Shown: positions 1-40,762 of the stretch, piece by piece | Numbering within the stretch: position 1 is the stretch's first letter | Layout of the letters: the number at the start of each line of letters is the position of its first letter | IMG/VR virus record: IMGVR_UViG_3300022867_000001 | Span: 1 to 40,762 of that record | Reading direction: 5' to 3' (one strand) | Source of the DNA: a virus | Lineage: Duplodnaviria > Caudoviricetes | DNA: 40,762 nt | Program-made: the position numbers and the translations under genes | Notes under the pieces: model-generated | Told to the model about the DNA's origin: nothing | The model's input: the letters and a program-made list of their open reading frames with translations, nothing else | Database searches by the model: none

Positions 1-47
1 TGTTAGTAGCAACTAAACCTATATCTGTAGCATCATTTGCAACTGAA
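1..47. repeat. 47-bp terminal overlap identical to 40716-40762 (circular assembly junction)
   Basis: tgttagtagc...gcaactgaa occurs at both window ends; the tail-fibre reading frame continues across the join. Confidence 0.95.
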
Positions 48-562
48 GTTACATCTGCTGAAATACCTGCAACCGTTGTAACGTCTGCACTTATGCCTGA
101 TACTGTTGTGATGTTTGGTAAGTTTGTAGATATGAATTGTTTGTTGACACCATCAGTATTGTCTACTGGGTCTGCTACATTTGTTAATCTTTTATTTTGT
201 GTGTCCCATTGAAAATTTGTATTATCAATTTTAATTACGTCACCTGCGTCATCAATAGCTTCTTGTGACATAAAGAATGCCTGTTCACTATCTGTATCTA
301 AATCATTTTCAGTAAGAACTGAACCAGACGCATAGTCTGTAAGCCTTGTAGTTTGTGATGTTGTTCTTCTAATCTCAATAGCTACACCTGAAGCAGGTGC
401 AGTATTAAATGTAAGGGTAGTTCCTGCGGCATTCAGTGAATAAGCTGTTGTAGCTGACCCTGCAAGAGTGATTGTTAAGTCACCTGTAGTTCTATAACTA
501 AAGGGTATTGAATAAGATGTTGTACTGTTATCGCCTGTATAACGTACAAAACTATTTGCCAT
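1..562 (-). CDS. Tail fibre protein (T7 gp17-like), 5' part; continues at 40715 down to 39151 (about 708 aa)
   Basis: ATG at 562 with AAGGA SD; MANSFVRYTGDNSTTSYSIPFSY...IEIRRTT...RLTDYASGSVLTENDLD matches the T7 gp17 N-terminal adapter pattern; absent from the ORF track. Confidence 0.9.
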   Translation of the reverse strand, partial: MANSFVRYTGDNSTTSYSIPFSYRTTGDLTITLAGSATTAYSLNAAGTTLTFNTAPASGVAIEIRRTTSQTTRLTDYASGSVLTENDLDTDSEQAFFMSQEAIDDAGDVIKIDNTNFQWDTQNKRLTNVADPVDNTDGVNKQFISTNLPNITTVSGISADVTTVAGISADVTSVANDATDIGLVATN

Positions 563-595
563 GTGTCATTTTCCTTAATATTTGATTTAGTTTTA

Positions 596-612
596 CTAAA
601 AGAGCAGGTTTA
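596..612 (-). promoter_or_regulatory. Phage RNAP promoter, late-type TAAACCTGCTCTTTTAG
   Basis: Identical to 14654-14670; intergenic, upstream of the tail fibre gene. Confidence 0.85.
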
Positions 613-616
613 GTCT

Positions 617-3600
617 CTATTGAGCTAACGTCTCTAGGGTTTCTCTGTGTTTCTTCATTGAACGATACTTATTTTGAAGTAAGGCTTTTCTTCTTTCTTC
701 AAATTCAGGGAACTCACGCATCATCAATCTTTTAGCATTTCTGTCTATTCTTTGAATAAAGCCTATAATTACTTGGGCTTGTTCATCTTTGCCATTTATA
801 GTTCCATCAGGATACATATAAATAAAACTTTTCTTATCTAAAATCATCTTTTCAACATATTCCGCTAACGTATATTTTTTACCTGTATAAGTAGAGCTTG
901 TTATAATAGCACCGTTTGAAGTTACTCTTGTGTCATCTTTTATCTCTAACATTCTATCGTATGCTGTTTGATTTTTAGAATTTCTAATATCTTTTAATCT
1001 CATTCCCATGCTATCTCCTTTTACTTTTAAAGTAGCTTGAGGGTGATTATACTTAAATTCTCTTTCTCTAATAAATTTAGCTGTCTCTGTGTTCTTAAAA
1101 TTAGTCATAGCAAACGGAGAAGACCATAGTCCACTCTCACCACCTAATCCAAATAACCAACCGTTTTTTCTATCAATCTTTTCTCCAAACATATTACGTC
1201 TAGGCATAACCGAAGTCTTACTATCCAAAGGGTTTAAAGTTTGTAACCTATCATTTAAAGTGTACAGTTCTCTTTCCCACTCATCATTAACTCTATCTAT
1301 ATATCTTAAACCTCCTGATAAAGGGAAAGCCTTATAAACAAATTGTGATAACACTTGCGACCCCATTTTATCCAACCTTCTTGAGTGCATGGCTTCATCA
1401 GAACTAAAGAAGTTAGCTAACTCAATAATGTTCTTTGTATAAAATTTAGAAGTTAAGTTTCTTGTCATTGTTGCTACAACACCCATGACTAATTCTGTAG
1501 TATCTTGTTGTACAGCAGGGTCTATATCATCTGTATATTTTAAATGTTTATTCATTAACTCCACTAAATCTGCCGCAATAAAGAATGGCATCATAAGTGG
1601 GTCTAATCTATTTAAAGAGATGTATCTGCCATCATCAGTTTTATATGAGTATGGTTGTTCACCTGTGTTTTGTTCTTTGTCTCTTTGTTTTTTATAACTT
1701 CTATCGCCACCACCTGTAATTTTACCAGACATAGCAAAACCAATAGCAGTTCCCCATAAAGCCCAACCCATTTGTATTCTTGCAGTAGCTTCAGCCGCCG
1801 CCTCTGGGTTTAAATATTCTTTTTTTCTAAACGGATTTAATCCTCTAGCAATTTCACTTCTTAATTTTCCGTTTGGTAATCTTTTTTCAGCTAACATGTG
1901 TGCCATTTGAAATTGAAATCTACCAAGAAAAGGTAAATGCTGTGCTGACCATCTTAATAAGTTTGACGGTGTGTTCACAAAGTGAAGACCTAAAACTCTT
2001 AATGCTTTATGTTTTGTAGCTATTCTTAATATTGAACCAGTAAGTTTGTCTTCTAATTCTCCTGTGTTTGGATTTATTTGACCTACGTTACCTGTGTAAG
2101 AACCTTCTTGTGCGTCATATAAAGGTGAATCTAATCTAGCATCAACTGTTTTATCAATTTCTACAGCAGAACCATTTTCATTGATATACTCAGCTTCTAT
2201 TTGTTTTGCTCTTTCTTTATATTTATCTGCGTAAGTAATGTCCGTAAAATTCTTTTTATTTATTTGTATTTTGGTATCACTCATTACACTAAACTCAGGA
2301 TTTTCTTTTAATATTCTTGAGTTAATTAAAGATGTCATTCTTGCTTTAAACATCATAGATTTAAGAAATTCATCTCCTGCTGATAAAACTCTCATGGGTG
2401 CAGAGATAACTCTTCCTGTACCTCTAAATCCACCTGTAATAATTTTACCTAATGTACTACCGTCAGCACCTACAGTTTTAGAAACAGCATCACCCCAAGC
2501 ATCAAACAAATCTTGAAGTTGTCCTTGCCTCATTGTGCTGTCGTGTTTCATTTGTCTACTATCAAGAATAGCTCTACCTTCTCTAAAAGATTTAGAGGCT
2601 CTTTTTAAAGCATGACCTAAAAATACATATTGATATAAATAAGTTTGAAGTGCCTCTCTCATAATAACTTTTGCTCTATCTGCATCTCTGAAATACATGT
2701 TAGCACCTCTTAATAATCTAGTTGCAGGTTTCCACTGTGTTTGTACTAGACCTGACACAATGTTAAGTATGTGTGTATCTGGTGAAGATAAAAGGTTATT
2801 GTTTACAAATTCTGTTGCTAAGTCCCATTTGTCTACTTCTCTTGAATTTTGCAATGCTCTAATAATTTGGTCTCTGTCAGCAAGTTTTCCTACAGCTTGT
2901 ATAAATTCCCATTGTTGTTCAGCAGTACCTTTTGATAAATCTAACATCTTAGGGTCTTCAGGAGTAGCCATTAATTTAGTAACTCTTGTGCCGTCAGCAT
3001 CAATGTTTCTAGCACTTAAAGCTCTTGCTACGTTAGTACCCATAATACTATCTACATCTAATAGTTTTTCAGTTATTTTTCTTTCTTCTTGAAATTTAAG
3101 TATCAACTCCATCTTTTCTTCAGGTGTGTAGTTATATTTAGTATTCACACTCTCTGAACCGATTGCACCCATTATGTCGTGTCTAGTTTTAATTGCATCT
3201 TTTTGTGAACCCATTGTTACATAAAGTTTAACAAACTCATCACTGTATGCGGCGTTGTTAGCTCGTTCTTCTAATTTTTTAGGGTCAGCACCAAGTTCTT
3301 TCATCTCGGTTTTCATTTGTTCAAATGTAATTTTACCTTTGTTTAATCTTTCTGTAGTTTCTAAAATATTGTATTTAATTAAACCTTCATAAGAAATTTC
3401 TTTACCTGTGCTAGGGTTTTTAAATTTAGTTGCGTTGTTAGATAATAAAGGTGGTTTATCTACATTAGTAATTTCACCTTCATTTAATCTATTAATATAT
3501 TCTTTTGTGGATTTGGGTGCAGGTTTGTTTTTTAGGGAGGGAGTGTTGTTGTCAGGCATTAACTTGTCAAATAATTTTGCACCTGACATGTTACTTCGAC

Positions 3601-4432
3601 CTTTGTCTTCTATTTCTTGTAAAACTTGTACACTTTTTCTTCTTAATGAATTGTTTGTTAATTTAAAAGCACCTGCCGCAAACGCAGAACCAAAAGCTGT
3701 ACCAAAGCCAAACCCTGCGGCTGTTGATATTGCTCCTCTACCTACGCTGTACTCATCTTGAATACCTGCTTTTATATTTGTAGTTTGTAATAAAGCATCT
3801 TGACCACCTGCTATAACAGCATTGATACCTCCTTCAGTTAAACCGCCTTTAATTATGGCATTACCCATTGCCGCTTTTTGTGCTTGTTTTGAAGTTTCTT
3901 TTAATGCTTGTTCGTTAAGTTCACCTGCTATTTTATTTTTTAGCGTTACTCTTAATGCTTGTTTATAAGCTGTTTTAGCCGCTTGACCGCCGACACCTAC
4001 TCCTATTAAGTTTACAGGGTCAGCTATCATAGCTCCACCATTATCAACTAACCATGCACCAAAATTTCTATTTGGGTCATTCCAAAATGAAGGTAAGTTT
4101 TCATACGTTTGTGATATGTATGCAAATTCTTTTAATCTTTTATCATCATCTTCACCCATGACATTAGACATATCCATACCCATAGACACAGTGTTGTTTG
4201 TTCTCCAAGACCTGTCAGTATAGAAATAATCTAATAAATCTGCATGAGACATTTTATTAAATTTTTTATCGTTTTCTCTATAAGAGTAATAACTTTTTAA
4301 TGTGTTGTAAAATCCTTCAGTCTGTATTTCTTCTAAAGCACCTTCATCTGTAGTAGCTATTTTAGGTACAGTGTAATTTGCATTAAAAATAGGTTCTTCT
4401 ATAGTTTTCTTGTTTAATGTTTTAAATTCCAT
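617..4432 (-). CDS. Internal virion protein D (gp16-like ejectosome protein)
   Basis: 1271 aa; position between gp15 and gp17 in T7 gene order. Confidence 0.75.
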   Translation of the reverse strand: MEFKTLNKKTIEEPIFNANYTVPKIATTDEGALEEIQTEGFYNTLKSYYSYRENDKKFNKMSHADLLDYFYTDRSWRTNNTVSMGMDMSNVMGEDDDKRLKEFAYISQTYENLPSFWNDPNRNFGAWLVDNGGAMIADPVNLIGVGVGGQAAKTAYKQALRVTLKNKIAGELNEQALKETSKQAQKAAMGNAIIKGGLTEGGINAVIAGGQDALLQTTNIKAGIQDEYSVGRGAISTAAGFGFGTAFGSAFAAGAFKLTNNSLRRKSVQVLQEIEDKGRSNMSGAKLFDKLMPDNNTPSLKNKPAPKSTKEYINRLNEGEITNVDKPPLLSNNATKFKNPSTGKEISYEGLIKYNILETTERLNKGKITFEQMKTEMKELGADPKKLEERANNAAYSDEFVKLYVTMGSQKDAIKTRHDIMGAIGSESVNTKYNYTPEEKMELILKFQEERKITEKLLDVDSIMGTNVARALSARNIDADGTRVTKLMATPEDPKMLDLSKGTAEQQWEFIQAVGKLADRDQIIRALQNSREVDKWDLATEFVNNNLLSSPDTHILNIVSGLVQTQWKPATRLLRGANMYFRDADRAKVIMREALQTYLYQYVFLGHALKRASKSFREGRAILDSRQMKHDSTMRQGQLQDLFDAWGDAVSKTVGADGSTLGKIITGGFRGTGRVISAPMRVLSAGDEFLKSMMFKARMTSLINSRILKENPEFSVMSDTKIQINKKNFTDITYADKYKERAKQIEAEYINENGSAVEIDKTVDARLDSPLYDAQEGSYTGNVGQINPNTGELEDKLTGSILRIATKHKALRVLGLHFVNTPSNLLRWSAQHLPFLGRFQFQMAHMLAEKRLPNGKLRSEIARGLNPFRKKEYLNPEAAAEATARIQMGWALWGTAIGFAMSGKITGGGDRSYKKQRDKEQNTGEQPYSYKTDDGRYISLNRLDPLMMPFFIAADLVELMNKHLKYTDDIDPAVQQDTTELVMGVVATMTRNLTSKFYTKNIIELANFFSSDEAMHSRRLDKMGSQVLSQFVYKAFPLSGGLRYIDRVNDEWERELYTLNDRLQTLNPLDSKTSVMPRRNMFGEKIDRKNGWLFGLGGESGLWSSPFAMTNFKNTETAKFIREREFKYNHPQATLKVKGDSMGMRLKDIRNSKNQTAYDRMLEIKDDTRVTSNGAIITSSTYTGKKYTLAEYVEKMILDKKSFIYMYPDGTINGKDEQAQVIIGFIQRIDRNAKRLMMREFPEFEERRKALLQNKYRSMKKHRETLETLAQ

Positions 4433-6516
4433 TATCTATTTCCACTTCTTATTCTTGGAGTTTCTTTTGGTCTATTAATTATATTTTCTATAGCTTGTTC
4501 AATAGTTTCAACAGGAACATTTAATTTTTCAGATATAGAAGCTATCATTTCATCTCCTTGCTCTTGTGGAATAAGTTGAAAAAATTCCAGATTAAATTTA
4601 TTGTCAGGAATTATTGATGTAAGGGCTTGTTCAACTAAAGGCATTACTTTGCTTTCAGTAAGACTTTGATTAAGAGATTCCATAAAAGATGCTTGACCTT
4701 GACTTCTTTGAGAACCTTCTTTTAAAGTTGTTGTACTATCAGTTGGCTCATACTCAGGTATCTCTATGTCAATATTTGGAATTGCCTCTACAATAGCGTT
4801 AAATGTTTCATAGAAACCAGAAGCTCGTTTTGTTTCTTCCTTTGCGTCCTCTATTAGTTTGTCATCAGCAGTCTTGTCAATTTTATCTTTCTTAGCTTTT
4901 TCTTCAGCCTTAATTCTATCAACTTCCTGTTCATCAAAAGTTTTCATGTTTATTACACCTTGAGCATCTTTATATTGACGTTCTACGTCATCAAGTTTTC
5001 TTTTCATAAACGCTGTTCTCTCTTCATTAGTAGGTTTTAATCTTTTTTTTCCATTAGCTTTAGCGTCTTCATAATAATCTTTTTCAAAATCATATATCTC
5101 AACAATAAGATGTGCATTAACGCTATCTGTTGCAACTTTTACTAAATCTCCATCAGGGTTTGCGGCTATATATGGTGCTAACATTTGTCCTAATTTATTG
5201 TTAACAGCTTCTGTTCCCATGACGTAAGATGTATTAACTAGATGAAGTCTTTTGTTATCATCTAATATTGAATTATCGTAAGCCTCATACAATTTAGGTT
5301 GATTTGCAGGAGCTATGTTATTATCATTTATTAATTTTGCTATATCAGTTCTATCTTGAACTTGGTCGTCACGTATCATAACTATTAAATTATTGAATAC
5401 TTCAGGGTCGTTATCGTAGTATGGGTTAGCCTTCATTGTATTTACAAACAGTGTTAAAAGTTGCATATCTCCTTCTCTTCTGACAGCGTCTTTCAAATCT
5501 TGTTTTTCTATTTCATTTAATGGTCTAGTAGTTACATTTCCATTTTCATCTATTTCTTCAACTTTATTCACAAGCATTTTAGTAGTAAGTGCTTTTATTC
5601 GGTCAGCAGTTTCACGTGCTTCTACTTGTCTATCATTAGTAATTAAATTTCTTCTTTTAATTTCTAAATTTTTTACAAGCGTAGCAATTTCTTTTGATTT
5701 TCTTGAGGCTAAAGTACCAATAGCTGAACCACTTTTAGAATAACCTAAATTTGTATTTAAAAGAATATCAACTCTATCTAAGTCATCTTCTGTTTTTGCA
5801 GTGTCAATTAAATTTGATACACTGTTTTTCATTACCGCTAATGTTTCTTCGTTTGTGTACAATAAAGATGAACCTGTGCCATCTCTCAAGGGTAAAGGTA
5901 TTTGTAAACTTTTAAGAAAATTAGGTATTTCTGTTTTTAATTTTGAAGTTTCAATTCCATCTAAAAGAGTGATACCTTCTTCATTTTTAACTTTTAGAGC
6001 TTCACCTGCTCTAGCTTCAGCATCTTGTGTAGCGGCATCTGCTCTAAATTTATTAAAATTGGAAGTAAACCCTAATAAAGTTGCACTATCCATTGACCTT
6101 GTATCAGGTAAGAACTTGTTAATAAACATATCTAAATTAGTGCTTTTATTTGTAATATCGTATTCACCGTTGTTTTGAGCCGCTACAATAGTATTTTTTA
6201 CTTCTTCGGCTTTAACTCTACCTGCATGATAGTTTGTAGTAGCATCAATGTATTTACCAGTTAACTCTTTGTGTTTACCTGAAATAATCTCTGCTTGTAT
6301 GGTTTCAAAAGATTTACCTGTTGCATACATCTCGTCTATCTTTGCAATAGCTTTATCTTTTTTCCTATCAATTCTTAATTCATTTGCTTTACCAATTTTG
6401 TAACCTGCGTTAGTTAAAGATTTAGCTAAACCATCTACACTACTGCCTGATGATACATACCCTGCACTACCTGCACCATAGTATTTATTTGTTCCTTGTC
6501 TTTTATATTCAGCCAT
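4432..6516 (-). CDS. Internal virion protein C (gp15-like)
   Basis: 694 aa, charged; synteny. Confidence 0.65.
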   Translation of the reverse strand: MAEYKRQGTNKYYGAGSAGYVSSGSSVDGLAKSLTNAGYKIGKANELRIDRKKDKAIAKIDEMYATGKSFETIQAEIISGKHKELTGKYIDATTNYHAGRVKAEEVKNTIVAAQNNGEYDITNKSTNLDMFINKFLPDTRSMDSATLLGFTSNFNKFRADAATQDAEARAGEALKVKNEEGITLLDGIETSKLKTEIPNFLKSLQIPLPLRDGTGSSLLYTNEETLAVMKNSVSNLIDTAKTEDDLDRVDILLNTNLGYSKSGSAIGTLASRKSKEIATLVKNLEIKRRNLITNDRQVEARETADRIKALTTKMLVNKVEEIDENGNVTTRPLNEIEKQDLKDAVRREGDMQLLTLFVNTMKANPYYDNDPEVFNNLIVMIRDDQVQDRTDIAKLINDNNIAPANQPKLYEAYDNSILDDNKRLHLVNTSYVMGTEAVNNKLGQMLAPYIAANPDGDLVKVATDSVNAHLIVEIYDFEKDYYEDAKANGKKRLKPTNEERTAFMKRKLDDVERQYKDAQGVINMKTFDEQEVDRIKAEEKAKKDKIDKTADDKLIEDAKEETKRASGFYETFNAIVEAIPNIDIEIPEYEPTDSTTTLKEGSQRSQGQASFMESLNQSLTESKVMPLVEQALTSIIPDNKFNLEFFQLIPQEQGDEMIASISEKLNVPVETIEQAIENIINRPKETPRIRSGNR

Positions 6517-6525
6517 TACTATCCT

Positions 6526-7038
6526 TTATTGTTTTTTTGCCGCTTTATCTTTTTCATTTTGTTGGTAACCTTCACTAGCACTTGTAGCGATACCAATAAT
6601 TAATCCTGCTCTTGATGGGTCTGTAGGTGGTTTTAAACTATTATAAGTTTTTACTTGGTTAGCGTATGCTTCCGTTTTCTGATTAGCGAATAATTGCATG
6701 TCTTTATCGTAACCACTTGTAATTTCATTCCAATCTTCATCATATAACGCACCAATAGATTGAACTATTTTTGTATTGTTTGCGTTACCTAAATTCATTT
6801 TTTGTGCAATCTCACCATCTCTTGTTGCTTTAGTTATAGCTTCAGCCTTTGCTTTCTCCATGTCAGCATTAACTTTCTCTTGGTCAATTTTGTTAAGGTC
6901 ATGTAAATATCCTCTATCGGCATTTCGTCTTGTTGCATCTTGGTCTCTTCTAATAGCTTTGTTGTCAGCTTTCTTTTGTCGATAAGCCTGATACTGTCCT
7001 ACTATTGCTAGACCTGCTTGTGCGTAAGCATTACACAT
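6526..7038 (-). CDS. Internal virion protein B (gp14-like)
   Basis: MC- start, Ala/Gln-rich 170 aa; synteny. Confidence 0.7.
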   Translation of the reverse strand: MCNAYAQAGLAIVGQYQAYRQKKADNKAIRRDQDATRRNADRGYLHDLNKIDQEKVNADMEKAKAEAITKATRDGEIAQKMNLGNANNTKIVQSIGALYDEDWNEITSGYDKDMQLFANQKTEAYANQVKTYNSLKPPTDPSRAGLIIGIATSASEGYQQNEKDKAAKKQ

Positions 7039-7514
7039 TATTTATTTACCTCTTTCATCATTAATATAAATGGTATTTTTCCAACACCAAAATCTCCTAT
7101 TTTTCTTTTTGGTTCAAATCCTAAGAACTGTAACCATTTTAAACTTTTCCAATTTCTTTCATCTACAAAATTGTAGACATGTTCATAATCTTTACTCATG
7201 TCATGTACCCATTTAGGACACTCTTTAATAAATTGTTTAATATGTTTAAATAAATCTTCACTAGATAATAACCAAACTATTCCATACCCTTTTTCTTTAA
7301 CAGGACTAGACCCAAACATACCAATCACACCTTCTGACTTTGTGCCTAAAATAGAATAAATCTTTGCACCTTTTTGTGTAAAAGGAAGAACTAAACTTTC
7401 TAACGGTGTTGAACCATCTGAAGCCATAATTTCTTTTCTATCTCCTATTCTCATTTTAGGAGCTAACTCTAAAGCATCTTTTAATTCTGCTTTTCTTACG
7501 TAATTTTCTTTCAT
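7038..7514 (-). CDS. Internal virion protein A (gp13-like, GNAT-like fold)
   Basis: YNFVDERNWKSLKWLQFLGF motif; follows gp12. Confidence 0.75.
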   Translation of the reverse strand: MKENYVRKAELKDALELAPKMRIGDRKEIMASDGSTPLESLVLPFTQKGAKIYSILGTKSEGVIGMFGSSPVKEKGYGIVWLLSSEDLFKHIKQFIKECPKWVHDMSKDYEHVYNFVDERNWKSLKWLQFLGFEPKRKIGDFGVGKIPFILMMKEVNK

Positions 7515-10006
7515 TAAATTCTTCTTGCTCTGTTGTGATAATAGCCTTCAACTTCTGCACCTGAAATATACATAGGTAAATGTGATGAAGATTTTATATC
7601 TAAAGTAAATTCTGAATTTTGTGATTGAACTGGTACTCTTAAAGTTCCTGTTGCAATAGCAGGTTGTCCAATGATACTTGTTGCAGTACCGATAATATAA
7701 CCATTCATAATACTTGTAGATTTATCTCTGTTTGTAGGAGTAACTTCCACTTGGAAGAACCCACTGTTTTCAAAATTAAAAGATATATTTCTTATTTGGT
7801 ATCTACCTGAAGTAACAGCTACTAATCCTCTTCCAGTATTCTCTCTGACATACTGAGGAGATAGTGTGTATTTACTTTCATAAGGCACACCAATGTATAA
7901 CGCTGTGTGGTCTCCAACGATTGTATACGTAGACCCTGACGTGTTTGTTGCTGTGTAGTTATTACCGTTAACCCTATCTACAGCTATTAAACCAGTTTTA
8001 GCACCATAAGGTGACGTGAATGTTGTTAAGCCAGTACCACTTGCGTATGTACCTGTCACTGATGCTTTAAGGTCAATATAAACACCATGTCCTATAGTGG
8101 CATCTTTTAAATTTCTTAAATCTATTTTAACTAATTTTGTAGTAGTCCCTTCAGAAATTACTACATAGATAAAACTTTCTAAAGACATAGCACCTATAAT
8201 TTTAGCACCTGTAAATGTCCATTTAGACCAAGCGTTTTGTACTTTCTCGCCACCATCAAAGAAATACTTATAGATGTACATAGTGTCCGCATCTGTTGAA
8301 GACGCAGTGCCACTAAAAGGTGCTGTTTGACTATCACCTGTAGCTGAAGTTAAAAATATTAATGTATCTTCTGTTGTATTAGATACAATTTGATAACAAT
8401 TACTTGGTATTAAGTTTCCTACTGAAACAGTAATATCCATACCATCATTTGTTAATGTATCATCATCAGCAAAGTATTCTCTTATTGCTGTACCTGAAGT
8501 TCTTGCTTGTGCAAAATATGCAAACTTACCTGCTGATACTGGAGTAACTTTATCATCATGTTCAAATGAAGATACTTCATTAAGTATAGCTGTAGTCGGT
8601 GAAATACTTTCCCCAGAACTATCTAATTTATATTGTGCTGTATCAGAAAATAATAATAAACTTTCATTAAATCCTACAGAGTTTTTAAGTGTGTTAACTT
8701 GTGTACCACTAGCCGCTATATCAATGGGGTCAGTGTCTAAAACTTGTGTAGAAGTTGTTGCAAAGTAATTAAAGAAAGAAGCATTTTCTGTTAATACTAA
8801 ATTCTCTCCTGATAAAATACCTAATCTATTTTTGTAATAGGTTAAGTTATTAATTTTTCTACCAATAAATGTAGGGTTAGGGTTACTATCTGCATCACCA
8901 CACACCCTGTCAGTCCATGTTAATTCTTGAAATGTAAATGTTCCATCATTATTGTTAATCAATGCGTGAGGCATTGTAGAATTTGTAACTCCTAATGATG
9001 TTGCAGGTGCTAGTGTTTCATTCCATACACCTGATTTACCTGAAAATTTTACATAGTAATCTGATAGTTCATCACCTTCTTCACCAGTTACTTTCATAAT
9101 TACACCTGTCTTTGCGTAGAAAGGTAATTTACTAAAATCTTGTATCTCATCTCTGATTGCATACATGGCTGTATTACCAGAACCATCTGAAGTAGTTATA
9201 GTATAAGCCGCATTACCATCAGTAGGTTTTCCATAAATTACACTGTCAAATTCTTCAAACGTAAAATGAGAAGTAAAACCAGAATAATTAGATAACCCTT
9301 GTGTTGTAGATACTGAAGCTCCTGTGTCAGTTCTTCTAACATTGAAACCAATACCATTTGCACTACTATCCCAGTGTGTACTTGAAGTTCCTTTTAAAAG
9401 TATGTCTGTAATTTTGTTAGTGTCTCTAAATTTTGCATCTGTAGCCGCATCATTACCAGTAGGTAATTGAAATATAACTTCTAGCTCTTGTGCCATTGAT
9501 GGGTGTTTCAATGCTACTTTATATTCTCTACCGTAGTTTGTTAATTTACAAACAATTAAAAACTCTTCTACTTTAGCCGCAGACGTAGTGCTGTCTGCTG
9601 TAACTGTAGTGTTAGTATTAGCAATGAAAGTATAATCTGCAACATTAACTAATTTAAAATTCTCTCTTGGATTAGTTGAAGTTAAATAACTTGAACCACT
9701 TGCAATAGTAACTGTCTTTTCATTACCTGCTAAATCAAATACTTTAACACCGCCATTGTATAAAGCTACAATGTACTGATTAGAAGCGTCTCTTTGTATT
9801 GACCAAAATTTTGTTTTATTAGAATAGATATTAGAACTATCTAATGTTGCTATATAATCTAAAGGAGGTCTTTTAGCTAAACCATCAACTAAACCGTTTT
9901 GTAGATTTATTTGGTCTTCGCCCTGATTAATACCTCTTTGAGTAGGTGTCTGTTGAGACATACCGTTCAAAAAGTTAGGGATTGATTGCGATACTACGCT
10001 TCCCAT
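7514..10006 (-). CDS. Tail tubular protein B (gp12, nozzle)
   Basis: VSQSIPNFLNGMSQQ, GLAKRPP, QNAWSKW motifs; 830 aa. Confidence 0.95.
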   Translation of the reverse strand: MGSVVSQSIPNFLNGMSQQTPTQRGINQGEDQINLQNGLVDGLAKRPPLDYIATLDSSNIYSNKTKFWSIQRDASNQYIVALYNGGVKVFDLAGNEKTVTIASGSSYLTSTNPRENFKLVNVADYTFIANTNTTVTADSTTSAAKVEEFLIVCKLTNYGREYKVALKHPSMAQELEVIFQLPTGNDAATDAKFRDTNKITDILLKGTSSTHWDSSANGIGFNVRRTDTGASVSTTQGLSNYSGFTSHFTFEEFDSVIYGKPTDGNAAYTITTSDGSGNTAMYAIRDEIQDFSKLPFYAKTGVIMKVTGEEGDELSDYYVKFSGKSGVWNETLAPATSLGVTNSTMPHALINNNDGTFTFQELTWTDRVCGDADSNPNPTFIGRKINNLTYYKNRLGILSGENLVLTENASFFNYFATTSTQVLDTDPIDIAASGTQVNTLKNSVGFNESLLLFSDTAQYKLDSSGESISPTTAILNEVSSFEHDDKVTPVSAGKFAYFAQARTSGTAIREYFADDDTLTNDGMDITVSVGNLIPSNCYQIVSNTTEDTLIFLTSATGDSQTAPFSGTASSTDADTMYIYKYFFDGGEKVQNAWSKWTFTGAKIIGAMSLESFIYVVISEGTTTKLVKIDLRNLKDATIGHGVYIDLKASVTGTYASGTGLTTFTSPYGAKTGLIAVDRVNGNNYTATNTSGSTYTIVGDHTALYIGVPYESKYTLSPQYVRENTGRGLVAVTSGRYQIRNISFNFENSGFFQVEVTPTNRDKSTSIMNGYIIGTATSIIGQPAIATGTLRVPVQSQNSEFTLDIKSSSHLPMYISGAEVEGYYHNRARRI

Positions 10007-10614
10007 TAGTAAGTCCTACGAGGTGTTCTATTGATTATAGAAAATGTATTCTGGTCTCCATTAAGCATGTTTGCGTCAGCCTCTTGGCTATCTGCTTGAT
10101 GAAATGCCATTAGAGCTTCATTTTCATCTTGACCAATTAATTGTGTAATTTCTTTATCACCTATAAATCTTGAGGCAAATCTTCTTGCCGCTTTCATTGT
10201 AATATATTGTCTAGCGTATTCAGGACAATGTGCCAGTTGTTGTACTAGAACCAAATCAACACTTGAAGGTGCTGAAGTAAAGATGTCTGTGTGATTATCC
10301 ATATCATATAAATAGCCGTTTCTAATTGTGTAGTTTAAATATCTGTAAGAGGGGTTTGCATCTGCTTTAACGCAGTTTGAAGGAAGGGGTACTTTACCGT
10401 CACTGTCGATTGATAAAGATTTGTAATTTGTGTGTGTGTTGAAATTCCACCCTTGAGATTGAATGGACATTGAAGTTTCGTTAAGAATATTTATAGCTGT
10501 TGATACATCTACTGTAGTAGTTCCTGTAATTGAGTTAACAGGTGCTTCTCCAATCGTACTCAACATGATGTTGACCGACTGCAATTCTGTAGTAGGTGTA
10601 ATTTGTGTTGCCAT
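10006..10614 (-). CDS. Tail tubular protein A (gp11)
   Basis: ELQSVNIMLSTIGEAPV, QSQGWNFN, YITMKAARRF motifs. Confidence 0.95.
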   Translation of the reverse strand: MATQITPTTELQSVNIMLSTIGEAPVNSITGTTTVDVSTAINILNETSMSIQSQGWNFNTHTNYKSLSIDSDGKVPLPSNCVKADANPSYRYLNYTIRNGYLYDMDNHTDIFTSAPSSVDLVLVQQLAHCPEYARQYITMKAARRFASRFIGDKEITQLIGQDENEALMAFHQADSQEADANMLNGDQNTFSIINRTPRRTY

Positions 10615-10642
10615 ATATCCTTTAAGTTAAATTTTGTGTGAG

Positions 10643-10683
10643 TACACAGGGCGGATTGTCTGTGTTAATCTCCGCCCTGTATA
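10643..10683 (-). terminator. Strong hairpin after capsid gene (T-phi position; terminator or processing/stabilising stem)
   Basis: ACAGGGCGGA...TCCGCCCTGT perfect 10-bp stem, extendable; no U-tract follows. Confidence 0.55.
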
Positions 10684-10695
10684 AATTAAGAAGTA

Positions 10696-11676
10696 TTATG
10701 CTTCTTTAATTCCGACTGCCGCTTCTGGTCTTAGGACGCCATGCCCCATGCTGTATTTAGCAACCATTAACGTACCTTGTCTTCTGATGTCGTACTCTTT
10801 TTCAACAGCTAAATCCATTAGCTTAACAGTTCCGACTGCTGAAGGGTGAGATACAAGAGCAACAAAGTTAGTTAGGTTAACTGCTTGAGGAGTTGAACCT
10901 GCGTTTGTTGCTGAACCTGCGTCTGCACCTGAAGTAACATTAGAAGCTACAAAATGAGGAACTGGTACTAATTCAATTCCTGCAATTTTTGCAACTTTTC
11001 CTGATGCAACACCACCATTAGCTCCACCACTGAAGTCAACATTGACTGCATTAGTAGCGTTTGCTAATTTGTAGTATTCTTCCAATCTCATAAAGCATTT
11101 TCTGCCTTCTGATGGAACATAGTTTGCATCAAGCTCTTTAGCCGCCGCAAAGATAGCATCTATCATTGCATTAGCCGCAGTAGCATCTGTTGAAGATGCA
11201 ATGCCTGTGTTGACTACATTAGTTGTAGCGTCTCCACCAGTTACGTTTGCACTGGCTAGAGTTGCTTGACCGATTGTTTGTAAGATGTGTTTATCTTTTT
11301 GAAAAGATAATGCTCTACCCATTTCAGTAGAGTACGCACTTCTTACGTCCCAATGGTTTTTTGCTTCTTCGATATTCGATACGAATACTGAAGATATTAG
11401 AAGGTCATTAATTGTAATAACCTTTTCTGCTGAGTTAACTGCGTCACCTAATATTTCAGCTCCAACTGCGTGATACGCCGCACCTATTCTTCCCATTACT
11501 GGAAAAGATGCAGATTTGCCGTTACTGATACTTCTTACCATATCAGCACCTTGTGTTTTTGAAGCTCTGTCAAATGAAGTAATTACTTCACCTGCGAATA
11601 CTTTTAAAAACAGGGCATCATCACGAGTAGAACCACTATTAGCATTTCCGAATTTAACTGGACTTGCGTTTGACAT
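10696..11676 (-). CDS. Major capsid protein (gp10)
   Basis: ALFLKVFAGEV, RSISNGKSASFP, MGHGVLRPEAA motifs. Confidence 0.97.
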   Translation of the reverse strand: MSNASPVKFGNANSGSTRDDALFLKVFAGEVITSFDRASKTQGADMVRSISNGKSASFPVMGRIGAAYHAVGAEILGDAVNSAEKVITINDLLISSVFVSNIEEAKNHWDVRSAYSTEMGRALSFQKDKHILQTIGQATLASANVTGGDATTNVVNTGIASSTDATAANAMIDAIFAAAKELDANYVPSEGRKCFMRLEEYYKLANATNAVNVDFSGGANGGVASGKVAKIAGIELVPVPHFVASNVTSGADAGSATNAGSTPQAVNLTNFVALVSHPSAVGTVKLMDLAVEKEYDIRRQGTLMVAKYSMGHGVLRPEAAVGIKEA

Positions 11677-11728
11677 GTGATTGTCTCCTTTATTGATGTT
11701 AGTTTATAAAAGCCTCTTCAATAAGTTA

Positions 11729-11813
11729 TTTAGTCAAGATTGTCCCTCGCAAGGGGTCAAGTTATTTGGCTAATTAAAGTTGGCAGTTGCCACGCATAAG
11801 CGTTGCACAACTA
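11729..11813 (-). other. Structured RNA leader upstream of capsid gene (two hairpins)
   Basis: AGTTGT..ACGC-TTAT-GCGT..GCAACT and TTAGCCAA..CCCT-TGCG-AGGG..TTGACTAA on the sense strand. Confidence 0.5.
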
Positions 11814-11817
11814 TTTT

Positions 11818-11949
11818 TTATATCGTCTTTTTCTTTTTAGGAAATCCTGCTTTCATATTTTTATATGCTTTAGCGGATACCGTACTTTTACTTTTTGGTC
11901 TTGATGTGCCAGATTTTTTTCTGGCGTTCATATTTCTATAAAGGCTCAT
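11818..11949 (-). CDS. Small, very basic protein (43 aa, MSLYRNMNARKKSGTSRPKSK...)
   Basis: Starts 1 nt after the scaffold stop with a GGAG SD; below ORF-track cut-off. Confidence 0.65.
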   Translation of the reverse strand: MSLYRNMNARKKSGTSRPKSKSTVSAKAYKNMKAGFPKKKKTI

Positions 11950-11950
11950 A

Positions 11951-12682
11951 TTATAACTCCGATTTACTTAGTTTTTCTTGAACCATGTTTTGATAAGCAG
12001 GGTCTTTTTGATACCTGTCATCACCCATAGCGGCTGTAACTTCAGCCCAAGATTTATAACCACCTTGACCTGTAATTGTAGCTTTACCTTCTACAAGACT
12101 TGGCTCATTGCCGTTAGCATTTTCAAACTTGGCTTTTAAACCCACAACGGCTAACTTTGCAGTTTCTATATCTTTAGAATTAACTGCTGTATTGTAAGCT
12201 GTCTTCTCTTGTTCAGACATGTTTTCTGCCGCCCATTCAGACATTTCTGTGTAAGCATCTGCTCCACCTACTATGTCTTTAATAGATGTTGTCTGTTGGT
12301 CTGCAACTGCTTTTTGACCTTCGATAAACTGGTTTACATATTCTTTAGGTATACCTGCTTTTTCTAAAGCCTCGTATGACTTAGCATCTAACTCACCTTT
12401 TTCAGCATATTCAGAAGACAAGTTTTCCATGTTAAGCCCTGCACTCTCAACTGCTTTTTCAGCAATATCTAAATCACTCTTTGTTTCTTCTTTGGGAGCA
12501 TCTTCTTTAGGTGCTTCCGTATTGTCACCAAGTTTCTTTTCTAATTCCTGATATGACTTTGCTAAATCTTCAACGCTGTTGAATTTTTCAGGTAAGCCTT
12601 CAGGTTTACTTTGTGTAACATTTTCTTCTACAGGTTTTTCACTTGTAGTTTCTGTTTGTTTTATCTCTACTGTTTCTACCAT
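11951..12682 (-). CDS. Capsid scaffolding protein (gp9)
   Basis: Acidic; LAKSYQELEKKL; C-terminal AMGDDRYQKDPAY motif. Confidence 0.93.
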   Translation of the reverse strand: MVETVEIKQTETTSEKPVEENVTQSKPEGLPEKFNSVEDLAKSYQELEKKLGDNTEAPKEDAPKEETKSDLDIAEKAVESAGLNMENLSSEYAEKGELDAKSYEALEKAGIPKEYVNQFIEGQKAVADQQTTSIKDIVGGADAYTEMSEWAAENMSEQEKTAYNTAVNSKDIETAKLAVVGLKAKFENANGNEPSLVEGKATITGQGGYKSWAEVTAAMGDDRYQKDPAYQNMVQEKLSKSEL

Positions 12683-12694
12683 TGTTTCCTTTTA

Positions 12695-14254
12695 TTATTG
12701 CGGCTTAGTAAGATTACCTGCAACTTGAGGAATAGCTTTTTCAGCCATCTGCATCATTTGTTGTTGCTGTGCTTGTTCTTCTTGTGCCGCTTGTTCTTCC
12801 GCTAGTTGTTCTTGAGATTTTAATAAACCGTCAGTATCAATACCAAGACCGATAGCTATACGTTTAATTAAATCATCTGGGTTTAGTGCCTGAACAACTT
12901 GTGGATTTATTTGTGCTAAGTTTCCTATCTCTGCAACAAATTCTCTTAATTTTTGTAAATCATTTCCTCTACCTAATGCCTCAATACCAGTAATAATAGT
13001 TGGCTGAACTGTGCCTTTAGGTAATGTTGGAATTTCTTTAGCTGTTTCCATTCTTTTCATTAATATTGAAACTAATGGTAGCTGAAACTCTTGTGATAAT
13101 AGTGAATATATACCACCCATAGCAGTCTCTAATTGTTCTGCCATGTATCTAATTTCTTGTGCAGTAACTCTTTCTGCATCTCTTTGTATTGCTGTGTGTA
13201 ATAAGAAAGCATAAGACATTCTCTCTTCTAATTTAGCAATACTTCTTTCAACTACTTGTAAATCATATTGTTTCTGTGCCTGTAATACGGTTACATCTTC
13301 TGCACTTCCAGTAATAATGTCACCATTTCTAGTCATAGCTAAATCTTTTTTTCTAGTAACAGAGTTAGGTCTAACCATGAATACTACTTTAGATGAAGCC
13401 GCCGCACTTTCTACAAGTGCTTGAGACAGACCTTCTAATGATTTTAAATCCCCTAAAAATTCTTCTACATAACTTCTTCCATAATCTTCATTGTCAACTC
13501 TTACCATTCTCAATGCTTGATAAGGCATTCTTTCATTTTTAAATGTACCGATACTTTCAGGTATTTTAATTCCGTTTACTTCTTGGCAAACGTAAAACTC
13601 ATTGTCATTTAATTTATAAACATGAGTGTATAATTCTATTTCTTCATCTGATTTATAATCAGGGTCAGCAATTACTTGTGCTGACACATCTTTACCCAAA
13701 GATAAAATACTTGCTTTCTCACAAATAATTATCTCTAAAATATTTCCTGACGCATCTCTTCTAACTACGTACTGTGATAAAGGAAATACTCTCATGCTTC
13801 CTTTTTTAGGTAGGTAAGTTAATACATTACCACCAACAATAAGATGTTTTAATGCTTCATAAACTGAAACTCTTAATGCAAGTTGTTCAATTTTACTTGA
13901 TACTTCTTTTTCAATAACAGACAAAGATTTCTCAATGTCAGTTTTCATATCTTTATTTTCTTCCAGTTCTTTTTTAGCGTCACCTGCTATTTGTAATCTA
14001 AAGAATGGGGAGTTTGGTGGGAGCAAAAGTAAAAGAAGTTTACTTGCTAGGTTGTTGACACCTCTTGCACCAACTGATTGGAATGGATTGTATAGCTCAC
14101 TTGAAGAAGTAAAGCCATCTGGTTTTATTAAAGAAGGAATAGTTAATTCACTACACTCTTCTGCTCTGTCTAAATAATGTTCTCTCTCTGACTGAAGTTT
14201 AAGGTATCGTTCTTTAGCTGTATGTTGCTTCTGTAGACTACCTTCGTATTCCAT
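12695..14254 (-). CDS. Portal / head-tail connector (gp8)
   Basis: QSVGARGVNNLASKL, ERVTAQEIR, LGGIYSLLSQEFQLPL-type motifs. Confidence 0.97.
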   Translation of the reverse strand: MEYEGSLQKQHTAKERYLKLQSEREHYLDRAEECSELTIPSLIKPDGFTSSSELYNPFQSVGARGVNNLASKLLLLLLPPNSPFFRLQIAGDAKKELEENKDMKTDIEKSLSVIEKEVSSKIEQLALRVSVYEALKHLIVGGNVLTYLPKKGSMRVFPLSQYVVRRDASGNILEIIICEKASILSLGKDVSAQVIADPDYKSDEEIELYTHVYKLNDNEFYVCQEVNGIKIPESIGTFKNERMPYQALRMVRVDNEDYGRSYVEEFLGDLKSLEGLSQALVESAAASSKVVFMVRPNSVTRKKDLAMTRNGDIITGSAEDVTVLQAQKQYDLQVVERSIAKLEERMSYAFLLHTAIQRDAERVTAQEIRYMAEQLETAMGGIYSLLSQEFQLPLVSILMKRMETAKEIPTLPKGTVQPTIITGIEALGRGNDLQKLREFVAEIGNLAQINPQVVQALNPDDLIKRIAIGLGIDTDGLLKSQEQLAEEQAAQEEQAQQQQMMQMAEKAIPQVAGNLTKPQ

Positions 14255-14258
14255 TTAA

Positions 14259-14468
14259 TTAAATGCCTGAGTTAGTAGCAATGTTAAGACCTGAAGAAGT
14301 ATTTAAAGAGGACGTGCCTGATTTTTTAACTTTCTTCTTTTTAATGTCTAAATCTGCATCATTAGCTTTAACCAATTCAGGAGATAAATCCTGTGCTTGG
14401 TCTGCTCTAACTGGTGTCGGCGGCGTCGGCTGTATTGGTGCTGACGGGACTTTTGGTGAACCACACAT
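14259..14468 (-). CDS. Small virion assembly protein (gp6.7/gp7.3-like)
   Basis: MCGSPKVP start, KKSGTSSL..SGLNI end; immediately upstream of portal. Confidence 0.65.
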   Translation of the reverse strand: MCGSPKVPSAPIQPTPPTPVRADQAQDLSPELVKANDADLDIKKKKVKKSGTSSLNTSSGLNIATNSGI

Positions 14469-14653
14469 TATTGTTCTGACCTTTCTTTGAGAGTGTTAAT
14501 AAAGTTTACTACGTCTCTCTGTCCTGCTTTAAAATAAATAGTCTTAGTATCATCTTGCAAGTTAGGAGACTTTTCAGGGTAGACGTTGTTTAATAATTTA
14601 ATTAAATCGTCTACCTTCAATGGTAAAACCACATCATCTGTTAAGTTTTTCAT
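14468..14653 (-). CDS. Hypothetical protein (61 aa; gp6.5 position)
   Basis: ORF coupled to next gene; IYFKAGQRDVV motif. Confidence 0.6.
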   Translation of the reverse strand: MKNLTDDVVLPLKVDDLIKLLNNVYPEKSPNLQDDTKTIYFKAGQRDVVNFINTLKERSEQ

Positions 14654-14670
14654 CTAAAAGAGCAGGTTTA
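14654..14670 (-). promoter_or_regulatory. Phage RNAP promoter, late-type, heading the structural operon
   Basis: TAAACCTGCTCTTTTAG; its TAA is the nrdB stop codon. Confidence 0.85.
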
Positions 14671-15618
14671 GTCCCACAGACTGCCAGTCACAGTCCCTTT
14701 ATTATATTCAGTAGCTCTATTCTCAAAAAAGTTTGCATGTTCTACGCCATTTAATACCCAATCTAACCACGATAGAGGGTTTTCTTTGACACCAAAGTTA
14801 GGCTTTAGAGATAACTGAAGTAATCGTCTATCAGCTATGTATCTAATATACTGTTTAACTTCATCAGCTTTAAGTCCTCTAATGCCCCCTTGTGCAAAAG
14901 CTAAATCAATAAACTTATCTTCTAAGTCAATCATGTCTCTAGCTGTTTGATAGATACTTGCTTTAAATTTTTCTGTCCAAATGTGAGGGTTTTCTTTTAT
15001 TAAAGCATGGAATATTTTAATCATGCTTTCTACATGGTGTGTCTCATCTCTAATAGACCAAGTAACTATCTGACACATGCCTTTCATACGTCCATATCTT
15101 TGAAAGTTAAGTAGCATTACAAATGAAGCAAACAACTGTAAGCCTTCACCAAATGCAGAAAAACAAGCTATCTCTCTAGCTAATCCTTCTATACCTGTTC
15201 CTTTACTTTGAAATAGATAAGTGTGTTTATCAGACATTTCTTTATATTCTTGGAATGCTTTGTATTCTTTGTCAGGCAAACCAATCGTATCATTTAATAA
15301 AGAATAACTGTGTGCATGATTAGCTTCTGATGTGGCTATAGCTGATAACATCATTCTAATTTCAGGTGGTTTAAATTTAGGAATGTATTTATCTAAATAT
15401 GCTTGTGCAATATCTACATCTCCTTGTGTAAAGAATTTTAATATCTGCCCAATCAAATTCTTTTCTGGCTCTGATAATCTTTCATTCCAATCTCTTACAT
15501 CTTCATGCAATGGAACTTCACTAGGTAGCCAGTGCATTTTTTGTTGCATGTCGTAACTTTCAAATGCCCAATCGTATTCAAAGGGTTTATAATATGCTCT
15601 TGTTTTAAATAAACTCAT
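14668..15618 (-). CDS. nrdB: Class I ribonucleotide reductase beta subunit
   Basis: HWLPSEV, FFTQGD, EANHAHSY, FGEGLQLF, IRDETHH; probable start MSLFK at 15618 (ATGA overlap) rather than 15693. Confidence 0.95.
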   Translation of the reverse strand: MSLFKTRAYYKPFEYDWAFESYDMQQKMHWLPSEVPLHEDVRDWNERLSEPEKNLIGQILKFFTQGDVDIAQAYLDKYIPKFKPPEIRMMLSAIATSEANHAHSYSLLNDTIGLPDKEYKAFQEYKEMSDKHTYLFQSKGTGIEGLAREIACFSAFGEGLQLFASFVMLLNFQRYGRMKGMCQIVTWSIRDETHHVESMIKIFHALIKENPHIWTEKFKASIYQTARDMIDLEDKFIDLAFAQGGIRGLKADEVKQYIRYIADRRLLQLSLKPNFGVKENPLSWLDWVLNGVEHANFFENRATEYNKGTVTGSLWD

Positions 15619-15767
15619 CTTAGTAACTCTATCCCTTCTATTATGATTAATATTAATAACTCTACTGCTAGGACAGTATGATAAACCGTCCACAGCACTG
15701 TTTGTTTTTGGTGTTTGTTTCTTCTTTTCTTCTTAAAACCAAATGATTTAATTGGAGGGTAATTCAT
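15615..15767 (-). CDS. Small membrane protein (50 aa, basic N-terminus, one hydrophobic helix)
   Basis: MNYPPIKSFGFKKKRRNKHQKQTVLWTVYHTVLAVELLILIIIEGIELLR; ATGA overlaps at both ends. Confidence 0.6.
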   Translation of the reverse strand: MNYPPIKSFGFKKKRRNKHQKQTVLWTVYHTVLAVELLILIIIEGIELLR

Positions 15768-15868
15768 TTCTGTCCCCTTTTAGTTCTATCTCCATACAAT
15801 TTTTGCCACGACCAACTGGTTAAATACGTTGAGTAATGATAAATTATTTTTAATATATATATCTTCAT
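15764..15868 (-). CDS. Small hypothetical protein (34 aa)
   Basis: TAATG overlap with nrdA stop; MKIYILKIIYHYSTYLTSWSWQKLYGDRTKRGQK. Confidence 0.55.
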   Translation of the reverse strand: MKIYILKIIYHYSTYLTSWSWQKLYGDRTKRGQK

Positions 15869-17619
15869 TATTCACACGCTAAACAATCGGCTTCTGGTAT
15901 GATTGTTCTTTCTACTTTTTTTGATACTAACTCTGCACGTTTGATTGCCTCACTTCTGCAATAGTACAAAGTCTTTAACTTTTTCTTCCACGCTAACATG
16001 TGAGTGTCATGTAACTCTTTAATGTTTACATCAGCAGGGACGAAAAGATTTACTGACTGTCCTTGACAGATATATTTCTGCCTGTCAGCCGCATGTTCTA
16101 TAATCCATTGTTGATTTATCTCGATACCAGTTTTAAAAACATCTTTTTCATAATCTGATAACTCTTTAAGATGTAAGACACTGCCTCTTTGCGAGACAAT
16201 GGACGACCATATAGCATCATTGTTTATCCCTTTCTTTTCTAATAGTTTTTCTAAATATTTATTCTTAACCAAGAATGAACCAGACATAGTTTTTTGCACA
16301 TAAGCATTGGCTCTATAAGGTTCTATTGAAGGTGAAGTAGTCCCACAAATAATAGATGATGAAGCGTTAGGTGCAACAGCTAACAAGTGTGCATTACGCA
16401 TACCTGTACCTTCCATGTCAGGAGCTTCTCCTCTTTTAACTGCAAGTCTTTTACTTTCTTCTACTGCTTCTTCTTTAATACTTTTAAACATTTTCATATT
16501 TAAAGATTTAGCTAACGCACTTTCAAAAGCTATGTTCTTAGATTGTAAATAAGCGTGGAAACCCATTGCTCCTAATCCAATACTTCTTTCTTGTGCCGCA
16601 CTAAACTTTGCTCTGAACACACTGTCAGGTGCATTCTCTATAAAGTAAGTTAAAGCGTTGTCTAAAAATCTAACTAAATCAGGTATGAATAATTTATCAT
16701 TCTTCCATTCATCATACTTTTCTAAATTAACAGAAGACAAACAACACACTGCTGTTCTATCTTCGTTAGTAGGTAAAGTAATTTCAGTACATAAGTTTGA
16801 GTGGTGTACTTTTAATCCTAATTTCTTTTGTGTTTCAGGCAATGCTTCATTGATAGTATCTATAAAAGAAACATAAGGCTCACCAGTGGCTACTCTATTT
16901 TCTAATAACTTTTGCCACAACTCTCTAGCTGATGCTGTACGCACTACTTCTTTTGTATGTGGGTCAATCAAATTCCAACTGTCATCATACGTAGGTTCAG
17001 CTACACACTTTTCAATCAAGTGCATAAAATCATCTGACACATTTATTGCATGATGTAGGTTAAGACATTTTCTATGTATGTCTCCACCGCTAGGTTTTCT
17101 CATTTCTAAAAATTCAATTATCTCTGGGTGAGACATGTCCATGTAAGCCGCATAACTACCACGCCTTGTTTTACCTTGAGAGAATGCAAGTATCTCACTG
17201 TCTACAACGTGAAGAAAAGGTATTGAACCAGATGATTGTGAACCACCTGAAGTGCTTGTACCATCTGAACGTACATGTCCCCAGTAGCCACCTATGCCAC
17301 CACCAATAGAAGCTAACCAAGCATTCTCTGTGTAGTGTCCTGTTAATCCTTCTCTACTATCTCCTACATAATTTAAGAAGCAAGAAATAGGCATACCTCT
17401 ATTTGCTCCGCCGTTAGATAAAATAGGTGTGGAATACATGAACCATAATTTAGAAGCGTAATCATATATACGCTGTGCCATCTCATCATTATCAGAGAAT
17501 GCTTTAGCGGCTCTCATAAATCCATCTTGCGGTGAGTTCTCGTTAGGTAGTAAGTACCTATCTTTTAAAGTTGTCTTACCAAAGTCAGTAAGTAGTTCGT
17601 CTCTTTCGTAATTAATCAT
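15868..17619 (-). CDS. nrdA: Class I ribonucleotide reductase alpha subunit (short, no ATP cone)
   Basis: PISCF, SNLCTEI, VCCLSS, APNASSS, KTLYY, C-terminal CLAC. Confidence 0.96.
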   Translation of the reverse strand: MINYERDELLTDFGKTTLKDRYLLPNENSPQDGFMRAAKAFSDNDEMAQRIYDYASKLWFMYSTPILSNGGANRGMPISCFLNYVGDSREGLTGHYTENAWLASIGGGIGGYWGHVRSDGTSTSGGSQSSGSIPFLHVVDSEILAFSQGKTRRGSYAAYMDMSHPEIIEFLEMRKPSGGDIHRKCLNLHHAINVSDDFMHLIEKCVAEPTYDDSWNLIDPHTKEVVRTASARELWQKLLENRVATGEPYVSFIDTINEALPETQKKLGLKVHHSNLCTEITLPTNEDRTAVCCLSSVNLEKYDEWKNDKLFIPDLVRFLDNALTYFIENAPDSVFRAKFSAAQERSIGLGAMGFHAYLQSKNIAFESALAKSLNMKMFKSIKEEAVEESKRLAVKRGEAPDMEGTGMRNAHLLAVAPNASSSIICGTTSPSIEPYRANAYVQKTMSGSFLVKNKYLEKLLEKKGINNDAIWSSIVSQRGSVLHLKELSDYEKDVFKTGIEINQQWIIEHAADRQKYICQGQSVNLFVPADVNIKELHDTHMLAWKKKLKTLYYCRSEAIKRAELVSKKVERTIIPEADCLACE

Positions 17620-17836
17620 CTTTGCTTTCTGTTACTGTGGGTTTGGCTTCTTTATCAATAATAAAATCTATGTATTGTTTGGCTTTCTTTAAATCTTGAA
17701 TGCCGTTCTTATGTCTCCAACGAGTTATGTACTTAACAACATTGCCTTCACAATAAGAAAGTTTGTTTTTAACAATGTAATCTATGGGTTCGATACCGCC
17801 TTGATTATAGTGTACTGGTTTACTTATATCGTCCAT
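17612..17836 (-). CDS. DUF3310-like protein (T7 gp1.7 nucleotide-kinase family)
   Basis: PVHY..GGIEPID..GNVVKYITRW..KNG..DLKKA..Y signature. Confidence 0.85.
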   Translation of the reverse strand: MDDISKPVHYNQGGIEPIDYIVKNKLSYCEGNVVKYITRWRHKNGIQDLKKAKQYIDFIIDKEAKPTVTESKDD

Positions 17837-18588
17837 AGTTTTACCTTCCCTGTTTTCTTATTGTATTCTCCATGTCTTAAAATGTGTGCGACCCTAGCTT
17901 GTTGTAAGGCTTCTTTTTCTGTGTAACCTTTTTCTTTGTAGATACCTTTGACTACTTTCCACAAATCTTTGAGTGTGCAGTTGGTATATTTAAGAAGTAG
18001 TTTCTCTGCTGTTTTAATTCCAACACCTTCAATTCCATCATAGCCATCTGTCTTGTCACCCATGATTGCCTGTATCATAAAATTATAATTAGCTATCTTC
18101 TCTGGTATTTGTTCAAAGCTACTACCGTCTTGTGAAAGATTACATGGGATTGTTTTCATGTCTTTATCTATACTAACTAATATTCTTTCTTCAGTTAGTG
18201 CAGGTTCAGTTGCCATAATACCCATGACATCATCAGCTTCTAAGTTAGCCCAGACAACACCATTATGTTTTTTCATAATGTGTTCTCGCATAGCACCTAG
18301 AACTATTGGTTTACGTTTTTCTTTCCTGTTTGACTTGTATGTAGGTAAGACATCTTTTCTAAAATTATGTTTATCTGTTAGTGCCACAACATAATCGTCT
18401 GCTGACAAGTTAGAACCTAAGTCATCTATCACTGCGTCTAACTGTTGAATACAATTGTTCTCATCAGCATGTAATGTCCATAGTCCATCACCCCAGTTGA
18501 TTGGTCTCTCATTGTTAGTAGCTATTTGATAAGCAAGTATATCGCCATCAATTACTAATACTCTTTTCTTTTTGTATCTATCACTCAT
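17824..18588 (-). CDS. 5'-3' exonuclease (gp6)
   Basis: IDGDILAY, YKSNR, LEADDVMG, DKD, GDKTDGY; probable start 18588 with AAGGA SD. Confidence 0.93.
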   Translation of the reverse strand: MSDRYKKKRVLVIDGDILAYQIATNNERPINWGDGLWTLHADENNCIQQLDAVIDDLGSNLSADDYVVALTDKHNFRKDVLPTYKSNRKEKRKPIVLGAMREHIMKKHNGVVWANLEADDVMGIMATEPALTEERILVSIDKDMKTIPCNLSQDGSSFEQIPEKIANYNFMIQAIMGDKTDGYDGIEGVGIKTAEKLLLKYTNCTLKDLWKVVKGIYKEKGYTEKEALQQARVAHILRHGEYNKKTGKVKLWTI

Positions 18589-18989
18589 TTTACTATCCTT
18601 TGTTGCATAGATTTGCTTAAATTTTTTGGTAGGAATATTTCGGCTAACGGCACAAGAACAAACTTGCTTCTCCAACCATCACCACCATTCTTTAATGTTT
18701 TGATATATTTTTTAGCCAACCTTTTGATTGTCTTTGTGTCAAATATCATTCTACAATAATCTTTGTCACCATCTGCCAAGATGTGACACCAGTAATCAGA
18801 CGTTGTAGCCATGACACCTGAAGGTTTGCCATTACATTCTATCTCTATTGCAATGTTACCTGTTTTAAACCACCAGTCTCTTTCTGTTTTAACTTCTATC
18901 TTGGTCTTATCTTTATCTAAGATAGATGCTAAACGCTTCTCTCTTTCCTGACCATACTTTAGGTCAAGGTCAAATTTTTTATTATACAT
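18585..18989 (-). CDS. Hypothetical protein, PD-(D/E)xK-like
   Basis: IEVKTE...TGNIAIE...KPSG pattern; probable start 18989 overlapping the polymerase stop. Confidence 0.6.
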   Translation of the reverse strand: MYNKKFDLDLKYGQEREKRLASILDKDKTKIEVKTERDWWFKTGNIAIEIECNGKPSGVMATTSDYWCHILADGDKDYCRMIFDTKTIKRLAKKYIKTLKNGGDGWRSKFVLVPLAEIFLPKNLSKSMQQRIVK

Positions 18990-20689
18990 TAGTGTGTTCC
19001 ACTCCAATTAGTTGATATTTTATATTCGCCTGTTAGCGGCACTCTTAATTGGTAGTGTTCACCTGCACGTTTAATACATTCTACTGCTATCTTTCCAATA
19101 TCTTCAGCGTCTTGTTCTTCACACTCAACTTGTATTTCATCATGTACCCATACAACTTGTTGTGCGTTCTTAAATTTCTTAACTTCTTTATTAAATTCTA
19201 CTAACCATTTCTTACAAAGAATAGCTCCTGCACTTTGTAACAATGTGTTGAGTGCTGAATAACTATTACGAACTTTGATTTCTCTTTTGTCTAAACCTTT
19301 AATGAAACCACGTTCAGCCGCAGACTGTACGCCTTCAATAAGTTTTGCTAACGCAGGTAAGTTATTTAAAAATCTTTTCTTAATCTTTCCTGCTTCTTTA
19401 AAAGGTTTGTTAATTACTTCAGCTATCTTTTTGACTGAACCACCGTAAAGAAAACAATAGTAAAATCTTTTTGCATTGTCTCTGCTGTCTAACCCTGCAA
19501 GTTTCTGTGTCTCTGTATGTATGTCACCTTCAAGTACAACTTTAGTGTATGCACCGTTGTCAAACTTAGACATAAAATGGCATAGCATTCTAATTTCTAA
19601 ACCTGAAACATCTATACCCACTAATCGTTTACCTTCTGGCACTGTAAATAATTCCCTGCATTCTTTACCATAAGGTGCAGACGAACTAACCACCTGTCCT
19701 AAATTTGGGTGAGAGTGACTTGCTCTTTGAGTTACACAAGAATTTGTATTACATGTTCCATGAATTTTACCATTACGTTCATGTTTTAACCAAGCCTGTG
19801 AGCCATTAGATATTTGTGCAATTCTTTTAGTTAATAAAAAAGTCTCACACAATACTTTAGCTTCTGGGTACGGTAGTTTGCCAAGAATTGTATCATCTAG
19901 TTTAGCTTTACCATCAGTAGTAAATTCTTTTGCGTCCCAATTATATTTATCTTTTAATCTTTGAGCTACATGGTGTCTGCTTGAAGGATTAAATATAGTA
20001 ACTTGGTCTTTTAATTTCTTACCTGTTTTAGTAGACCATCTTTCAGTTACGATAGGTTCAAACACCCCTTGTAATTCTTCAGCTAACTCAGCTTGTCTTG
20101 CTTTTAATTTAATAGACAACTCTTCTGCTTTAGCTCTATTAAAAGTAAAACCATGTTGTTCTTGTTTAAATATTAAAGAGGCTACTTCATGCTCTAAGTC
20201 CATAGCTTCTTGAGAATAGCTTTTTTCTTCTAAGACTTTCCACAGTTTGTAAGTAACTTCCGTATCTTGAATACAATACTCAAGCATTTCAGGTGTAAAT
20301 GTTTGCCAATCGGTATCTATTTGTTCTTTGTACTCACCTATTCTATTCCCCCATGCTTTTAATGAGTGTCTACCTATACAATCTTTTGGAAAATCTTTTC
20401 TTGAAAAATCATTATCTTTAATGTCACTATATACTAATCTTGTACCCACTAATGTGTCGAAAATTTTACCCCTAAATGTAGCGGAATATAATTTTTCTAA
20501 TACAGGAATATCAAACTTAATAATGTTATGACCTATGATTAACTCTGCGTCTTCTAAAAGTTTAATAGCGTCTTCATTACTAGGTGTAAGTATTTCACCT
20601 GTGTCTATATTTTTTAAGACAATGCAATGTACTTTGTCACACACATCAAGAAAGCCATTAGTTTCTATATCAAAGATAAAAGAACTCAA
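18989..20689 (-). CDS. Family A DNA polymerase (gp5-like)
   Basis: FDIETNG, GHNIIKFD exo motifs; DVSGLEIR, RDNAKRFYYCFLYG, VHDE; TTG start. Confidence 0.97.
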   Translation of the reverse strand: MSSFIFDIETNGFLDVCDKVHCIVLKNIDTGEILTPSNEDAIKLLEDAELIIGHNIIKFDIPVLEKLYSATFRGKIFDTLVGTRLVYSDIKDNDFSRKDFPKDCIGRHSLKAWGNRIGEYKEQIDTDWQTFTPEMLEYCIQDTEVTYKLWKVLEEKSYSQEAMDLEHEVASLIFKQEQHGFTFNRAKAEELSIKLKARQAELAEELQGVFEPIVTERWSTKTGKKLKDQVTIFNPSSRHHVAQRLKDKYNWDAKEFTTDGKAKLDDTILGKLPYPEAKVLCETFLLTKRIAQISNGSQAWLKHERNGKIHGTCNTNSCVTQRASHSHPNLGQVVSSSAPYGKECRELFTVPEGKRLVGIDVSGLEIRMLCHFMSKFDNGAYTKVVLEGDIHTETQKLAGLDSRDNAKRFYYCFLYGGSVKKIAEVINKPFKEAGKIKKRFLNNLPALAKLIEGVQSAAERGFIKGLDKREIKVRNSYSALNTLLQSAGAILCKKWLVEFNKEVKKFKNAQQVVWVHDEIQVECEEQDAEDIGKIAVECIKRAGEHYQLRVPLTGEYKISTNWSGTH

Positions 20690-20967
20690 AGTTTTACCTT
20701 CTTAATTTTTAATACATTGACAGTAGGTATAGTAGTTACGTTACCTACGTCACCCAATGTACCATCATCATTAAAATTTACATCTGAAGCTAATACATGG
20801 ACATCTTTGTCAGCTTTAAGTAACCAACCATTTGAAATACAAATAGTTATTTTACTATTAACTGCGTCTTTTAAAGAAACCCATTCAGCCGAACCATTTA
20901 TATCTTTCCAATATAAAGAAACGAATTGTGCGTTTAATATCTTTTTATTTATTGTTGGTAATTTCAT
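20686..20967 (-). CDS. Hypothetical protein (93 aa)
   Basis: ORF overlapping both neighbours. Confidence 0.65.
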   Translation of the reverse strand: MKLPTINKKILNAQFVSLYWKDINGSAEWVSLKDAVNSKITICISNGWLLKADKDVHVLASDVNFNDDGTLGDVGNVTTIPTVNVLKIKKVKL

Positions 20968-21646
20968 TTATCCTTTTTGTTGCTATTTGAAAATAGTTGT
21001 TGTCTAATTCTATTCCTGTAAAATTTCTGTTAGTGTTTTTACAAGCCACTCCTGTAGACCCTGAACCCATTGTAAAATCTAAAACCGTATCATTTTCGTT
21101 AGTATAGGTTTTTATTAAGTATTCTAATAATGCTACAGGTTTTTGAGTTGGGTGTAATCCTCTCTCATTTTTAAATTCTATTATTGTTTTTGGATAATTT
21201 GTAAATTCACTTTTATTTATTGATTCATATTTACCTAAAACATCTGTATTTTTGCCTCTACGATTTTTACCCTTTAAATTTTTTTGTAAATTTTGTGGTT
21301 TGTATATTTTTGAATTAAAAATACTTATAATTTCTATTTCTTTTAATGGTCGTTTTTTTGCATTTAAAAATCCCATTATATTTGATTTTTTCCAAATCCA
21401 ATCATACTTAAATTGTTTGATATTACTCATTCTTAAAGCACTACTAAAAGGCTCACTACCAAATAATGCTATACAACCCTTATCTTTAATTATTCTTTTT
21501 AATTGATTCCACATTGGTTCAAAAGGAATAACACTATCCCATTTACATTGTGTCGTTCCATAAGGTGGGTCAGTAAGTATTAAATCTACTGAATTGTCTT
21601 CTAGCTTTGACATCTCTGCTAGGCAATCTCCGTTTATTAAATTCAT
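20945..21646 (-). CDS. Orphan N4-C/N6-A DNA methyltransferase (beta class)
   Basis: DPPY, HPTQKP, LDFTMGSGSTG in beta order. Confidence 0.93.
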   Translation of the reverse strand: MNLINGDCLAEMSKLEDNSVDLILTDPPYGTTQCKWDSVIPFEPMWNQLKRIIKDKGCIALFGSEPFSSALRMSNIKQFKYDWIWKKSNIMGFLNAKKRPLKEIEIISIFNSKIYKPQNLQKNLKGKNRRGKNTDVLGKYESINKSEFTNYPKTIIEFKNERGLHPTQKPVALLEYLIKTYTNENDTVLDFTMGSGSTGVACKNTNRNFTGIELDNNYFQIATKRINEITNNK

Positions 21647-21648
21647 AA

Positions 21649-21873
21649 TTAATGTAATGTTTCTAATTTAACTTCCACATACCAAGCCTCATCTTGTCCA
21701 CCTAAAGCTAGGTTTGTTAGACTGTCTTGCAACATGAATGCTGTTTTTAAACTTCCTACTGTTATTGTTTGTTTCTTGTTAGTGGTTTTTGCTTTTGCCA
21801 ATGCTTCAGTAACTAACCCTGACCAAAATAAAGCGTCTCTTTTTTTCTTTGCAGATACTTTTTTAATAGTCAT
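21649..21873 (-). CDS. Hypothetical protein (74 aa)
   Basis: ORF overlapping primase end, GAGG SD. Confidence 0.65.
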   Translation of the reverse strand: MTIKKVSAKKKRDALFWSGLVTEALAKAKTTNKKQTITVGSLKTAFMLQDSLTNLALGGQDEAWYVEVKLETLH

Positions 21874-23473
21874 CTAAAACCTCTGATGTAGTTTCAGAAA
21901 GACAACCTGTTTCTAAATTATATAATAAAGAACATGCTTTGCCTGTTTCACCAGAATATCTATTTTTAAGAATTGCTAGATTGGCTATTTTTTTATCTGA
22001 CTTGATGTCTCTGGATATAGAAATAATTAAATCTGATAATTGACCTATTGAAGCTGAACCTCTAAGAGCATTCATGGTAACTTCTTTACCGTCTTCGTAA
22101 CCTTTATCACCTTCTGACCTTCTTAGATGGCTAATAAGTATGACACCTATGCCTGTTTCTTCTACAAGTGTTCTTAATGTGCTTACAAAATAATCAATTA
22201 ACTTTCTTTCATCATTAGTATGTTCATCACCCAATGCAGATAAAGCCATGTGTAAATGGTCTAATACTACAAAGTCTACTTCACATGATTTTGCTAAATA
22301 TCTTATCTTAGTAAGTAAGTTATCTGCGGCTGTACAGCCAAAGTGATTAAATAGATAAAAATTCCCATTACCAACAGTTGATTTAAAAGTCTCTTCAAGT
22401 TGTGTTTCATTAATACCTTCTCTTGTTAAATGCAGAGGTTTTTGAAGGGCAACACCCATGATACCCAATGCACTACGTTTAATACTTTCTTCTAAAGCTA
22501 TGTAACCAACTTTAAAATCTTGTCTTAATAAATCTAATGCTACGTGACGACAGAAAGAAGATTTACCTACACCGCTACCTGCTGTAATAGTTGTAAGCTC
22601 ACCTTTTCTTAAACCATGTGTCTTATTGTTAAGGCTTTTAAAAGGGTACTGTGCTGTAACGTGTTTATCTTCTTTTAATATTTCTTCAAAAATTTCAGAA
22701 CCTAATACGATACCATCAGGTCTATATGGTTTTGCATTCCACATAGCTTTTTTAAGTTCTTCTGTTCTACCTGCTAATAACATTTCGTTAGCGTCTTTAA
22801 GTGGTAGAGAAGCAATCTTGGCTTTGTTAGGCGTAAAAAGTTTTGCAACTTCGTTTGCCGCTTTCTGCCCTGCTTCGTCTTGGTCGAAGCATAAGATTAC
22901 ATTCTCGTAACCCTCCAAGAATTCGAGAGAATTTTGAATATCTTTTTTTGCACCTGCCGCACCTGTTTTGATGGAGACAAAATCAAAATTGTTATCGTTA
23001 ACTTGACTAAATGAAAGACAATCAAGTTCTCCTTCACAGACAGTAATATATTTTCCTTTTCCTCTACAAGTTTCTTGTCCAAACAAACCTGCTTCTTTTG
23101 GATTACCTACCCATTGAAAATCTTTATTAGGGTATCTAAATTTTTGTGCTACGATTTCTTTGCTATCATTATAATAATTAGCAATATGACATGGACGTGC
23201 AAACCATGAACCTACTTGGTAGTTATATTTTTTTACTGTATCTAAATTAATTCCTCTTTTATTAAGAGGTAAGTGTTCACCTTTAACAAAGTTAGTAACC
23301 TCTTCTCTTTTGATTGGTTGTAATTCGGCATTCATAATTGTTGATTTTCCTTTTGTGGTGTGTTGACATGAGAAACAATGTGTATGTCCGTCTGAATAGA
23401 CGGCGTTAGCGTCAGACGAAGAACAGTTGTCACAAGGCTCGTGATATAAAAATTCGCTTTCAGTTTCGTTCAT
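21863..23473 (-). CDS. Primase/helicase (gp4)
   Basis: CDNC..CFSC zinc finger, EGELD TOPRIM, AGSGVGKS Walker A, LDHL, LRGS, KNR. Confidence 0.97.
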   Translation of the reverse strand: MNETESEFLYHEPCDNCSSSDANAVYSDGHTHCFSCQHTTKGKSTIMNAELQPIKREEVTNFVKGEHLPLNKRGINLDTVKKYNYQVGSWFARPCHIANYYNDSKEIVAQKFRYPNKDFQWVGNPKEAGLFGQETCRGKGKYITVCEGELDCLSFSQVNDNNFDFVSIKTGAAGAKKDIQNSLEFLEGYENVILCFDQDEAGQKAANEVAKLFTPNKAKIASLPLKDANEMLLAGRTEELKKAMWNAKPYRPDGIVLGSEIFEEILKEDKHVTAQYPFKSLNNKTHGLRKGELTTITAGSGVGKSSFCRHVALDLLRQDFKVGYIALEESIKRSALGIMGVALQKPLHLTREGINETQLEETFKSTVGNGNFYLFNHFGCTAADNLLTKIRYLAKSCEVDFVVLDHLHMALSALGDEHTNDERKLIDYFVSTLRTLVEETGIGVILISHLRRSEGDKGYEDGKEVTMNALRGSASIGQLSDLIISISRDIKSDKKIANLAILKNRYSGETGKACSLLYNLETGCLSETTSEVLDDY

Positions 23474-23507
23474 AATGTAATAATTTGTGTGAGTTTAAAT
23501 AAGTGAG

Positions 23508-23581
23508 GGCTTCGTGGCGGAATGGTTACGCAGAAGATTGCAAATCTTTGTATCCCAGTTCGATTCTGGGCGAAGCCTCCA
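23508..23581 (+). tRNA. tRNA-Cys(GCA) with encoded CCA
   Basis: GGCTTCG/CGAAGCC acceptor, GCG/CGC D stem, GAAGA-TTGCAAA-TCTTT anticodon arm, TTCGATT T loop, U73, CCA. Confidence 0.95.
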
Positions 23582-23626
23582 AAGAGTTGAGGTAACTTCA
23601 GTCTCCCTCCATTACCCCATAAATAC

Positions 23627-23662
23627 GAAACGCCTCTAGCTATTTCTAACTAGAAGCGTCTC
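23627..23662 (-). terminator. 16-bp GAAA-capped hairpin after the amidase stop (terminator or processing site, possibly bidirectional)
   Basis: GAGACGCTTCTAGTTA-GAAA-TAGCTAGAGGCGTTTC; non-WC positions are G-U on the minus strand. Confidence 0.6.
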
Positions 23663-24095
23663 AATCAACAATCGCCTGTACATCAAAAGACATACACGAT
23701 TTTTTGGAGTTAATTGCATTTCTGCAACCCACTACCTCAACGCTATACTTTGTTTTGAGCCTTTTTACAAGTTCACGTAAAGATACGTATTGCTCGATTG
23801 TAAAGTTAACGTCAAGACCTGTACCATCTTCCAATAGCCCTCCTACGAGACCTATTGCGATAGAATTTTTGTTAGTAATTAAAGGTTGGTTGATAGGTAG
23901 TATTGCACCAGACATTTCTTCTTTACGCCCAGTCTCTACAGTTCCATCTCTTTTAATTATAAAGTGAAACGCATTATAGAAATAACCTTCTTTTGCATGT
24001 TTTAAAGTTATATCCTTTGCGTTTAAATCTTCACTTGGTTTTGTTTTAGTTGAGTGAACAACTATAAAATCTGTTCTTTCTCTGTTATTATTCAT
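23661..24095 (-). CDS. T7 lysozyme (gp3.5) amidase homologue with altered active site
   Basis: VVHST.TKPS, HFIIKRDGTVETGR, NSIAIGLVGG, NFTIEQ closely follow T7 gp3.5. Confidence 0.88.
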   Translation of the reverse strand: MNNNRERTDFIVVHSTKTKPSEDLNAKDITLKHAKEGYFYNAFHFIIKRDGTVETGRKEEMSGAILPINQPLITNKNSIAIGLVGGLLEDGTGLDVNFTIEQYVSLRELVKRLKTKYSVEVVGCRNAINSKKSCMSFDVQAIVD

Positions 24096-24501
24096 TTAGC
24101 CACTCCAACGGTATGTGTTTATCTGCAAACTTAAATCCATATTTTTCAGACCACATTGCATAAGTTGTTTGCGATTTTTTTGAGATACGACTTCGTGAAT
24201 TACTAAAAACAAACCTGATGTCTAATTCAGGGTGTTGTTCTTTTACTAATCGCATTTTTTGTCTATCAGCAGAAGTGAACAAACCTTTGGTTTCAATATA
24301 AATGTTTTGCTCTTGTAGGTAAAAGTCTGGCGTATACGTATGAGCTTTCGTAGGTTTGACATAAGTCAATTTAACCTTCTCATAGGTATACGTTACCTTA
24401 TTAGCGTCTAACTCTTGTGAGATAGCTATTTCTAAACCAGACCTGAAACCATGTTTCAAACCAATTTGATTAGAAGTCTGTCGAGGACGGTGATACTTCA
24501 T
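24088..24501 (-). CDS. Endonuclease I (gp3, Holliday junction resolvase)
   Basis: FRSGLE, YTPDF, IETKG, HPELDIRFVF; start uncertain (24501 preferred over 24588). Confidence 0.95.
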   Translation of the reverse strand: MKYHRPRQTSNQIGLKHGFRSGLEIAISQELDANKVTYTYEKVKLTYVKPTKAHTYTPDFYLQEQNIYIETKGLFTSADRQKMRLVKEQHPELDIRFVFSNSRSRISKKSQTTYAMWSEKYGFKFADKHIPLEWLNE

Positions 24502-25093
24502 TTTCAAATGTGTTTTCTGCTTGTGGTGCAACATAGCCATCTTTGATTTCTTCAAAGCCATGAGTTTGTGAACCTGCACCTTTGCCACCTTCGACTAGCT
24601 TGGCTACTTGCACAGCTTTTAATCTCAAGCTGACACCTGCACCTGCCATAGCGGTGTAATAAGGTATCATATCAGCAGAAACTTTCATTTCACTGCCAGA
24701 CCAAATCTGGTCTTTCATAGGTGTACCTTTGCTATCGAAGACTGGAATTTTAATATCTATAGTCTCACCACTTTTCATATTAATTTTAGCTTTTGCTTTA
24801 AATTTAAAAATGATGTTTCCAGTTGGCTTACCTTCTAAATATTCTTCTTCGAAGGGTAAGTTAGCTGTTTTAGGTTCTTTACCTTTAGATTGCTGTTTAG
24901 CCATTTCTAAAGATGTTTTCATCTCGTCTTTAATAGACTTAATGATTGACTGTGCCTCAGACCCTTTGACAATTAGGTTAGTCTTAAAGTGACCACCATT
25001 CTCTTTATCAAATTTAGTATCTGGGGTATTAAGCCAACAATATTGACTAACGCCTACTGGTGTTACCAATTTGTTATATACTTTTTTGTTCAT
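24470..25093 (-). CDS. Single-stranded DNA-binding protein (gp2.5)
   Basis: TPVG..YCWLNTPD, GSEMKV, GVSLRLKAVQV, C-terminal DF. Confidence 0.93.
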   Translation of the reverse strand: MNKKVYNKLVTPVGVSQYCWLNTPDTKFDKENGGHFKTNLIVKGSEAQSIIKSIKDEMKTSLEMAKQQSKGKEPKTANLPFEEEYLEGKPTGNIIFKFKAKAKINMKSGETIDIKIPVFDSKGTPMKDQIWSGSEMKVSADMIPYYTAMAGAGVSLRLKAVQVAKLVEGGKGAGSQTHGFEEIKDGYVAPQAENTFENEVSPSSTDF

Positions 25094-25148
25094 ATTATCC
25101 TTATTTGTTGTTGTTTCTTTGATTTACTCCAAAGAGACTGTTGATTGT

Positions 25149-25165
25149 CTAATAGGGCAGGTTTA
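25149..25165 (-). promoter_or_regulatory. Phage RNAP promoter, middle-type TAAACCTGCCCTATTAG
   Basis: Directly downstream of the RNAP gene, upstream of the replication operon. Confidence 0.85.
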
Positions 25166-25203
25166 CTAATCCCACCCTGCTTAGTTTCCGATAGTGCATA
25201 CAA

Positions 25204-27651
25204 TTAGGCAAAGAAATACTTACATTTGTGTAGTAAATCTAAATCTAGCTCACCATCTTTAGGTCTTTCAGGTAGTTCAGCTATAGCCTCATCTGATAAC
25301 GTCTCTGATACTTTTGCCTTAAAATCAGAAAGTAAATCTTTAGAGAAAATACTTACAAAGGCTTCTCTAATACTTTCATTAAGTTTATCTATATCACAGG
25401 CATGAGTTGCAAAACTATCATGCACATTGCAAAAGTTTTCTATTCCTTTTTCTCTTGCAATGTTAACCGTCCTAATCATACAGGCACTATCTAACGAGTG
25501 AACGTAGTTAGCAGGACAGCTATTACGCTGTTTCATTTTGTCGGTCTCTGGTTTGGCTTCTCTTATTGTGGATTGGATTACCTGTCCCATCAAATGTGTC
25601 TCTACCCTTCTACTTTTTATTTCTGGGTAATATTGATAAACAGGAAAACCTACTGGAGTTACCCAGTGTATAGGCACACCTTCCTTTGCGACAACTTTTG
25701 CTATGTCCTGCAAATATCTCATTCCTTCTTTTGCAGATTTTAAGTTCTCACCTATTGATTGCCAAATTAATTTTGACAAATATGTTGATGGTTTGAACAA
25801 GTCATCAAATGGGTGCATTTCTCCTTTATCTTTTCTTTTAGTTAAGTCTTCAACTACAAAGTCAGTACATGCGTATCTTGTACTTCCATAAGTAAGTGTC
25901 ATAACAGGTCTTTTACAAGTAGACCTTTTAACACCGTAGTCTAACCACTTAGTAGCTAACTCTTCTCCTTCAGCAGATTTTTGTTCTGCATTTTTAACTA
26001 CTTCATCTTTCACAAGTCCATAGATGTCTTGTGGTACATCATTAGGTACACAGTTTACTAATGACCCTGCAACTTTATCTTTAAGTAATAAAGAATAAAT
26101 TTGTAAGCCATTACAAGAACCATCTACGTTAACTGGAATATGAGAAATAAATCCATCACCTTCTTTTGTGTATCTATTCCACTCATCACAAAATGCTAAA
26201 AACTGAAAAGCATTATCTGCGTCTTCCCACTGCCTATTACCAATAGGGTCTTCAGCACATGCCTTAATCCAATCAGCATTGTCATAAGTCCATTTTTCTC
26301 TATCTTCAAATGTTACTTTGTCGTTTCCCCACATGTTTGCTCCATGCACAGATAGCCAAAATACACCTCTGTTCTCTTTTGTGATGGCTTTACCTTGACT
26401 AAAATTTAACAGAGCTTTCGCACCGTTAATAGATTGATAGTTAAGAAAAGCAGGAACACAATATGCACGTCCTCTAAAGTCTAACTGTATTGGAAAATAC
26501 ATAGTCACATATTCTTTGAACTGCTCTGCTAAATTTATAATTTTAGCATAAAGCATTCTTTTAGATGACATACGGTTATTCTCTGTGTGTACAATTACAC
26601 AGGCTTTCTTATACTCAAATAGAGCTTCTTTATTGGTATCTATATCGTGAGGTTTTTGTGGTATGTCTAGGTTTTCAATGGGTGGCATTCCTCCTATTGA
26701 AAGAGACTTATCCCAAGCATTCTGCATAACCTCAAGTATAAAGGTATTAATCCTATAAGCCGTACTTTGCATTAGATTAACTGCACTTGTAACTTCAGGC
26801 ATGTCATGGTTTTCTAGCTCATTGGTAAATTTCTTACCACGTTGCTTAACAAGGTCTAATTCTGGCATTTCTGATGTCCAGTACCCATGACCTTGTACTT
26901 GTCCGTCTACGACTGATTTTGGAGCAAGAACCATAGGTAAATACTCTGGGTTTAATAGCTCATTAAAGCTATTTCTGTCTTGTATCCATTTTTTAGTAAA
27001 AGCAGTTTGCCTTATAACTTTAAAGGTTTTGTGCTTATGTTGGTCAGTGCCTATTTCTATAAGTCCTACACTTTCTACCATTAAGGTAATTAATTGCATT
27101 CCTGTGTGTAGTCTTTCGGTAGTTGACCATTCTTCCCAACTTACAACTTCATCTTTCTTAGCCATTTCTCTGTATTTTCTTCTTTTGTAGGTATAGTTAA
27201 AAGACCTCTTGTCTAAATCTTTTTTAACTATGTGGTATAAATCTGGATTTAAGTTCTTAAAATTTTTAAGACTAATCTCAGTTTCAATTCTACCTCCTAA
27301 CTTAATTGCAGTTGCAGTTAAATTTTTGGTAGTCGTGATAGTATTCATAATATGCTTTAAGGCTATCAAAGCAGTTACTTTTGGGTCTTTTATTTGGGAG
27401 ATTTTTTGAAGGGCTATAGGTGTTTTAGAATGAACATTAGATGACGCTTGTTCTACCCATTCACTAATTGCCTCTGCGTATGGTCTGATAAGATTTGCTA
27501 CTAAGACTTTTCCGTAGGACGTAACACTTTCGTCTTCTCTTTCTATGTGAGACAAACGCCTTTTATTAGTCCTATGTTTTCCTCTTTCATTACCCATTTT
27601 TTCTAACTCTTTTTGATTTAAAAAGTCTGGCATTATTTCAAGTATTCTCAT
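25204..27651 (-). CDS. Single-subunit DNA-dependent RNA polymerase (gp1)
   Basis: DFRGRAY, DGSCNGLQ, RSTCKRPVMTLTYG, NYVHSLD, VHDSF, YFFA end; start 27651 has AGGAG SD. Confidence 0.97.
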   Translation of the reverse strand: MRILEIMPDFLNQKELEKMGNERGKHRTNKRRLSHIEREDESVTSYGKVLVANLIRPYAEAISEWVEQASSNVHSKTPIALQKISQIKDPKVTALIALKHIMNTITTTKNLTATAIKLGGRIETEISLKNFKNLNPDLYHIVKKDLDKRSFNYTYKRRKYREMAKKDEVVSWEEWSTTERLHTGMQLITLMVESVGLIEIGTDQHKHKTFKVIRQTAFTKKWIQDRNSFNELLNPEYLPMVLAPKSVVDGQVQGHGYWTSEMPELDLVKQRGKKFTNELENHDMPEVTSAVNLMQSTAYRINTFILEVMQNAWDKSLSIGGMPPIENLDIPQKPHDIDTNKEALFEYKKACVIVHTENNRMSSKRMLYAKIINLAEQFKEYVTMYFPIQLDFRGRAYCVPAFLNYQSINGAKALLNFSQGKAITKENRGVFWLSVHGANMWGNDKVTFEDREKWTYDNADWIKACAEDPIGNRQWEDADNAFQFLAFCDEWNRYTKEGDGFISHIPVNVDGSCNGLQIYSLLLKDKVAGSLVNCVPNDVPQDIYGLVKDEVVKNAEQKSAEGEELATKWLDYGVKRSTCKRPVMTLTYGSTRYACTDFVVEDLTKRKDKGEMHPFDDLFKPSTYLSKLIWQSIGENLKSAKEGMRYLQDIAKVVAKEGVPIHWVTPVGFPVYQYYPEIKSRRVETHLMGQVIQSTIREAKPETDKMKQRNSCPANYVHSLDSACMIRTVNIAREKGIENFCNVHDSFATHACDIDKLNESIREAFVSIFSKDLLSDFKAKVSETLSDEAIAELPERPKDGELDLDLLHKCKYFFA

Positions 27652-27799
27652 GTATTCTCCTGTTGATTGATTATGCAACTGCGGAATGACCTACAATTTA
27701 GGTTCTATCCTTTGCTATTTGTCGTACAAGGTAAGAGAGAATAGTTGTTATTTTACTTAACTAATTTAAGATTTAACTATCCACTGAGTGCAAAGACAC

Positions 27800-27815
27800 G
27801 AGGATTGCAAATCCT
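27800..27815 (+). mobile_element. Putative attP core (tRNA-Cys anticodon-arm mimic)
   Basis: GAGGATTGCAAATCCT = AGGATT-GCA-AATCCT palindrome, 86 bp beyond the integrase stop; resembles the anticodon arm of the tRNA-Cys at 23508. Confidence 0.8.
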
Positions 27816-27901
27816 ATTGTATCTATGCACACATAATTAGTATGCTTTTATTAGTTAAATATATACTCATTAATCAACTATCCTCTAATTACCATTATTC
27901 C

Positions 27902-28783
27902 TTAACTAGCTTTGTTAAAAGTGTTAAGAACATTTACTGCGTCTCGTAGATTATTAGGTATTAAATGTGAATACCTGCTAATCATTTTCCATGACTTATG
28001 ACCTAACATCTGACCAATAAAGTGAAGTTCTACTTTACCTGATTGAGCCATACGTGTTGCACAAGTGTGTCTTAAACAATGAATGACAAACTCTTTGTCG
28101 TCTTGAAGGTTCATTGCTTTTCTTAGTCTTCTCCAAGTATTCTCACAAGTCCAATATTTTAAATGTGAAAACACTAGGTCGTTTCTTCCTACCGCTTTTT
28201 TAAGTAACTTCTCAACGATTAACTTAGCACGTTCTGTTAAAGGTACACCTCTGGGCATATTGTTTTTAGTTACCTCTTTAGGTAAATTAACAACATAATG
28301 ACCATCTACATTGTGTATCATTAGCTTCTTAATAGATAACGCTTCGCCAAGCCTTAAACCGCTATCGATAAGAAAAAGATAGAACTCTAAATAATCAACC
28401 ATATTCCACTCGGTCAATAATTTAATTATTTCTTTTTCTTCGATTGGCTCAAGGTATCTTTCTCGTCCATTGTTACTTTCGTCCTGCCATTGAATATGAG
28501 GCATTCTATCTAAATGATAAATAGACTGTCTCTGATTGGCATAACGTAACATCTTAGAGATTGAGGACATATAACGATTAATAGTTGCAGGAGCAAAACC
28601 TCTGTCCTCCAACGTATCCACAAGATTTTCTATGTGGCTATCGTTAACTTCAGTTACAAGCATTCCCTTACCAAGCATATCAATTATTTTCTCGGCTCGT
28701 TTAGATTGCAACTTTTCCCAACCTTTAAGTGTTAACTTGCGGTGTATCTCCGTCAACAACTTGACATTTTTTGTCTGTTGCAT
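27902..28783 (-). CDS. int: Tyrosine integrase
   Basis: SGLRLGE (R), TKN (K), HCLRH (HxxR), LGHKS (H), RYSH (Y). Confidence 0.95.
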   Translation of the reverse strand: MQQTKNVKLLTEIHRKLTLKGWEKLQSKRAEKIIDMLGKGMLVTEVNDSHIENLVDTLEDRGFAPATINRYMSSISKMLRYANQRQSIYHLDRMPHIQWQDESNNGRERYLEPIEEKEIIKLLTEWNMVDYLEFYLFLIDSGLRLGEALSIKKLMIHNVDGHYVVNLPKEVTKNNMPRGVPLTERAKLIVEKLLKKAVGRNDLVFSHLKYWTCENTWRRLRKAMNLQDDKEFVIHCLRHTCATRMAQSGKVELHFIGQMLGHKSWKMISRYSHLIPNNLRDAVNVLNTFNKAS

Positions 28784-28804
28784 TTGTACCTCCGCTTTTC
28801 ATTG

Positions 28805-29152
28805 TTATTTGACCCATTCAAGAAGAGTATTGTGTACCCTTCTTCCCTTTGCTGTAAGACGCACAAGTTTTCTACGTCTTTCCATTGGGTCTTCAAAGTT
28901 CTCTAATAGACCTATCCCAACTTTTCGGTGTCTGTTGATAGTTGCTAACTTATAGCAATTTCTTGAAACACTTGATTGAGCTATGTCTAAAACCTCCGAT
29001 ATAGCTTGTTGAGCCACACCGTCTTTACCGCCTTTATCCGCTACATAGAAAAAAACAGATATAGCTTGAGCCTCTAACTGTGGGTCAAACTTTCTCATTT
29101 CTTCTATAATCTTCAAAAGATTATTACTCATTTTCTTTCTTCTTTCTTTCAT
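28805..29152 (-). CDS. MarR-like winged-helix protein (regulator or excision factor); start may be 29131
   Basis: QQAISEVLDIAQSSVSRN HTH; EDPMERRRKLVRLTAKG wing motif. Confidence 0.85.
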   Translation of the reverse strand: MKERRKKMSNNLLKIIEEMRKFDPQLEAQAISVFFYVADKGGKDGVAQQAISEVLDIAQSSVSRNCYKLATINRHRKVGIGLLENFEDPMERRRKLVRLTAKGRRVHNTLLEWVK

Positions 29153-29203
29153 GTCTGTTGTCTCTTGTTTTTACAAAGTGAGGTTGACTACACTTTGTTA
29201 AAG

Positions 29204-29332
29204 TCACGATAAATACAACCTATATTTTCCAAAATCAATTATAGTTTCGTACTCATCTTTACTCACTTTTAGATTACTCCAAATATTATATTTTTCAATA
29301 TAGATTTTAAAAAGAATAAAATTGATATTCAT
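29204..29332 (-). CDS. Small hypothetical protein (42 aa)
   Basis: AAGGA SD; MNINFILFKIYIEKYNIWSNLKVSKDEYETIIDFGKYRLYLS. Confidence 0.6.
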   Translation of the reverse strand: MNINFILFKIYIEKYNIWSNLKVSKDEYETIIDFGKYRLYLS

Positions 29333-29345
29333 AATTATCCTTTTG

Positions 29346-29423
29346 TTAGTTGTTAATAGTATCGTGTACTAATAGTTGGTTACACCAAGCGTTATTAAAG
29401 GTGTAAATTATATATTTTCTCAT
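29346..29423 (-). CDS. Small peptide ORF (25 aa)
   Basis: Strong AAAGGAG SD; MRKYIIYTFNNAWCNQLLVHDTINN. Confidence 0.45.
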   Translation of the reverse strand: MRKYIIYTFNNAWCNQLLVHDTINN

Positions 29424-29444
29424 ATTTCTCCTTTCTTTTTGCTA

Positions 29445-29478
29445 ATGCTATCCTGTCGCACATAATATGTGCAATAGG
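29445..29478 (-). promoter_or_regulatory. Putative host sigma70 promoter overlapped by an operator-like palindrome
   Basis: TTGCAC-N18-TAGCAT; CCTGTCGCACATA-A-TATGTGCAATAGG inverted repeat at 29452-29478. Confidence 0.5.
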
Positions 29479-29498
29479 AAATAATGAGTTATTAACAT

Positions 29499-29559
29499 GC
29501 AAAATACACCGTCTAGTCTTTAGACGGCATTTCGGCTATTGAAGCCTCGTCAGTTTTGC
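29499..29559 (-). ncRNA. Hammerhead ribozyme, type I
   Basis: GCAAAA CUGACGA GGCU-UCAAU-AGCC GAAA UGCCGUCUA-AAGAC-UAGACGGUG UA^UUUUGC; full core and all three stems; predicted cut between 29505 and 29504. Confidence 0.9.
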
Positions 29560-29603
29560 TTTTTAGAACTTTTCCATTAGTCCTCCATTGTTGATTTTTG
29601 GAT

Positions 29604-29855
29604 TTAATCTCTGCAACCAATAGGTTCTGGTTTATTATGTAACACCCCACACCCTAATGGACTTAAATCGCAAAAAGGATACGCAGGACAACCTAAATGT
29701 TTTCTATCATTATCTAAGTTTTTTTTAGGTTTCTTTTTTTTAGCAGTGATTTTTGATTTCTTTTTCTTGCCAAAGATGGCGTCCCAATTCTCTTTGTATT
29801 TCTCTGAGGGTATGTGAACGCCGTCTCGTATTTTATAAGATTTAAAGCCTGACAT
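29604..29855 (-). CDS. Hypothetical basic, Cys-containing early protein (83 aa)
   Basis: ORF, TAATG-coupled to upstream gene. Confidence 0.6.
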   Translation of the reverse strand: MSGFKSYKIRDGVHIPSEKYKENWDAIFGKKKKSKITAKKKKPKKNLDNDRKHLGCPAYPFCDLSPLGCGVLHNKPEPIGCRD

Positions 29856-30041
29856 TATTTAAAAGATATCTCCATCATGCCGTCACCAATGTTTTTTGTT
29901 TTGATACCTGAAAAGTCTTTTTTCAATCTTTTTGAAAGCACCTTGTAAGCCTTATTTTTTAATACTGAAGGTTTAGACCATGTAAGGCTTTTATCCCTCA
30001 TCATTTTGTCCTCGTCACTCATGTATATTTTTTTTTGTCAT
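29855..30041 (-). CDS. Small early ORF, frameshifted at an A9 tract (intact 55-aa frame 29855-30022)
   Basis: GGAG SD precedes ATG at 30041, which stops after 8 codons; removing one A joins it to MSDEDKMMRDK... Confidence 0.5.
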
Positions 30042-30059
30042 GTTTCACTCCGTTGATTG

Positions 30060-30146
30060 TTGATTAAATAAAAACGCCGTCTAGTCCACGCTTCAGTCAA
30101 TACTAAAAAGTTTGATAATCACGCTAGAACTAGAAAACATTTATTT
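30060..30146 (-). repeat. Hairpin family B copy (long interrupted stem)
   Basis: 28 bp (30060-30087) identical to 30445-30472; UGUUUUCUAGUUC pairs with GGACUAGACGGCG. Confidence 0.7.
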
Positions 30147-30149
30147 GAT

Positions 30150-30205
30150 TTGACTTATATAAAAAGTCTCAAAGCCTACTCTGTGTGAATAGGCTTTAAG
30201 TCTGT
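30150..30205 (-). repeat. Intergenic repeat A, copy 1 (double hairpin)
   Basis: ACAGACTTAAAGCCTATTCACACAGAGTAGGCTTTGAGACTTTTTATATAAGTCAA. Confidence 0.9.
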
Positions 30206-30427
30206 CTATAACTTTTTAATTATGATTTTTGCTGTTTTATCTTTCATAATTTTTCTTGCTTGATTGATGGCTTTTCTATCTGAGGCAATAAACATACCTT
30301 TAACAGTTGTTGGAATACCGCCCATAGTAATTCTTTGGGGAATATCCATAAAAGCATAATAAGTGTCTATTGTCCCATCATTGAAATTCATACAATGTTT
30401 ATAAATTGTATATTCTTGCTCTACCAT
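30206..30427 (-). CDS. Hypothetical early protein (73 aa)
   Basis: GGAG SD, CAA-rich leader. Confidence 0.7.
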   Translation of the reverse strand: MVEQEYTIYKHCMNFNDGTIDTYYAFMDIPQRITMGGIPTTVKGMFIASDRKAINQARKIMKDKTAKIIIKKL

Positions 30428-30444
30428 TTTTGCTCCATTGTTGA

Positions 30445-30494
30445 TTGATTAAATAAAAACGCCGTCTAGTCCTTAGCAAAGAATTAAACGGCGT
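30445..30494 (-). repeat. Hairpin family B copy
   Basis: ACGCCGTTTAATTCTT-TGCT-AAGGACTAGACGGCGT followed by TTTTATTT. Confidence 0.7.
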
Positions 30495-30508
30495 AATTGT
30501 ATTATTTA

Positions 30509-30643
30509 TTAACTAACTTTTTTAATAGGAAAGTTAATTACATTAGATGTTGGACGCAGTGAGGCTCGGACTTTTTGCACTGTACTTGTCGCCAAGTAAC
30601 ACACCGCCAACTCTTCGAGGCTAAAAAGTGAAAGTTGTTTCAC
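30509..30643 (-). CDS. Small hypothetical protein (44 aa, GTG start)
   Basis: TAGTG overlap; MKQLSLFSLEELAVCYLATSTVQKVRASLRPTSNVINFPIKKVS. Confidence 0.5.
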   Translation of the reverse strand: MKQLSLFSLEELAVCYLATSTVQKVRASLRPTSNVINFPIKKVS

Positions 30644-30807
30644 TAACTAAGCCAACCTTCAGCAATAGCATTATGAAACATTTTTAGCTTTTGCTCTTGT
30701 GGTGCGTTTTGGTAGTCCTCAAAGTGTTTCTTCTTCTCGGTCTCGTCTCGATACTTAAAGGCACTCTCTGCCCTTTGTATCTTTTGAACACATCTTGCAA
30801 TCTGCAT
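30643..30807 (-). CDS. Small hypothetical protein (54 aa)
   Basis: AGGAG SD; MQIARCVQKIQRAESAFKYRDETEKKKHFEDYQNAPQEQKLKMFHNAIAEGWLS. Confidence 0.7.
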   Translation of the reverse strand: MQIARCVQKIQRAESAFKYRDETEKKKHFEDYQNAPQEQKLKMFHNAIAEGWLS

Positions 30808-30839
30808 GTGTGGTTCTCCTATTGTTGGTTGATTGTTGA

Positions 30840-30897
30840 TTGACTTTTAAAAAAAAAGTCTCAAAGCCTACCCTGTGCAAATAGGCTTTAAGTCTGT
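30840..30897 (-). repeat. Intergenic repeat A, copy 2
   Basis: Near-identical to 30150-30205. Confidence 0.9.
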
Positions 30898-30904
30898 TTT
30901 TAAT

Positions 30905-31465
30905 TTACCAACTTTTATTGAAGATATGAACTTTGTAATTGTCCGCCTTGCACTCCATATAATCAAATGACAAATCACGCTCAAAGCTGTCATAGTCAAA
31001 ATATCTTGCAAGTGTAGAATTGCTGTCATTGTCTAAGCCTTCAACGGTGTCGTTTGCGTAATCTTGGGCAAACTCTTTGAAGCTGTCATAAGTACCGTGA
31101 AAAGCGTCTTCAAAATGTTCAAGGTCTTCAACTGACCAATGTTCAATGAAGCCTTCAACCGCTTTTACTCCGTGCAATTTAATTGCCTCCACAACTTCAA
31201 TTACTTTTTCTAAATCTGGATATTCTCCCAAATTTGGAAAATTGTCATAGTCATGTATTGCGTATTCCTCTGCGTCTGGACTTGGTGACGATTTAAGAAC
31301 CTCCGCAATTTGTGCTTCTAGTTCGTCTTTGTCTGTCTTTGGCTCAATCCAAGAACCATACAGAACGCCTGAATTGTAAGACGATAAACAAGCTATGTAT
31401 ATTTTAGATTTTTCTATTTCGTCAACTTTGCTTAACTCATTTGTTTTAATTGTATTAGTTTGCAT
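30905..31465 (-). CDS. ardA: Antirestriction protein ArdA (DNA mimic)
   Basis: IYIACLSSYNSGVLYGSW, EEYAIHDYD, LARYFDYDSFERDL; highly acidic. Confidence 0.9.
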   Translation of the reverse strand: MQTNTIKTNELSKVDEIEKSKIYIACLSSYNSGVLYGSWIEPKTDKDELEAQIAEVLKSSPSPDAEEYAIHDYDNFPNLGEYPDLEKVIEVVEAIKLHGVKAVEGFIEHWSVEDLEHFEDAFHGTYDSFKEFAQDYANDTVEGLDNDSNSTLARYFDYDSFERDLSFDYMECKADNYKVHIFNKSW

Positions 31466-31501
31466 TGTGTTAACTCCATGTGTTGATTGTTGATTGTTGA
31501 T

Positions 31502-31556
31502 TTGACTTTATAAAAAGTCTCAAAGCCTACCCTGTGTGAATAGGCTTCAAGTCTGT
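31502..31556 (-). repeat. Intergenic repeat A, copy 3
   Basis: Near-identical to the other two copies. Confidence 0.9.
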
Positions 31557-31569
31557 TTATAATTAATAT

Positions 31570-31788
31570 TTATGAGTTCTTAACTATGTACATTTTACGA
31601 ACTCTTACGGCTCGGTTTCTATCGTCAAATACAACAGGCTCAATTTTATTTTTAATCATGTTGTTATATTGGTTCTGGTGTTTTTCTAATTCGTGCAAAG
31701 CCTGTGTGTAGTTTAGTTTCTCATCTTCAAAGAAATAAAAAGACTTACTCAGGTTTTGCGTATCAACTTTAATTGAATAGGTGTCCAT
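31570..31788 (-). CDS. Hypothetical protein (72 aa), first gene of the early operon
   Basis: GGAG SD directly after the ribozyme. Confidence 0.7.
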   Translation of the reverse strand: MDTYSIKVDTQNLSKSFYFFEDEKLNYTQALHELEKHQNQYNNMIKNKIEPVVFDDRNRAVRVRKMYIVKNS

Positions 31789-31799
31789 GTGTGTCTCCG

Positions 31800-31857
31800 T
31801 TGTTTGTTTCAGCGTTGCTCCGCCTCGTCAGTGACGTATTAAACGCCATACAAACAA
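31800..31857 (-). ncRNA. Hammerhead ribozyme, type III
   Basis: UUGUUUG UA^UGGCGU-UUAAU-ACGUCA CUGACGA GGCG-GAGCAA-CGCU GAAA CAAACAA; predicted cut between 31849 and 31848. Confidence 0.9.
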
Positions 31858-32022
31858 GCTGTCCGTAACATCACGCTAGTGACCGCTTACAGCTTCGGAG
31901 GACTTTCCACACACCTTAAAGACTTACTCGCCCAGATAAACCAACTCGCAATGGTTGTGCCTGTGTGTGGCTCATGTTTTTTGTATGTAGATAAAAAACA
32001 GTAAAAATAAATAACTATTCTC

Positions 32023-32051
32023 TCTGTAAACTAAGCATATGTGGATTGCAA
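32023..32051 (-). promoter_or_regulatory. Putative host sigma70 early promoter
   Basis: TTGCAA-N17-TACAGA with upstream A-tracts (UP-element-like). Confidence 0.5.
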
Positions 32052-32112
32052 TAGTTAATTTCACTTTTTTTCATTTTTTTTGTATAAGCTAAATAAGGCT
32101 TATTTAGTGTGG

Positions 32113-32161
32113 TTTATAGGACTTTATAGGATTATAAGTTATTTAATAGGATTTTATGGGA
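32113..32161. repeat. Short degenerate TATAGGA repeats
   Basis: Four to five variants (ttatagga, ttatagga, taatagga, ttatggga); reminiscent of T7 end-proximal short repeats. Confidence 0.5.
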
Positions 32162-32186
32162 GGAATTAACGCTATAAGTGCATACA

Positions 32187-32348
32187 TTAATATTTATCAT
32201 TTAAAGTGATACCAATTGGAAAATGAAAACTAAAACTCTTATTTTCTTTAACCTTCTTTATTTTTGTTTTGCTCTTTCTCTTTGTCTCTTTGCCTTTGAG
32301 TGTCTTTTGGTATCTTCTCTGGGCTTCTCTTTGTGCTTGTGTTTTCAT
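32187..32348 (-). CDS. Small basic protein (53 aa, MKTQAQREAQRRYQKTLKGK...)
   Basis: Open frame downstream of a phage promoter; overlaps 32248-32400 in another frame. Confidence 0.4.
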   Translation of the reverse strand: MKTQAQREAQRRYQKTLKGKETKRKSKTKIKKVKENKSFSFHFPIGITLNDKY

Positions 32349-32400
32349 AGTCTTTCTCTGGTTGTTTGTATTTGCTTGGGTGTTTAAATGTGAATGTCAT
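32248..32400 (-). CDS. Small charged protein (50 aa, MTFTFKHPSKY...)
   Basis: First ATG after promoter 32426-32442. Confidence 0.4.
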   Translation of the reverse strand: MTFTFKHPSKYKQPEKDYENTSTKRSPEKIPKDTQRQRDKEKEQNKNKEG

Positions 32401-32425
32401 TGATTATCTCTATTAGGTTAATATT

Positions 32426-32442
32426 CTAATAGTGCAGGTTTA
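32426..32442 (-). promoter_or_regulatory. Phage RNAP promoter TAAACCTGCACTATTAG (end-proximal)
   Basis: Matches the 5-copy consensus. Confidence 0.85.
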
Positions 32443-32577
32443 CTCTCTGCGTGTACTCTTTATAGTTATTACTATTAATGATATAATTACTGAGGTGATA
32501 CCTATAGATAGACCTTAGGTTAACTTTAAGAGATACTTTAAGTAGATACTTAGAGTGTATCTTTTTTATCATACCTT

Positions 32578-32594
32578 CTAATAGTGCAGGTTTA
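32578..32594 (-). promoter_or_regulatory. Phage RNAP promoter TAAACCTGCACTATTAG (end-proximal)
   Basis: Identical to 32426-32442. Confidence 0.85.
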
Positions 32595-32712
32595 CTATTC
32601 ATTAACCTTATGACCTTAACCCTGCGTTACCTTCTCAATGCCTCTGTGCGTGGCTCTGTGTGGCTCTGTGAGTGTGTTCCTGTGGTGCATTAGATGAGTT
32701 GAAGGATTGCAC

Positions 32713-32814
32713 GGCGTGTGCCTGTGCGTGGTACTTAAAGAGTAACAAGGCGTGTGTCTTTGCGTGGTACTTAAAGAGTAACAAGGCGTGTGTCTTTGCG
32801 TGGTACTTAAAGAG
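32713..32814. repeat. 36-bp tandem repeat, about 2.8 copies
   Basis: GGCGTGTGTCTTTGCGTGGTACTTAAAGAGTAACAA units at 32713, 32749 and 32785. Confidence 0.92.
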
Positions 32815-33021
32815 CCAATGCAAAAAAACAGACTATCTCTCACACGTACACGAATAAAAAAAGTACACGCCCACACAGCCCCACACAAAGGATATGCAGT
32901 CCTTATACATAGAAAAAACCCTTTAAAGCCTCACTTTTGGTAGTTTTTGCACTCGCCCACACGCACCGCACGGGGGAAACTGCCGTCCTGTGTATATCAA
33001 ATACCCACACAGATTTTCTCT

Positions 33022-33441
33022 TTAAATATTTGCCATGCGTTCAGACATACGGTTAGCACGATTGGGTGTCTGTTTAGCCCATAGACTATCTAGCATCTCC
33101 ACACTGGCAGTCTTATAGTCCTCATCTTGTAGAGCTTTAAGCATACCCTTAAACTTAGAGACCCCATAAGCACCCATCTGATAACACATTTCAACCACTA
33201 TATGTCTAGCAGTGTCGTGGACATTGGGACATAACATAAGGACATCTTCCGCACCTGTCACAGCACGAGCAAAGTCTCTTTCAAAGAGCTTTTCCCACCC
33301 TGCCATATCTGTAGGTGTATCTTCGCCTTCTATCATTTTGTGACCATAGCCACCTGTTTCAAAACCTAAAGTATCTTTATAAACTTCCATACGGAAACCT
33401 TCTTCTTTTTTAATCTCTTTTTTAGTCTGTTCTAAGTCCAT
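33022..33441 (-). CDS. Lysozyme / endolysin (T4-lysozyme-like muramidase)
   Basis: EEG-x-YKDTLGFETGGYGH (E/D/T triad), DSLWAKQTPNRANR. Confidence 0.9.
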   Translation of the reverse strand: MDLEQTKKEIKKEEGFRMEVYKDTLGFETGGYGHKMIEGEDTPTDMAGWEKLFERDFARAVTGAEDVLMLCPNVHDTARHIVVEMCYQMGAYGVSKFKGMLKALQDEDYKTASVEMLDSLWAKQTPNRANRMSERMANI

Positions 33442-35072
33442 TATATAAACCTTTCTTTAGTCTGTTTTCTTCCAATATTATTTTCCATAAATCTTTCTAA
33501 TTCTTGGTCTAACAACTCTTCCTTGTGTTGATTGTAAGATAAGGTTTGGTCTCTATCTAACCTATCTGTCCAATATTTAGCACACATGGCTAATGCGTCT
33601 ATGGCATCATCATGTCTAAGTGAACCTTTGTCTCTAGTAAGCCTTGTCATCTGTCTAAACAACTGATGGTCTGGCTCATTCTTAAAATCTTCTTTAATTA
33701 GTAAATCATCTACGACTAACCTATGACTATTCATCAAAGGCTCTAGTGTATCAATTATACGTTTTTCTTTCTGTGTATTATGTCTAACTTCCTCAATCTC
33801 ACATGGGTGTATCTTTGCCATGATAGGTTTTAACAACTGAGTTGCCATACCATCACCAAAGTTACTCTCAATGACTACATAGTTAACATCATGCTTCTTA
33901 GCAATATTTGATAACCTAGCCATAGTTGTATCTGAGTATCCACCTTCAAGACTACCTTGTGCAGTCAGATATAGAACTCCATGAAGCATCTTTAATACTG
34001 CATAAGCTGTTTTATCTTCTCCTCTACCTGATGGGTCAATAGACATACATGTACCTTCAAACGGAGTGAACTCTTCAGACATATACATAGGAGCTACAAA
34101 GTAATCTCCTTTAAGTCCCACATTGGGAATATCTGGGTCTATAGCTTTCATTTGCTCTGGTGCTGAAGCCCATTGTATCTTTGCAGGTGCTTCTTTCCAA
34201 GTTGAACAACCTGAAGCTATTATTAAATCGTTTAATTTTAGAGGGTATCTATTTGCATCAGACAATGAAGTGTCCAACATAAATTGTAAATTAAAACCTG
34301 AACGACCATACGAAGCTAATCGTTCCATCAAATCTGTAGCATCAAATCTTTTAGGGTCTGTAGGCTCACCTTCAACACCTTTAATAATACTCGCTAACTT
34401 ATCTCCATAAGAGATTGTCTGAGTTTTATTAGGTACTAATGCTGTCCAGATTTTTGTCTTAAATCCTCTTTCACCTAATGAGTTGTACAATGACATCTCA
34501 TTCTGCGGTGTTCCTAAAAATATAGTTCTACCAATTTCAGGTTTAATAATCGCATCAAACTCTTTAACTGTCTCTGACAATCTATCTCTCATAAGCTGAG
34601 TTTGGGAGTTATTTGCACTCTCAACGTCATCTGCAATAATAATATCGGCTCTTGAACCTGTCATCTGACCAGAAATACCCATAGACTTAACTGAGGGTGC
34701 ATGACTGGCTGTAGCAGGTGCAACATCAAAGCTAATCTTTGAATGTCTTTGGTTATCTCTAGGTATTAAGTGTTGTAACATAGGCATCTCTGAGATTAAC
34801 CTTTGTGTAAACGTACTGAAGTCATCTGCTCTAGTTTTACTTGCAGATACTACTAATATGTTTCTTTGAGGGTTTAGTAGTAACTGGTGACATACGTATG
34901 CCGAAGTAATCCAAGATTTACCTACACCTCTGAATGCTTCTATTACAATTCTTTTTTCTTTTGACTGAAGAAAGTCTGCAATGTCATATTGAATGGGTGT
35001 TGGCTCTGGTAAGTTTAAATGTTTCCAACATAAAAACAAAAAGTTCTTAAAGTTATTAATTCGTTTATCCAT
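33441..35072 (-). CDS. Terminase large subunit (gp19)
   Basis: AFRGVGKS, TGSRADIIIADD, LGTPQ, IDPSGRG, HDDAIDALA. Confidence 0.97.
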   Translation of the reverse strand: MDKRINNFKNFLFLCWKHLNLPEPTPIQYDIADFLQSKEKRIVIEAFRGVGKSWITSAYVCHQLLLNPQRNILVVSASKTRADDFSTFTQRLISEMPMLQHLIPRDNQRHSKISFDVAPATASHAPSVKSMGISGQMTGSRADIIIADDVESANNSQTQLMRDRLSETVKEFDAIIKPEIGRTIFLGTPQNEMSLYNSLGERGFKTKIWTALVPNKTQTISYGDKLASIIKGVEGEPTDPKRFDATDLMERLASYGRSGFNLQFMLDTSLSDANRYPLKLNDLIIASGCSTWKEAPAKIQWASAPEQMKAIDPDIPNVGLKGDYFVAPMYMSEEFTPFEGTCMSIDPSGRGEDKTAYAVLKMLHGVLYLTAQGSLEGGYSDTTMARLSNIAKKHDVNYVVIESNFGDGMATQLLKPIMAKIHPCEIEEVRHNTQKEKRIIDTLEPLMNSHRLVVDDLLIKEDFKNEPDHQLFRQMTRLTRDKGSLRHDDAIDALAMCAKYWTDRLDRDQTLSYNQHKEELLDQELERFMENNIGRKQTKERFI

Positions 35073-35332
35073 TAGTCCTCTGGGGTATCAAAAGGTACGC
35101 TATCTAAAAGGTTAACTTCTTTTTTAGCAATAGGGTCTTTTGAATATTGTTTACATATCTCAAGACAAACTTTCATCTCTGAAGCTGTTAGTTCGTCACC
35201 AGATTTTAATTTGTTATAAGAATGAGTTACTAATAATTGAGGTAACTCTTTTATTATTGTTTCTAAATTACTTTGGTCTTCCTTGTCCGTTGTATTTTTT
35301 AAAGGTACTTCCTTTGTTTCTTGACTTGACAT
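35072..35332 (-). CDS. Terminase small subunit (gp18-like)
   Basis: Directly upstream of TerL; KLKSGDELTASEM; AAGGA SD favours start 35332. Confidence 0.65.
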   Translation of the reverse strand: MSSQETKEVPLKNTTDKEDQSNLETIIKELPQLLVTHSYNKLKSGDELTASEMKVCLEICKQYSKDPIAKKEVNLLDSVPFDTPED

Positions 35333-35389
35333 GTATTCCTTTTCTTTTTTTAGGTTTTTCTCTAGGTACATAGGATTTTGCTGTTTTCA

Positions 35390-35575
35390 TTATTTACTTA
35401 GCCTATCCATGTGATTATAAATTCTACCAATTTGTTTATCTATTGACATAATCTCTTCGCTTAACATTCCTAAATGAACCTCAAGTTCTACGATAGTCAT
35501 TAGTACCCAACTAGAAATTCCTAAAAGAATTGCACCTAATACACCAATAAGCATAGTGTTGCGTTGTCTTTTCAT
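35390..35575 (-). CDS. Small membrane-anchored coiled-coil protein
   Basis: N-terminal hydrophobic helix. Confidence 0.6.
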   Translation of the reverse strand: MKRQRNTMLIGVLGAILLGISSWVLMTIVELEVHLGMLSEEIMSIDKQIGRIYNHMDRLSK

Positions 35576-35736
35576 TTAGCAATTTTTCCTTTGTTAATAC
35601 CTTTTTTAATAACGTATTCTCTAGTTCCGTTTGCATTTACAGAAACTTCTTTTTTAAGATTTTTAAACAAAGCCATTTCTTTCTCTTTATGTTCTTTATT
35701 TTTTGTGAACTCTGTTAATTTTTTTATGTCTCTCAT
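35572..35736 (-). CDS. Small basic hypothetical protein (54 aa)
   Basis: MRDIKKLTEF...GINKGKIAK; ATGA overlap with next gene. Confidence 0.55.
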   Translation of the reverse strand: MRDIKKLTEFTKNKEHKEKEMALFKNLKKEVSVNANGTREYVIKKGINKGKIAK

Positions 35737-35851
35737 GTTTTTTAGATTTTGAATTAGGAAATTTAAACGTCCATAAGTCGTCTACAGTTTTGTTTAATTT
35801 TATAAAGATGTTGTCGATACCTCCAAAGAACCTTAATAAAAAGTTGTGCAT
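35696..35851 (-). CDS. Small hypothetical protein (51 aa)
   Basis: TAATG overlap; MHNFLLRFFGGIDNIF... Confidence 0.5.
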   Translation of the reverse strand: MHNFLLRFFGGIDNIFIKLNKTVDDLWTFKFPNSKSKKHERHKKINRVHKK

Positions 35852-36180
35852 TATTTTTTAAAGATGCTTGACACTTTAATACCAAATGATGCGGCGACTA
35901 TTGCTCCGAAGATATAAAATATCTCTGAAGGCATAGCTGATAAAACTTCAGCCCAACGCATAAATCTTTCTGTTTCACCGATTAAAGGAAGTGTTAGTAT
36001 GACTAAAAACCATATTAAAATTAGTTCGTCTTTTATTCCTGAATTTTGTATTTGTGCTACTTGTACTTCTTTACTAGCTTCTATTTCAGCAATTTGTTTA
36101 TTGCCTCTTTTTTCTAAATGTGTTGAAAGTGCTTTTGTTGTATGACTGATTAAAGTTTTACCTAATAAACTAAAAAGCAT
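35851..36180 (-). CDS. Putative holin
   Basis: KDELILIW..LPL and IVAASFG hydrophobic helices; lysis-region position. Confidence 0.6.
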   Translation of the reverse strand: MLFSLLGKTLISHTTKALSTHLEKRGNKQIAEIEASKEVQVAQIQNSGIKDELILIWFLVILTLPLIGETERFMRWAEVLSAMPSEIFYIFGAIVAASFGIKVSSIFKK

Positions 36181-36301
36181 AGCCTATTGCAAACATTAAT
36201 GCAGACCAGATAACTAAAGATAGTAATTTCTTGTCTGTATTCATGTACCATATTTTAACTTTGTTAAGGTATGTTTTAGGGTTTTCTCCAAATATTATCA
36301 T
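36170..36301 (-). CDS. Small membrane protein (43 aa)
   Basis: AGGAG SD, ATGA overlap; MIIFGENPK...LVIWSALMFAIGYAF. Confidence 0.55.
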   Translation of the reverse strand: MIIFGENPKTYLNKVKIWYMNTDKKLLSLVIWSALMFAIGYAF

Positions 36302-36525
36302 ACTTTCTCCTGTGTTAATTCTTTGCATTCAAATTTGACTGCAAGTTTTTGTTTGTTAACTAAATCTGTTCCTATATTTTCTACTGCTTGTGATGCTTTA
36401 AGGTATCCTTGTTGGATACAATCGTAATGTGTGTCAAACTCTAAAGGTATTACTTTAGGATTGTAACATTGAGGTTGCCCTGCAAATGAACACAAATGCA
36501 GTATCAACACGTATTTAAAAATCAT
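36298..36525 (-). CDS. Small Cys-containing hypothetical protein (75 aa)
   Basis: Hydrophobic N-terminus, four Cys. Confidence 0.65.
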   Translation of the reverse strand: MIFKYVLILHLCSFAGQPQCYNPKVIPLEFDTHYDCIQQGYLKASQAVENIGTDLVNKQKLAVKFECKELTQEKV

Positions 36526-36767
36526 TATCTAAAGTTGAAATAACCTATCAGTCCAACTATTAGTGTGCCTATAGTCAATATAACTCTAAGTCCCCCTTTG
36601 CCCATAGCAACATCTGTTCTTAAAGATTTAATTTCTTTTCTCATTTCTTCTATAGATTTGAGAATGTTATTCATTCGTTCAGCACAAAGTTTCTCATGGC
36701 TTGAAAGTCTAACTCCAGTTGTTTGCTCTGCATACATCTGTACTGGATTAACTTTTTTTCTAGCCAT
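36525..36767 (-). CDS. Coiled-coil protein with C-terminal transmembrane helix (80 aa)
   Basis: HEKLCAER motif, hydrophobic C-terminus. Confidence 0.65.
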   Translation of the reverse strand: MARKKVNPVQMYAEQTTGVRLSSHEKLCAERMNNILKSIEEMRKEIKSLRTDVAMGKGGLRVILTIGTLIVGLIGYFNFR

Positions 36768-37823
36768 CTATCTTGCAGTACATGGTACGTTATTAGTTCC
36801 AACTAGAGGTGCTTCGGCAAATGCCATGTAGATGTATGTTCCACCAGAACCATTTTGGTCGTTGTTGTCTTCTCTTAATTTTATCCCATTAGATAAAAAA
36901 TCTACATCATTATAAGATGTACTTGTTGCTTCAGCATCACTTACATTTGCTCTTACGTCTGCATTTATTTCATTAAATGGATTTGCTCTTTTATTATCTT
37001 GCATAATCCAATTATATGCACCACTTGAAGATTTATACATAACAAAAGCAGGTTTAAATCCTGTATAAATAAATGTACCATCAACATTTCCATTACCTGT
37101 GTATGAACCAAATTTTGAATAGCCTTGAACATCTGCGAAGCAGTAAGCTATGTAAGTACTACCACTGGTATTTGTTGCACCTGAATTTCCTAAACTAAAT
37201 ACAGATGTTGTAGGCTCTGTATTATTCCATCTACTAGATGAAGCTGAAGAAGCTCCAGTAGTATCTAAAGCCATTCTTTTTGTTGCACCTAAAGTTTTGT
37301 GATAAACTTCCCATTGTTCTCCTGCAGTTCTTCTTTTAACAATAATCATAGATGGTGTTACACCTAAACCATGACCAACTGTAGCACCACTTGTAGAATT
37401 TCCAGAGTAACTAATTATAGAAAACCCAGCATCTGTATTTATACTTCCTGTACTATCAATAGTTCCTATTCCAGTTGCACTAGCATCATTTGTAAAAGAA
37501 GTTCCAGCTTTCCAGTTCCAAGAGGCTCTTGTTTCTCCATTAGCATTAACACCTGTATTAGAGCCAACTGAAAATCCATCACTTTCAAATGCAGTTAAAG
37601 TATCTGTATTTGTGTATTCTGCTGTAGTTGCGTTTGAATTTAAAACTTTCGTAACCCCTCTAATAGAATCAAATAAAGCATGACTTAAACCATCACTTCT
37701 ACTTTTAATCCATGTAAAATCTGGTTGAAAATCTAAGCCAGTAATTGATTGTGTAGAACCAGTACCAGTATAAAGTTTAGTATTAAAGTGTTCTGTAGAT
37801 TTATTAATTCCTGTGTATGCCAT
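36768..37823 (-). CDS. Tail/receptor-associated beta-rich virion protein
   Basis: Three repeats of YTGxG...PxFxxxK (FQPDFTWIK, VTPSMIIVK, FKPAFVMYK); Ser/Thr/Gly-rich. Confidence 0.6.
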   Translation of the reverse strand: MAYTGINKSTEHFNTKLYTGTGSTQSITGLDFQPDFTWIKSRSDGLSHALFDSIRGVTKVLNSNATTAEYTNTDTLTAFESDGFSVGSNTGVNANGETRASWNWKAGTSFTNDASATGIGTIDSTGSINTDAGFSIISYSGNSTSGATVGHGLGVTPSMIIVKRRTAGEQWEVYHKTLGATKRMALDTTGASSASSSRWNNTEPTTSVFSLGNSGATNTSGSTYIAYCFADVQGYSKFGSYTGNGNVDGTFIYTGFKPAFVMYKSSSGAYNWIMQDNKRANPFNEINADVRANVSDAEATSTSYNDVDFLSNGIKLREDNNDQNGSGGTYIYMAFAEAPLVGTNNVPCTAR

Positions 37824-39151
37824 TATAAGTTTAATCCTTTTGTTGATAGAGCTGTGTAACCAGTTGGTACGTCATACTCAAATTTACCTATTCCTGATGC
37901 GTTTGAACCTTCTGAAGAAATTGCTGTTGTTCCGAAGTAGCCATTGCCGTAATTTGCACTAACTACTGATGTTCCAGTTGAATAAAGACCTGCACCCATA
38001 TAATAAGTTCCAGCGTTTATTGAAAATCCACCTGTACCTGATGATGGATTTGCTGAATTTTGCCATGTTCCATTTTTAGAAATATAAAGTTTATTATTAT
38101 CTAAATCTAAACCTACACCTATAATATCTCCAACTGTAAAAGAAGTTCCATAACTTCCTGCATGACCAGAACCAGTTATTCCACCAGTTTCATTTTCATA
38201 AAAATATGAAGTACTTATATCTTGTATACTTGTTGATGAAGTAGCAAGTGCAATTCCATCTACTTCTGTTATTCCCATTCTACAATATTTTGTACCAGCA
38301 GTATCTGAAACCCATTTAAATTCATTATAATATTTTCCACTTGAAGGTGCTATAGTTGAAAATGAATCTACCCAACTTGAACCAGATTTAGTAAAAGTAT
38401 TATTACCATTAGAAAAAGTTGGTGAACCTGTTGTTATTAAAGGAGTTCCTGTAGCAAAGACATTGCTTGGAGAATCTTCAGTATTAGTTAAAGTTCCACC
38501 ACCAAGAGTAAAGTCATTACTGTTAGCTGATTGGTCTGTAATTGTATTTCCATCTTTTAAAATTGTGAAACCATTAGTTCCCATTGTAAGAGTTGGAGCA
38601 GTATTAATTTTCCATTCACCAGTTGTTGCATCTGTAGAACCAAATGCTGATGCGTCATAAGCTGTTCCATCTACAAAGTGAACATGAGACATTGAGCCAT
38701 CAAAATAACCACTATATGAACTTCCATTATAATAACTACCTACAACCTGACCATTTGAGGAACTTGTATTAAATAAACTTAAAGTAGCATTTAGACTTGG
38801 TTGTGTATTTGTTTGTAGGGAAGTTTCTTGTACTCCATTAACATATAATTTTATTCTATCTGTTGATGTACTTTGTGTTGTGTCCATTGACCAAACTATA
38901 TGATACCAAGCTGAAGTATCTCTAAATAATCTATTAGTTTGAATACCTACTGTACCTGCATCATCCATAGCACATCTTAGTTTATCACTACTTGTAAAAT
39001 CAATATAGCCAAACAAAGTAGAAGATATATTATTAGTAAAAATTCTTAAATTACTAGAACCTAAAGCACTTCTTTTAATCCAAAAAGAAATTGTACCTTT
39101 TTGAGCATTAGTTGGTGTTCCTGATGTTCTTGTTAAATATGTTGTAGCCAT
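37823..39151 (-). CDS. Concanavalin-A/LamG-like plus SPRY-like domain virion protein (putative receptor binding)
   Basis: TISFWIKR, AWYHIV, KLYVNG; GKYYNE, GDIIGVGLDLDNNKLY. Confidence 0.7.
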   Translation of the reverse strand: MATTYLTRTSGTPTNAQKGTISFWIKRSALGSSNLRIFTNNISSTLFGYIDFTSSDKLRCAMDDAGTVGIQTNRLFRDTSAWYHIVWSMDTTQSTSTDRIKLYVNGVQETSLQTNTQPSLNATLSLFNTSSSNGQVVGSYYNGSSYSGYFDGSMSHVHFVDGTAYDASAFGSTDATTGEWKINTAPTLTMGTNGFTILKDGNTITDQSANSNDFTLGGGTLTNTEDSPSNVFATGTPLITTGSPTFSNGNNTFTKSGSSWVDSFSTIAPSSGKYYNEFKWVSDTAGTKYCRMGITEVDGIALATSSTSIQDISTSYFYENETGGITGSGHAGSYGTSFTVGDIIGVGLDLDNNKLYISKNGTWQNSANPSSGTGGFSINAGTYYMGAGLYSTGTSVVSANYGNGYFGTTAISSEGSNASGIGKFEYDVPTGYTALSTKGLNL

Positions 39152-40762
39152 TAGTTAAATTGTCCCCCACCTGTTGCACCGAATGTTGATGATATAGAGA
39201 AACTTCTATCGGCAGTTTGTGCTTCAGCATCTGTTGCTCTAATTGTAAAATTGTATGTTGTAGGTGTAGTTGAACTTCCACCAAAGTCTGATGTTGTTAA
39301 TGCACCTGAAGATGTATTTAAAGATACACCTGCTGTAGTTAAATTTGATGTTGTTTCAGAATAAGCCACTGTGCTATCTGAAGAAGCTGAAAGTGTCATT
39401 AGAGTTCCACTAAAGTTACCTGCATATGAACCCACAGAACCAGAGGCAGTTGACCATGTTGGTGCATCTGAAACTGTTAAAGATGCTGTAGCAGTTCTTA
39501 CTGCATTACCATCTGGATTTTCTACTCTAACAAAGTAAGTACCATCTGTACCTAAAGTTACATTAATAGTTAATTGAATATTGCTATTTCTAACAACTGA
39601 ATTTGGATATGTGATTGCACCAGTTGAAGCTATAAGTTCAACATTAGGTGTAGCTTCAAAGTTTGTTCCTGCAATAACAATAGTAGTCGCATCATTAGGA
39701 ATAGTAGAAGGTGTCAATGAACTGATTGTTGGTTTAGTTTCTCCAACTGTAACAGAACCACCTAAAGATACTGCTGAACCATTAATTGTAATTGCACCTG
39801 TTCCAACTAAAGCTGAATTAGGAATTGAAGTTAATGATGCACCACTCCCAGAAAAAGTAGTACCAGTTAACGTACCAGTAATATTAATAGCACCTGTTCC
39901 AGTTATATTGTTTGAGTTTAAATCTAAATTACCACCTAATTGTGGAGTTGTATCTTCAACAACATTTGCAATACCTGGAGATATAGATGTCCAAGCTGAA
40001 CCATTATAAAATTTTAAATTATTATCTGTTGTGTTAAATGCTAAATCTCCTTCGTCTAAAGATGTTGAAGGGTCACTTACTGCAATTCTATATCTATCTG
40101 CAAAAGAATTAACTCCTGCAATATTGTCTGCAACTGTATTTACATTATCTACTGCTGTAGCTACTGTGCTTATATCTGCATCAGCACCTGCTACTGTTGT
40201 AATATTTGTATCGTTCCCTGCTACAGTATTAATGTTAGTTGCATTAGTATTAACTGCATTTATATTTGTTGAATTAGAATTTACTGCACTAACAGCACTT
40301 GAAATACCTGCAACTGTAGTTACATCACTAGAAATTCCTGCAACTGTAGTTACATCTGTGTCTATACCTGCTACTGTGTTTATGTTAGCTGAATTAGTAT
40401 TAACAGCATTTATGTTTGTGCTGTTTGAATTTACATTAGTTACAGCAGTTGAAATACCTGCTACCGAAGTTACATCAGCACTAATTCCTGCAACTGTAGT
40501 AACATTGGCATCTATACCTGCTACTGTATTTACGTTAGCTATGTTTGTACCTACTGTATCTACATTAGCTATACTATTTGATACTGTATCTATCTCTGAC
40601 GTTGCTTCATTTAAATCATCTGCAACAGTTTCTATTTCACTAACTGCTTCAGCTAAATCATTAGCTACAGCAATTACTTTTGTAATATCTGCGGCAACTG
40701 TATTTACTGAACCTATGTTAGTAGCAACTAAACCTATATCTGTAGCATCATTTGCAACTGAA
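39151..40762 (-). CDS. Tail fibre protein, 3' part (continuation of 1-562)
   Basis: No in-frame stop from 40713 to 39154; 10-residue VTTVAGISxD repeats, then Ig-like segments. Confidence 0.88.
   Translation of the reverse strand, partial: SVANDATDIGLVATNIGSVNTVAADITKVIAVANDLAEAVSEIETVADDLNEATSEIDTVSNSIANVDTVGTNIANVNTVAGIDANVTTVAGISADVTSVAGISTAVTNVNSNSTNINAVNTNSANINTVAGIDTDVTTVAGISSDVTTVAGISSAVSAVNSNSTNINAVNTNATNINTVAGNDTNITTVAGADADISTVATAVDNVNTVADNIAGVNSFADRYRIAVSDPSTSLDEGDLAFNTTDNNLKFYNGSAWTSISPGIANVVEDTTPQLGGNLDLNSNNITGTGAINITGTLTGTTFSGSGASLTSIPNSALVGTGAITINGSAVSLGGSVTVGETKPTISSLTPSTIPNDATTIVIAGTNFEATPNVELIASTGAITYPNSVVRNSNIQLTINVTLGTDGTYFVRVENPDGNAVRTATASLTVSDAPTWSTASGSVGSYAGNFSGTLMTLSASSDSTVAYSETTSNLTTAGVSLNTSSGALTTSDFGGSSTTPTTYNFTIRATDAEAQTADRSFSISSTFGATGGGQFN

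What the first reader, a model, noticed from the sequence alone, without database searches (positions are those of the whole stretch)
23508..27815. Integration into tRNA-Cys with a recoded replacement tRNA
Seen: the attP candidate GAGGATTGCAAATCCT has only the anticodon arm, with no T-arm or acceptor half after it, so integration would break the target tRNA. The phage carries a full tRNA-Cys reading GAAGATTGCAAATCTT: a compensatory G-C to A-U swap that keeps the stem but alters both arms of the att palindrome. It is the only confidently called plus-strand gene. Established: HTVC019P-type pelagiphages integrate at tRNA genes including tRNA-Cys. Inference: the phage tRNA complements the broken host gene, escapes its own integrase, is expressed independently of the silenced lytic strand, and may make the host dependent on the prophage.
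Basis: partly seen in the sequence, partly recalled or inferred. Interest (0 to 1): 0.72.

Follow-up and report, generated by a model that had tools for sequence, protein, structure and literature searches.

The report
Pelagiphage spare tRNA, recoded att arms
This marine SAR11 phage carries an integration site that would split its host's only cysteine tRNA gene, plus a complete spare copy that likely replaces it, an arrangement already published for its close relative HTVC019P; the added points are that every such spare copy has an altered stem, which likely keeps the phage's own integrase off it, and that two host genomes carry the same altered stems in their own gene.

Summary
Observation confirmed; the core idea is published. 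The window is an HTVC019P-type pelagiphage. Its core-only attP (27800-27815) matches SAR11 tRNA-Cys, and simulated junctions rebuild no tRNA. An antisense tRNA-Cys sits at 23508-23581. Zhao et al. (bioRxiv 10.1101/410191) state this for HTVC019P, and it fits tRNA-dependent lysogeny (PMC10865867). This scan noted similar cases on other DNA.

Added here:
(2) All 7 phage tRNA alleles break the 14-mer kept in all 65 Cys-type attP sites; only 1 of 335 hosts lacks C41. A host-identical copy would be a direct-repeat attB 4,267 bp from attP, so recombination would delete the RNA polymerase block. Integrase escape is likely (about 0.55) but untested; unrelated phages also carry odd stems.
(3) Two SAR11 genomes carry phage-type stems at the native locus.

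Not shown: junctions for this phage, expression, host addiction (precise excision would restore the host gene). New member of a known kind; interest 0.4.

The parts
23508..23581 (+). Complete phage tRNA-Cys(GCA) with encoded CCA, antisense to the phage genes, between primase and amidase; anticodon stem GAAGA/TCTTT (A at 23535 and T at 23547 differ from host and attP)
27800..27815 (+). Candidate attP core = host tRNA-Cys anticodon arm; the 14-mer at 27801-27814 is present in all 65 Cys-type attP sites of relatives; the 7-nt loop is the likely overlap region
   Evidence: attP position between integrase and RNAP as in 10.1101/410191
27787..27830 (.). Imperfect extended inverted repeat around the core; the left arm carries no tRNA 5' half (4 of 26 matches); likely integrase-binding arms
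   Evidence: binding role inferred
27902..28783 (-). Tyrosine integrase, 293 aa, catalytic set R144 K173 H235 R238 H262 Y271 by motif; 85% identical to HTVC019P integrase; no arm-binding domain found by Pfam
23661..27678 (-). Amidase, endonuclease I, ssDNA-binding protein and RNA polymerase: the block between the two direct-oriented anticodon loops (4,267 bp apart) that attP x tRNA recombination would delete
   Evidence: deletion inferred from orientation
23503..23507 (+). 5-nt leader GTGAG shared with 2 of 119 host tRNA-Cys genes (L103, L151) and with host-like contigs in runs X12 and X14; hints at capture from such a host
23582..23663 (-). Two hairpins on the phage strand after the amidase (z -6.5), one terminator-like; also present in relatives without the tRNA, so not part of the tRNA unit
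28805..29152 (-). MarR-like winged-helix regulator upstream of the integrase

Best explanation
This is likely tRNA-dependent integration in an HTVC019P-type pelagiphage: the tyrosine integrase likely crosses the core-only attP with the anticodon arm of the host's single tRNA-Cys gene, neither junction would rebuild the gene, the antisense phage tRNA-Cys likely supplies the missing function, and its altered anticodon stem likely stops the same integrase from using it as a target. Shown: the anatomy, the core-to-host match, failure of simulated junctions, the either/or distribution, and the recoding in every allele. Published for HTVC019P: junctions in the middle of tRNA-Cys. Inferred: complementation (about 0.85), expression from a host-polymerase promoter in the integrated state (about 0.65), and integrase escape as the reason for the recoding (about 0.55). 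The inferred selective force is self-deletion: a host-identical copy would be a complete attB in direct orientation 4,267 bp from attP, and recombination would excise RNA polymerase, SSB, endonuclease and amidase.
For: 78% nucleotide identity and the same gene order as HTVC019P, whose integration splits tRNA-Cys. Host match: 122 of 123. One tRNA-Cys match per genome in 334 of the 335 matching genomes, of 401 searched. Simulated attL and attR of the window give no tRNA, while HTVC022P attR does. Either/or: 16/0 versus 0/30 among spanning loci; 12/0 versus 0/25 after removing duplicates. The core+tRNA state falls in four places of the integrase tree and is interleaved with 5'-half phages in the tree of the RNAP that lies between the two elements, so the link survives recombination. 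Recoding: all 7 alleles have T41, in 4 different stems; 26 of 60 differences from the nearest host allele lie in the 10-nt stem and none in the loop; the HTVC019P-type stem keeps a G-U wobble at 29-41. The complementary search for non-T41 viral tRNA-Cys gave 68 loci, none beside this group's amidase or primase. The same integrase clade also carries tRNA-Leu(TAA) attP sites with the same AGGA-N7-TCCT arms and another loop, which points to the stem as the recognised part. Replacement tRNA-Leu genes of HTVC119P, 200P, 025P and 011P have 5' stem strands not seen in the host rows. Fionnbharth's tRNA also differs from its own attP next to the loop. Recoded stems are the only tRNA-Cys found in two SAR11 genomes, so they are probably functional.
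Against: No attL or attR of this phage in 8 runs (contigs only), in IMG/VR (1 hit, a distant phage) or in the metagenome scan (0 of 18 hits carry this phage's marker genes). No promoter above chance. The alleles are not independent: C41T may have arisen once or twice. Phage alleles also change acceptor-stem, T-loop and D-loop positions that are constant in the host sample (34 of 60 differences). Unrelated low-GC viral tRNA-Cys genes break the 14-mer in 23 of 29 loci, so odd stems are common without this integrase. PMC10865867 (section 9) speculates that replacement tRNAs CAN serve as attB in Cluster L plasmids, and its secondary sites kept few bases. Zhao et al. obtained no stable SAR11 lysogen.
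Confidence: 0.75

Rival explanations
1. Replacement is real but the stem change is neutral: the phage captured or drifted to a variant allele, and the integrase either still uses it or is kept off it by other means.
For: Changes outside the stem (34 of 60); non-host stems in 23 of 29 unrelated low-GC viral loci; few independent origins; rare host alleles with the same stems could be the donors.
Against: 16 of 16 unbiased loci and 0 of 68 complementary hits against 1 of 335 hosts without C41; four stem solutions with an untouched loop; a wobble kept at 29-41; parallel stem differences in four tRNA-Leu phages.
Confidence: 0.3
2. The stem change protects the phage tRNA from a host tRNA nuclease, as T5 tRNA-Lys does against PARIS AriB.
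For: AriB cuts between residues 40 and 41 of tRNA-Lys and a stem swap confers resistance (PMC11464382, passages); all phage alleles change position 41.
Against: An anti-defence tRNA should not track attP type, yet 0 of 30 5'-half phages, some on the same host strains, carry one at this place; the gene is antisense to the lytic genes. No SAR11 tRNA-Cys nuclease was looked for here.
Confidence: 0.12
3. The tRNA serves lytic translation (codon supply) and the core is a decayed, unused att site.
For: Cys codons are 0.96% in 11 phage genes against 0.76% in one host stretch; no junction was found for this phage.
Against: The integrase keeps its catalytic set; the 14-mer is constant while the left arm varies freely; HTVC019P junctions were sequenced; sister phages do without the tRNA.
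Confidence: 0.05

Closest known systems
Pelagibacter phage HTVC019P (Zhao et al., bioRxiv 10.1101/410191; seen: abstract, passages, sections 11 and 12; bioRxiv supplements with Fig. S2 and Table S2 not available)
   Same: Same gene order, attP between integrase and RNAP, mid-gene core in tRNA-Cys, tRNA-Cys between lysozyme and primase 'likely used instead'; 78% nucleotide identity over 23300-28800.
   Different: Different tRNA allele (GAAGA/TCTTT against GTGGA/TCTAC) and different attP left arm; integrase 85% identical. The text I read does not discuss stem recoding, the antisense orientation, self-deletion or host-located alleles; the unseen supplements may show the sequences.
tRNA-dependent lysogeny of actinobacteriophages (Fionnbharth K4, Cluster L, Gaia; Guerrero-Bustamante and Hatfull 2024, PMC10865867; seen: abstract, passages, sections 6, 9, 10, 11)
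   Same: Tyrosine integrase, short core inside a tRNA gene, no reconstruction, cognate phage tRNA often on the opposite strand, sister phages that rebuild the tRNA and lack the spare.
   Different: T7-like podovirus of an alphaproteobacterium; sister phages restore with the 5' half rather than the 3' half; 293-aa integrase with no arm-binding domain found, whereas theirs are lambda-like; the requirement was tested there and not here. That paper speculates the spare tRNA may act as attB and makes no escape claim in the sections read.
HTVC021P, 022P, 121P and 201P (5'-half-restoring pelagiphages, loci L072-L075)
   Same: Same integrase clade, same core and same target gene.
   Different: attP carries 26 of 26 bases of the host tRNA 5' part, attR rebuilds the gene (for 022P), and there is no free tRNA.
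Lo5R7ANS-like prophages of Sinorhizobium meliloti (PMC11476347; seen: passages)
   Same: Alphaproteobacterial prophage that splits a tRNA gene in the middle and carries a divergent same-isotype tRNA.
   Different: tRNA-Leu(UAG), 80.6% identical to the host copy and attributed to other species; the pelagiphage tRNA is a lightly edited Pelagibacter gene.
T5 tRNA-Lys against PARIS AriB (PMC11464382; seen: passages)
   Same: A phage tRNA with a swapped anticodon-stem pair.
   Different: Selected at RNA level against a nuclease in a lytic phage; no link to an att site.

Membership tests
HTVC019P-type pelagiphage (Pelagivirus-like) | T7-like gene order with MarR, integrase, RNAP, SSB, endonuclease, lysozyme, primase | tested here: met
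HTVC019P-type pelagiphage (Pelagivirus-like) | attP in the non-coding gap between integrase and RNAP, matching a SAR11 tRNA gene | tested here: met
HTVC019P-type pelagiphage (Pelagivirus-like) | Infects Pelagibacter | tested here: inconclusive
   inferred from 26 of 29 DNA hits being Pelagibacter phages and from the att match; no host isolate
tRNA-dependent lysogeny | Tyrosine integrase | tested here: met
   PF00589 at 7e-22; catalytic motifs
tRNA-dependent lysogeny | Short common core inside a host tRNA gene; no tRNA rebuilt at attL or attR | tested here: met
   16-bp match; simulated junctions give 0 tRNAs, HTVC022P control gives 1
tRNA-dependent lysogeny | Integration actually occurs at that site | tested here: inconclusive
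   no junction for this phage; shown for HTVC019P in 10.1101/410191; attR-type junction of a distant relative in G405
tRNA-dependent lysogeny | Phage encodes a complete tRNA of the same isotype | tested here: met
tRNA-dependent lysogeny | Target host tRNA is single-copy | tested here: met
   one match in 334 of 335 matching genomes
tRNA-dependent lysogeny | Phage tRNA expressed in the integrated state from its own promoter | tested here: inconclusive
   1 promoter-like site against 2.0 expected by chance; RNA contigs without strand
tRNA-dependent lysogeny | Phage tRNA required for survival after integration | not testable with these tools
   needs a tRNA deletion or an integration-vector test
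Nuclease-evading phage tRNA (T5 tRNA-Lys / PARIS type) | Changed anticodon stem relative to the host tRNA | tested here: met
Nuclease-evading phage tRNA (T5 tRNA-Lys / PARIS type) | Presence independent of att-site type | tested here: not met
   16/0 versus 0/30
Nuclease-evading phage tRNA (T5 tRNA-Lys / PARIS type) | A host nuclease that cuts this tRNA and spares the phage copy | not tested
   no search for SAR11 tRNA nucleases was run

The most novel reading that the evidence does not exclude
The spare tRNA is an integrase-proof allele, and it flows back into the host: recombination between the prophage tRNA and the two halves of the split host gene leaves a cured SAR11 cell whose native tRNA-Cys carries the phage stem and no longer offers attB to any Cys-targeting pelagiphage. 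G039 (1 base from the HTVC019P allele, at the native locus beside valS, no prophage) and G002 (the window's stem in a host frame) would be such cells: a phage-donated resistance to integration, written into an essential tRNA.
Probability: 0.3. Interest if true: 0.68.

Novelty: new member of a known kind. Interest (0 to 1): 0.4.

Why it matters
The arrangement itself is known. What the comparison adds is a clean natural experiment in the phages of one of the ocean's most abundant bacterial groups: one integrase clade, one target, two mutually exclusive ways to pay for breaking an essential gene. If the stem recoding is integrase escape, it gives a simple rule for why replacement tRNAs differ from host copies, one that competes with codon-supply and anti-nuclease explanations. 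It can be tested with a two-site recombination assay in E. coli, without SAR11 genetics. If the host-located alleles came from phages, they would mark past integration in a lineage where prophages are rarely seen, and a route to integration resistance.

Tried and rejected
Junction hunting. IMG/VR attR pattern: 1 hit, a distant T7-like phage (RNAP 32% identical) with core + host 3' half and no tRNA in its 5.1 kb. Metagenome scan: 18 hits, 17 intact tRNA-Cys genes with variant D arms and 1 lone 3' half, none with this phage's marker genes. Contigs of 4 DNA and 4 RNA runs (8 of the 24 listed): no host-like loose end at 27800-27815 and no tRNA-to-attP joint; contigs drop rare forms, so this shows nothing either way.

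G039 as a lysogen: rejected. Its tRNA lies between valS and tRNA-Asn/XRE, with no window-like DNA besides the tRNA in 100 kb, and neither phage RNAP nor integrase was found with these queries in G039 or G002.

More host-located alleles: 0 of 401 in a genus sample that overlaps the order sample and holds many incomplete genomes. The 'relatives' draws for G039 and G002 returned the same general set, so they do not identify nearest relatives.

Promoter scan at chance. MFE folding did not return the cloverleaf (z -1.6); the covariance model does. Codon supply: difference small. Viral tRNA-Leu(TAA) scan: 15 of 120 loci had marker hits, too mixed for a count. The RNAP tree is the quick version; the careful search did not finish. 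The claim that a missing 3' half breaks the gene was rejected: this family restores with the 5' half. Earlier-findings search by place gave nothing.
Full report
**What the window is.** A 40,762-bp virus record with direct terminal repeats. Its gene order is T7-like on the minus strand. The stretch 23300-28800 is 78% identical to Pelagibacter phage HTVC019P over 99% of its length, and 26 of 29 matching records are Pelagibacter phages.

**Observation.** The tRNA-Cys gene (23508-23581, +), the core (27800-27815, +) and the swap (A23535, T23547) are as described. No plus-strand ORF among the 37 scanned has a PHROG family. The integrase is a 293-aa tyrosine recombinase with R144, K173, H235, R238, H262 and Y271 placed by motif.

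**The host matches the core, not the phage tRNA.** A pattern that allowed either base at positions 29 and 41 gave 123 matches in 121 bacterial loci. The 80 titles listed are Pelagibacterales or SAR11-type alphaproteobacteria but for one Rhizobiaceae bin. Of the 123, 122 carry the core and 1 (L138, genome G002) carries the window's stem. With the stem left free, 335 of 401 genomes of the order match, 334 of them once (150 of 336 matches were listed), and only G039 lacks C41. These counts include two unpublished genomes, G115 and G319.

**Already in print.** Zhao et al. (10.1101/410191, section 11) report that HTVC019P integration separates the host tRNA-Cys into two parts and that the tRNA-Cys between lysozyme and primase 'is likely used instead', while HTVC021P, 022P, 121P and 201P restore the gene with its 5' end. 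Guerrero-Bustamante and Hatfull (PMC10865867) named and proved tRNA-dependent lysogeny in mycobacteriophages, including opposite-strand tRNAs with their own promoter. The window lacks the 5' half as well (4 of 26 matches), and simulated attL and attR give no tRNA, whereas the HTVC022P attR does.

**Either/or across relatives.** I examined 78 rows: the window, 68 IMG/VR loci found with the integrase and 9 GenBank records. Of these, 41 have a 5'-half Cys attP, 24 a core-only Cys attP, 5 an inverted tRNA-Leu(TAA) 5'-half attP and 8 no core found. Among Cys rows that reach the tRNA slot, core-only rows carry the tRNA in 16 of 16 and 5'-half rows in 0 of 30; 8 and 11 rows were dropped as too short, and one of the 16 (L045) ends just after the tRNA. 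Without duplicates and with both flanking genes required, the table is 12/0 and 0/25. 'No tRNA' refers to the fetched stretch; for the four isolates above Zhao et al. list none in the genome. The Fisher p-values (1e-12, 5e-10) overstate the case because rows are related. The trees are more telling. Core+tRNA falls in four places of the integrase tree, with HTVC019P and L056 nested among 5'-half phages, and the RNAP between the two elements groups the window with 5'-half phages (RNAP tree quick only).

**Recoding.** All 65 Cys-type attP sites keep AGGATTGCAAATCC. They were picked by the inner 11 bases, so the informative positions are 28, 29 and 41. All 7 phage tRNA alleles have T41 and a change at 28 or 29, in four different stems. 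The loop never changes, and 26 of 60 differences from the nearest host allele fall in the 10-nt stem. One search required T41 and is biased. The unbiased evidence is the 16 of 16 above plus the complementary scan: 68 viral loci with non-T41 tRNA-Cys, none beside this group's amidase or primase. The same integrase clade uses AGGA-N7-TCCT arms around a Leu loop, which suggests that the stem is read and the loop is the exchanged overlap; this fits tyrosine-recombinase sites in general (own knowledge). The tRNA and attP are direct repeats 4,267 bp apart, so a host-identical copy would invite deletion of RNAP, SSB, endonuclease and amidase (inference). Parallel cases: the tRNA-Leu genes of HTVC119P and 200P (CACGA), 025P (TATGC) and 011P (CCAGT) have 5' stem strands not among the host rows (66 of 73 genomes matched; 3' strands not shown); Fionnbharth's tRNA differs from the one loop-like site in its attP region. 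These genes also differ elsewhere, which I did not quantify.

**Against the escape reading.** The alleles may share one or two origins of C41T. Of 60 differences, 34 lie outside the stem. Unrelated low-GC viral tRNA-Cys genes break the 14-mer in 23 of 29 loci and have T41 in 8. PMC10865867 speculates that spare tRNAs can act as attB. A stem swap can also defeat a nuclease (PMC11464382). I put escape at about 0.55.

**Phage-type stems in hosts.** G039 (contig of 1,356,981 bp) has its one tRNA-Cys at the native place, valS - tRNA-Cys - tRNA-Asn - XRE, and it differs from the HTVC019P allele by 1 base. G002 has the window's stem in an otherwise host-type gene. Neither genome holds the 14-mer, nor a match to the phage RNAP or integrase with these queries. 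This suggests that the recoded stems work in SAR11 and that alleles move between phage and host. The direction is open, G002 could be an independent double change, and assembly chimeras are not excluded. A further sample found none in 401 genomes.

**Not shown.** No junction of this phage was found. One attR-type junction with a broken tRNA-Cys was found for a distant T7-like phage (G405). Expression and promoter are unproven. Addiction is limited, because precise excision would rebuild the host gene (own knowledge), and Zhao et al. obtained no stable lysogen and raise lyso-lysis, in which case the tRNA would cover a transient integrated state.

**Literature searches.** Searches returned no paper that, in the listings or passages read, claims integrase escape by stem recoding or phage-type tRNA alleles at the native SAR11 locus. 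The library lacks most subscription papers, the final version of Zhao et al. among them as far as these searches showed, and bioRxiv supplements are closed. PMC12753301, PMC12429752, PMC8477408 and PMC11476347 were seen as passages only. Five earlier notes of this scan describe the same strategy on other DNA.

**Verdict.** A real feature and a new member of a known kind, with a testable refinement. Interest 0.4.

Noticed in passing
G039:C1:654195-654268 and G002:C4 (L138:1495-1568): SAR11 genomes whose native tRNA-Cys carries a phage-type anticodon stem and which lack the att 14-mer.
   Followed up: yes
L043, L059, L060, L061, L079, integrase-RNAP gap: The same integrase clade (82-84% identical) has an inverted attP carrying the 5' half of tRNA-Leu(TAA) with the same arms: a target switch by loop exchange.
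   Followed up: partly
L056, attP left arm; L029: L056 keeps a decayed 5' half (15 of 26 matches) and has a distinct tRNA-Cys allele, suggesting tRNA gain followed by attP decay. L029 has a partly decayed half (23 of 26) but its contig ends before the tRNA slot.
   Followed up: partly
window 27787-27830 and core-only relatives: Left arms of core-only attP sites tend to mirror the right arm, and several contain a GACAC-like motif also found before the tRNA-Leu(TAA) stem.
   Followed up: partly
window 25150-25167, 32427-32444, 32579-32596: Three copies of an 18-bp motif before SSB and near the genome end; candidate phage RNA polymerase promoter on the minus strand.
   Followed up: no
window 23582-23663: Two strong minus-strand hairpins between amidase and primase, conserved in all spanning relatives; terminator or RNase III site candidates.
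   Followed up: partly
G405:C1 (L341) about 4950-5100: attR-type junction of a distant T7-like phage: RNAP, core, host tRNA-Cys 3' half, start of a tRNA-Asn-like sequence; no 5' half.
   Followed up: partly
L146/L147, L186, L323-L340: SAR11-type tRNA-Cys is a hotspot for small islands that restore the gene with a 5' half; 17 of 18 metagenome hits are intact genes with altered D arms.
   Followed up: partly
L035, L037, L064, L069, L070: Relatives with the integrase but no att core in the 230-260 bases after it, the RNAP starting close behind; possibly unable to integrate.
   Followed up: no
L361:1140-1320: T7-like phage with a free tRNA-Leu(TAA) and a core-only site about 140 bp further on; the stems differ. 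Host not determined.
   Followed up: no
window 32700-32820: Short tandem repeats near the likely terminal-repeat region, and repeated motifs between the early genes (29500-31560).
   Followed up: no
window 30905-31465, 20945-21646, 14668-17619: Anti-restriction protein, DNA methyltransferase and both ribonucleotide reductase subunits by PHROG match.
   Followed up: no

What the first reader, a model, noticed from the sequence alone, without database searches (positions are those of the whole stretch)
29476..29592. Four-codon mini-ORF (MEKF) overlapping the extended stem I of the type I hammerhead
Seen: a full early-type initiation signal (TCAACAATGGAGGA) drives ATG GAA AAG TTC TAA at 29577-29563, ending 3 nt before the ribozyme. 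The same bases (GGAAA, AGUU) can pair with AACU and UUUCC downstream of the cut, extending stem I beyond an internal loop. Established: distal stem I/loop II contacts govern hammerhead speed at low Mg2+. Inference: ribosome occupancy could gate cleavage just upstream of the lysogeny-control genes. Alternatively this is a remnant of a gene interrupted by the ribozyme.
Basis: partly seen in the sequence, partly recalled or inferred. Interest (0 to 1): 0.72.

Follow-up and report, generated by a model that had tools for sequence, protein, structure and literature searches.

The report
Empty gene slot before phage hammerhead
The four-codon reading frame is real but is likely the leftover of an emptied gene slot in front of a conserved hammerhead motif that is predicted to cut a marine phage's early message and to fold the freed end into a hairpin; ribosome control of the cut is possible but untested.

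Summary
The bases are as described: GGAGG-ACTA-ATG GAA AAG TTC TAA (29577-29563) ends 3 nt before stem I of a type I hammerhead (cut 29505/29504) in a T7-like HTVC019P-type pelagiphage, upstream of marR-integrase-RNAP. The proposed stem I extension is not supported: GGAAA:UUUCC has pairing probability 0.05 or less, the two words co-occur in 6 of 59 distinct homologues, and cognate flanks pair no better than swapped ones. A mini-ORF is present in 26 of 59; in 29 a full gene stops at or inside the ribozyme, and identical ribozymes occur with and without it. The same start module drives five full-length gene families in this slot, so MEKF is best read as an empty slot. A stop codon abutting stem I is the norm for phage hammerheads (69 of 88). 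What is conserved is a second, downstream copy of the stem I 5' strand that changes with stem I (58 of 58) and would fold the cut message's 5' end into a hairpin just before the next SD. Hammerheads in this gene context are known (Perreault 2011). Ribosome gating stays geometrically possible, about 15%.

The parts
29604..29855 (-). 83-codon early gene (MSGFKSY family); last full gene before the ribozyme, stop ends 50 nt before the core
29575..29594 (-). Reusable gene-junction module TCAACAATGGAGGACTAATG (SD GGAGG 29586-29582, TAATG stop/start overlap); here preceded by the in-frame tail IQKSTMED* of a gene that is intact in relatives
29563..29577 (-). Mini-ORF MEKF*; alleles MEL, VEL, ME, MGN in relatives; likely an empty gene slot
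29554..29559 (-). Stem I 5' strand GCAAAA, with conserved A at 29560
29505..29553 (-). Hammerhead core: CUGACGA, stem II (4 bp, loop UCAAU), GAAA, stem III (9 bp, starts with a U-G pair), GUA triplet; predicted cut between 29505 and 29504
29499..29504 (-). Stem I 3' strand UUUUGC = first six bases of the 3' product
29437..29504 (-). Predicted 5'-terminal stem-loop of the 3' product, closed by a second GCAAAA at 29442-29437; inner hairpin about 29480-29452
29346..29436 (-). SD AGAAAGGAG directly after the hairpin and a 25-codon ORF (ATG 29423), variable among relatives
29204..29332 (-). 42-codon ORF, annotated in several related phages
28805..29152 (-). MarR-like transcriptional regulator
27902..28783 (-). 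Integrase

Best explanation
MEKF is a real four-codon frame that is likely the by-product of an emptied gene slot: a reusable SD-TAATG junction sits directly before a type I hammerhead that is predicted to cut the early polycistronic message, after which a conserved downstream copy of the stem I strand would fold the new 5' end into a hairpin ahead of the next ribosome-binding site. Shown: the junction starts five full-length gene families in this slot in relatives; genes also run into the ribozyme in all three frames; the 6-bp stem I and the downstream copy change together. Inferred: ribosomes load at the junction and stop at once, at the same -9 register as full genes, which is tolerated and avoids reading past the cut; cleavage is largely constitutive; strand exchange releases the product, hinders re-ligation and shields the 5'-OH end of the marR-integrase(-RNAP) message.
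For: Mini-ORF in only 26 of 59 distinct homologues; 29 have a full gene stopping at -9 (4), +4 (15), +14/15 (6) or +41 (4); 4 have a short frame reading into the ribozyme. Four of 19 ribozyme sequences seen with a mini-ORF are also seen, base for base, without one. Peptide not conserved (MEKF 9, MGN 8, MEL 5, ME 3, VEL 1). L072 has the window's exact 19-nt start context driving an 82-codon gene whose TAA ends at -9 like MEKF; L082 does the same with the GGGGG variant. L042/L034 carry the SD and GTG AAT head of a gene that is intact in L125/L130, fused straight to the ribozyme. No SD-led mini-ORF at 43 of 43 family-2, 69 of 69 family-3 ribozymes, or 19 of 19 broad-sample ribozymes that lack a nearby long-gene stop. 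Stem I is exactly 6 bp in 58 of 58 family-1 and 64 of 93 broad-sample ribozymes. Downstream copy: 48 of 48 UUUUGC products and 10 of 10 UACAAC products carry their own complement (6.5 and 0.7 expected), the other type's in 1 of 48 and 0 of 10. Non-ribozyme hairpins in this genome also start 5, 12 and 18 nt after stops.
Against: No direct parent gene beginning with the MEKF, MEL or MGN bases was found. Start and stop persist in four sequence types with different middles, across two lineages whose stem I and product hairpin are fully replaced, with one ATG-to-GTG and one synonymous change; that is also what selection on a start-stop element would leave. 26 mini-ORF loci against 4 read-through ones. 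GGAAA and AGUU do co-occur with their proposed partners more often than not (6 of 10, 7 of 9), though these are copies of one allele. The 59 loci are recombining relatives, not independent cases. Cleavage, translation and product stability were not measured.
Confidence: 0.6

Rival explanations
1. Maintained ribosome landing pad, housekeeping: the mini-ORF is kept so that a ribosome terminates on the stem I 5' strand as after a full gene, helping strip the cut products apart or keeping transcription coupled to translation. Cleavage is not switched.
For: Every one of 59 loci has a start-led frame ending between -12 and +71; mini-ORF stops cluster at -8 to -12, the register of full genes (family 2: 30 of 43 at -5..-9; broad: 69 of 88 at -12..+15 against 8 for random anchors); start and stop kept in four sequence types.
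Against: Dense gene packing predicts the same; 19 of 88 broad-sample ribozymes have no nearby long stop and none has a mini-ORF; only 3 of 6 empty-slot alleles put the motif's TAA in frame (read), close to chance; the downstream copy already offers a release route.
Confidence: 0.22
2. Translation-gated switch: a ribosome at the MEKF stop holds the stem I 5' strand open during the 62 nt of transcription before the second GCAAAA appears; the downstream strand then captures UUUUGC and traps the ribozyme off, so translation rate sets how much marR-integrase message is cut.
For: Predicted stem I probability 0.8-0.9 until 60 nt past the cut, 0.35 at 70 nt, 0.20 at 100 nt; 0 with the stop-codon footprint blocked. 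The two helices are mutually exclusive and covary. An engineered hammerhead insulator that failed in E. coli was AU-rich and held a translated ORF (PMC7536230, passages).
Against: The next SD is exposed in both states, so only the 5' end would differ; blocking the initiation footprint hardly moves the balance (0.17 against 0.20); ribosome arrival point is unconstrained among homologues; no sensing codons; nearest-neighbour energies ignore the tertiary core.
Confidence: 0.13
3. One reading: mini-ORF bases pair with AACU and UUUCC to extend stem I, form the loop II contact and are melted by the ribosome.
For: AGUU:AACU and UAAUG:CAUUA are predicted in the window while the RNA ends 30-40 nt past the cut (0.45-0.94).
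Against: Lost by 60 nt; GGAAA:UUUCC never above 0.05; cognate flank duplexes -5.1 against -5.7 kcal/mol for swapped flanks, permutation p 0.99; the 5' flank is any of many unrelated gene ends.
Confidence: 0.05

Closest known systems
Clustered hammerhead ribozymes in prophage/phage operons (Perreault et al. 2011, PMC3088659; seen: sections 6 and 11 part 1, passages, supplement search)
   Same: Hammerheads flanking small early genes; their Agrobacterium prophage example has the same neighbours (ardA, marR, integrase) and cleaved in vitro and in E. coli; proposed role is processing of long transcripts.
   Different: The passages seen say nothing of an upstream mini-ORF, of stop codons abutting stem I, or of a downstream copy of stem I; no Pelagibacter or matching motif found in 11 supplements searched (one .doc file unreadable; alignments with gaps could hide a match).
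RiboJ insulator (engineered hammerhead plus 23-nt hairpin; PMC7536230 passages)
   Same: Hammerhead followed by a hairpin ahead of an RBS, giving a fixed 5' end and higher stability.
   Different: Synthetic; here the hairpin is natural, is closed by the stem I 3' strand itself and so competes with the ribozyme fold.
Leader-peptide attenuators and uORF switches (recalled)
   Same: Short ORF whose terminating ribosome would overlap one of two exclusive helices.
   Different: No conserved peptide or sensing codons, present in 26 of 59 homologues, no terminator or SD masking as output.
T7 early RNase III sites (recalled)
   Same: Processing signals between early genes of a T7-like phage, close behind stop codons.
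   Different: Self-cleaving RNA instead of a host nuclease site.

Membership tests
Type I hammerhead ribozyme | Core CUGANGA, GAAA and NUH triplet in type I order | tested here: met
   CUGACGA...GAAA...GUA; position 7 varies C/U/A in homologues
Type I hammerhead ribozyme | Three stems supported by compensatory change | tested here: met
   Stem I GCAAAA/UUUUGC vs GUUGUA/UACAAC; stem II GGCU/AGCC vs GGUU/AACC; first stem III pair U-G vs C-G
Type I hammerhead ribozyme | Rfam family score at gathering threshold | tested here: not met
   RAGATH-1 hammerhead 26.6 bits against 56.3, E 0.037
Type I hammerhead ribozyme | Stem I-loop II tertiary contact | tested here: inconclusive
   Conserved A at -7 and cut+7 (58 of 58) and AU-rich loop II suggest a local contact; not modelled
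Type I hammerhead ribozyme | Self-cleavage at the predicted site | not testable with these tools
   Only assembled RNA contigs were available
Regulatory leader ORF (attenuator type) | ORF conserved with the regulated structure | tested here: not met
   26 of 59; identical ribozymes with and without
Regulatory leader ORF (attenuator type) | Conserved peptide or sensing codons | tested here: not met
   MEKF, MEL, VEL, ME, MGN
Regulatory leader ORF (attenuator type) | ORF bases take part in a conserved alternative helix | tested here: not met
Regulatory leader ORF (attenuator type) | Ribosome footprint overlaps one of two exclusive helices | tested here: met
   Stop ends 9 nt before the core; footprint size recalled; exclusive helices
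Regulatory leader ORF (attenuator type) | Output depends on translation | not testable with these tools
   needs experiment
Remnant of a known early gene | Shares start context and stop register with full genes of the slot | tested here: met
   L072, L082
Remnant of a known early gene | Coding bases traceable to a parent gene | tested here: inconclusive
   No parent for MEKF/MEL/MGN among loci held; a traceable relic exists for L042/L034

The most novel reading that the evidence does not exclude
A natural translation-coupled ribozyme switch: the terminating ribosome (after a full gene, or after the mini-ORF when the slot is empty) opens stem I, a built-in downstream copy captures the freed strand, and the ribozyme is trapped off, so host translation activity sets how much marR-integrase-RNAP message is cut and stabilised in a temperate SAR11 phage.
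Probability: 0.15. Interest if true: 0.72.

Novelty: new variant of a known kind. Interest (0 to 1): 0.32.

Why it matters
The purpose of hammerheads in phage operons is still open (PMC6765202, passages). The mini-ORF itself adds little. The conserved three-strand layout does: it predicts a defined protected 5' end on the marR-integrase message of cultured pelagiphages, and one of them (HTVC022P) has a published infection RNA-seq series, so cleavage in vivo can be tested from existing reads. If translation gates the cut it would link host state to a candidate lysis-lysogeny operon.

Tried and rejected
Rfam at gathering score finds no hammerhead. First descriptor script had an offset error and printed nothing (fixed in 22). 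Scan of bacterial genomes for the family-2 ribozyme: 0 matches. RNA evidence: 24 runs held small shares only; 8 were laid, all contigs; none covers the ribozyme or mini-ORF; three contigs from three studies end at about 29473-29488, 16-31 nt inside the predicted 3' product, with no DNA run laid as control, so this is at most a weak hint and is not used as evidence. Idea that the palindrome at 29472-29458 is an operator inside a sigma-70 promoter: the scan calls no such promoter on the minus strand; G-U tolerant variation fits an RNA hairpin, but a host promoter before marR, as in LUZ100, is not excluded. Idea that GACTAGACGG is the phage RNAP promoter: found only in the early region, and it also serves as a GTG start context; rejected. 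Idea that the product hairpin is general to phage hammerheads: rejected, 3 of 93 in the broad sample. Idea that stops in all frames before the cut explain the mini-ORF: 45 of 59 have them anyway. Two distant pelagiphage regions (L186, L187) were fetched but not analysed for type I ribozymes. Literature searches for a prior description; none listed a paper on pelagiphage hammerheads, and 'ribozyme' does not occur in the three phage papers searched. The library lacks most subscription papers.

Full report
Setting. The window is a T7-like temperate pelagiphage of the HTVC019P type: the stretch matches 15 phage records, 14 of them Pelagibacter phages, and carries ardA, small early genes, a MarR-like regulator, integrase and RNA polymerase on the minus strand. 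Offsets below count from the C of CUGA (29553); a stop 'at -9' leaves 9 bases before it.

Observation. SD, ATG GAA AAG TTC TAA and the 3-nt gap are as stated. The type I hammerhead is the minimum-energy fold (z -3.4), scores weakly with Rfam (E 0.037) and is predicted to cut between 29505 and 29504. It is present at this place in 7 of 12 annotated phage records fetched, with compensatory changes in stems I, II and III.

Homologues. Pattern scans gave 42 viral and 72 metagenome loci. With earlier loci and the window there were 128 matches; 13 were dropped for short flanks; 59 are distinct over -60..+105. They are recombining relatives, not independent cases, and some may be the window's own genome (identical copies were counted once). 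26 have an SD-led mini-ORF (MEKF 9, MGN 8, MEL 5, ME 3, VEL 1; stops at -8 to -12), 29 have none, 4 have a short frame that reads into the ribozyme. In the 29 a full gene stops at -9 (4), in the core's own UGA at +4 (15), at +14/15 (6) or at +41 (4). In 6 mini-ORF loci a full gene also reads over the mini-ORF to +41/44. Of 19 ribozyme sequences seen with a mini-ORF, 4 occur unchanged without it.

The slot. The 'early-type initiation signal' is a reusable junction. It starts five full-length gene families (60-90 codons) just before the ribozyme in relatives. L072 has the window's exact context and an 82-codon gene ending at -9; L082 pairs the GGGGG variant with a 90-codon gene ending at -9. L042 and L034 keep the SD and first codons of a gene intact in L125/L130, joined to the ribozyme. 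In the window the junction is preceded by IQKSTMED*, the tail of a gene whole in L089 and L013. Against a pure scar: no parent for the MEKF, MEL or MGN bases was found, and start and stop persist in four sequence types, including an ATG-to-GTG change. Only 3 of 6 empty alleles have the motif's TAA in frame (my reading), so frame selection is not shown.

The claimed extension. GGAAA and UUUCC occur together in 6 of 59 (UUUCC alone 14, GGAAA alone 4); AGUU and AACU in 7 of 59 (AACU alone 17, AGUU alone 2). Cognate flanks pair no better than swapped ones (-5.1 against -5.7 kcal/mol, p 0.99; among 17 GCAAAA-lineage mini-ORF loci p 0.999). In the window GGAAA:UUUCC never exceeds 0.05 and AGUU:AACU is transient. 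Stem I is 6 bp followed by A opposite A in 58 of 58 family-1 products and is 6 bp in 39 of 39 of a second pelagiphage family and 64 of 93 unrelated phage hammerheads.

Stop codons at hammerheads. In the second family the upstream gene stops at -5..-9 in 30 of 43 (65 matches, 5 dropped). Plain hairpins in this genome also start 5-18 nt after stops, so packing is a sufficient reason. Earlier AI notes of this scan report the same theme.

What is conserved. The first six bases of the 3' product pair with a downstream copy of the stem I 5' strand: above the shuffle mean in 58 of 58 family-1 (0.90 against 0.49) and 37 of 39 family-2 products (0.86 against 0.68) (output partly cut, summary lines seen). 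The exact copy follows the stem type: 48 of 48, 10 of 10, 32 of 39, 20 of 36, 12 of 24, 6 of 8 for six types, against 6.5, 0.7, 3.0, 3.7, 1.2, 0.3 expected; 1 of 10 in four rarer types. It is not general (3 of 93). In the window the copy lies at 29442-29437, 62 nt past the cut, directly before the next SD. In uncut RNA it is predicted to outcompete stem I once made (0.20 against 0.70), without counting tertiary contacts.

Mechanism. Shown: anatomy, covariation, interchangeability of the slot. Inferred: the ribozyme folds and cuts during or after transcription; strand exchange frees the product and leaves a paired 5'-OH end, as the engineered RiboJ design does (PMC7536230, passages). From recalled footprint sizes, a ribosome with the stop in its A site would cover stem I's 5' strand; with that stretch blocked stem I falls to 0 and the downstream helix rises to 0.89, whereas an initiation footprint changes little. 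Gating is therefore possible, but any gene ending here does the same and the next SD is open in both states.

Known work. Perreault 2011 (PMC3088659; sections 6 and 11 part 1, passages, supplement search) reports tandem hammerheads flanking ardA near marR and integrase in an Agrobacterium prophage, active in vitro and in E. coli. PMC6765202 (passages) calls the bacterial role largely elusive. 10.1101/410191, PMC12753301 and PMC10134795 (passages) give integration, early expression of marR and integrase, and a proposed MarR role. The searches listed under Tried and rejected found no paper on pelagiphage hammerheads, the mini-ORF or the product hairpin; one earlier AI note describes a like hairpin in another marine phage. 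One .doc supplement of Perreault 2011 and bioRxiv supplements could not be seen.

Verdict. Interest 0.32.

Noticed in passing
window 31858-31801 (-): A second, type III hammerhead candidate just before the first early gene (core at 31831, GUA cut after 31849); Rfam Hammerhead_3 E 0.045, below gathering score; the minimum-energy fold is a different one (z -2.1); related motifs with changed stem I in L145, L169, L170.
   Followed up: partly
window 31551-31519, 30892-30860, 30200-30168 (-): Three copies of a 14-bp hairpin with a U tract and a further GACUU/AAGUC pairing option. It fills the same slots as family-2 hammerheads in relatives (before the MQI gene: ribozyme in 8 contexts, hairpin in 10; before ardA 3 and 1). 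Terminator, RNase III site or other processing element; no Rfam match at gathering score.
   Followed up: partly
window 30470, 30085, 29517 (-): Word GACTAGACGG repeated in early spacers; it forms the 3' strand of stem III and is also the SD-GTG start of the VNWK gene family in relatives.
   Followed up: partly
L019 (HTVC109P) about 2005-2065: What looks like a type II hammerhead, again abutting a stop codon, takes the place of the type I ribozyme; seen by eye.
   Followed up: no
L016, L017 (HTVC121P, HTVC105P) just after the last early gene: No hammerhead core; a plain hairpin resembling stem III starts right at the stop codon.
   Followed up: no
L008 907-960: Family-1 ribozyme with a degenerate stem II (missed by the scan pattern) but intact stem I and product hairpin.
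   Followed up: no
Viral contigs: About 3300 stored stretches are estimated to hold the core pattern; 93 of 140 sampled matches are well-formed compact type I hammerheads, often several per contig.
   Followed up: partly
window 32843-32720 (-): Tandem direct repeats of about 33 nt (TTACTCTTTAAGTACCACGCA...) upstream of the early region, possibly near the genome end.
   Followed up: no
window 23508-23578 (+): tRNA gene on the strand opposite the phage genes.
   Followed up: no

What the first reader, a model, noticed from the sequence alone, without database searches (positions are those of the whole stretch)
29499..31857. Early operon bracketed by two hammerhead ribozymes: candidate self-excising mRNA cassette
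Seen: two complete, co-oriented sense-strand hammerheads (both CUGACGA/GAAA/GUA), one just before the first early gene and one just after the last. Established: hammerhead cleavage leaves a 5'-OH and a 2',3'-cyclic phosphate, the end pair joined by RtcB-type ligases; 5'-OH RNA is a poor substrate for 5'-monophosphate-stimulated RNase E. Inference: read-through of the region would excise a 2344-nt RNA (31848 to 29505) carrying ardA and about six small ORFs. That RNA could be stabilised or circularised, and uncoupled from the downstream regulator-integrase-RNAP message. T7 processes its early RNA with host RNase III instead. Single hammerheads in phages are known; I do not know of a paired, operon-bracketing arrangement in a T7-like phage.
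Basis: partly seen in the sequence, partly recalled or inferred. Interest (0 to 1): 0.92.

Follow-up and report, generated by a model that had tools for sequence, protein, structure and literature searches.

The report
Cut-and-cap ribozymes in pelagiphage early genes
A T7-like phage related to viruses of SAR11 ocean bacteria carries two conserved self-cleaving hammerhead RNA motifs that likely cut its early message and leave each downstream piece with a predicted protective base-paired 5' end; clustered phage hammerheads are already known, and the proposed excised, circularised cassette is poorly supported.

Summary
Both hammerheads are real: a type III (cut 31849/31848) and a type I (cut 29505/29504). 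They have canonical cores, 0 of 200 shuffles match, and relatives show compensatory changes. The bracketed or circular cassette idea is weak. Only 8 of 31 relatives have a clean pair; the others have 0-4 ribozymes. RtcB was found in 1 of 201 host-family genomes and not in the phage. Better reading: each ribozyme makes a new 5' end just before a ribosome-binding site. In 91 of 98 type I cases the downstream product is predicted to refold with a paired 5' end, through a second covarying partner strand. That would protect it from RNase J, found in 55 of 61 host genomes. Long RNase III-like hairpins of the same design fill the same slots in relatives. Metatranscriptome contigs from one study, laid on a relative, begin 14-33 nt after both cuts and none crosses them (weak hint). 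Clustered hammerheads flanking ardA near marR and integrase were published in 2011 (active; no circles detected), and this scan noted the theme in other genomes. The covarying cap strand appeared in nothing I read. Verdict: new member of a known kind with a testable mechanism.

The parts
32046..32051 (-). Conserved TTGCAA/TTGACA -35-like box of the likely host-polymerase early promoter (inferred)
   Evidence: Same motif at the same place in relatives; not among the consensus-scan hits
31800..31857 (-). HH1, type III hammerhead; predicted cut 31849/31848; the product would start with the 6-bp stem I at nucleotide 1, SD and ATG 50-60 nt later
31570..31788 (-). First early ORF, 72 aa, no family hit
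31504..31560 (-). D1a: long hairpin (about 22 bp with two mismatches) whose lower 3' arm has a second downstream partner; candidate RNase III site or weak terminator
30905..31465 (-). ardA anti-restriction gene, 186 aa
   Evidence: PF07275 E 1.3e-30; phrog_2059
30842..30901 (-). D1b hairpin; this slot (before the 54-aa gene) holds a type I, II or III hammerhead in other relatives
30509..30807 (-). Two small ORFs (54 aa, 44 aa)
30455..30493 (-). D5a hairpin plus U run; shares its 3' arm with HH2 stem III
   Evidence: (D5, D11)
30206..30427 (-). ORF 73 aa
30152..30211 (-). D1c hairpin
30071..30141 (-). D5b long imperfect hairpin
29604..30022 (-). Two small ORFs (55 aa, 83 aa)
29563..29586 (-). 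SD plus 4-codon micro-ORF (MEKF) whose stop ends 3 nt before HH2 stem I
   Evidence: similar 2-4 codon ORFs in 13 of 32 distinct last-ribozyme leaders, 0 of 52 other type I leaders
29499..29559 (-). HH2, type I hammerhead; predicted cut 29505/29504
29437..29504 (-). Predicted post-cleavage 5' stem: the stem I 3' strand (29504-29499) re-pairs with a second copy of its partner at 29442-29437, directly before an SD (29432-29428) and ATG (29423)
   Evidence: (z -3.1)
27902..29152 (-). marR-like regulator (28805-29152) and integrase (27902-28783), downstream of HH2

Best explanation
The two motifs are conserved hammerhead ribozymes that likely cut the phage's early transcript as it is made, and each cut is predicted to leave the downstream message with a base-paired 5' end just before a ribosome-binding site, which would protect it from 5'-to-3' decay. 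Shown: motifs, positions, covariation, gene context and host enzyme inventory. Predicted by folding: type III and type II products start with stem I itself. Type I products re-pair the freed stem I strand with a second, covarying copy of its partner further downstream. For HH2 the ribozyme fold dominates until about 61 nt past the cut have been made, then the downstream partner wins, so cutting would have to be co-transcriptional and re-ligation would be disfavoured. Inferred: the long D1, D5 and leader hairpins are host RNase III sites doing the same job, because they fill the same slots in relatives and D1 has the same two-partner design. The early region would then be a T7-style processed operon built from interchangeable cut-and-cap modules, and the 2344-nt piece at most an intermediate.
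For: (1) Canonical cores and stems, 0 of 200 shuffles. Changes on both sides in 11 of 16 pairs (28 type III sequences) and 12 of 17 pairs (39 type I sequences). (2) 0-4 ribozymes per early region, with an SD and start codon within 130 nt after the cut in 92 of 98 type I, 40 of 45 type III and 6 of 6 type II rows. (3) At most 1 unpaired 5' nucleotide in 91 of 98 distinct type I products, against 40.4 expected from shuffles. The exact 5-nt partner is present in 80 of 98 (shuffled mean 6.4, maximum 14) and follows the stem I sequence class: 5 of 8 classes, reached by 26 of 40320 class permutations. In L045 and L046 the insert is lost but the pairing is kept. (4) The leader slot holds a type III ribozyme in 17 and a long hairpin in 13 of 31 regions, never both. 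The slot before the 54-aa gene holds D1 in 21, type I in 12, type III in 5, type II in 2 and something else in 3 of 43 distinct rows. (5) Host family: RNase J 55 of 61, RNase III 58 of 61, RNase E/G 4 of 4. (6) Weak hint: on relative L010, contigs of three metatranscriptome runs begin at 5794 (cut 5778/5779) and at 4114, about 4125 and 4133 (cut 4099/4100). None crosses either cut, while the probably-DNA run X2 continues past 5778. (7) Related prophage clusters cleave in vitro and in E. coli (PMC3088659).
Against: No cleavage or stability measurement exists for these ribozymes. ViennaRNA puts an inactive stem I/II swap 1.8 kcal/mol below the active fold of this genome's HH1, whose stem II also opens with G-U. 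In the full-length precursor the downstream partner outcompetes stem I (median 0.6 kcal/mol for last ribozymes, 2.05 for others), so it could be an inhibitor and not a cap. The aligned ribozymes were picked by a scanner that requires the stems, so percent paired is circular, and the rows are related by descent. The RNA hint comes from assembled contigs of one study on a relative. A reverse-transcriptase stop at stem III or strain variation could explain the type I site, and no RNA-run contig covers either ribozyme in this genome itself. D1 hairpins also score as terminator-like, and RNase III cleavage of them is untested. One relative (HTVC105P) has no hammerhead, so ribozymes are dispensable in this group. 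That a paired 5' end blocks RNase J is recalled, not found in my searches.
Confidence: 0.68

Rival explanations
1. Translation-gated switch: a ribosome ending at the foot of a type I ribozyme (micro-ORF or upstream stop codon) blocks stem I, the downstream partner captures the other strand, and the transcript stays uncut. Cutting before the marR-integrase-RNAP genes would then depend on host translation.
For: Micro-ORFs with SD end 2-6 nt before stem I in 13 of 32 last-ribozyme leaders and 0 of 52 other type I leaders, with different peptides. Upstream stops cluster at -3 to +10 of stem I. The two folds are close in energy and there is a window of about 60 nt.
Against: 19 of 32 last leaders lack the micro-ORF, and in several the upstream gene reads through the ribozyme. 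Stops next to modules also follow from genome compaction. The downstream SD is predicted open in both folds, so no clear output.
Confidence: 0.12
2. One reading: the pair excises one stable 2344-nt cassette that may be circularised, by RtcB or by a hybrid type II hammerhead formed at the joined ends.
For: A clean type III-type I pair in 8 of 31 regions. The joined ends form a type II layout (stems 6, 3, 10) only 2.2 kcal/mol above the minimum fold.
Against: RtcB in 1 of 201 host-family genomes and not in the phage. The hybrid stem II is no longer in true partners than in mismatched ones (3 bp or more in 9 of 29, against 28%). Five internal hairpins are candidate cut sites. No back-joint between the cut sites in the listed joints (thin data). 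Circles were not detected in related clusters (PMC3088659).
Confidence: 0.07
3. The internal hairpins are mainly intrinsic terminators or attenuators, and the ribozymes insulate separately promoted units (for example a marR-integrase promoter just after HH2, like P3 of LUZ100).
For: D1a-c match a terminator scan. An inverted repeat with a TTGCAC...TAGCAT spacing lies at 29474-29445. LUZ100 has a separate host promoter for marR-integrase (PMC10134795, passages).
Against: The U run starts 2 nt after the stem and has a conserved second partner in all 36 D1 sequences (which the search pattern required). Promoter-like hits are at chance level (18 against 14.6 +/- 4.7). L010 RNA contigs begin upstream of that candidate promoter's start. 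An RNA-run contig spans D5b. A terminator is not a natural swap partner for a ribozyme.
Confidence: 0.13

Closest known systems
Clustered prophage hammerheads, especially the Agrobacterium tumefaciens triple flanking ardA (Perreault et al. 2011, PMC3088659; I read part 1 of the main section, passages, and the text of Figs S2 and S3)
   Same: Several co-oriented hammerheads flanking single genes or short blocks; ardA, small ORFs, marR and integrase as neighbours; proposed to cut long phage transcripts; circles considered and not detected.
   Different: Here a free SAR11 T7-like phage group with types III and I. The covarying second partner that would pair the new 5' end, the swap with long hairpins and the micro-ORF did not appear in the passages I read.
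RNase III processing of phage T7 early RNA (recalled, no call)
   Same: One early transcript cut between genes just upstream of ribosome-binding sites; long imperfect hairpins as signals.
   Different: Some slots use a self-cleaving RNA and give 5'-OH and cyclic phosphate ends; RNase III cleavage of the hairpins here is untested.
glmS ribozyme and RNase J1 (PMC11780869 passage; PMC6765202 passages)
   Same: Ribozyme cut in an mRNA leader giving a 5'-OH downstream product in a host with RNase J.
   Different: The glmS product is degraded; here the product's 5' end is predicted to be paired. No ligand site is known.
Synthetic RiboJ-type insulators and Tornado circularisation (both recalled, no call)
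   Same: RiboJ: hammerhead plus hairpin before the ribosome-binding site gives a uniform 5' end. Tornado: two ribozymes flank an RNA.
   Different: Natural and recurring here. Tornado needs RtcB and a ligation stem; RtcB was not found in 200 of 201 host-family genomes.

Membership tests
Hammerhead ribozyme (consensus of PMC3088659) | Core C3 U4 G5 A6 N7 G8 A9, G12 A13 A14 A15, U16 H17 | tested here: met
   Both motifs; consensus as quoted; core columns invariant in alignments
Hammerhead ribozyme (consensus of PMC3088659) | Three stems, paired next to the core | tested here: met
   Stems 6/4/8 and 6/4/10; HH1 10.1-11.1 is a G-U wobble; covariation in relatives
Hammerhead ribozyme (consensus of PMC3088659) | Tertiary contact between stems I and II for fast cleavage | not tested
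   Mostly 6-bp stem I and 4-bp stem II fit the extended geometry (recalled); no conserved pseudoknot seen by eye, no formal test
Hammerhead ribozyme (consensus of PMC3088659) | Self-cleavage after H17 | not testable with these tools
   Only a weak hint from contig starts on a relative
Rfam hammerhead families | Covariance-model match | tested here: not met
   No hammerhead family at E<=1 in the window, so not filed under any Rfam family
Clustered phage/prophage hammerheads | Several co-oriented ribozymes flanking genes or short gene blocks near integrase | tested here: met
RtcB-circularised ribozyme-flanked RNA | RtcB in host or phage | tested here: not met
   1 of 201 host-family genomes; 0 in the phage; controls rang in 10 of 14
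RtcB-circularised ribozyme-flanked RNA | Selected pairing that brings the ends together | tested here: not met
   Hybrid stem II not enriched over mismatched partners; an interrupted end duplex of -12.3 kcal/mol is possible but uses strands already in stems I and III
RtcB-circularised ribozyme-flanked RNA | Junction reads | tested here: inconclusive
   None listed, but only sparse contigs
RNase III processing site (D1, D5, leader hairpins) | Duplex of about two helical turns | tested here: met
   D1 about 20-22 bp with 1x1 mismatches as minimum fold in most of 36 distinct copies, upper stem covaries; length requirement recalled
RNase III processing site (D1, D5, leader hairpins) | Host RNase III | tested here: met
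   58 of 61 genomes
RNase III processing site (D1, D5, leader hairpins) | Cleavage with 2-nt 3' overhang | not testable with these tools
   No end-mapped reads
Intrinsic terminator (D1) | Hairpin followed directly by a U run | tested here: inconclusive
   Passes the scan, but AC precedes the U run and the run has two pairing partners

The most novel reading that the evidence does not exclude
The type I ribozyme before the marR-integrase-RNAP genes is a translation-gated timer. It has about 60 nt of transcription in which to cut; a ribosome on the micro-ORF at its foot blocks stem I so that the covarying downstream strand locks it off. Host translation state would then set how the lysis-lysogeny genes are processed and stabilised, with the same strand serving as off-switch before the cut and as a self-made 5' cap after it.
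Probability: 0.12. Interest if true: 0.85.

Novelty: new member of a known kind. Interest (0 to 1): 0.5.

Why it matters
The role of hammerheads in bacteria and phages is described as largely unknown (PMC6765202). This group gives a specific, testable answer: cut, then pair the new 5' end before the ribosome-binding site, interchangeably with RNase III-like hairpins. It is testable in cultured phages (HTVC019P has the pair; HTVC022P has the last ribozyme plus the leader hairpin; HTVC105P has none), and stranded infection RNA-seq of HTVC022P is already public (PRJNA1253180, per PMC12753301). The arrangement itself is not new.

Tried and rejected
Rfam scan: tRNA-Cys only. Integrase search in genome contigs: no prophage found. 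Promoter scan at chance level. My first idea, that HH2 leaves an unpaired 5'-OH end for RNase J decay of the marR-integrase message, was rejected once the downstream partner was found. Self-ligation by a hybrid type II ribozyme: layout possible, no selection signal. PF09511 search was uninformative because no control rang. Reads laid on the window: only sparse contigs, both ribozymes uncovered in the RNA runs, which says nothing. A joint going back 340 nt on L010 does not join the cut sites; I read it as a repeat or gene-order difference. L053 was dropped from the tally as partial (the script had counted it); 5 incomplete and 6 duplicate loci were also left out. Literature searches for a report of these pelagiphage ribozymes found none: hammerhead ribozyme + pelagiphage (one unrelated review), hammerhead + Autographiviridae + ribozyme (none); 'ribozyme' has 0 occurrences in PMC12753301, bioRxiv 410191 and PMC10134795. 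The library lacks most subscription papers. Dataset S1 of PMC3088659 was not searched and may hold environmental copies. Whether the Agrobacterium prophage is T7-like was not verified.
Full report
Setting. The window is a complete 40,762-bp virus record with direct terminal repeats. Its early region matches 15 phage records, 13 of them Pelagibacter phages. Gene order on the - strand is terminase, lysozyme-like gene, a non-coding stretch, small early ORFs with ardA, a MarR-like regulator, integrase and T7-type RNA polymerase. This is the layout of HTVC019P-type temperate pelagiphages (bioRxiv 10.1101/410191, passages). The SAR11 host is inferred from these relatives.

Observation. A descriptor scan of both strands found exactly two hammerheads: a type III with N17 at 31849 (stems I/II/III 6/4/8) and a type I with N17 at 29505 (6/4/10). 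In 200 dinucleotide shuffles none had stems this long. Both match the published core consensus (PMC3088659). Rfam misses them. The fragment between the cuts is 2344 nt.

Conservation. The same ribozymes occur in cultured pelagiphages and IMG/VR relatives. In 28 type III sequences 11 of 16 pairs change on both sides; in 39 type I sequences 12 of 17 do. These rows were chosen by a scanner that needs the stems and are related by descent, so the percent paired is circular; the compensatory changes around an invariant core are the evidence. Covariance models built from them also found variants in L045, L051 and L242; those of L045 and L051 have a U-U first pair in stem II, a variant described in PMC3088659.

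It is not a fixed pair. I examined 43 loci chosen by integrase or DNA similarity, not by ribozyme. The script set aside 5 incomplete and 6 duplicate loci, and I dropped L053 as partial, leaving 31. Architectures: last type I only 11; type III plus type I 8 (including the window and HTVC019P); III-I-I 6; III-III-I-I 1; I-I 2; type III only 2; none 1. The leader slot holds a type III ribozyme in 17 and a long imperfect hairpin in 13, never both; 1 had neither by my short motif test. The slot before the 54-aa gene holds a D1 hairpin in 21, type I in 12, type III in 5, type II in 2 and something else in 3 of 43 distinct rows (counted by me; this set includes loci found by ribozyme pattern). A related group with no integrase or marR match carries three or four type I ribozymes between genes.

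What each cut leaves. An SD and start codon follow within 130 nt in 92 of 98 type I, 40 of 45 type III and 6 of 6 type II rows. Type III and II products begin with stem I. Type I products would begin with a freed strand, yet 91 of 98 fold with at most one unpaired 5' base, against 40.4 expected when the downstream sequence is shuffled. The cause is a second copy of the stem I partner downstream. It is present as an exact 5-mer in 80 of 98 rows (shuffled mean 6.4, maximum 14) and changes with the stem I sequence: 5 of 8 classes, reached by 26 of 40,320 class permutations. In the window, 29504-29499 pairs with 29442-29437 just before the SD at 29432 (z -3.1). HH2 is therefore a start marker for the next message as much as an end marker. 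Folding of growing transcripts keeps stem I at probability 0.95 or more until 61 nt past the cut; by 73 nt the downstream partner has 0.85. D1 hairpins (36 distinct copies) have the same design: a stem of about 20-22 bp whose lower 3' arm has a second partner downstream, so a cut in that arm would also leave a paired 5' end. The pattern used to collect D1 required that partner.

Host enzymes. In the family of a complete Ca. Pelagibacter genome (G001), RtcB was found in 1 of 201 genomes, RNase J in 55 of 61 (40 over the cut-off) and RNase III in 58 of 61; RNase E/G was found in 4 of 4 handles. Many of these genomes are incomplete. The phage has no RtcB or PF09414 hit. RNase J1 degrades the 5'-OH product of glmS in Bacillus (PMC11780869, passage), so a 5'-OH alone should not protect here. 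That a paired 5' end blocks RNase J is recalled knowledge.

Circles. Joining the fragment's ends gives a type II layout with a 3-bp hybrid stem II, 2.2 kcal/mol above the minimum fold, so protein-free ligation is not excluded. Across 29 distinct neighbouring ribozyme pairs the hybrid stem is 1 bp in 13 and 3 bp or more in 9, similar to mismatched partners (41% and 28%), so there is no sign of selection.

RNA data. Only assembled contigs of four runs were available, three of them metatranscriptomes of one study. On the window, no RNA-run contig covers either ribozyme. On relative L010 all three RNA runs have a contig starting at 5794, 15 nt after the type I cut, with no cover of 5740-5793 by bin depth. 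At the type III site they start at 4114 (next to adapter), about 4125 (deduced from depth) and 4133, after the cut at 4099/4100. The probably-DNA run continues past 5778. Loss of 10-20 terminal bases in such libraries is recalled. This is a weak hint: one study, a relative, contigs, and a reverse-transcriptase stop could mimic the type I site.

Against the reading. This genome's HH1 has a predicted inactive fold 1.8 kcal/mol below the active one. The downstream partner could be mainly an inhibitor. D1 passes a terminator scan. Nothing has been assayed.

Micro-ORF. An SD and four-codon ORF end 3 nt before HH2 stem I. Similar 2-4 codon ORFs occur in 13 of 32 last-ribozyme leaders and 0 of 52 other type I leaders. 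This suggests translation coupling, but 19 of 32 lack it.

Prior knowledge. Perreault et al. 2011 (PMC3088659) report multiple hammerheads flanking genes or short gene blocks in prophages. One is a triple around ardA with marR and integrase downstream in Agrobacterium; it cleaves in vitro and in E. coli, processing into gene-sized mRNAs was proposed, and spliced or circular products were not detected. A 2019 review calls the bacterial role largely elusive (PMC6765202, passages). My searches found no paper on these pelagiphage ribozymes. Earlier notes of this scan describe the same theme in other genomes; I saw them after reaching this reading.

Verdict. The ribozymes are real and a new member of a known kind. 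The cassette and circle reading is unlikely. The cut-and-cap reading is the best supported (0.68) and is directly testable in cultured phages. Interest 0.5.

Noticed in passing
window 29563-29586 (-): SD plus 4-codon ORF ending 3 nt before HH2; 2-4 codon versions with different peptides in 13 of 32 last-ribozyme leaders, often with an overlapped stop-start.
   Followed up: partly
window 23508-23578 (+) and about 27800-27830: Full tRNA-Cys(GCA) between the amidase and primase genes, and a tRNA-Cys anticodon-like piece between integrase and RNAP (likely attP), as described for HTVC019P.
   Followed up: partly
window 29474-29445 and 32051-32036 (-): An inverted repeat inside the post-HH2 stem and a similar short palindrome in the likely early promoter could be operator sites of the MarR-like protein, or simply RNA stem; a -35/-10-like spacing overlaps the first.
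   Followed up: no
L036:170-230, L129, L169, L184: Type II hammerheads look like chimeras: stem III matches type I copies (e.g. L042) and stem I is a hairpin as in type III, suggesting permutation by recombination between modules.
   Followed up: no
window 29506-29530 against 30455-30476 and 30071-30090: HH2 stem III shares its 3' arm with the D5 hairpins, and in many relatives type III stem III shares its flanks with the leader hairpin base; ribozymes seem built on the same base stems as the hairpins.
   Followed up: partly
L160, L164, L176, L187, L203: A related phage group with no integrase or marR match before RNAP carries three or four type I hammerheads, most starting at or on the upstream stop codon; in some the stop is the TGA of the catalytic core.
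   Followed up: partly
L115, L121, L186, L224: Hammerheads of the same layout in more distant, some GC-richer, viral contigs; not characterised.
   Followed up: no
window 32424-32814: Three 36-bp tandem repeats and two copies of a 21-bp motif in the non-coding region before the early promoter, possibly terminal-repeat or packaging signals.
   Followed up: no
L235 (G013:C1:135791-137023): The single RtcB hit among 201 host-family genomes; context not examined.
   Followed up: no

Follow-up and report, generated by a model that had tools for sequence, protein, structure and literature searches.

A type III hammerhead ribozyme predicted before an early gene of an HTVC019P-like pelagiphage, and its likely role in cutting the early transcript

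The early region of a T7-like phage carries, just upstream of the SD sequence of a short early gene, a type III hammerhead ribozyme (HH1) that is predicted to cleave itself. The DNA analysed, hereafter the window, is the whole 40,762-nt IMG/VR record IMGVR_UViG_3300022867_000001; HH1 lies on its minus strand, as do all the main genes. It is probable that HH1 self-cleaves constitutively during early transcription, thereby taking the part in transcript processing that belongs to RNase III in T7. Because relatives swap the ribozyme freely for other ribozymes or for long hairpins, HH1 is likely to be a transcript cutter, not a dedicated translation switch, and whatever gain in translation results from cleavage is likely to be incidental to processing and not to account for the presence of HH1.

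The RNA polymerase of the window is 76% identical to those of the Pelagibacter phages HTVC022P and HTVC019P, and the window combines a T7-like RNA polymerase, a MarR-type regulator, an integrase and a tRNA-Cys (its sole Rfam match at gathering score), as is characteristic of HTVC019P-type pelagiphages (Pelagivirus). Its gene order also agrees with the layout of this type in the available text of the group's description (10.1101/410191). Judged by these genes, the window is an HTVC019P-like SAR11 pelagiphage; DNA near-identical to it is contained in salt-lake metagenome runs. The features needed below are the following.

32348-32187: 53-aa ORF, further upstream than the gene next to the leader
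32023..32051 (minus): candidate host-polymerase early promoter, TTGCAA, 17 nt, TACAGA; recognized by eye, conserved in HTVC019P, uncalled by the scan
31898..31973 (minus): conserved structured leader, a three-way junction with GAG/CUC and CCACACAC/GUGUGUGG helices; no Rfam match
31856..31895 (minus): second leader hairpin, AAGCUGU/ACAGCUU, abutting stem III of HH1; variable among relatives
31800..31857 (minus): HH1, type III hammerhead ribozyme; cleavage predicted at 31849/31848
31786..31799 (minus): SD sequence GGAG (31798-31795), starting 1 nt (C) past stem III, 6-nt spacer ACACAC and ATG at 31788
31570..31788 (minus): 72-aa ORF, the gene that comes first after the leader; without a match in Pfam or PHROG, 10 database matches including the window's own protein
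31508..31562 (minus): long irregular hairpin, copy before ardA (repeat 31551-31519); 23 bp, z -6.3
30905..31465 (minus): ardA antirestriction gene (PF07275, E 1.3e-30)
30860..30892 (minus): long hairpin, copy 2, ahead of the 54-aa gene
30807: 54-aa gene, downstream of the second hairpin copy
30168..30200 (minus): third copy of the long hairpin
29499..29559 (minus): HH2, type I hammerhead at the end of the block of early genes; cleavage predicted at 29505/29504, with no SD sequence after it
29445..29474 (minus): palindrome between HH2 and marR that overlaps a promoter-like site; recognized by eye, the palindrome being kept in relatives
28805..29152 (minus): MarR-type regulator
27902..28783 (minus): tyrosine integrase

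Two repeated motifs were observed in this part of the window. One, of about 25 nt, is located at the candidate early promoter (32024, minus strand) and again, in opposite orientation, at 27735 (plus strand), where it adjoins a tRNA-Cys-like attachment core between the integrase and the RNA polymerase; it is possibly an integrase arm or repressor site. The other, ACTAGACGG, occurs three times on the minus strand of the early region (30470, 30085 and 29517), one copy being inside stem III of HH2, and is also found after a type II ribozyme in relatives (L004).

An initial annotation of this DNA had placed a type III hammerhead before an early gene, and this was confirmed by an intact core, a descriptor scan and covarying stems. 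The 5′ strand of stem III (UUGUUUGU, 31857-31850) is paired with 31807-31800, the 3′ side CAAACAA occupying 31806-31800; A17 (31849) is within a GUA triplet; stem I is UGGCGU/ACGUCA (31848-31843 / 31837-31832) with the loop UUAAU; the core segments CUGACGA and GAAA are at 31831-31825 and 31810-31807; and stem II is GGCG/CGCU with the loop GAGCAA, closed by G10.1-U11.1. Stems I, II and III have 6, 4 and 8 pairs, I and II being closed by loops and III open, as expected for type III, and the core elements CUGACGA, GAAA and UA are all intact. The descriptor scan of both strands of the window returned two matches, HH1 and the type I ribozyme at 29559-29499, while the strict descriptor gave no hits in 40 order-3 Markov resamplings of the window. 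Against the Rfam model RF00008 (Hammerhead_3), HH1 scores 20.7 bits (E 0.83), which is under the gathering threshold of 48.5; with the E limit relaxed to 5, weak hammerhead matches were obtained to both HH1 and HH2, plus one chance match.

Of 45 distinct pelagiphage-like short type III sequences, 35 were aligned to evaluate covariation. Pairing was found in 98.4% of the cells of this alignment (24-50% in sliding controls), with compensatory change at 9 of 16 pairs and in all three stems, and the hammerhead core was invariant except at N7 and H17. The first U of loop I and the last A of loop II were invariant as well (35/35), which fits the U-A tertiary contact between loops I and II typical of fast natural hammerheads. 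The HH1 haplotype, with its G10.1-U11.1 pair, was present in several independent contigs and is therefore no sequencing slip. Folded in isolation, the HH1 sequence has its energy minimum in an alternative, rod-like structure. Four sequencing runs were also examined (two metatranscriptomes of one study, one run possibly of RNA and one of DNA); the contigs from the two metatranscriptomes derive from relatives and do not extend over HH1. As far as sequence can tell, HH1 is a genuine type III hammerhead, for which self-cleavage is predicted.

The surroundings of HH1 had been described as CAAACAA followed directly by CGGAG and by the ATG at 31788; CGGAG does adjoin stem III, but six bases separate it from the ATG. 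The suggestion that stem III takes the place of a CAA-rich leader was correct: in each of four other early genes, the 32 nt ahead of the ATG contain 3-5 copies of CAA, and here that leader is the 3′ strand of stem III. The downstream gene is the first early gene only in the sense of being the first after the leader, the 53-aa ORF being located further upstream.

Stem II had also been read as closed by G-U and not by the usual G-C pair, and indeed the pair is G-C in 34 of the 35 aligned type III sequences and G-U in one. The G10.1-C11.1 pair is highly conserved in hammerheads (PMC4209133; the pair is also treated in PMC11300833, both as far as the accessible text goes), but it is not obligatory: in the main text of Perreault et al. 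(2011; PMC3088659) a G-U still counts as a pair under the filter used there, and a U10.1-U11.1 mismatch occurs in active natural hammerheads. The wobble pair may slow the cleavage of HH1; a literature search on G10.1-U11.1 found no paper. With a relaxed scan, two type III haplotypes with a non-G-C pair at 10.1-11.1 were found, both having the SD sequence 1 nt past stem III (n=2), and non-G-C closing pairs were also present in four type I ribozymes of the terminal slot. Hammerheads with the U10.1-U11.1 mismatch were seen in first and terminal slots (L023, L026, L103; L021, L041, L035). The G-U pair was considered as a sign of translation tuning, an idea that was rejected because the terminal slot, though devoid of an SD sequence, has non-G-C pairs too.

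The processing role is suggested mainly by the comparison with related phages. The family scan covered 125 fetched loci and the early region of the window, and gave 205 hits, 121 of them distinct (70 type III, 47 type I including one chance hit, and 4 type II); the search patterns required ACAA in stem III or the leader motif, and therefore these frequencies are biased toward window-like sequences. Close relatives share one order, which runs from the structured leader through a type III ribozyme and the short genes to a terminal type I ribozyme, a palindrome and marR, and their short early genes are split by ribozymes or by the repeated long hairpin. The occupant of a given slot varies. Among ten named relatives, the first slot is a type III hammerhead in four (HTVC019P, MedDCM-OCT-S35-C6, HTVC021P and HTVC121P) and a long irregular hairpin in six (HTVC201P, 304P, 131P, 022P, 105P and Eistla; the hairpin of HTVC131P has 26 bp, z -4.7). 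Homologues of the gene at 30807 stand in 40 distinct upstream contexts, namely 12 type III, 7 type I and 1 type II ribozymes, 12 long hairpins and 8 that fall outside the rule, and ardA is preceded by a long hairpin in the window and by ribozymes in relatives. From this sequence record, the early genes are shuffled between shared intergenic modules.

The predicted products of these elements have much in common. The 3′ products of type III ribozymes begin with stem I, and those of internal type I ribozymes are predicted to start with a hairpin in 26 of 28 cases. In the terminal slot, an SD sequence and ATG within 75 nt follow in none of 19 rows (one row is the chance hit); HH2, which has the canonical G-C closing pair, is conserved in many relatives and has the palindrome and promoter-like site after it, before marR. 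Considering the shared slots, the hairpin-capped products and the terminal slot devoid of SD sequences, the common function is most simply the making of RNA ends. An unrelated viral contig (L058, L063, L064) was also observed to carry a trio of near-identical type III hammerheads, and two of the three end at an SD sequence.

The long hairpins of the window carry a U-tract, occupy slots that are used by ribozymes, and were scored as terminator-like by the scan. RNase III sites are irregular duplexes of about two helical turns, and the long hairpins have this shape, the repeated one with 19-24 bp in all 35 distinct copies (23 bp before ardA in the window) and that in the first slot of HTVC131P with 26 bp. 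They are putative RNase III sites, but may instead be terminators or a further self-cleaving class.

From the sequence, the covariation and the sharing of slots, we infer the activity and timing of HH1, the stability of its product and the cutting of the long hairpins by RNase III, along the following lines. Cleavage of HH1 would remove a structured leader of about 170 nt, and the first early mRNA would then begin at a 5′-OH, with the hairpin of stem I at its end and, downstream of it, the CAA-rich strand, the SD sequence and the gene. Ends of this type, with a 5′-OH and capped by a hairpin, resist 5′-dependent decay. The trimmed end would likely make the message more stable and shield its ribosome-binding site from structures further upstream, as in RiboJ, for which the available text of PMC7536230 echoes a similar end protection. 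HH1, the three long hairpins (acting as RNase III sites, or possibly as terminators) and HH2 would between them split the early transcript into messages of gene size, with HH2 ending the last of these and severing the early transcript from the marR-integrase block. The CAA leader being unusually short in this haplotype, cleavage is therefore predicted to give a modest gain in translation as a by-product, which in our folding models is perhaps about 2-3-fold.

The leader that HH1 would remove (31973-31898, minus strand) directly follows the candidate early promoter. In an alignment of 18 of 27 distinct leader contexts it was 94.2% paired, with compensatory change at 8 of 23 pairs and in three helices; it could be an antiterminator, a small RNA or some other motif. 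A comparison by eye with consensus features of the twister, pistol, hatchet, twister-sister and HDV-like ribozymes gave no convincing fit, nor is there an Rfam match, and these candidates were discarded. Two ORFs annotated as hypothetical, L001:743-934 in HTVC019P and L010:514-741 in HTVC121P, coincide in part with the structured leader or the ribozyme and are possibly mis-annotated.

The alternative that survives best is that translation is gated by cleavage, i.e. that the precursor buries the ribosome-binding site through stem III and through pairing of the SD sequence and spacer with the leader at 31914-31896, so that a ribozyme slowed by its G-U pair would delay or condition the first early gene. 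We consider this unlikely, even if several results speak for it. In unconstrained folds the SD sequence of the window is buried by leader pairing, its unpaired probability rising from at most 0.02 in the precursor to 0.50-0.98 in the 3′ product, and the cost of opening positions -20 to +13 falls from 12.8 kcal/mol before cleavage to 3.0 kcal/mol after it (a gain of about 10), the largest drop among 62 haplotypes. The lowest-energy, SD-buried fold of the full-length precursor lies 9 kcal/mol below the covariation-supported one, and therefore refolding to the SD-buried form is possible. Stem III itself (duplex energy -7.9 kcal/mol at 37 C and -12.9 kcal/mol at 10 C) spans -19 to -12 relative to the ATG, positions that fall inside the usual footprint of the 30S subunit.

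The picture changes when the leader is held in its covariation-supported fold. Opening of the SD sequence then costs 0.6 kcal/mol in the precursor versus 0.5 kcal/mol after cleavage, and opening of -20 to +13 costs 5.5 versus 3.0 kcal/mol (a gain of 2.5); with the factor of 0.45 mol/kcal for translation given in the available text of PMC7536230, the latter change corresponds to about 3-fold. Predicted folding of the nascent RNA points the same way: the main leader helix P1 forms before the SD sequence is transcribed, and with this fold the SD sequence is open. Moreover, the leader strand CUC, which pairs with the SD sequence when folding is unconstrained, covaries instead with GAG further upstream (13 GAG/CUC and 5 CUG/CAG among 18 leaders), and the five leaders with CAG instead of CUC are therefore unable to pair with GGAG. 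A dedicated anti-SD element in the leader, as suggested by the unconstrained folds, was thus rejected as a conserved device, none being found on the 5′ cleavage product across the 18 leader contexts. Over the 62 haplotypes the median costs change little on cleavage, from 2.5 to 1.8 for the SD sequence and from 6.8 to 5.1 for the footprint, and no sign of a ligand or regulator was seen.

The distance between stem III and the SD sequence also bears on this question. After collapsing loci identical to the window over the ribozyme to one haplotype, 48 close type III haplotypes were compared (of the 70 distinct ones, five close and three other haplotypes lacking a called start were dropped, and five distant and nine other ones were counted apart). 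The window, at 1 nt, is the extreme, the other 47 having gaps of 6-18 nt (the gap of HTVC019P is 16 nt), and these 48 haplotypes stand before 25 different N-terminal hexapeptides. Gating would be favoured by this shortest of gaps and by its occurrence in both type III haplotypes with a non-G-C closing pair, but in the second of these short-gap haplotypes (L023) cleavage is no aid, the footprint costing 4.9 before and 6.5 after it. The initial annotation had proposed that cleavage unmasks the initiation region and so couples self-cleavage to translation. The fall in footprint cost in the native leader fold, the short gap and the largest drop of 62 haplotypes agree with it in part, but the SD sequence is outside stem III and predicted to be equally open before and after cleavage, 47 of 48 relatives have the longer gap, the anti-SD CUC covaries elsewhere, and hairpins replace the ribozyme in 6 of 10 relatives. 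The proposed mechanism is probably at most a local side effect.

In more distant loci the SD sequence does lie inside stem III (L050:2496-2556, L077:1364-1426 and L048:2496-2555; the terminase of L050 is 82% identical to that of the window), and therefore such a design exists in nature, which lends gating some further plausibility. In L047 and L094, stem III of a type III ribozyme was observed to overlap the start codon. By their sequences, these five hammerheads would be better candidates than HH1 for a natural cleavage-gated switch. In 185,579 prokaryote genomes, a pattern search for a hammerhead plus SD sequence gave 10 loci. One may also imagine a combination, in which plug-in cassettes of ribozyme, leader and ribosome-binding site replace the T7-type RNase III sites of pelagiphages and the lineage of the window has made one of them into a cleavage-gated switch (1-nt leader, slowed by G-U, ribosome-binding site trapped by the leader), with L050, L077 and L048 as its complete form; this we regard as speculative and rather doubtful.

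It is improbable that the main effect of cleavage is on the 5′ product, the leader being freed as a small RNA with a defined 3′ end (2′,3′-cyclic phosphate) and the downstream gene being incidental. Such a role would account for the strong conservation of the leader, with the pairing and compensatory changes given above, and for a processing-type element after the leader in nearly all mapped loci, but it leaves unexplained the ribozymes of internal and terminal slots, which lack a leader of this kind, and the leader matches no Rfam family. Least probable of all is that HH1 is degenerate or neutral, an intergenic repeat carried as a recombination module and weakened by a C-to-U change: the G-U pair is rare (1/35), early genes are shuffled among shared intergenic modules and phages without a first-slot ribozyme exist, but every core position is intact, natural hammerheads with a U10.1-U11.1 mismatch are active according to the main text of PMC3088659, and compensatory changes in three stems indicate selection on the fold.

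Processing by HH1, the reading we prefer, has precedents. Clustered prophage hammerheads were described in Agrobacterium tumefaciens, Azorhizobium caulinodans and Clostridium scindens by Perreault et al. (2011), in whose main text (PMC3088659) three hammerheads of Agrobacterium flank ardA near marR and integrase genes and cleave in vitro and in E. coli, and processing into gene-length mRNAs is proposed. As in those clusters, hammerheads of different types here flank single genes or short blocks; unlike them, the present ones belong to phages with a SAR11 host, comprise dozens of haplotypes and alternate with RNase III-like hairpins in orthologous slots. The same main text has no occurrence of 'RNase III' or 'translation', and a term search of its supplements, whose gapped alignments can hide motifs and whose marine metagenome entries may include such sequences, returned no pelagiphage-type hammerheads. 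It also reports a hammerhead (HHphage) in the haloviruses HF1 and HF2, located 13 nt before the start codon with which the first ORF in a polycistronic early transcript begins, with a mapped 5′ end near the cleavage site. HHphage is a core variant that needs high Mg2+, whereas HH1 has a canonical core changed only at 10.1-11.1 and ends 11 nt before the ATG.

Like T7, with its RNase III sites such as R0.3, the window has processing elements between early genes, the first of them before the antirestriction region; unlike the T7 sites, HH1 is predicted to be RNA-catalysed and host-independent, and would leave a 5′-OH and not a 5′-phosphate. The early-region RNase III sites of T7 are needed for optimal translation of some mRNAs (PMC4858673), and the 5′-OH chemistry of ribozyme-made ends has been reviewed (PMC6765202), both according to the accessible parts of these sources. 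RiboJ, a hammerhead insulator that normalizes 5′ UTRs and raises stability (PMC7536230, available text), removes an upstream leader from before a ribosome-binding site, as HH1 would. RiboJ is engineered and adds a separate hairpin, whereas HH1 is natural and its CAA leader is itself a strand of stem III. Engineered aptazymes that sequester the SD sequence pair it inside a ribozyme stem, so that cleavage frees the ribosome-binding site; unlike in these, the SD sequence of the window is not paired inside the ribozyme stem.

Clustered phage hammerheads beside ardA, marR and integrase have been known since 2011, while the pelagiphage hammerhead family and the swap of ribozymes for hairpins were not found in the literature searched. 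That search, of titles and the starts of abstracts with few subscription journals, gave no report of pelagiphage hammerheads, and the available text of the paper on the HTVC019P group (10.1101/410191) does not contain the word 'ribozyme'. In a 2019 review the roles of bacterial ribozymes are, in its accessible part, largely elusive, and polycistron processing is listed as a mere suggestion (PMC6765202).

Pelagiphages appear to offer a natural experiment, as members of one genus, available in culture, fill one and the same slot, ahead of the same genes, with either a hammerhead or an RNase III-like hairpin; because the exchange occurs in cultured phages, the processing hypothesis is directly testable. 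The claim of a translation switch would be better examined in the relatives in which the SD sequence is inside stem III. Taken as a whole, the findings suggest that abundant viruses of the ocean routinely cut their own mRNA with ribozymes.
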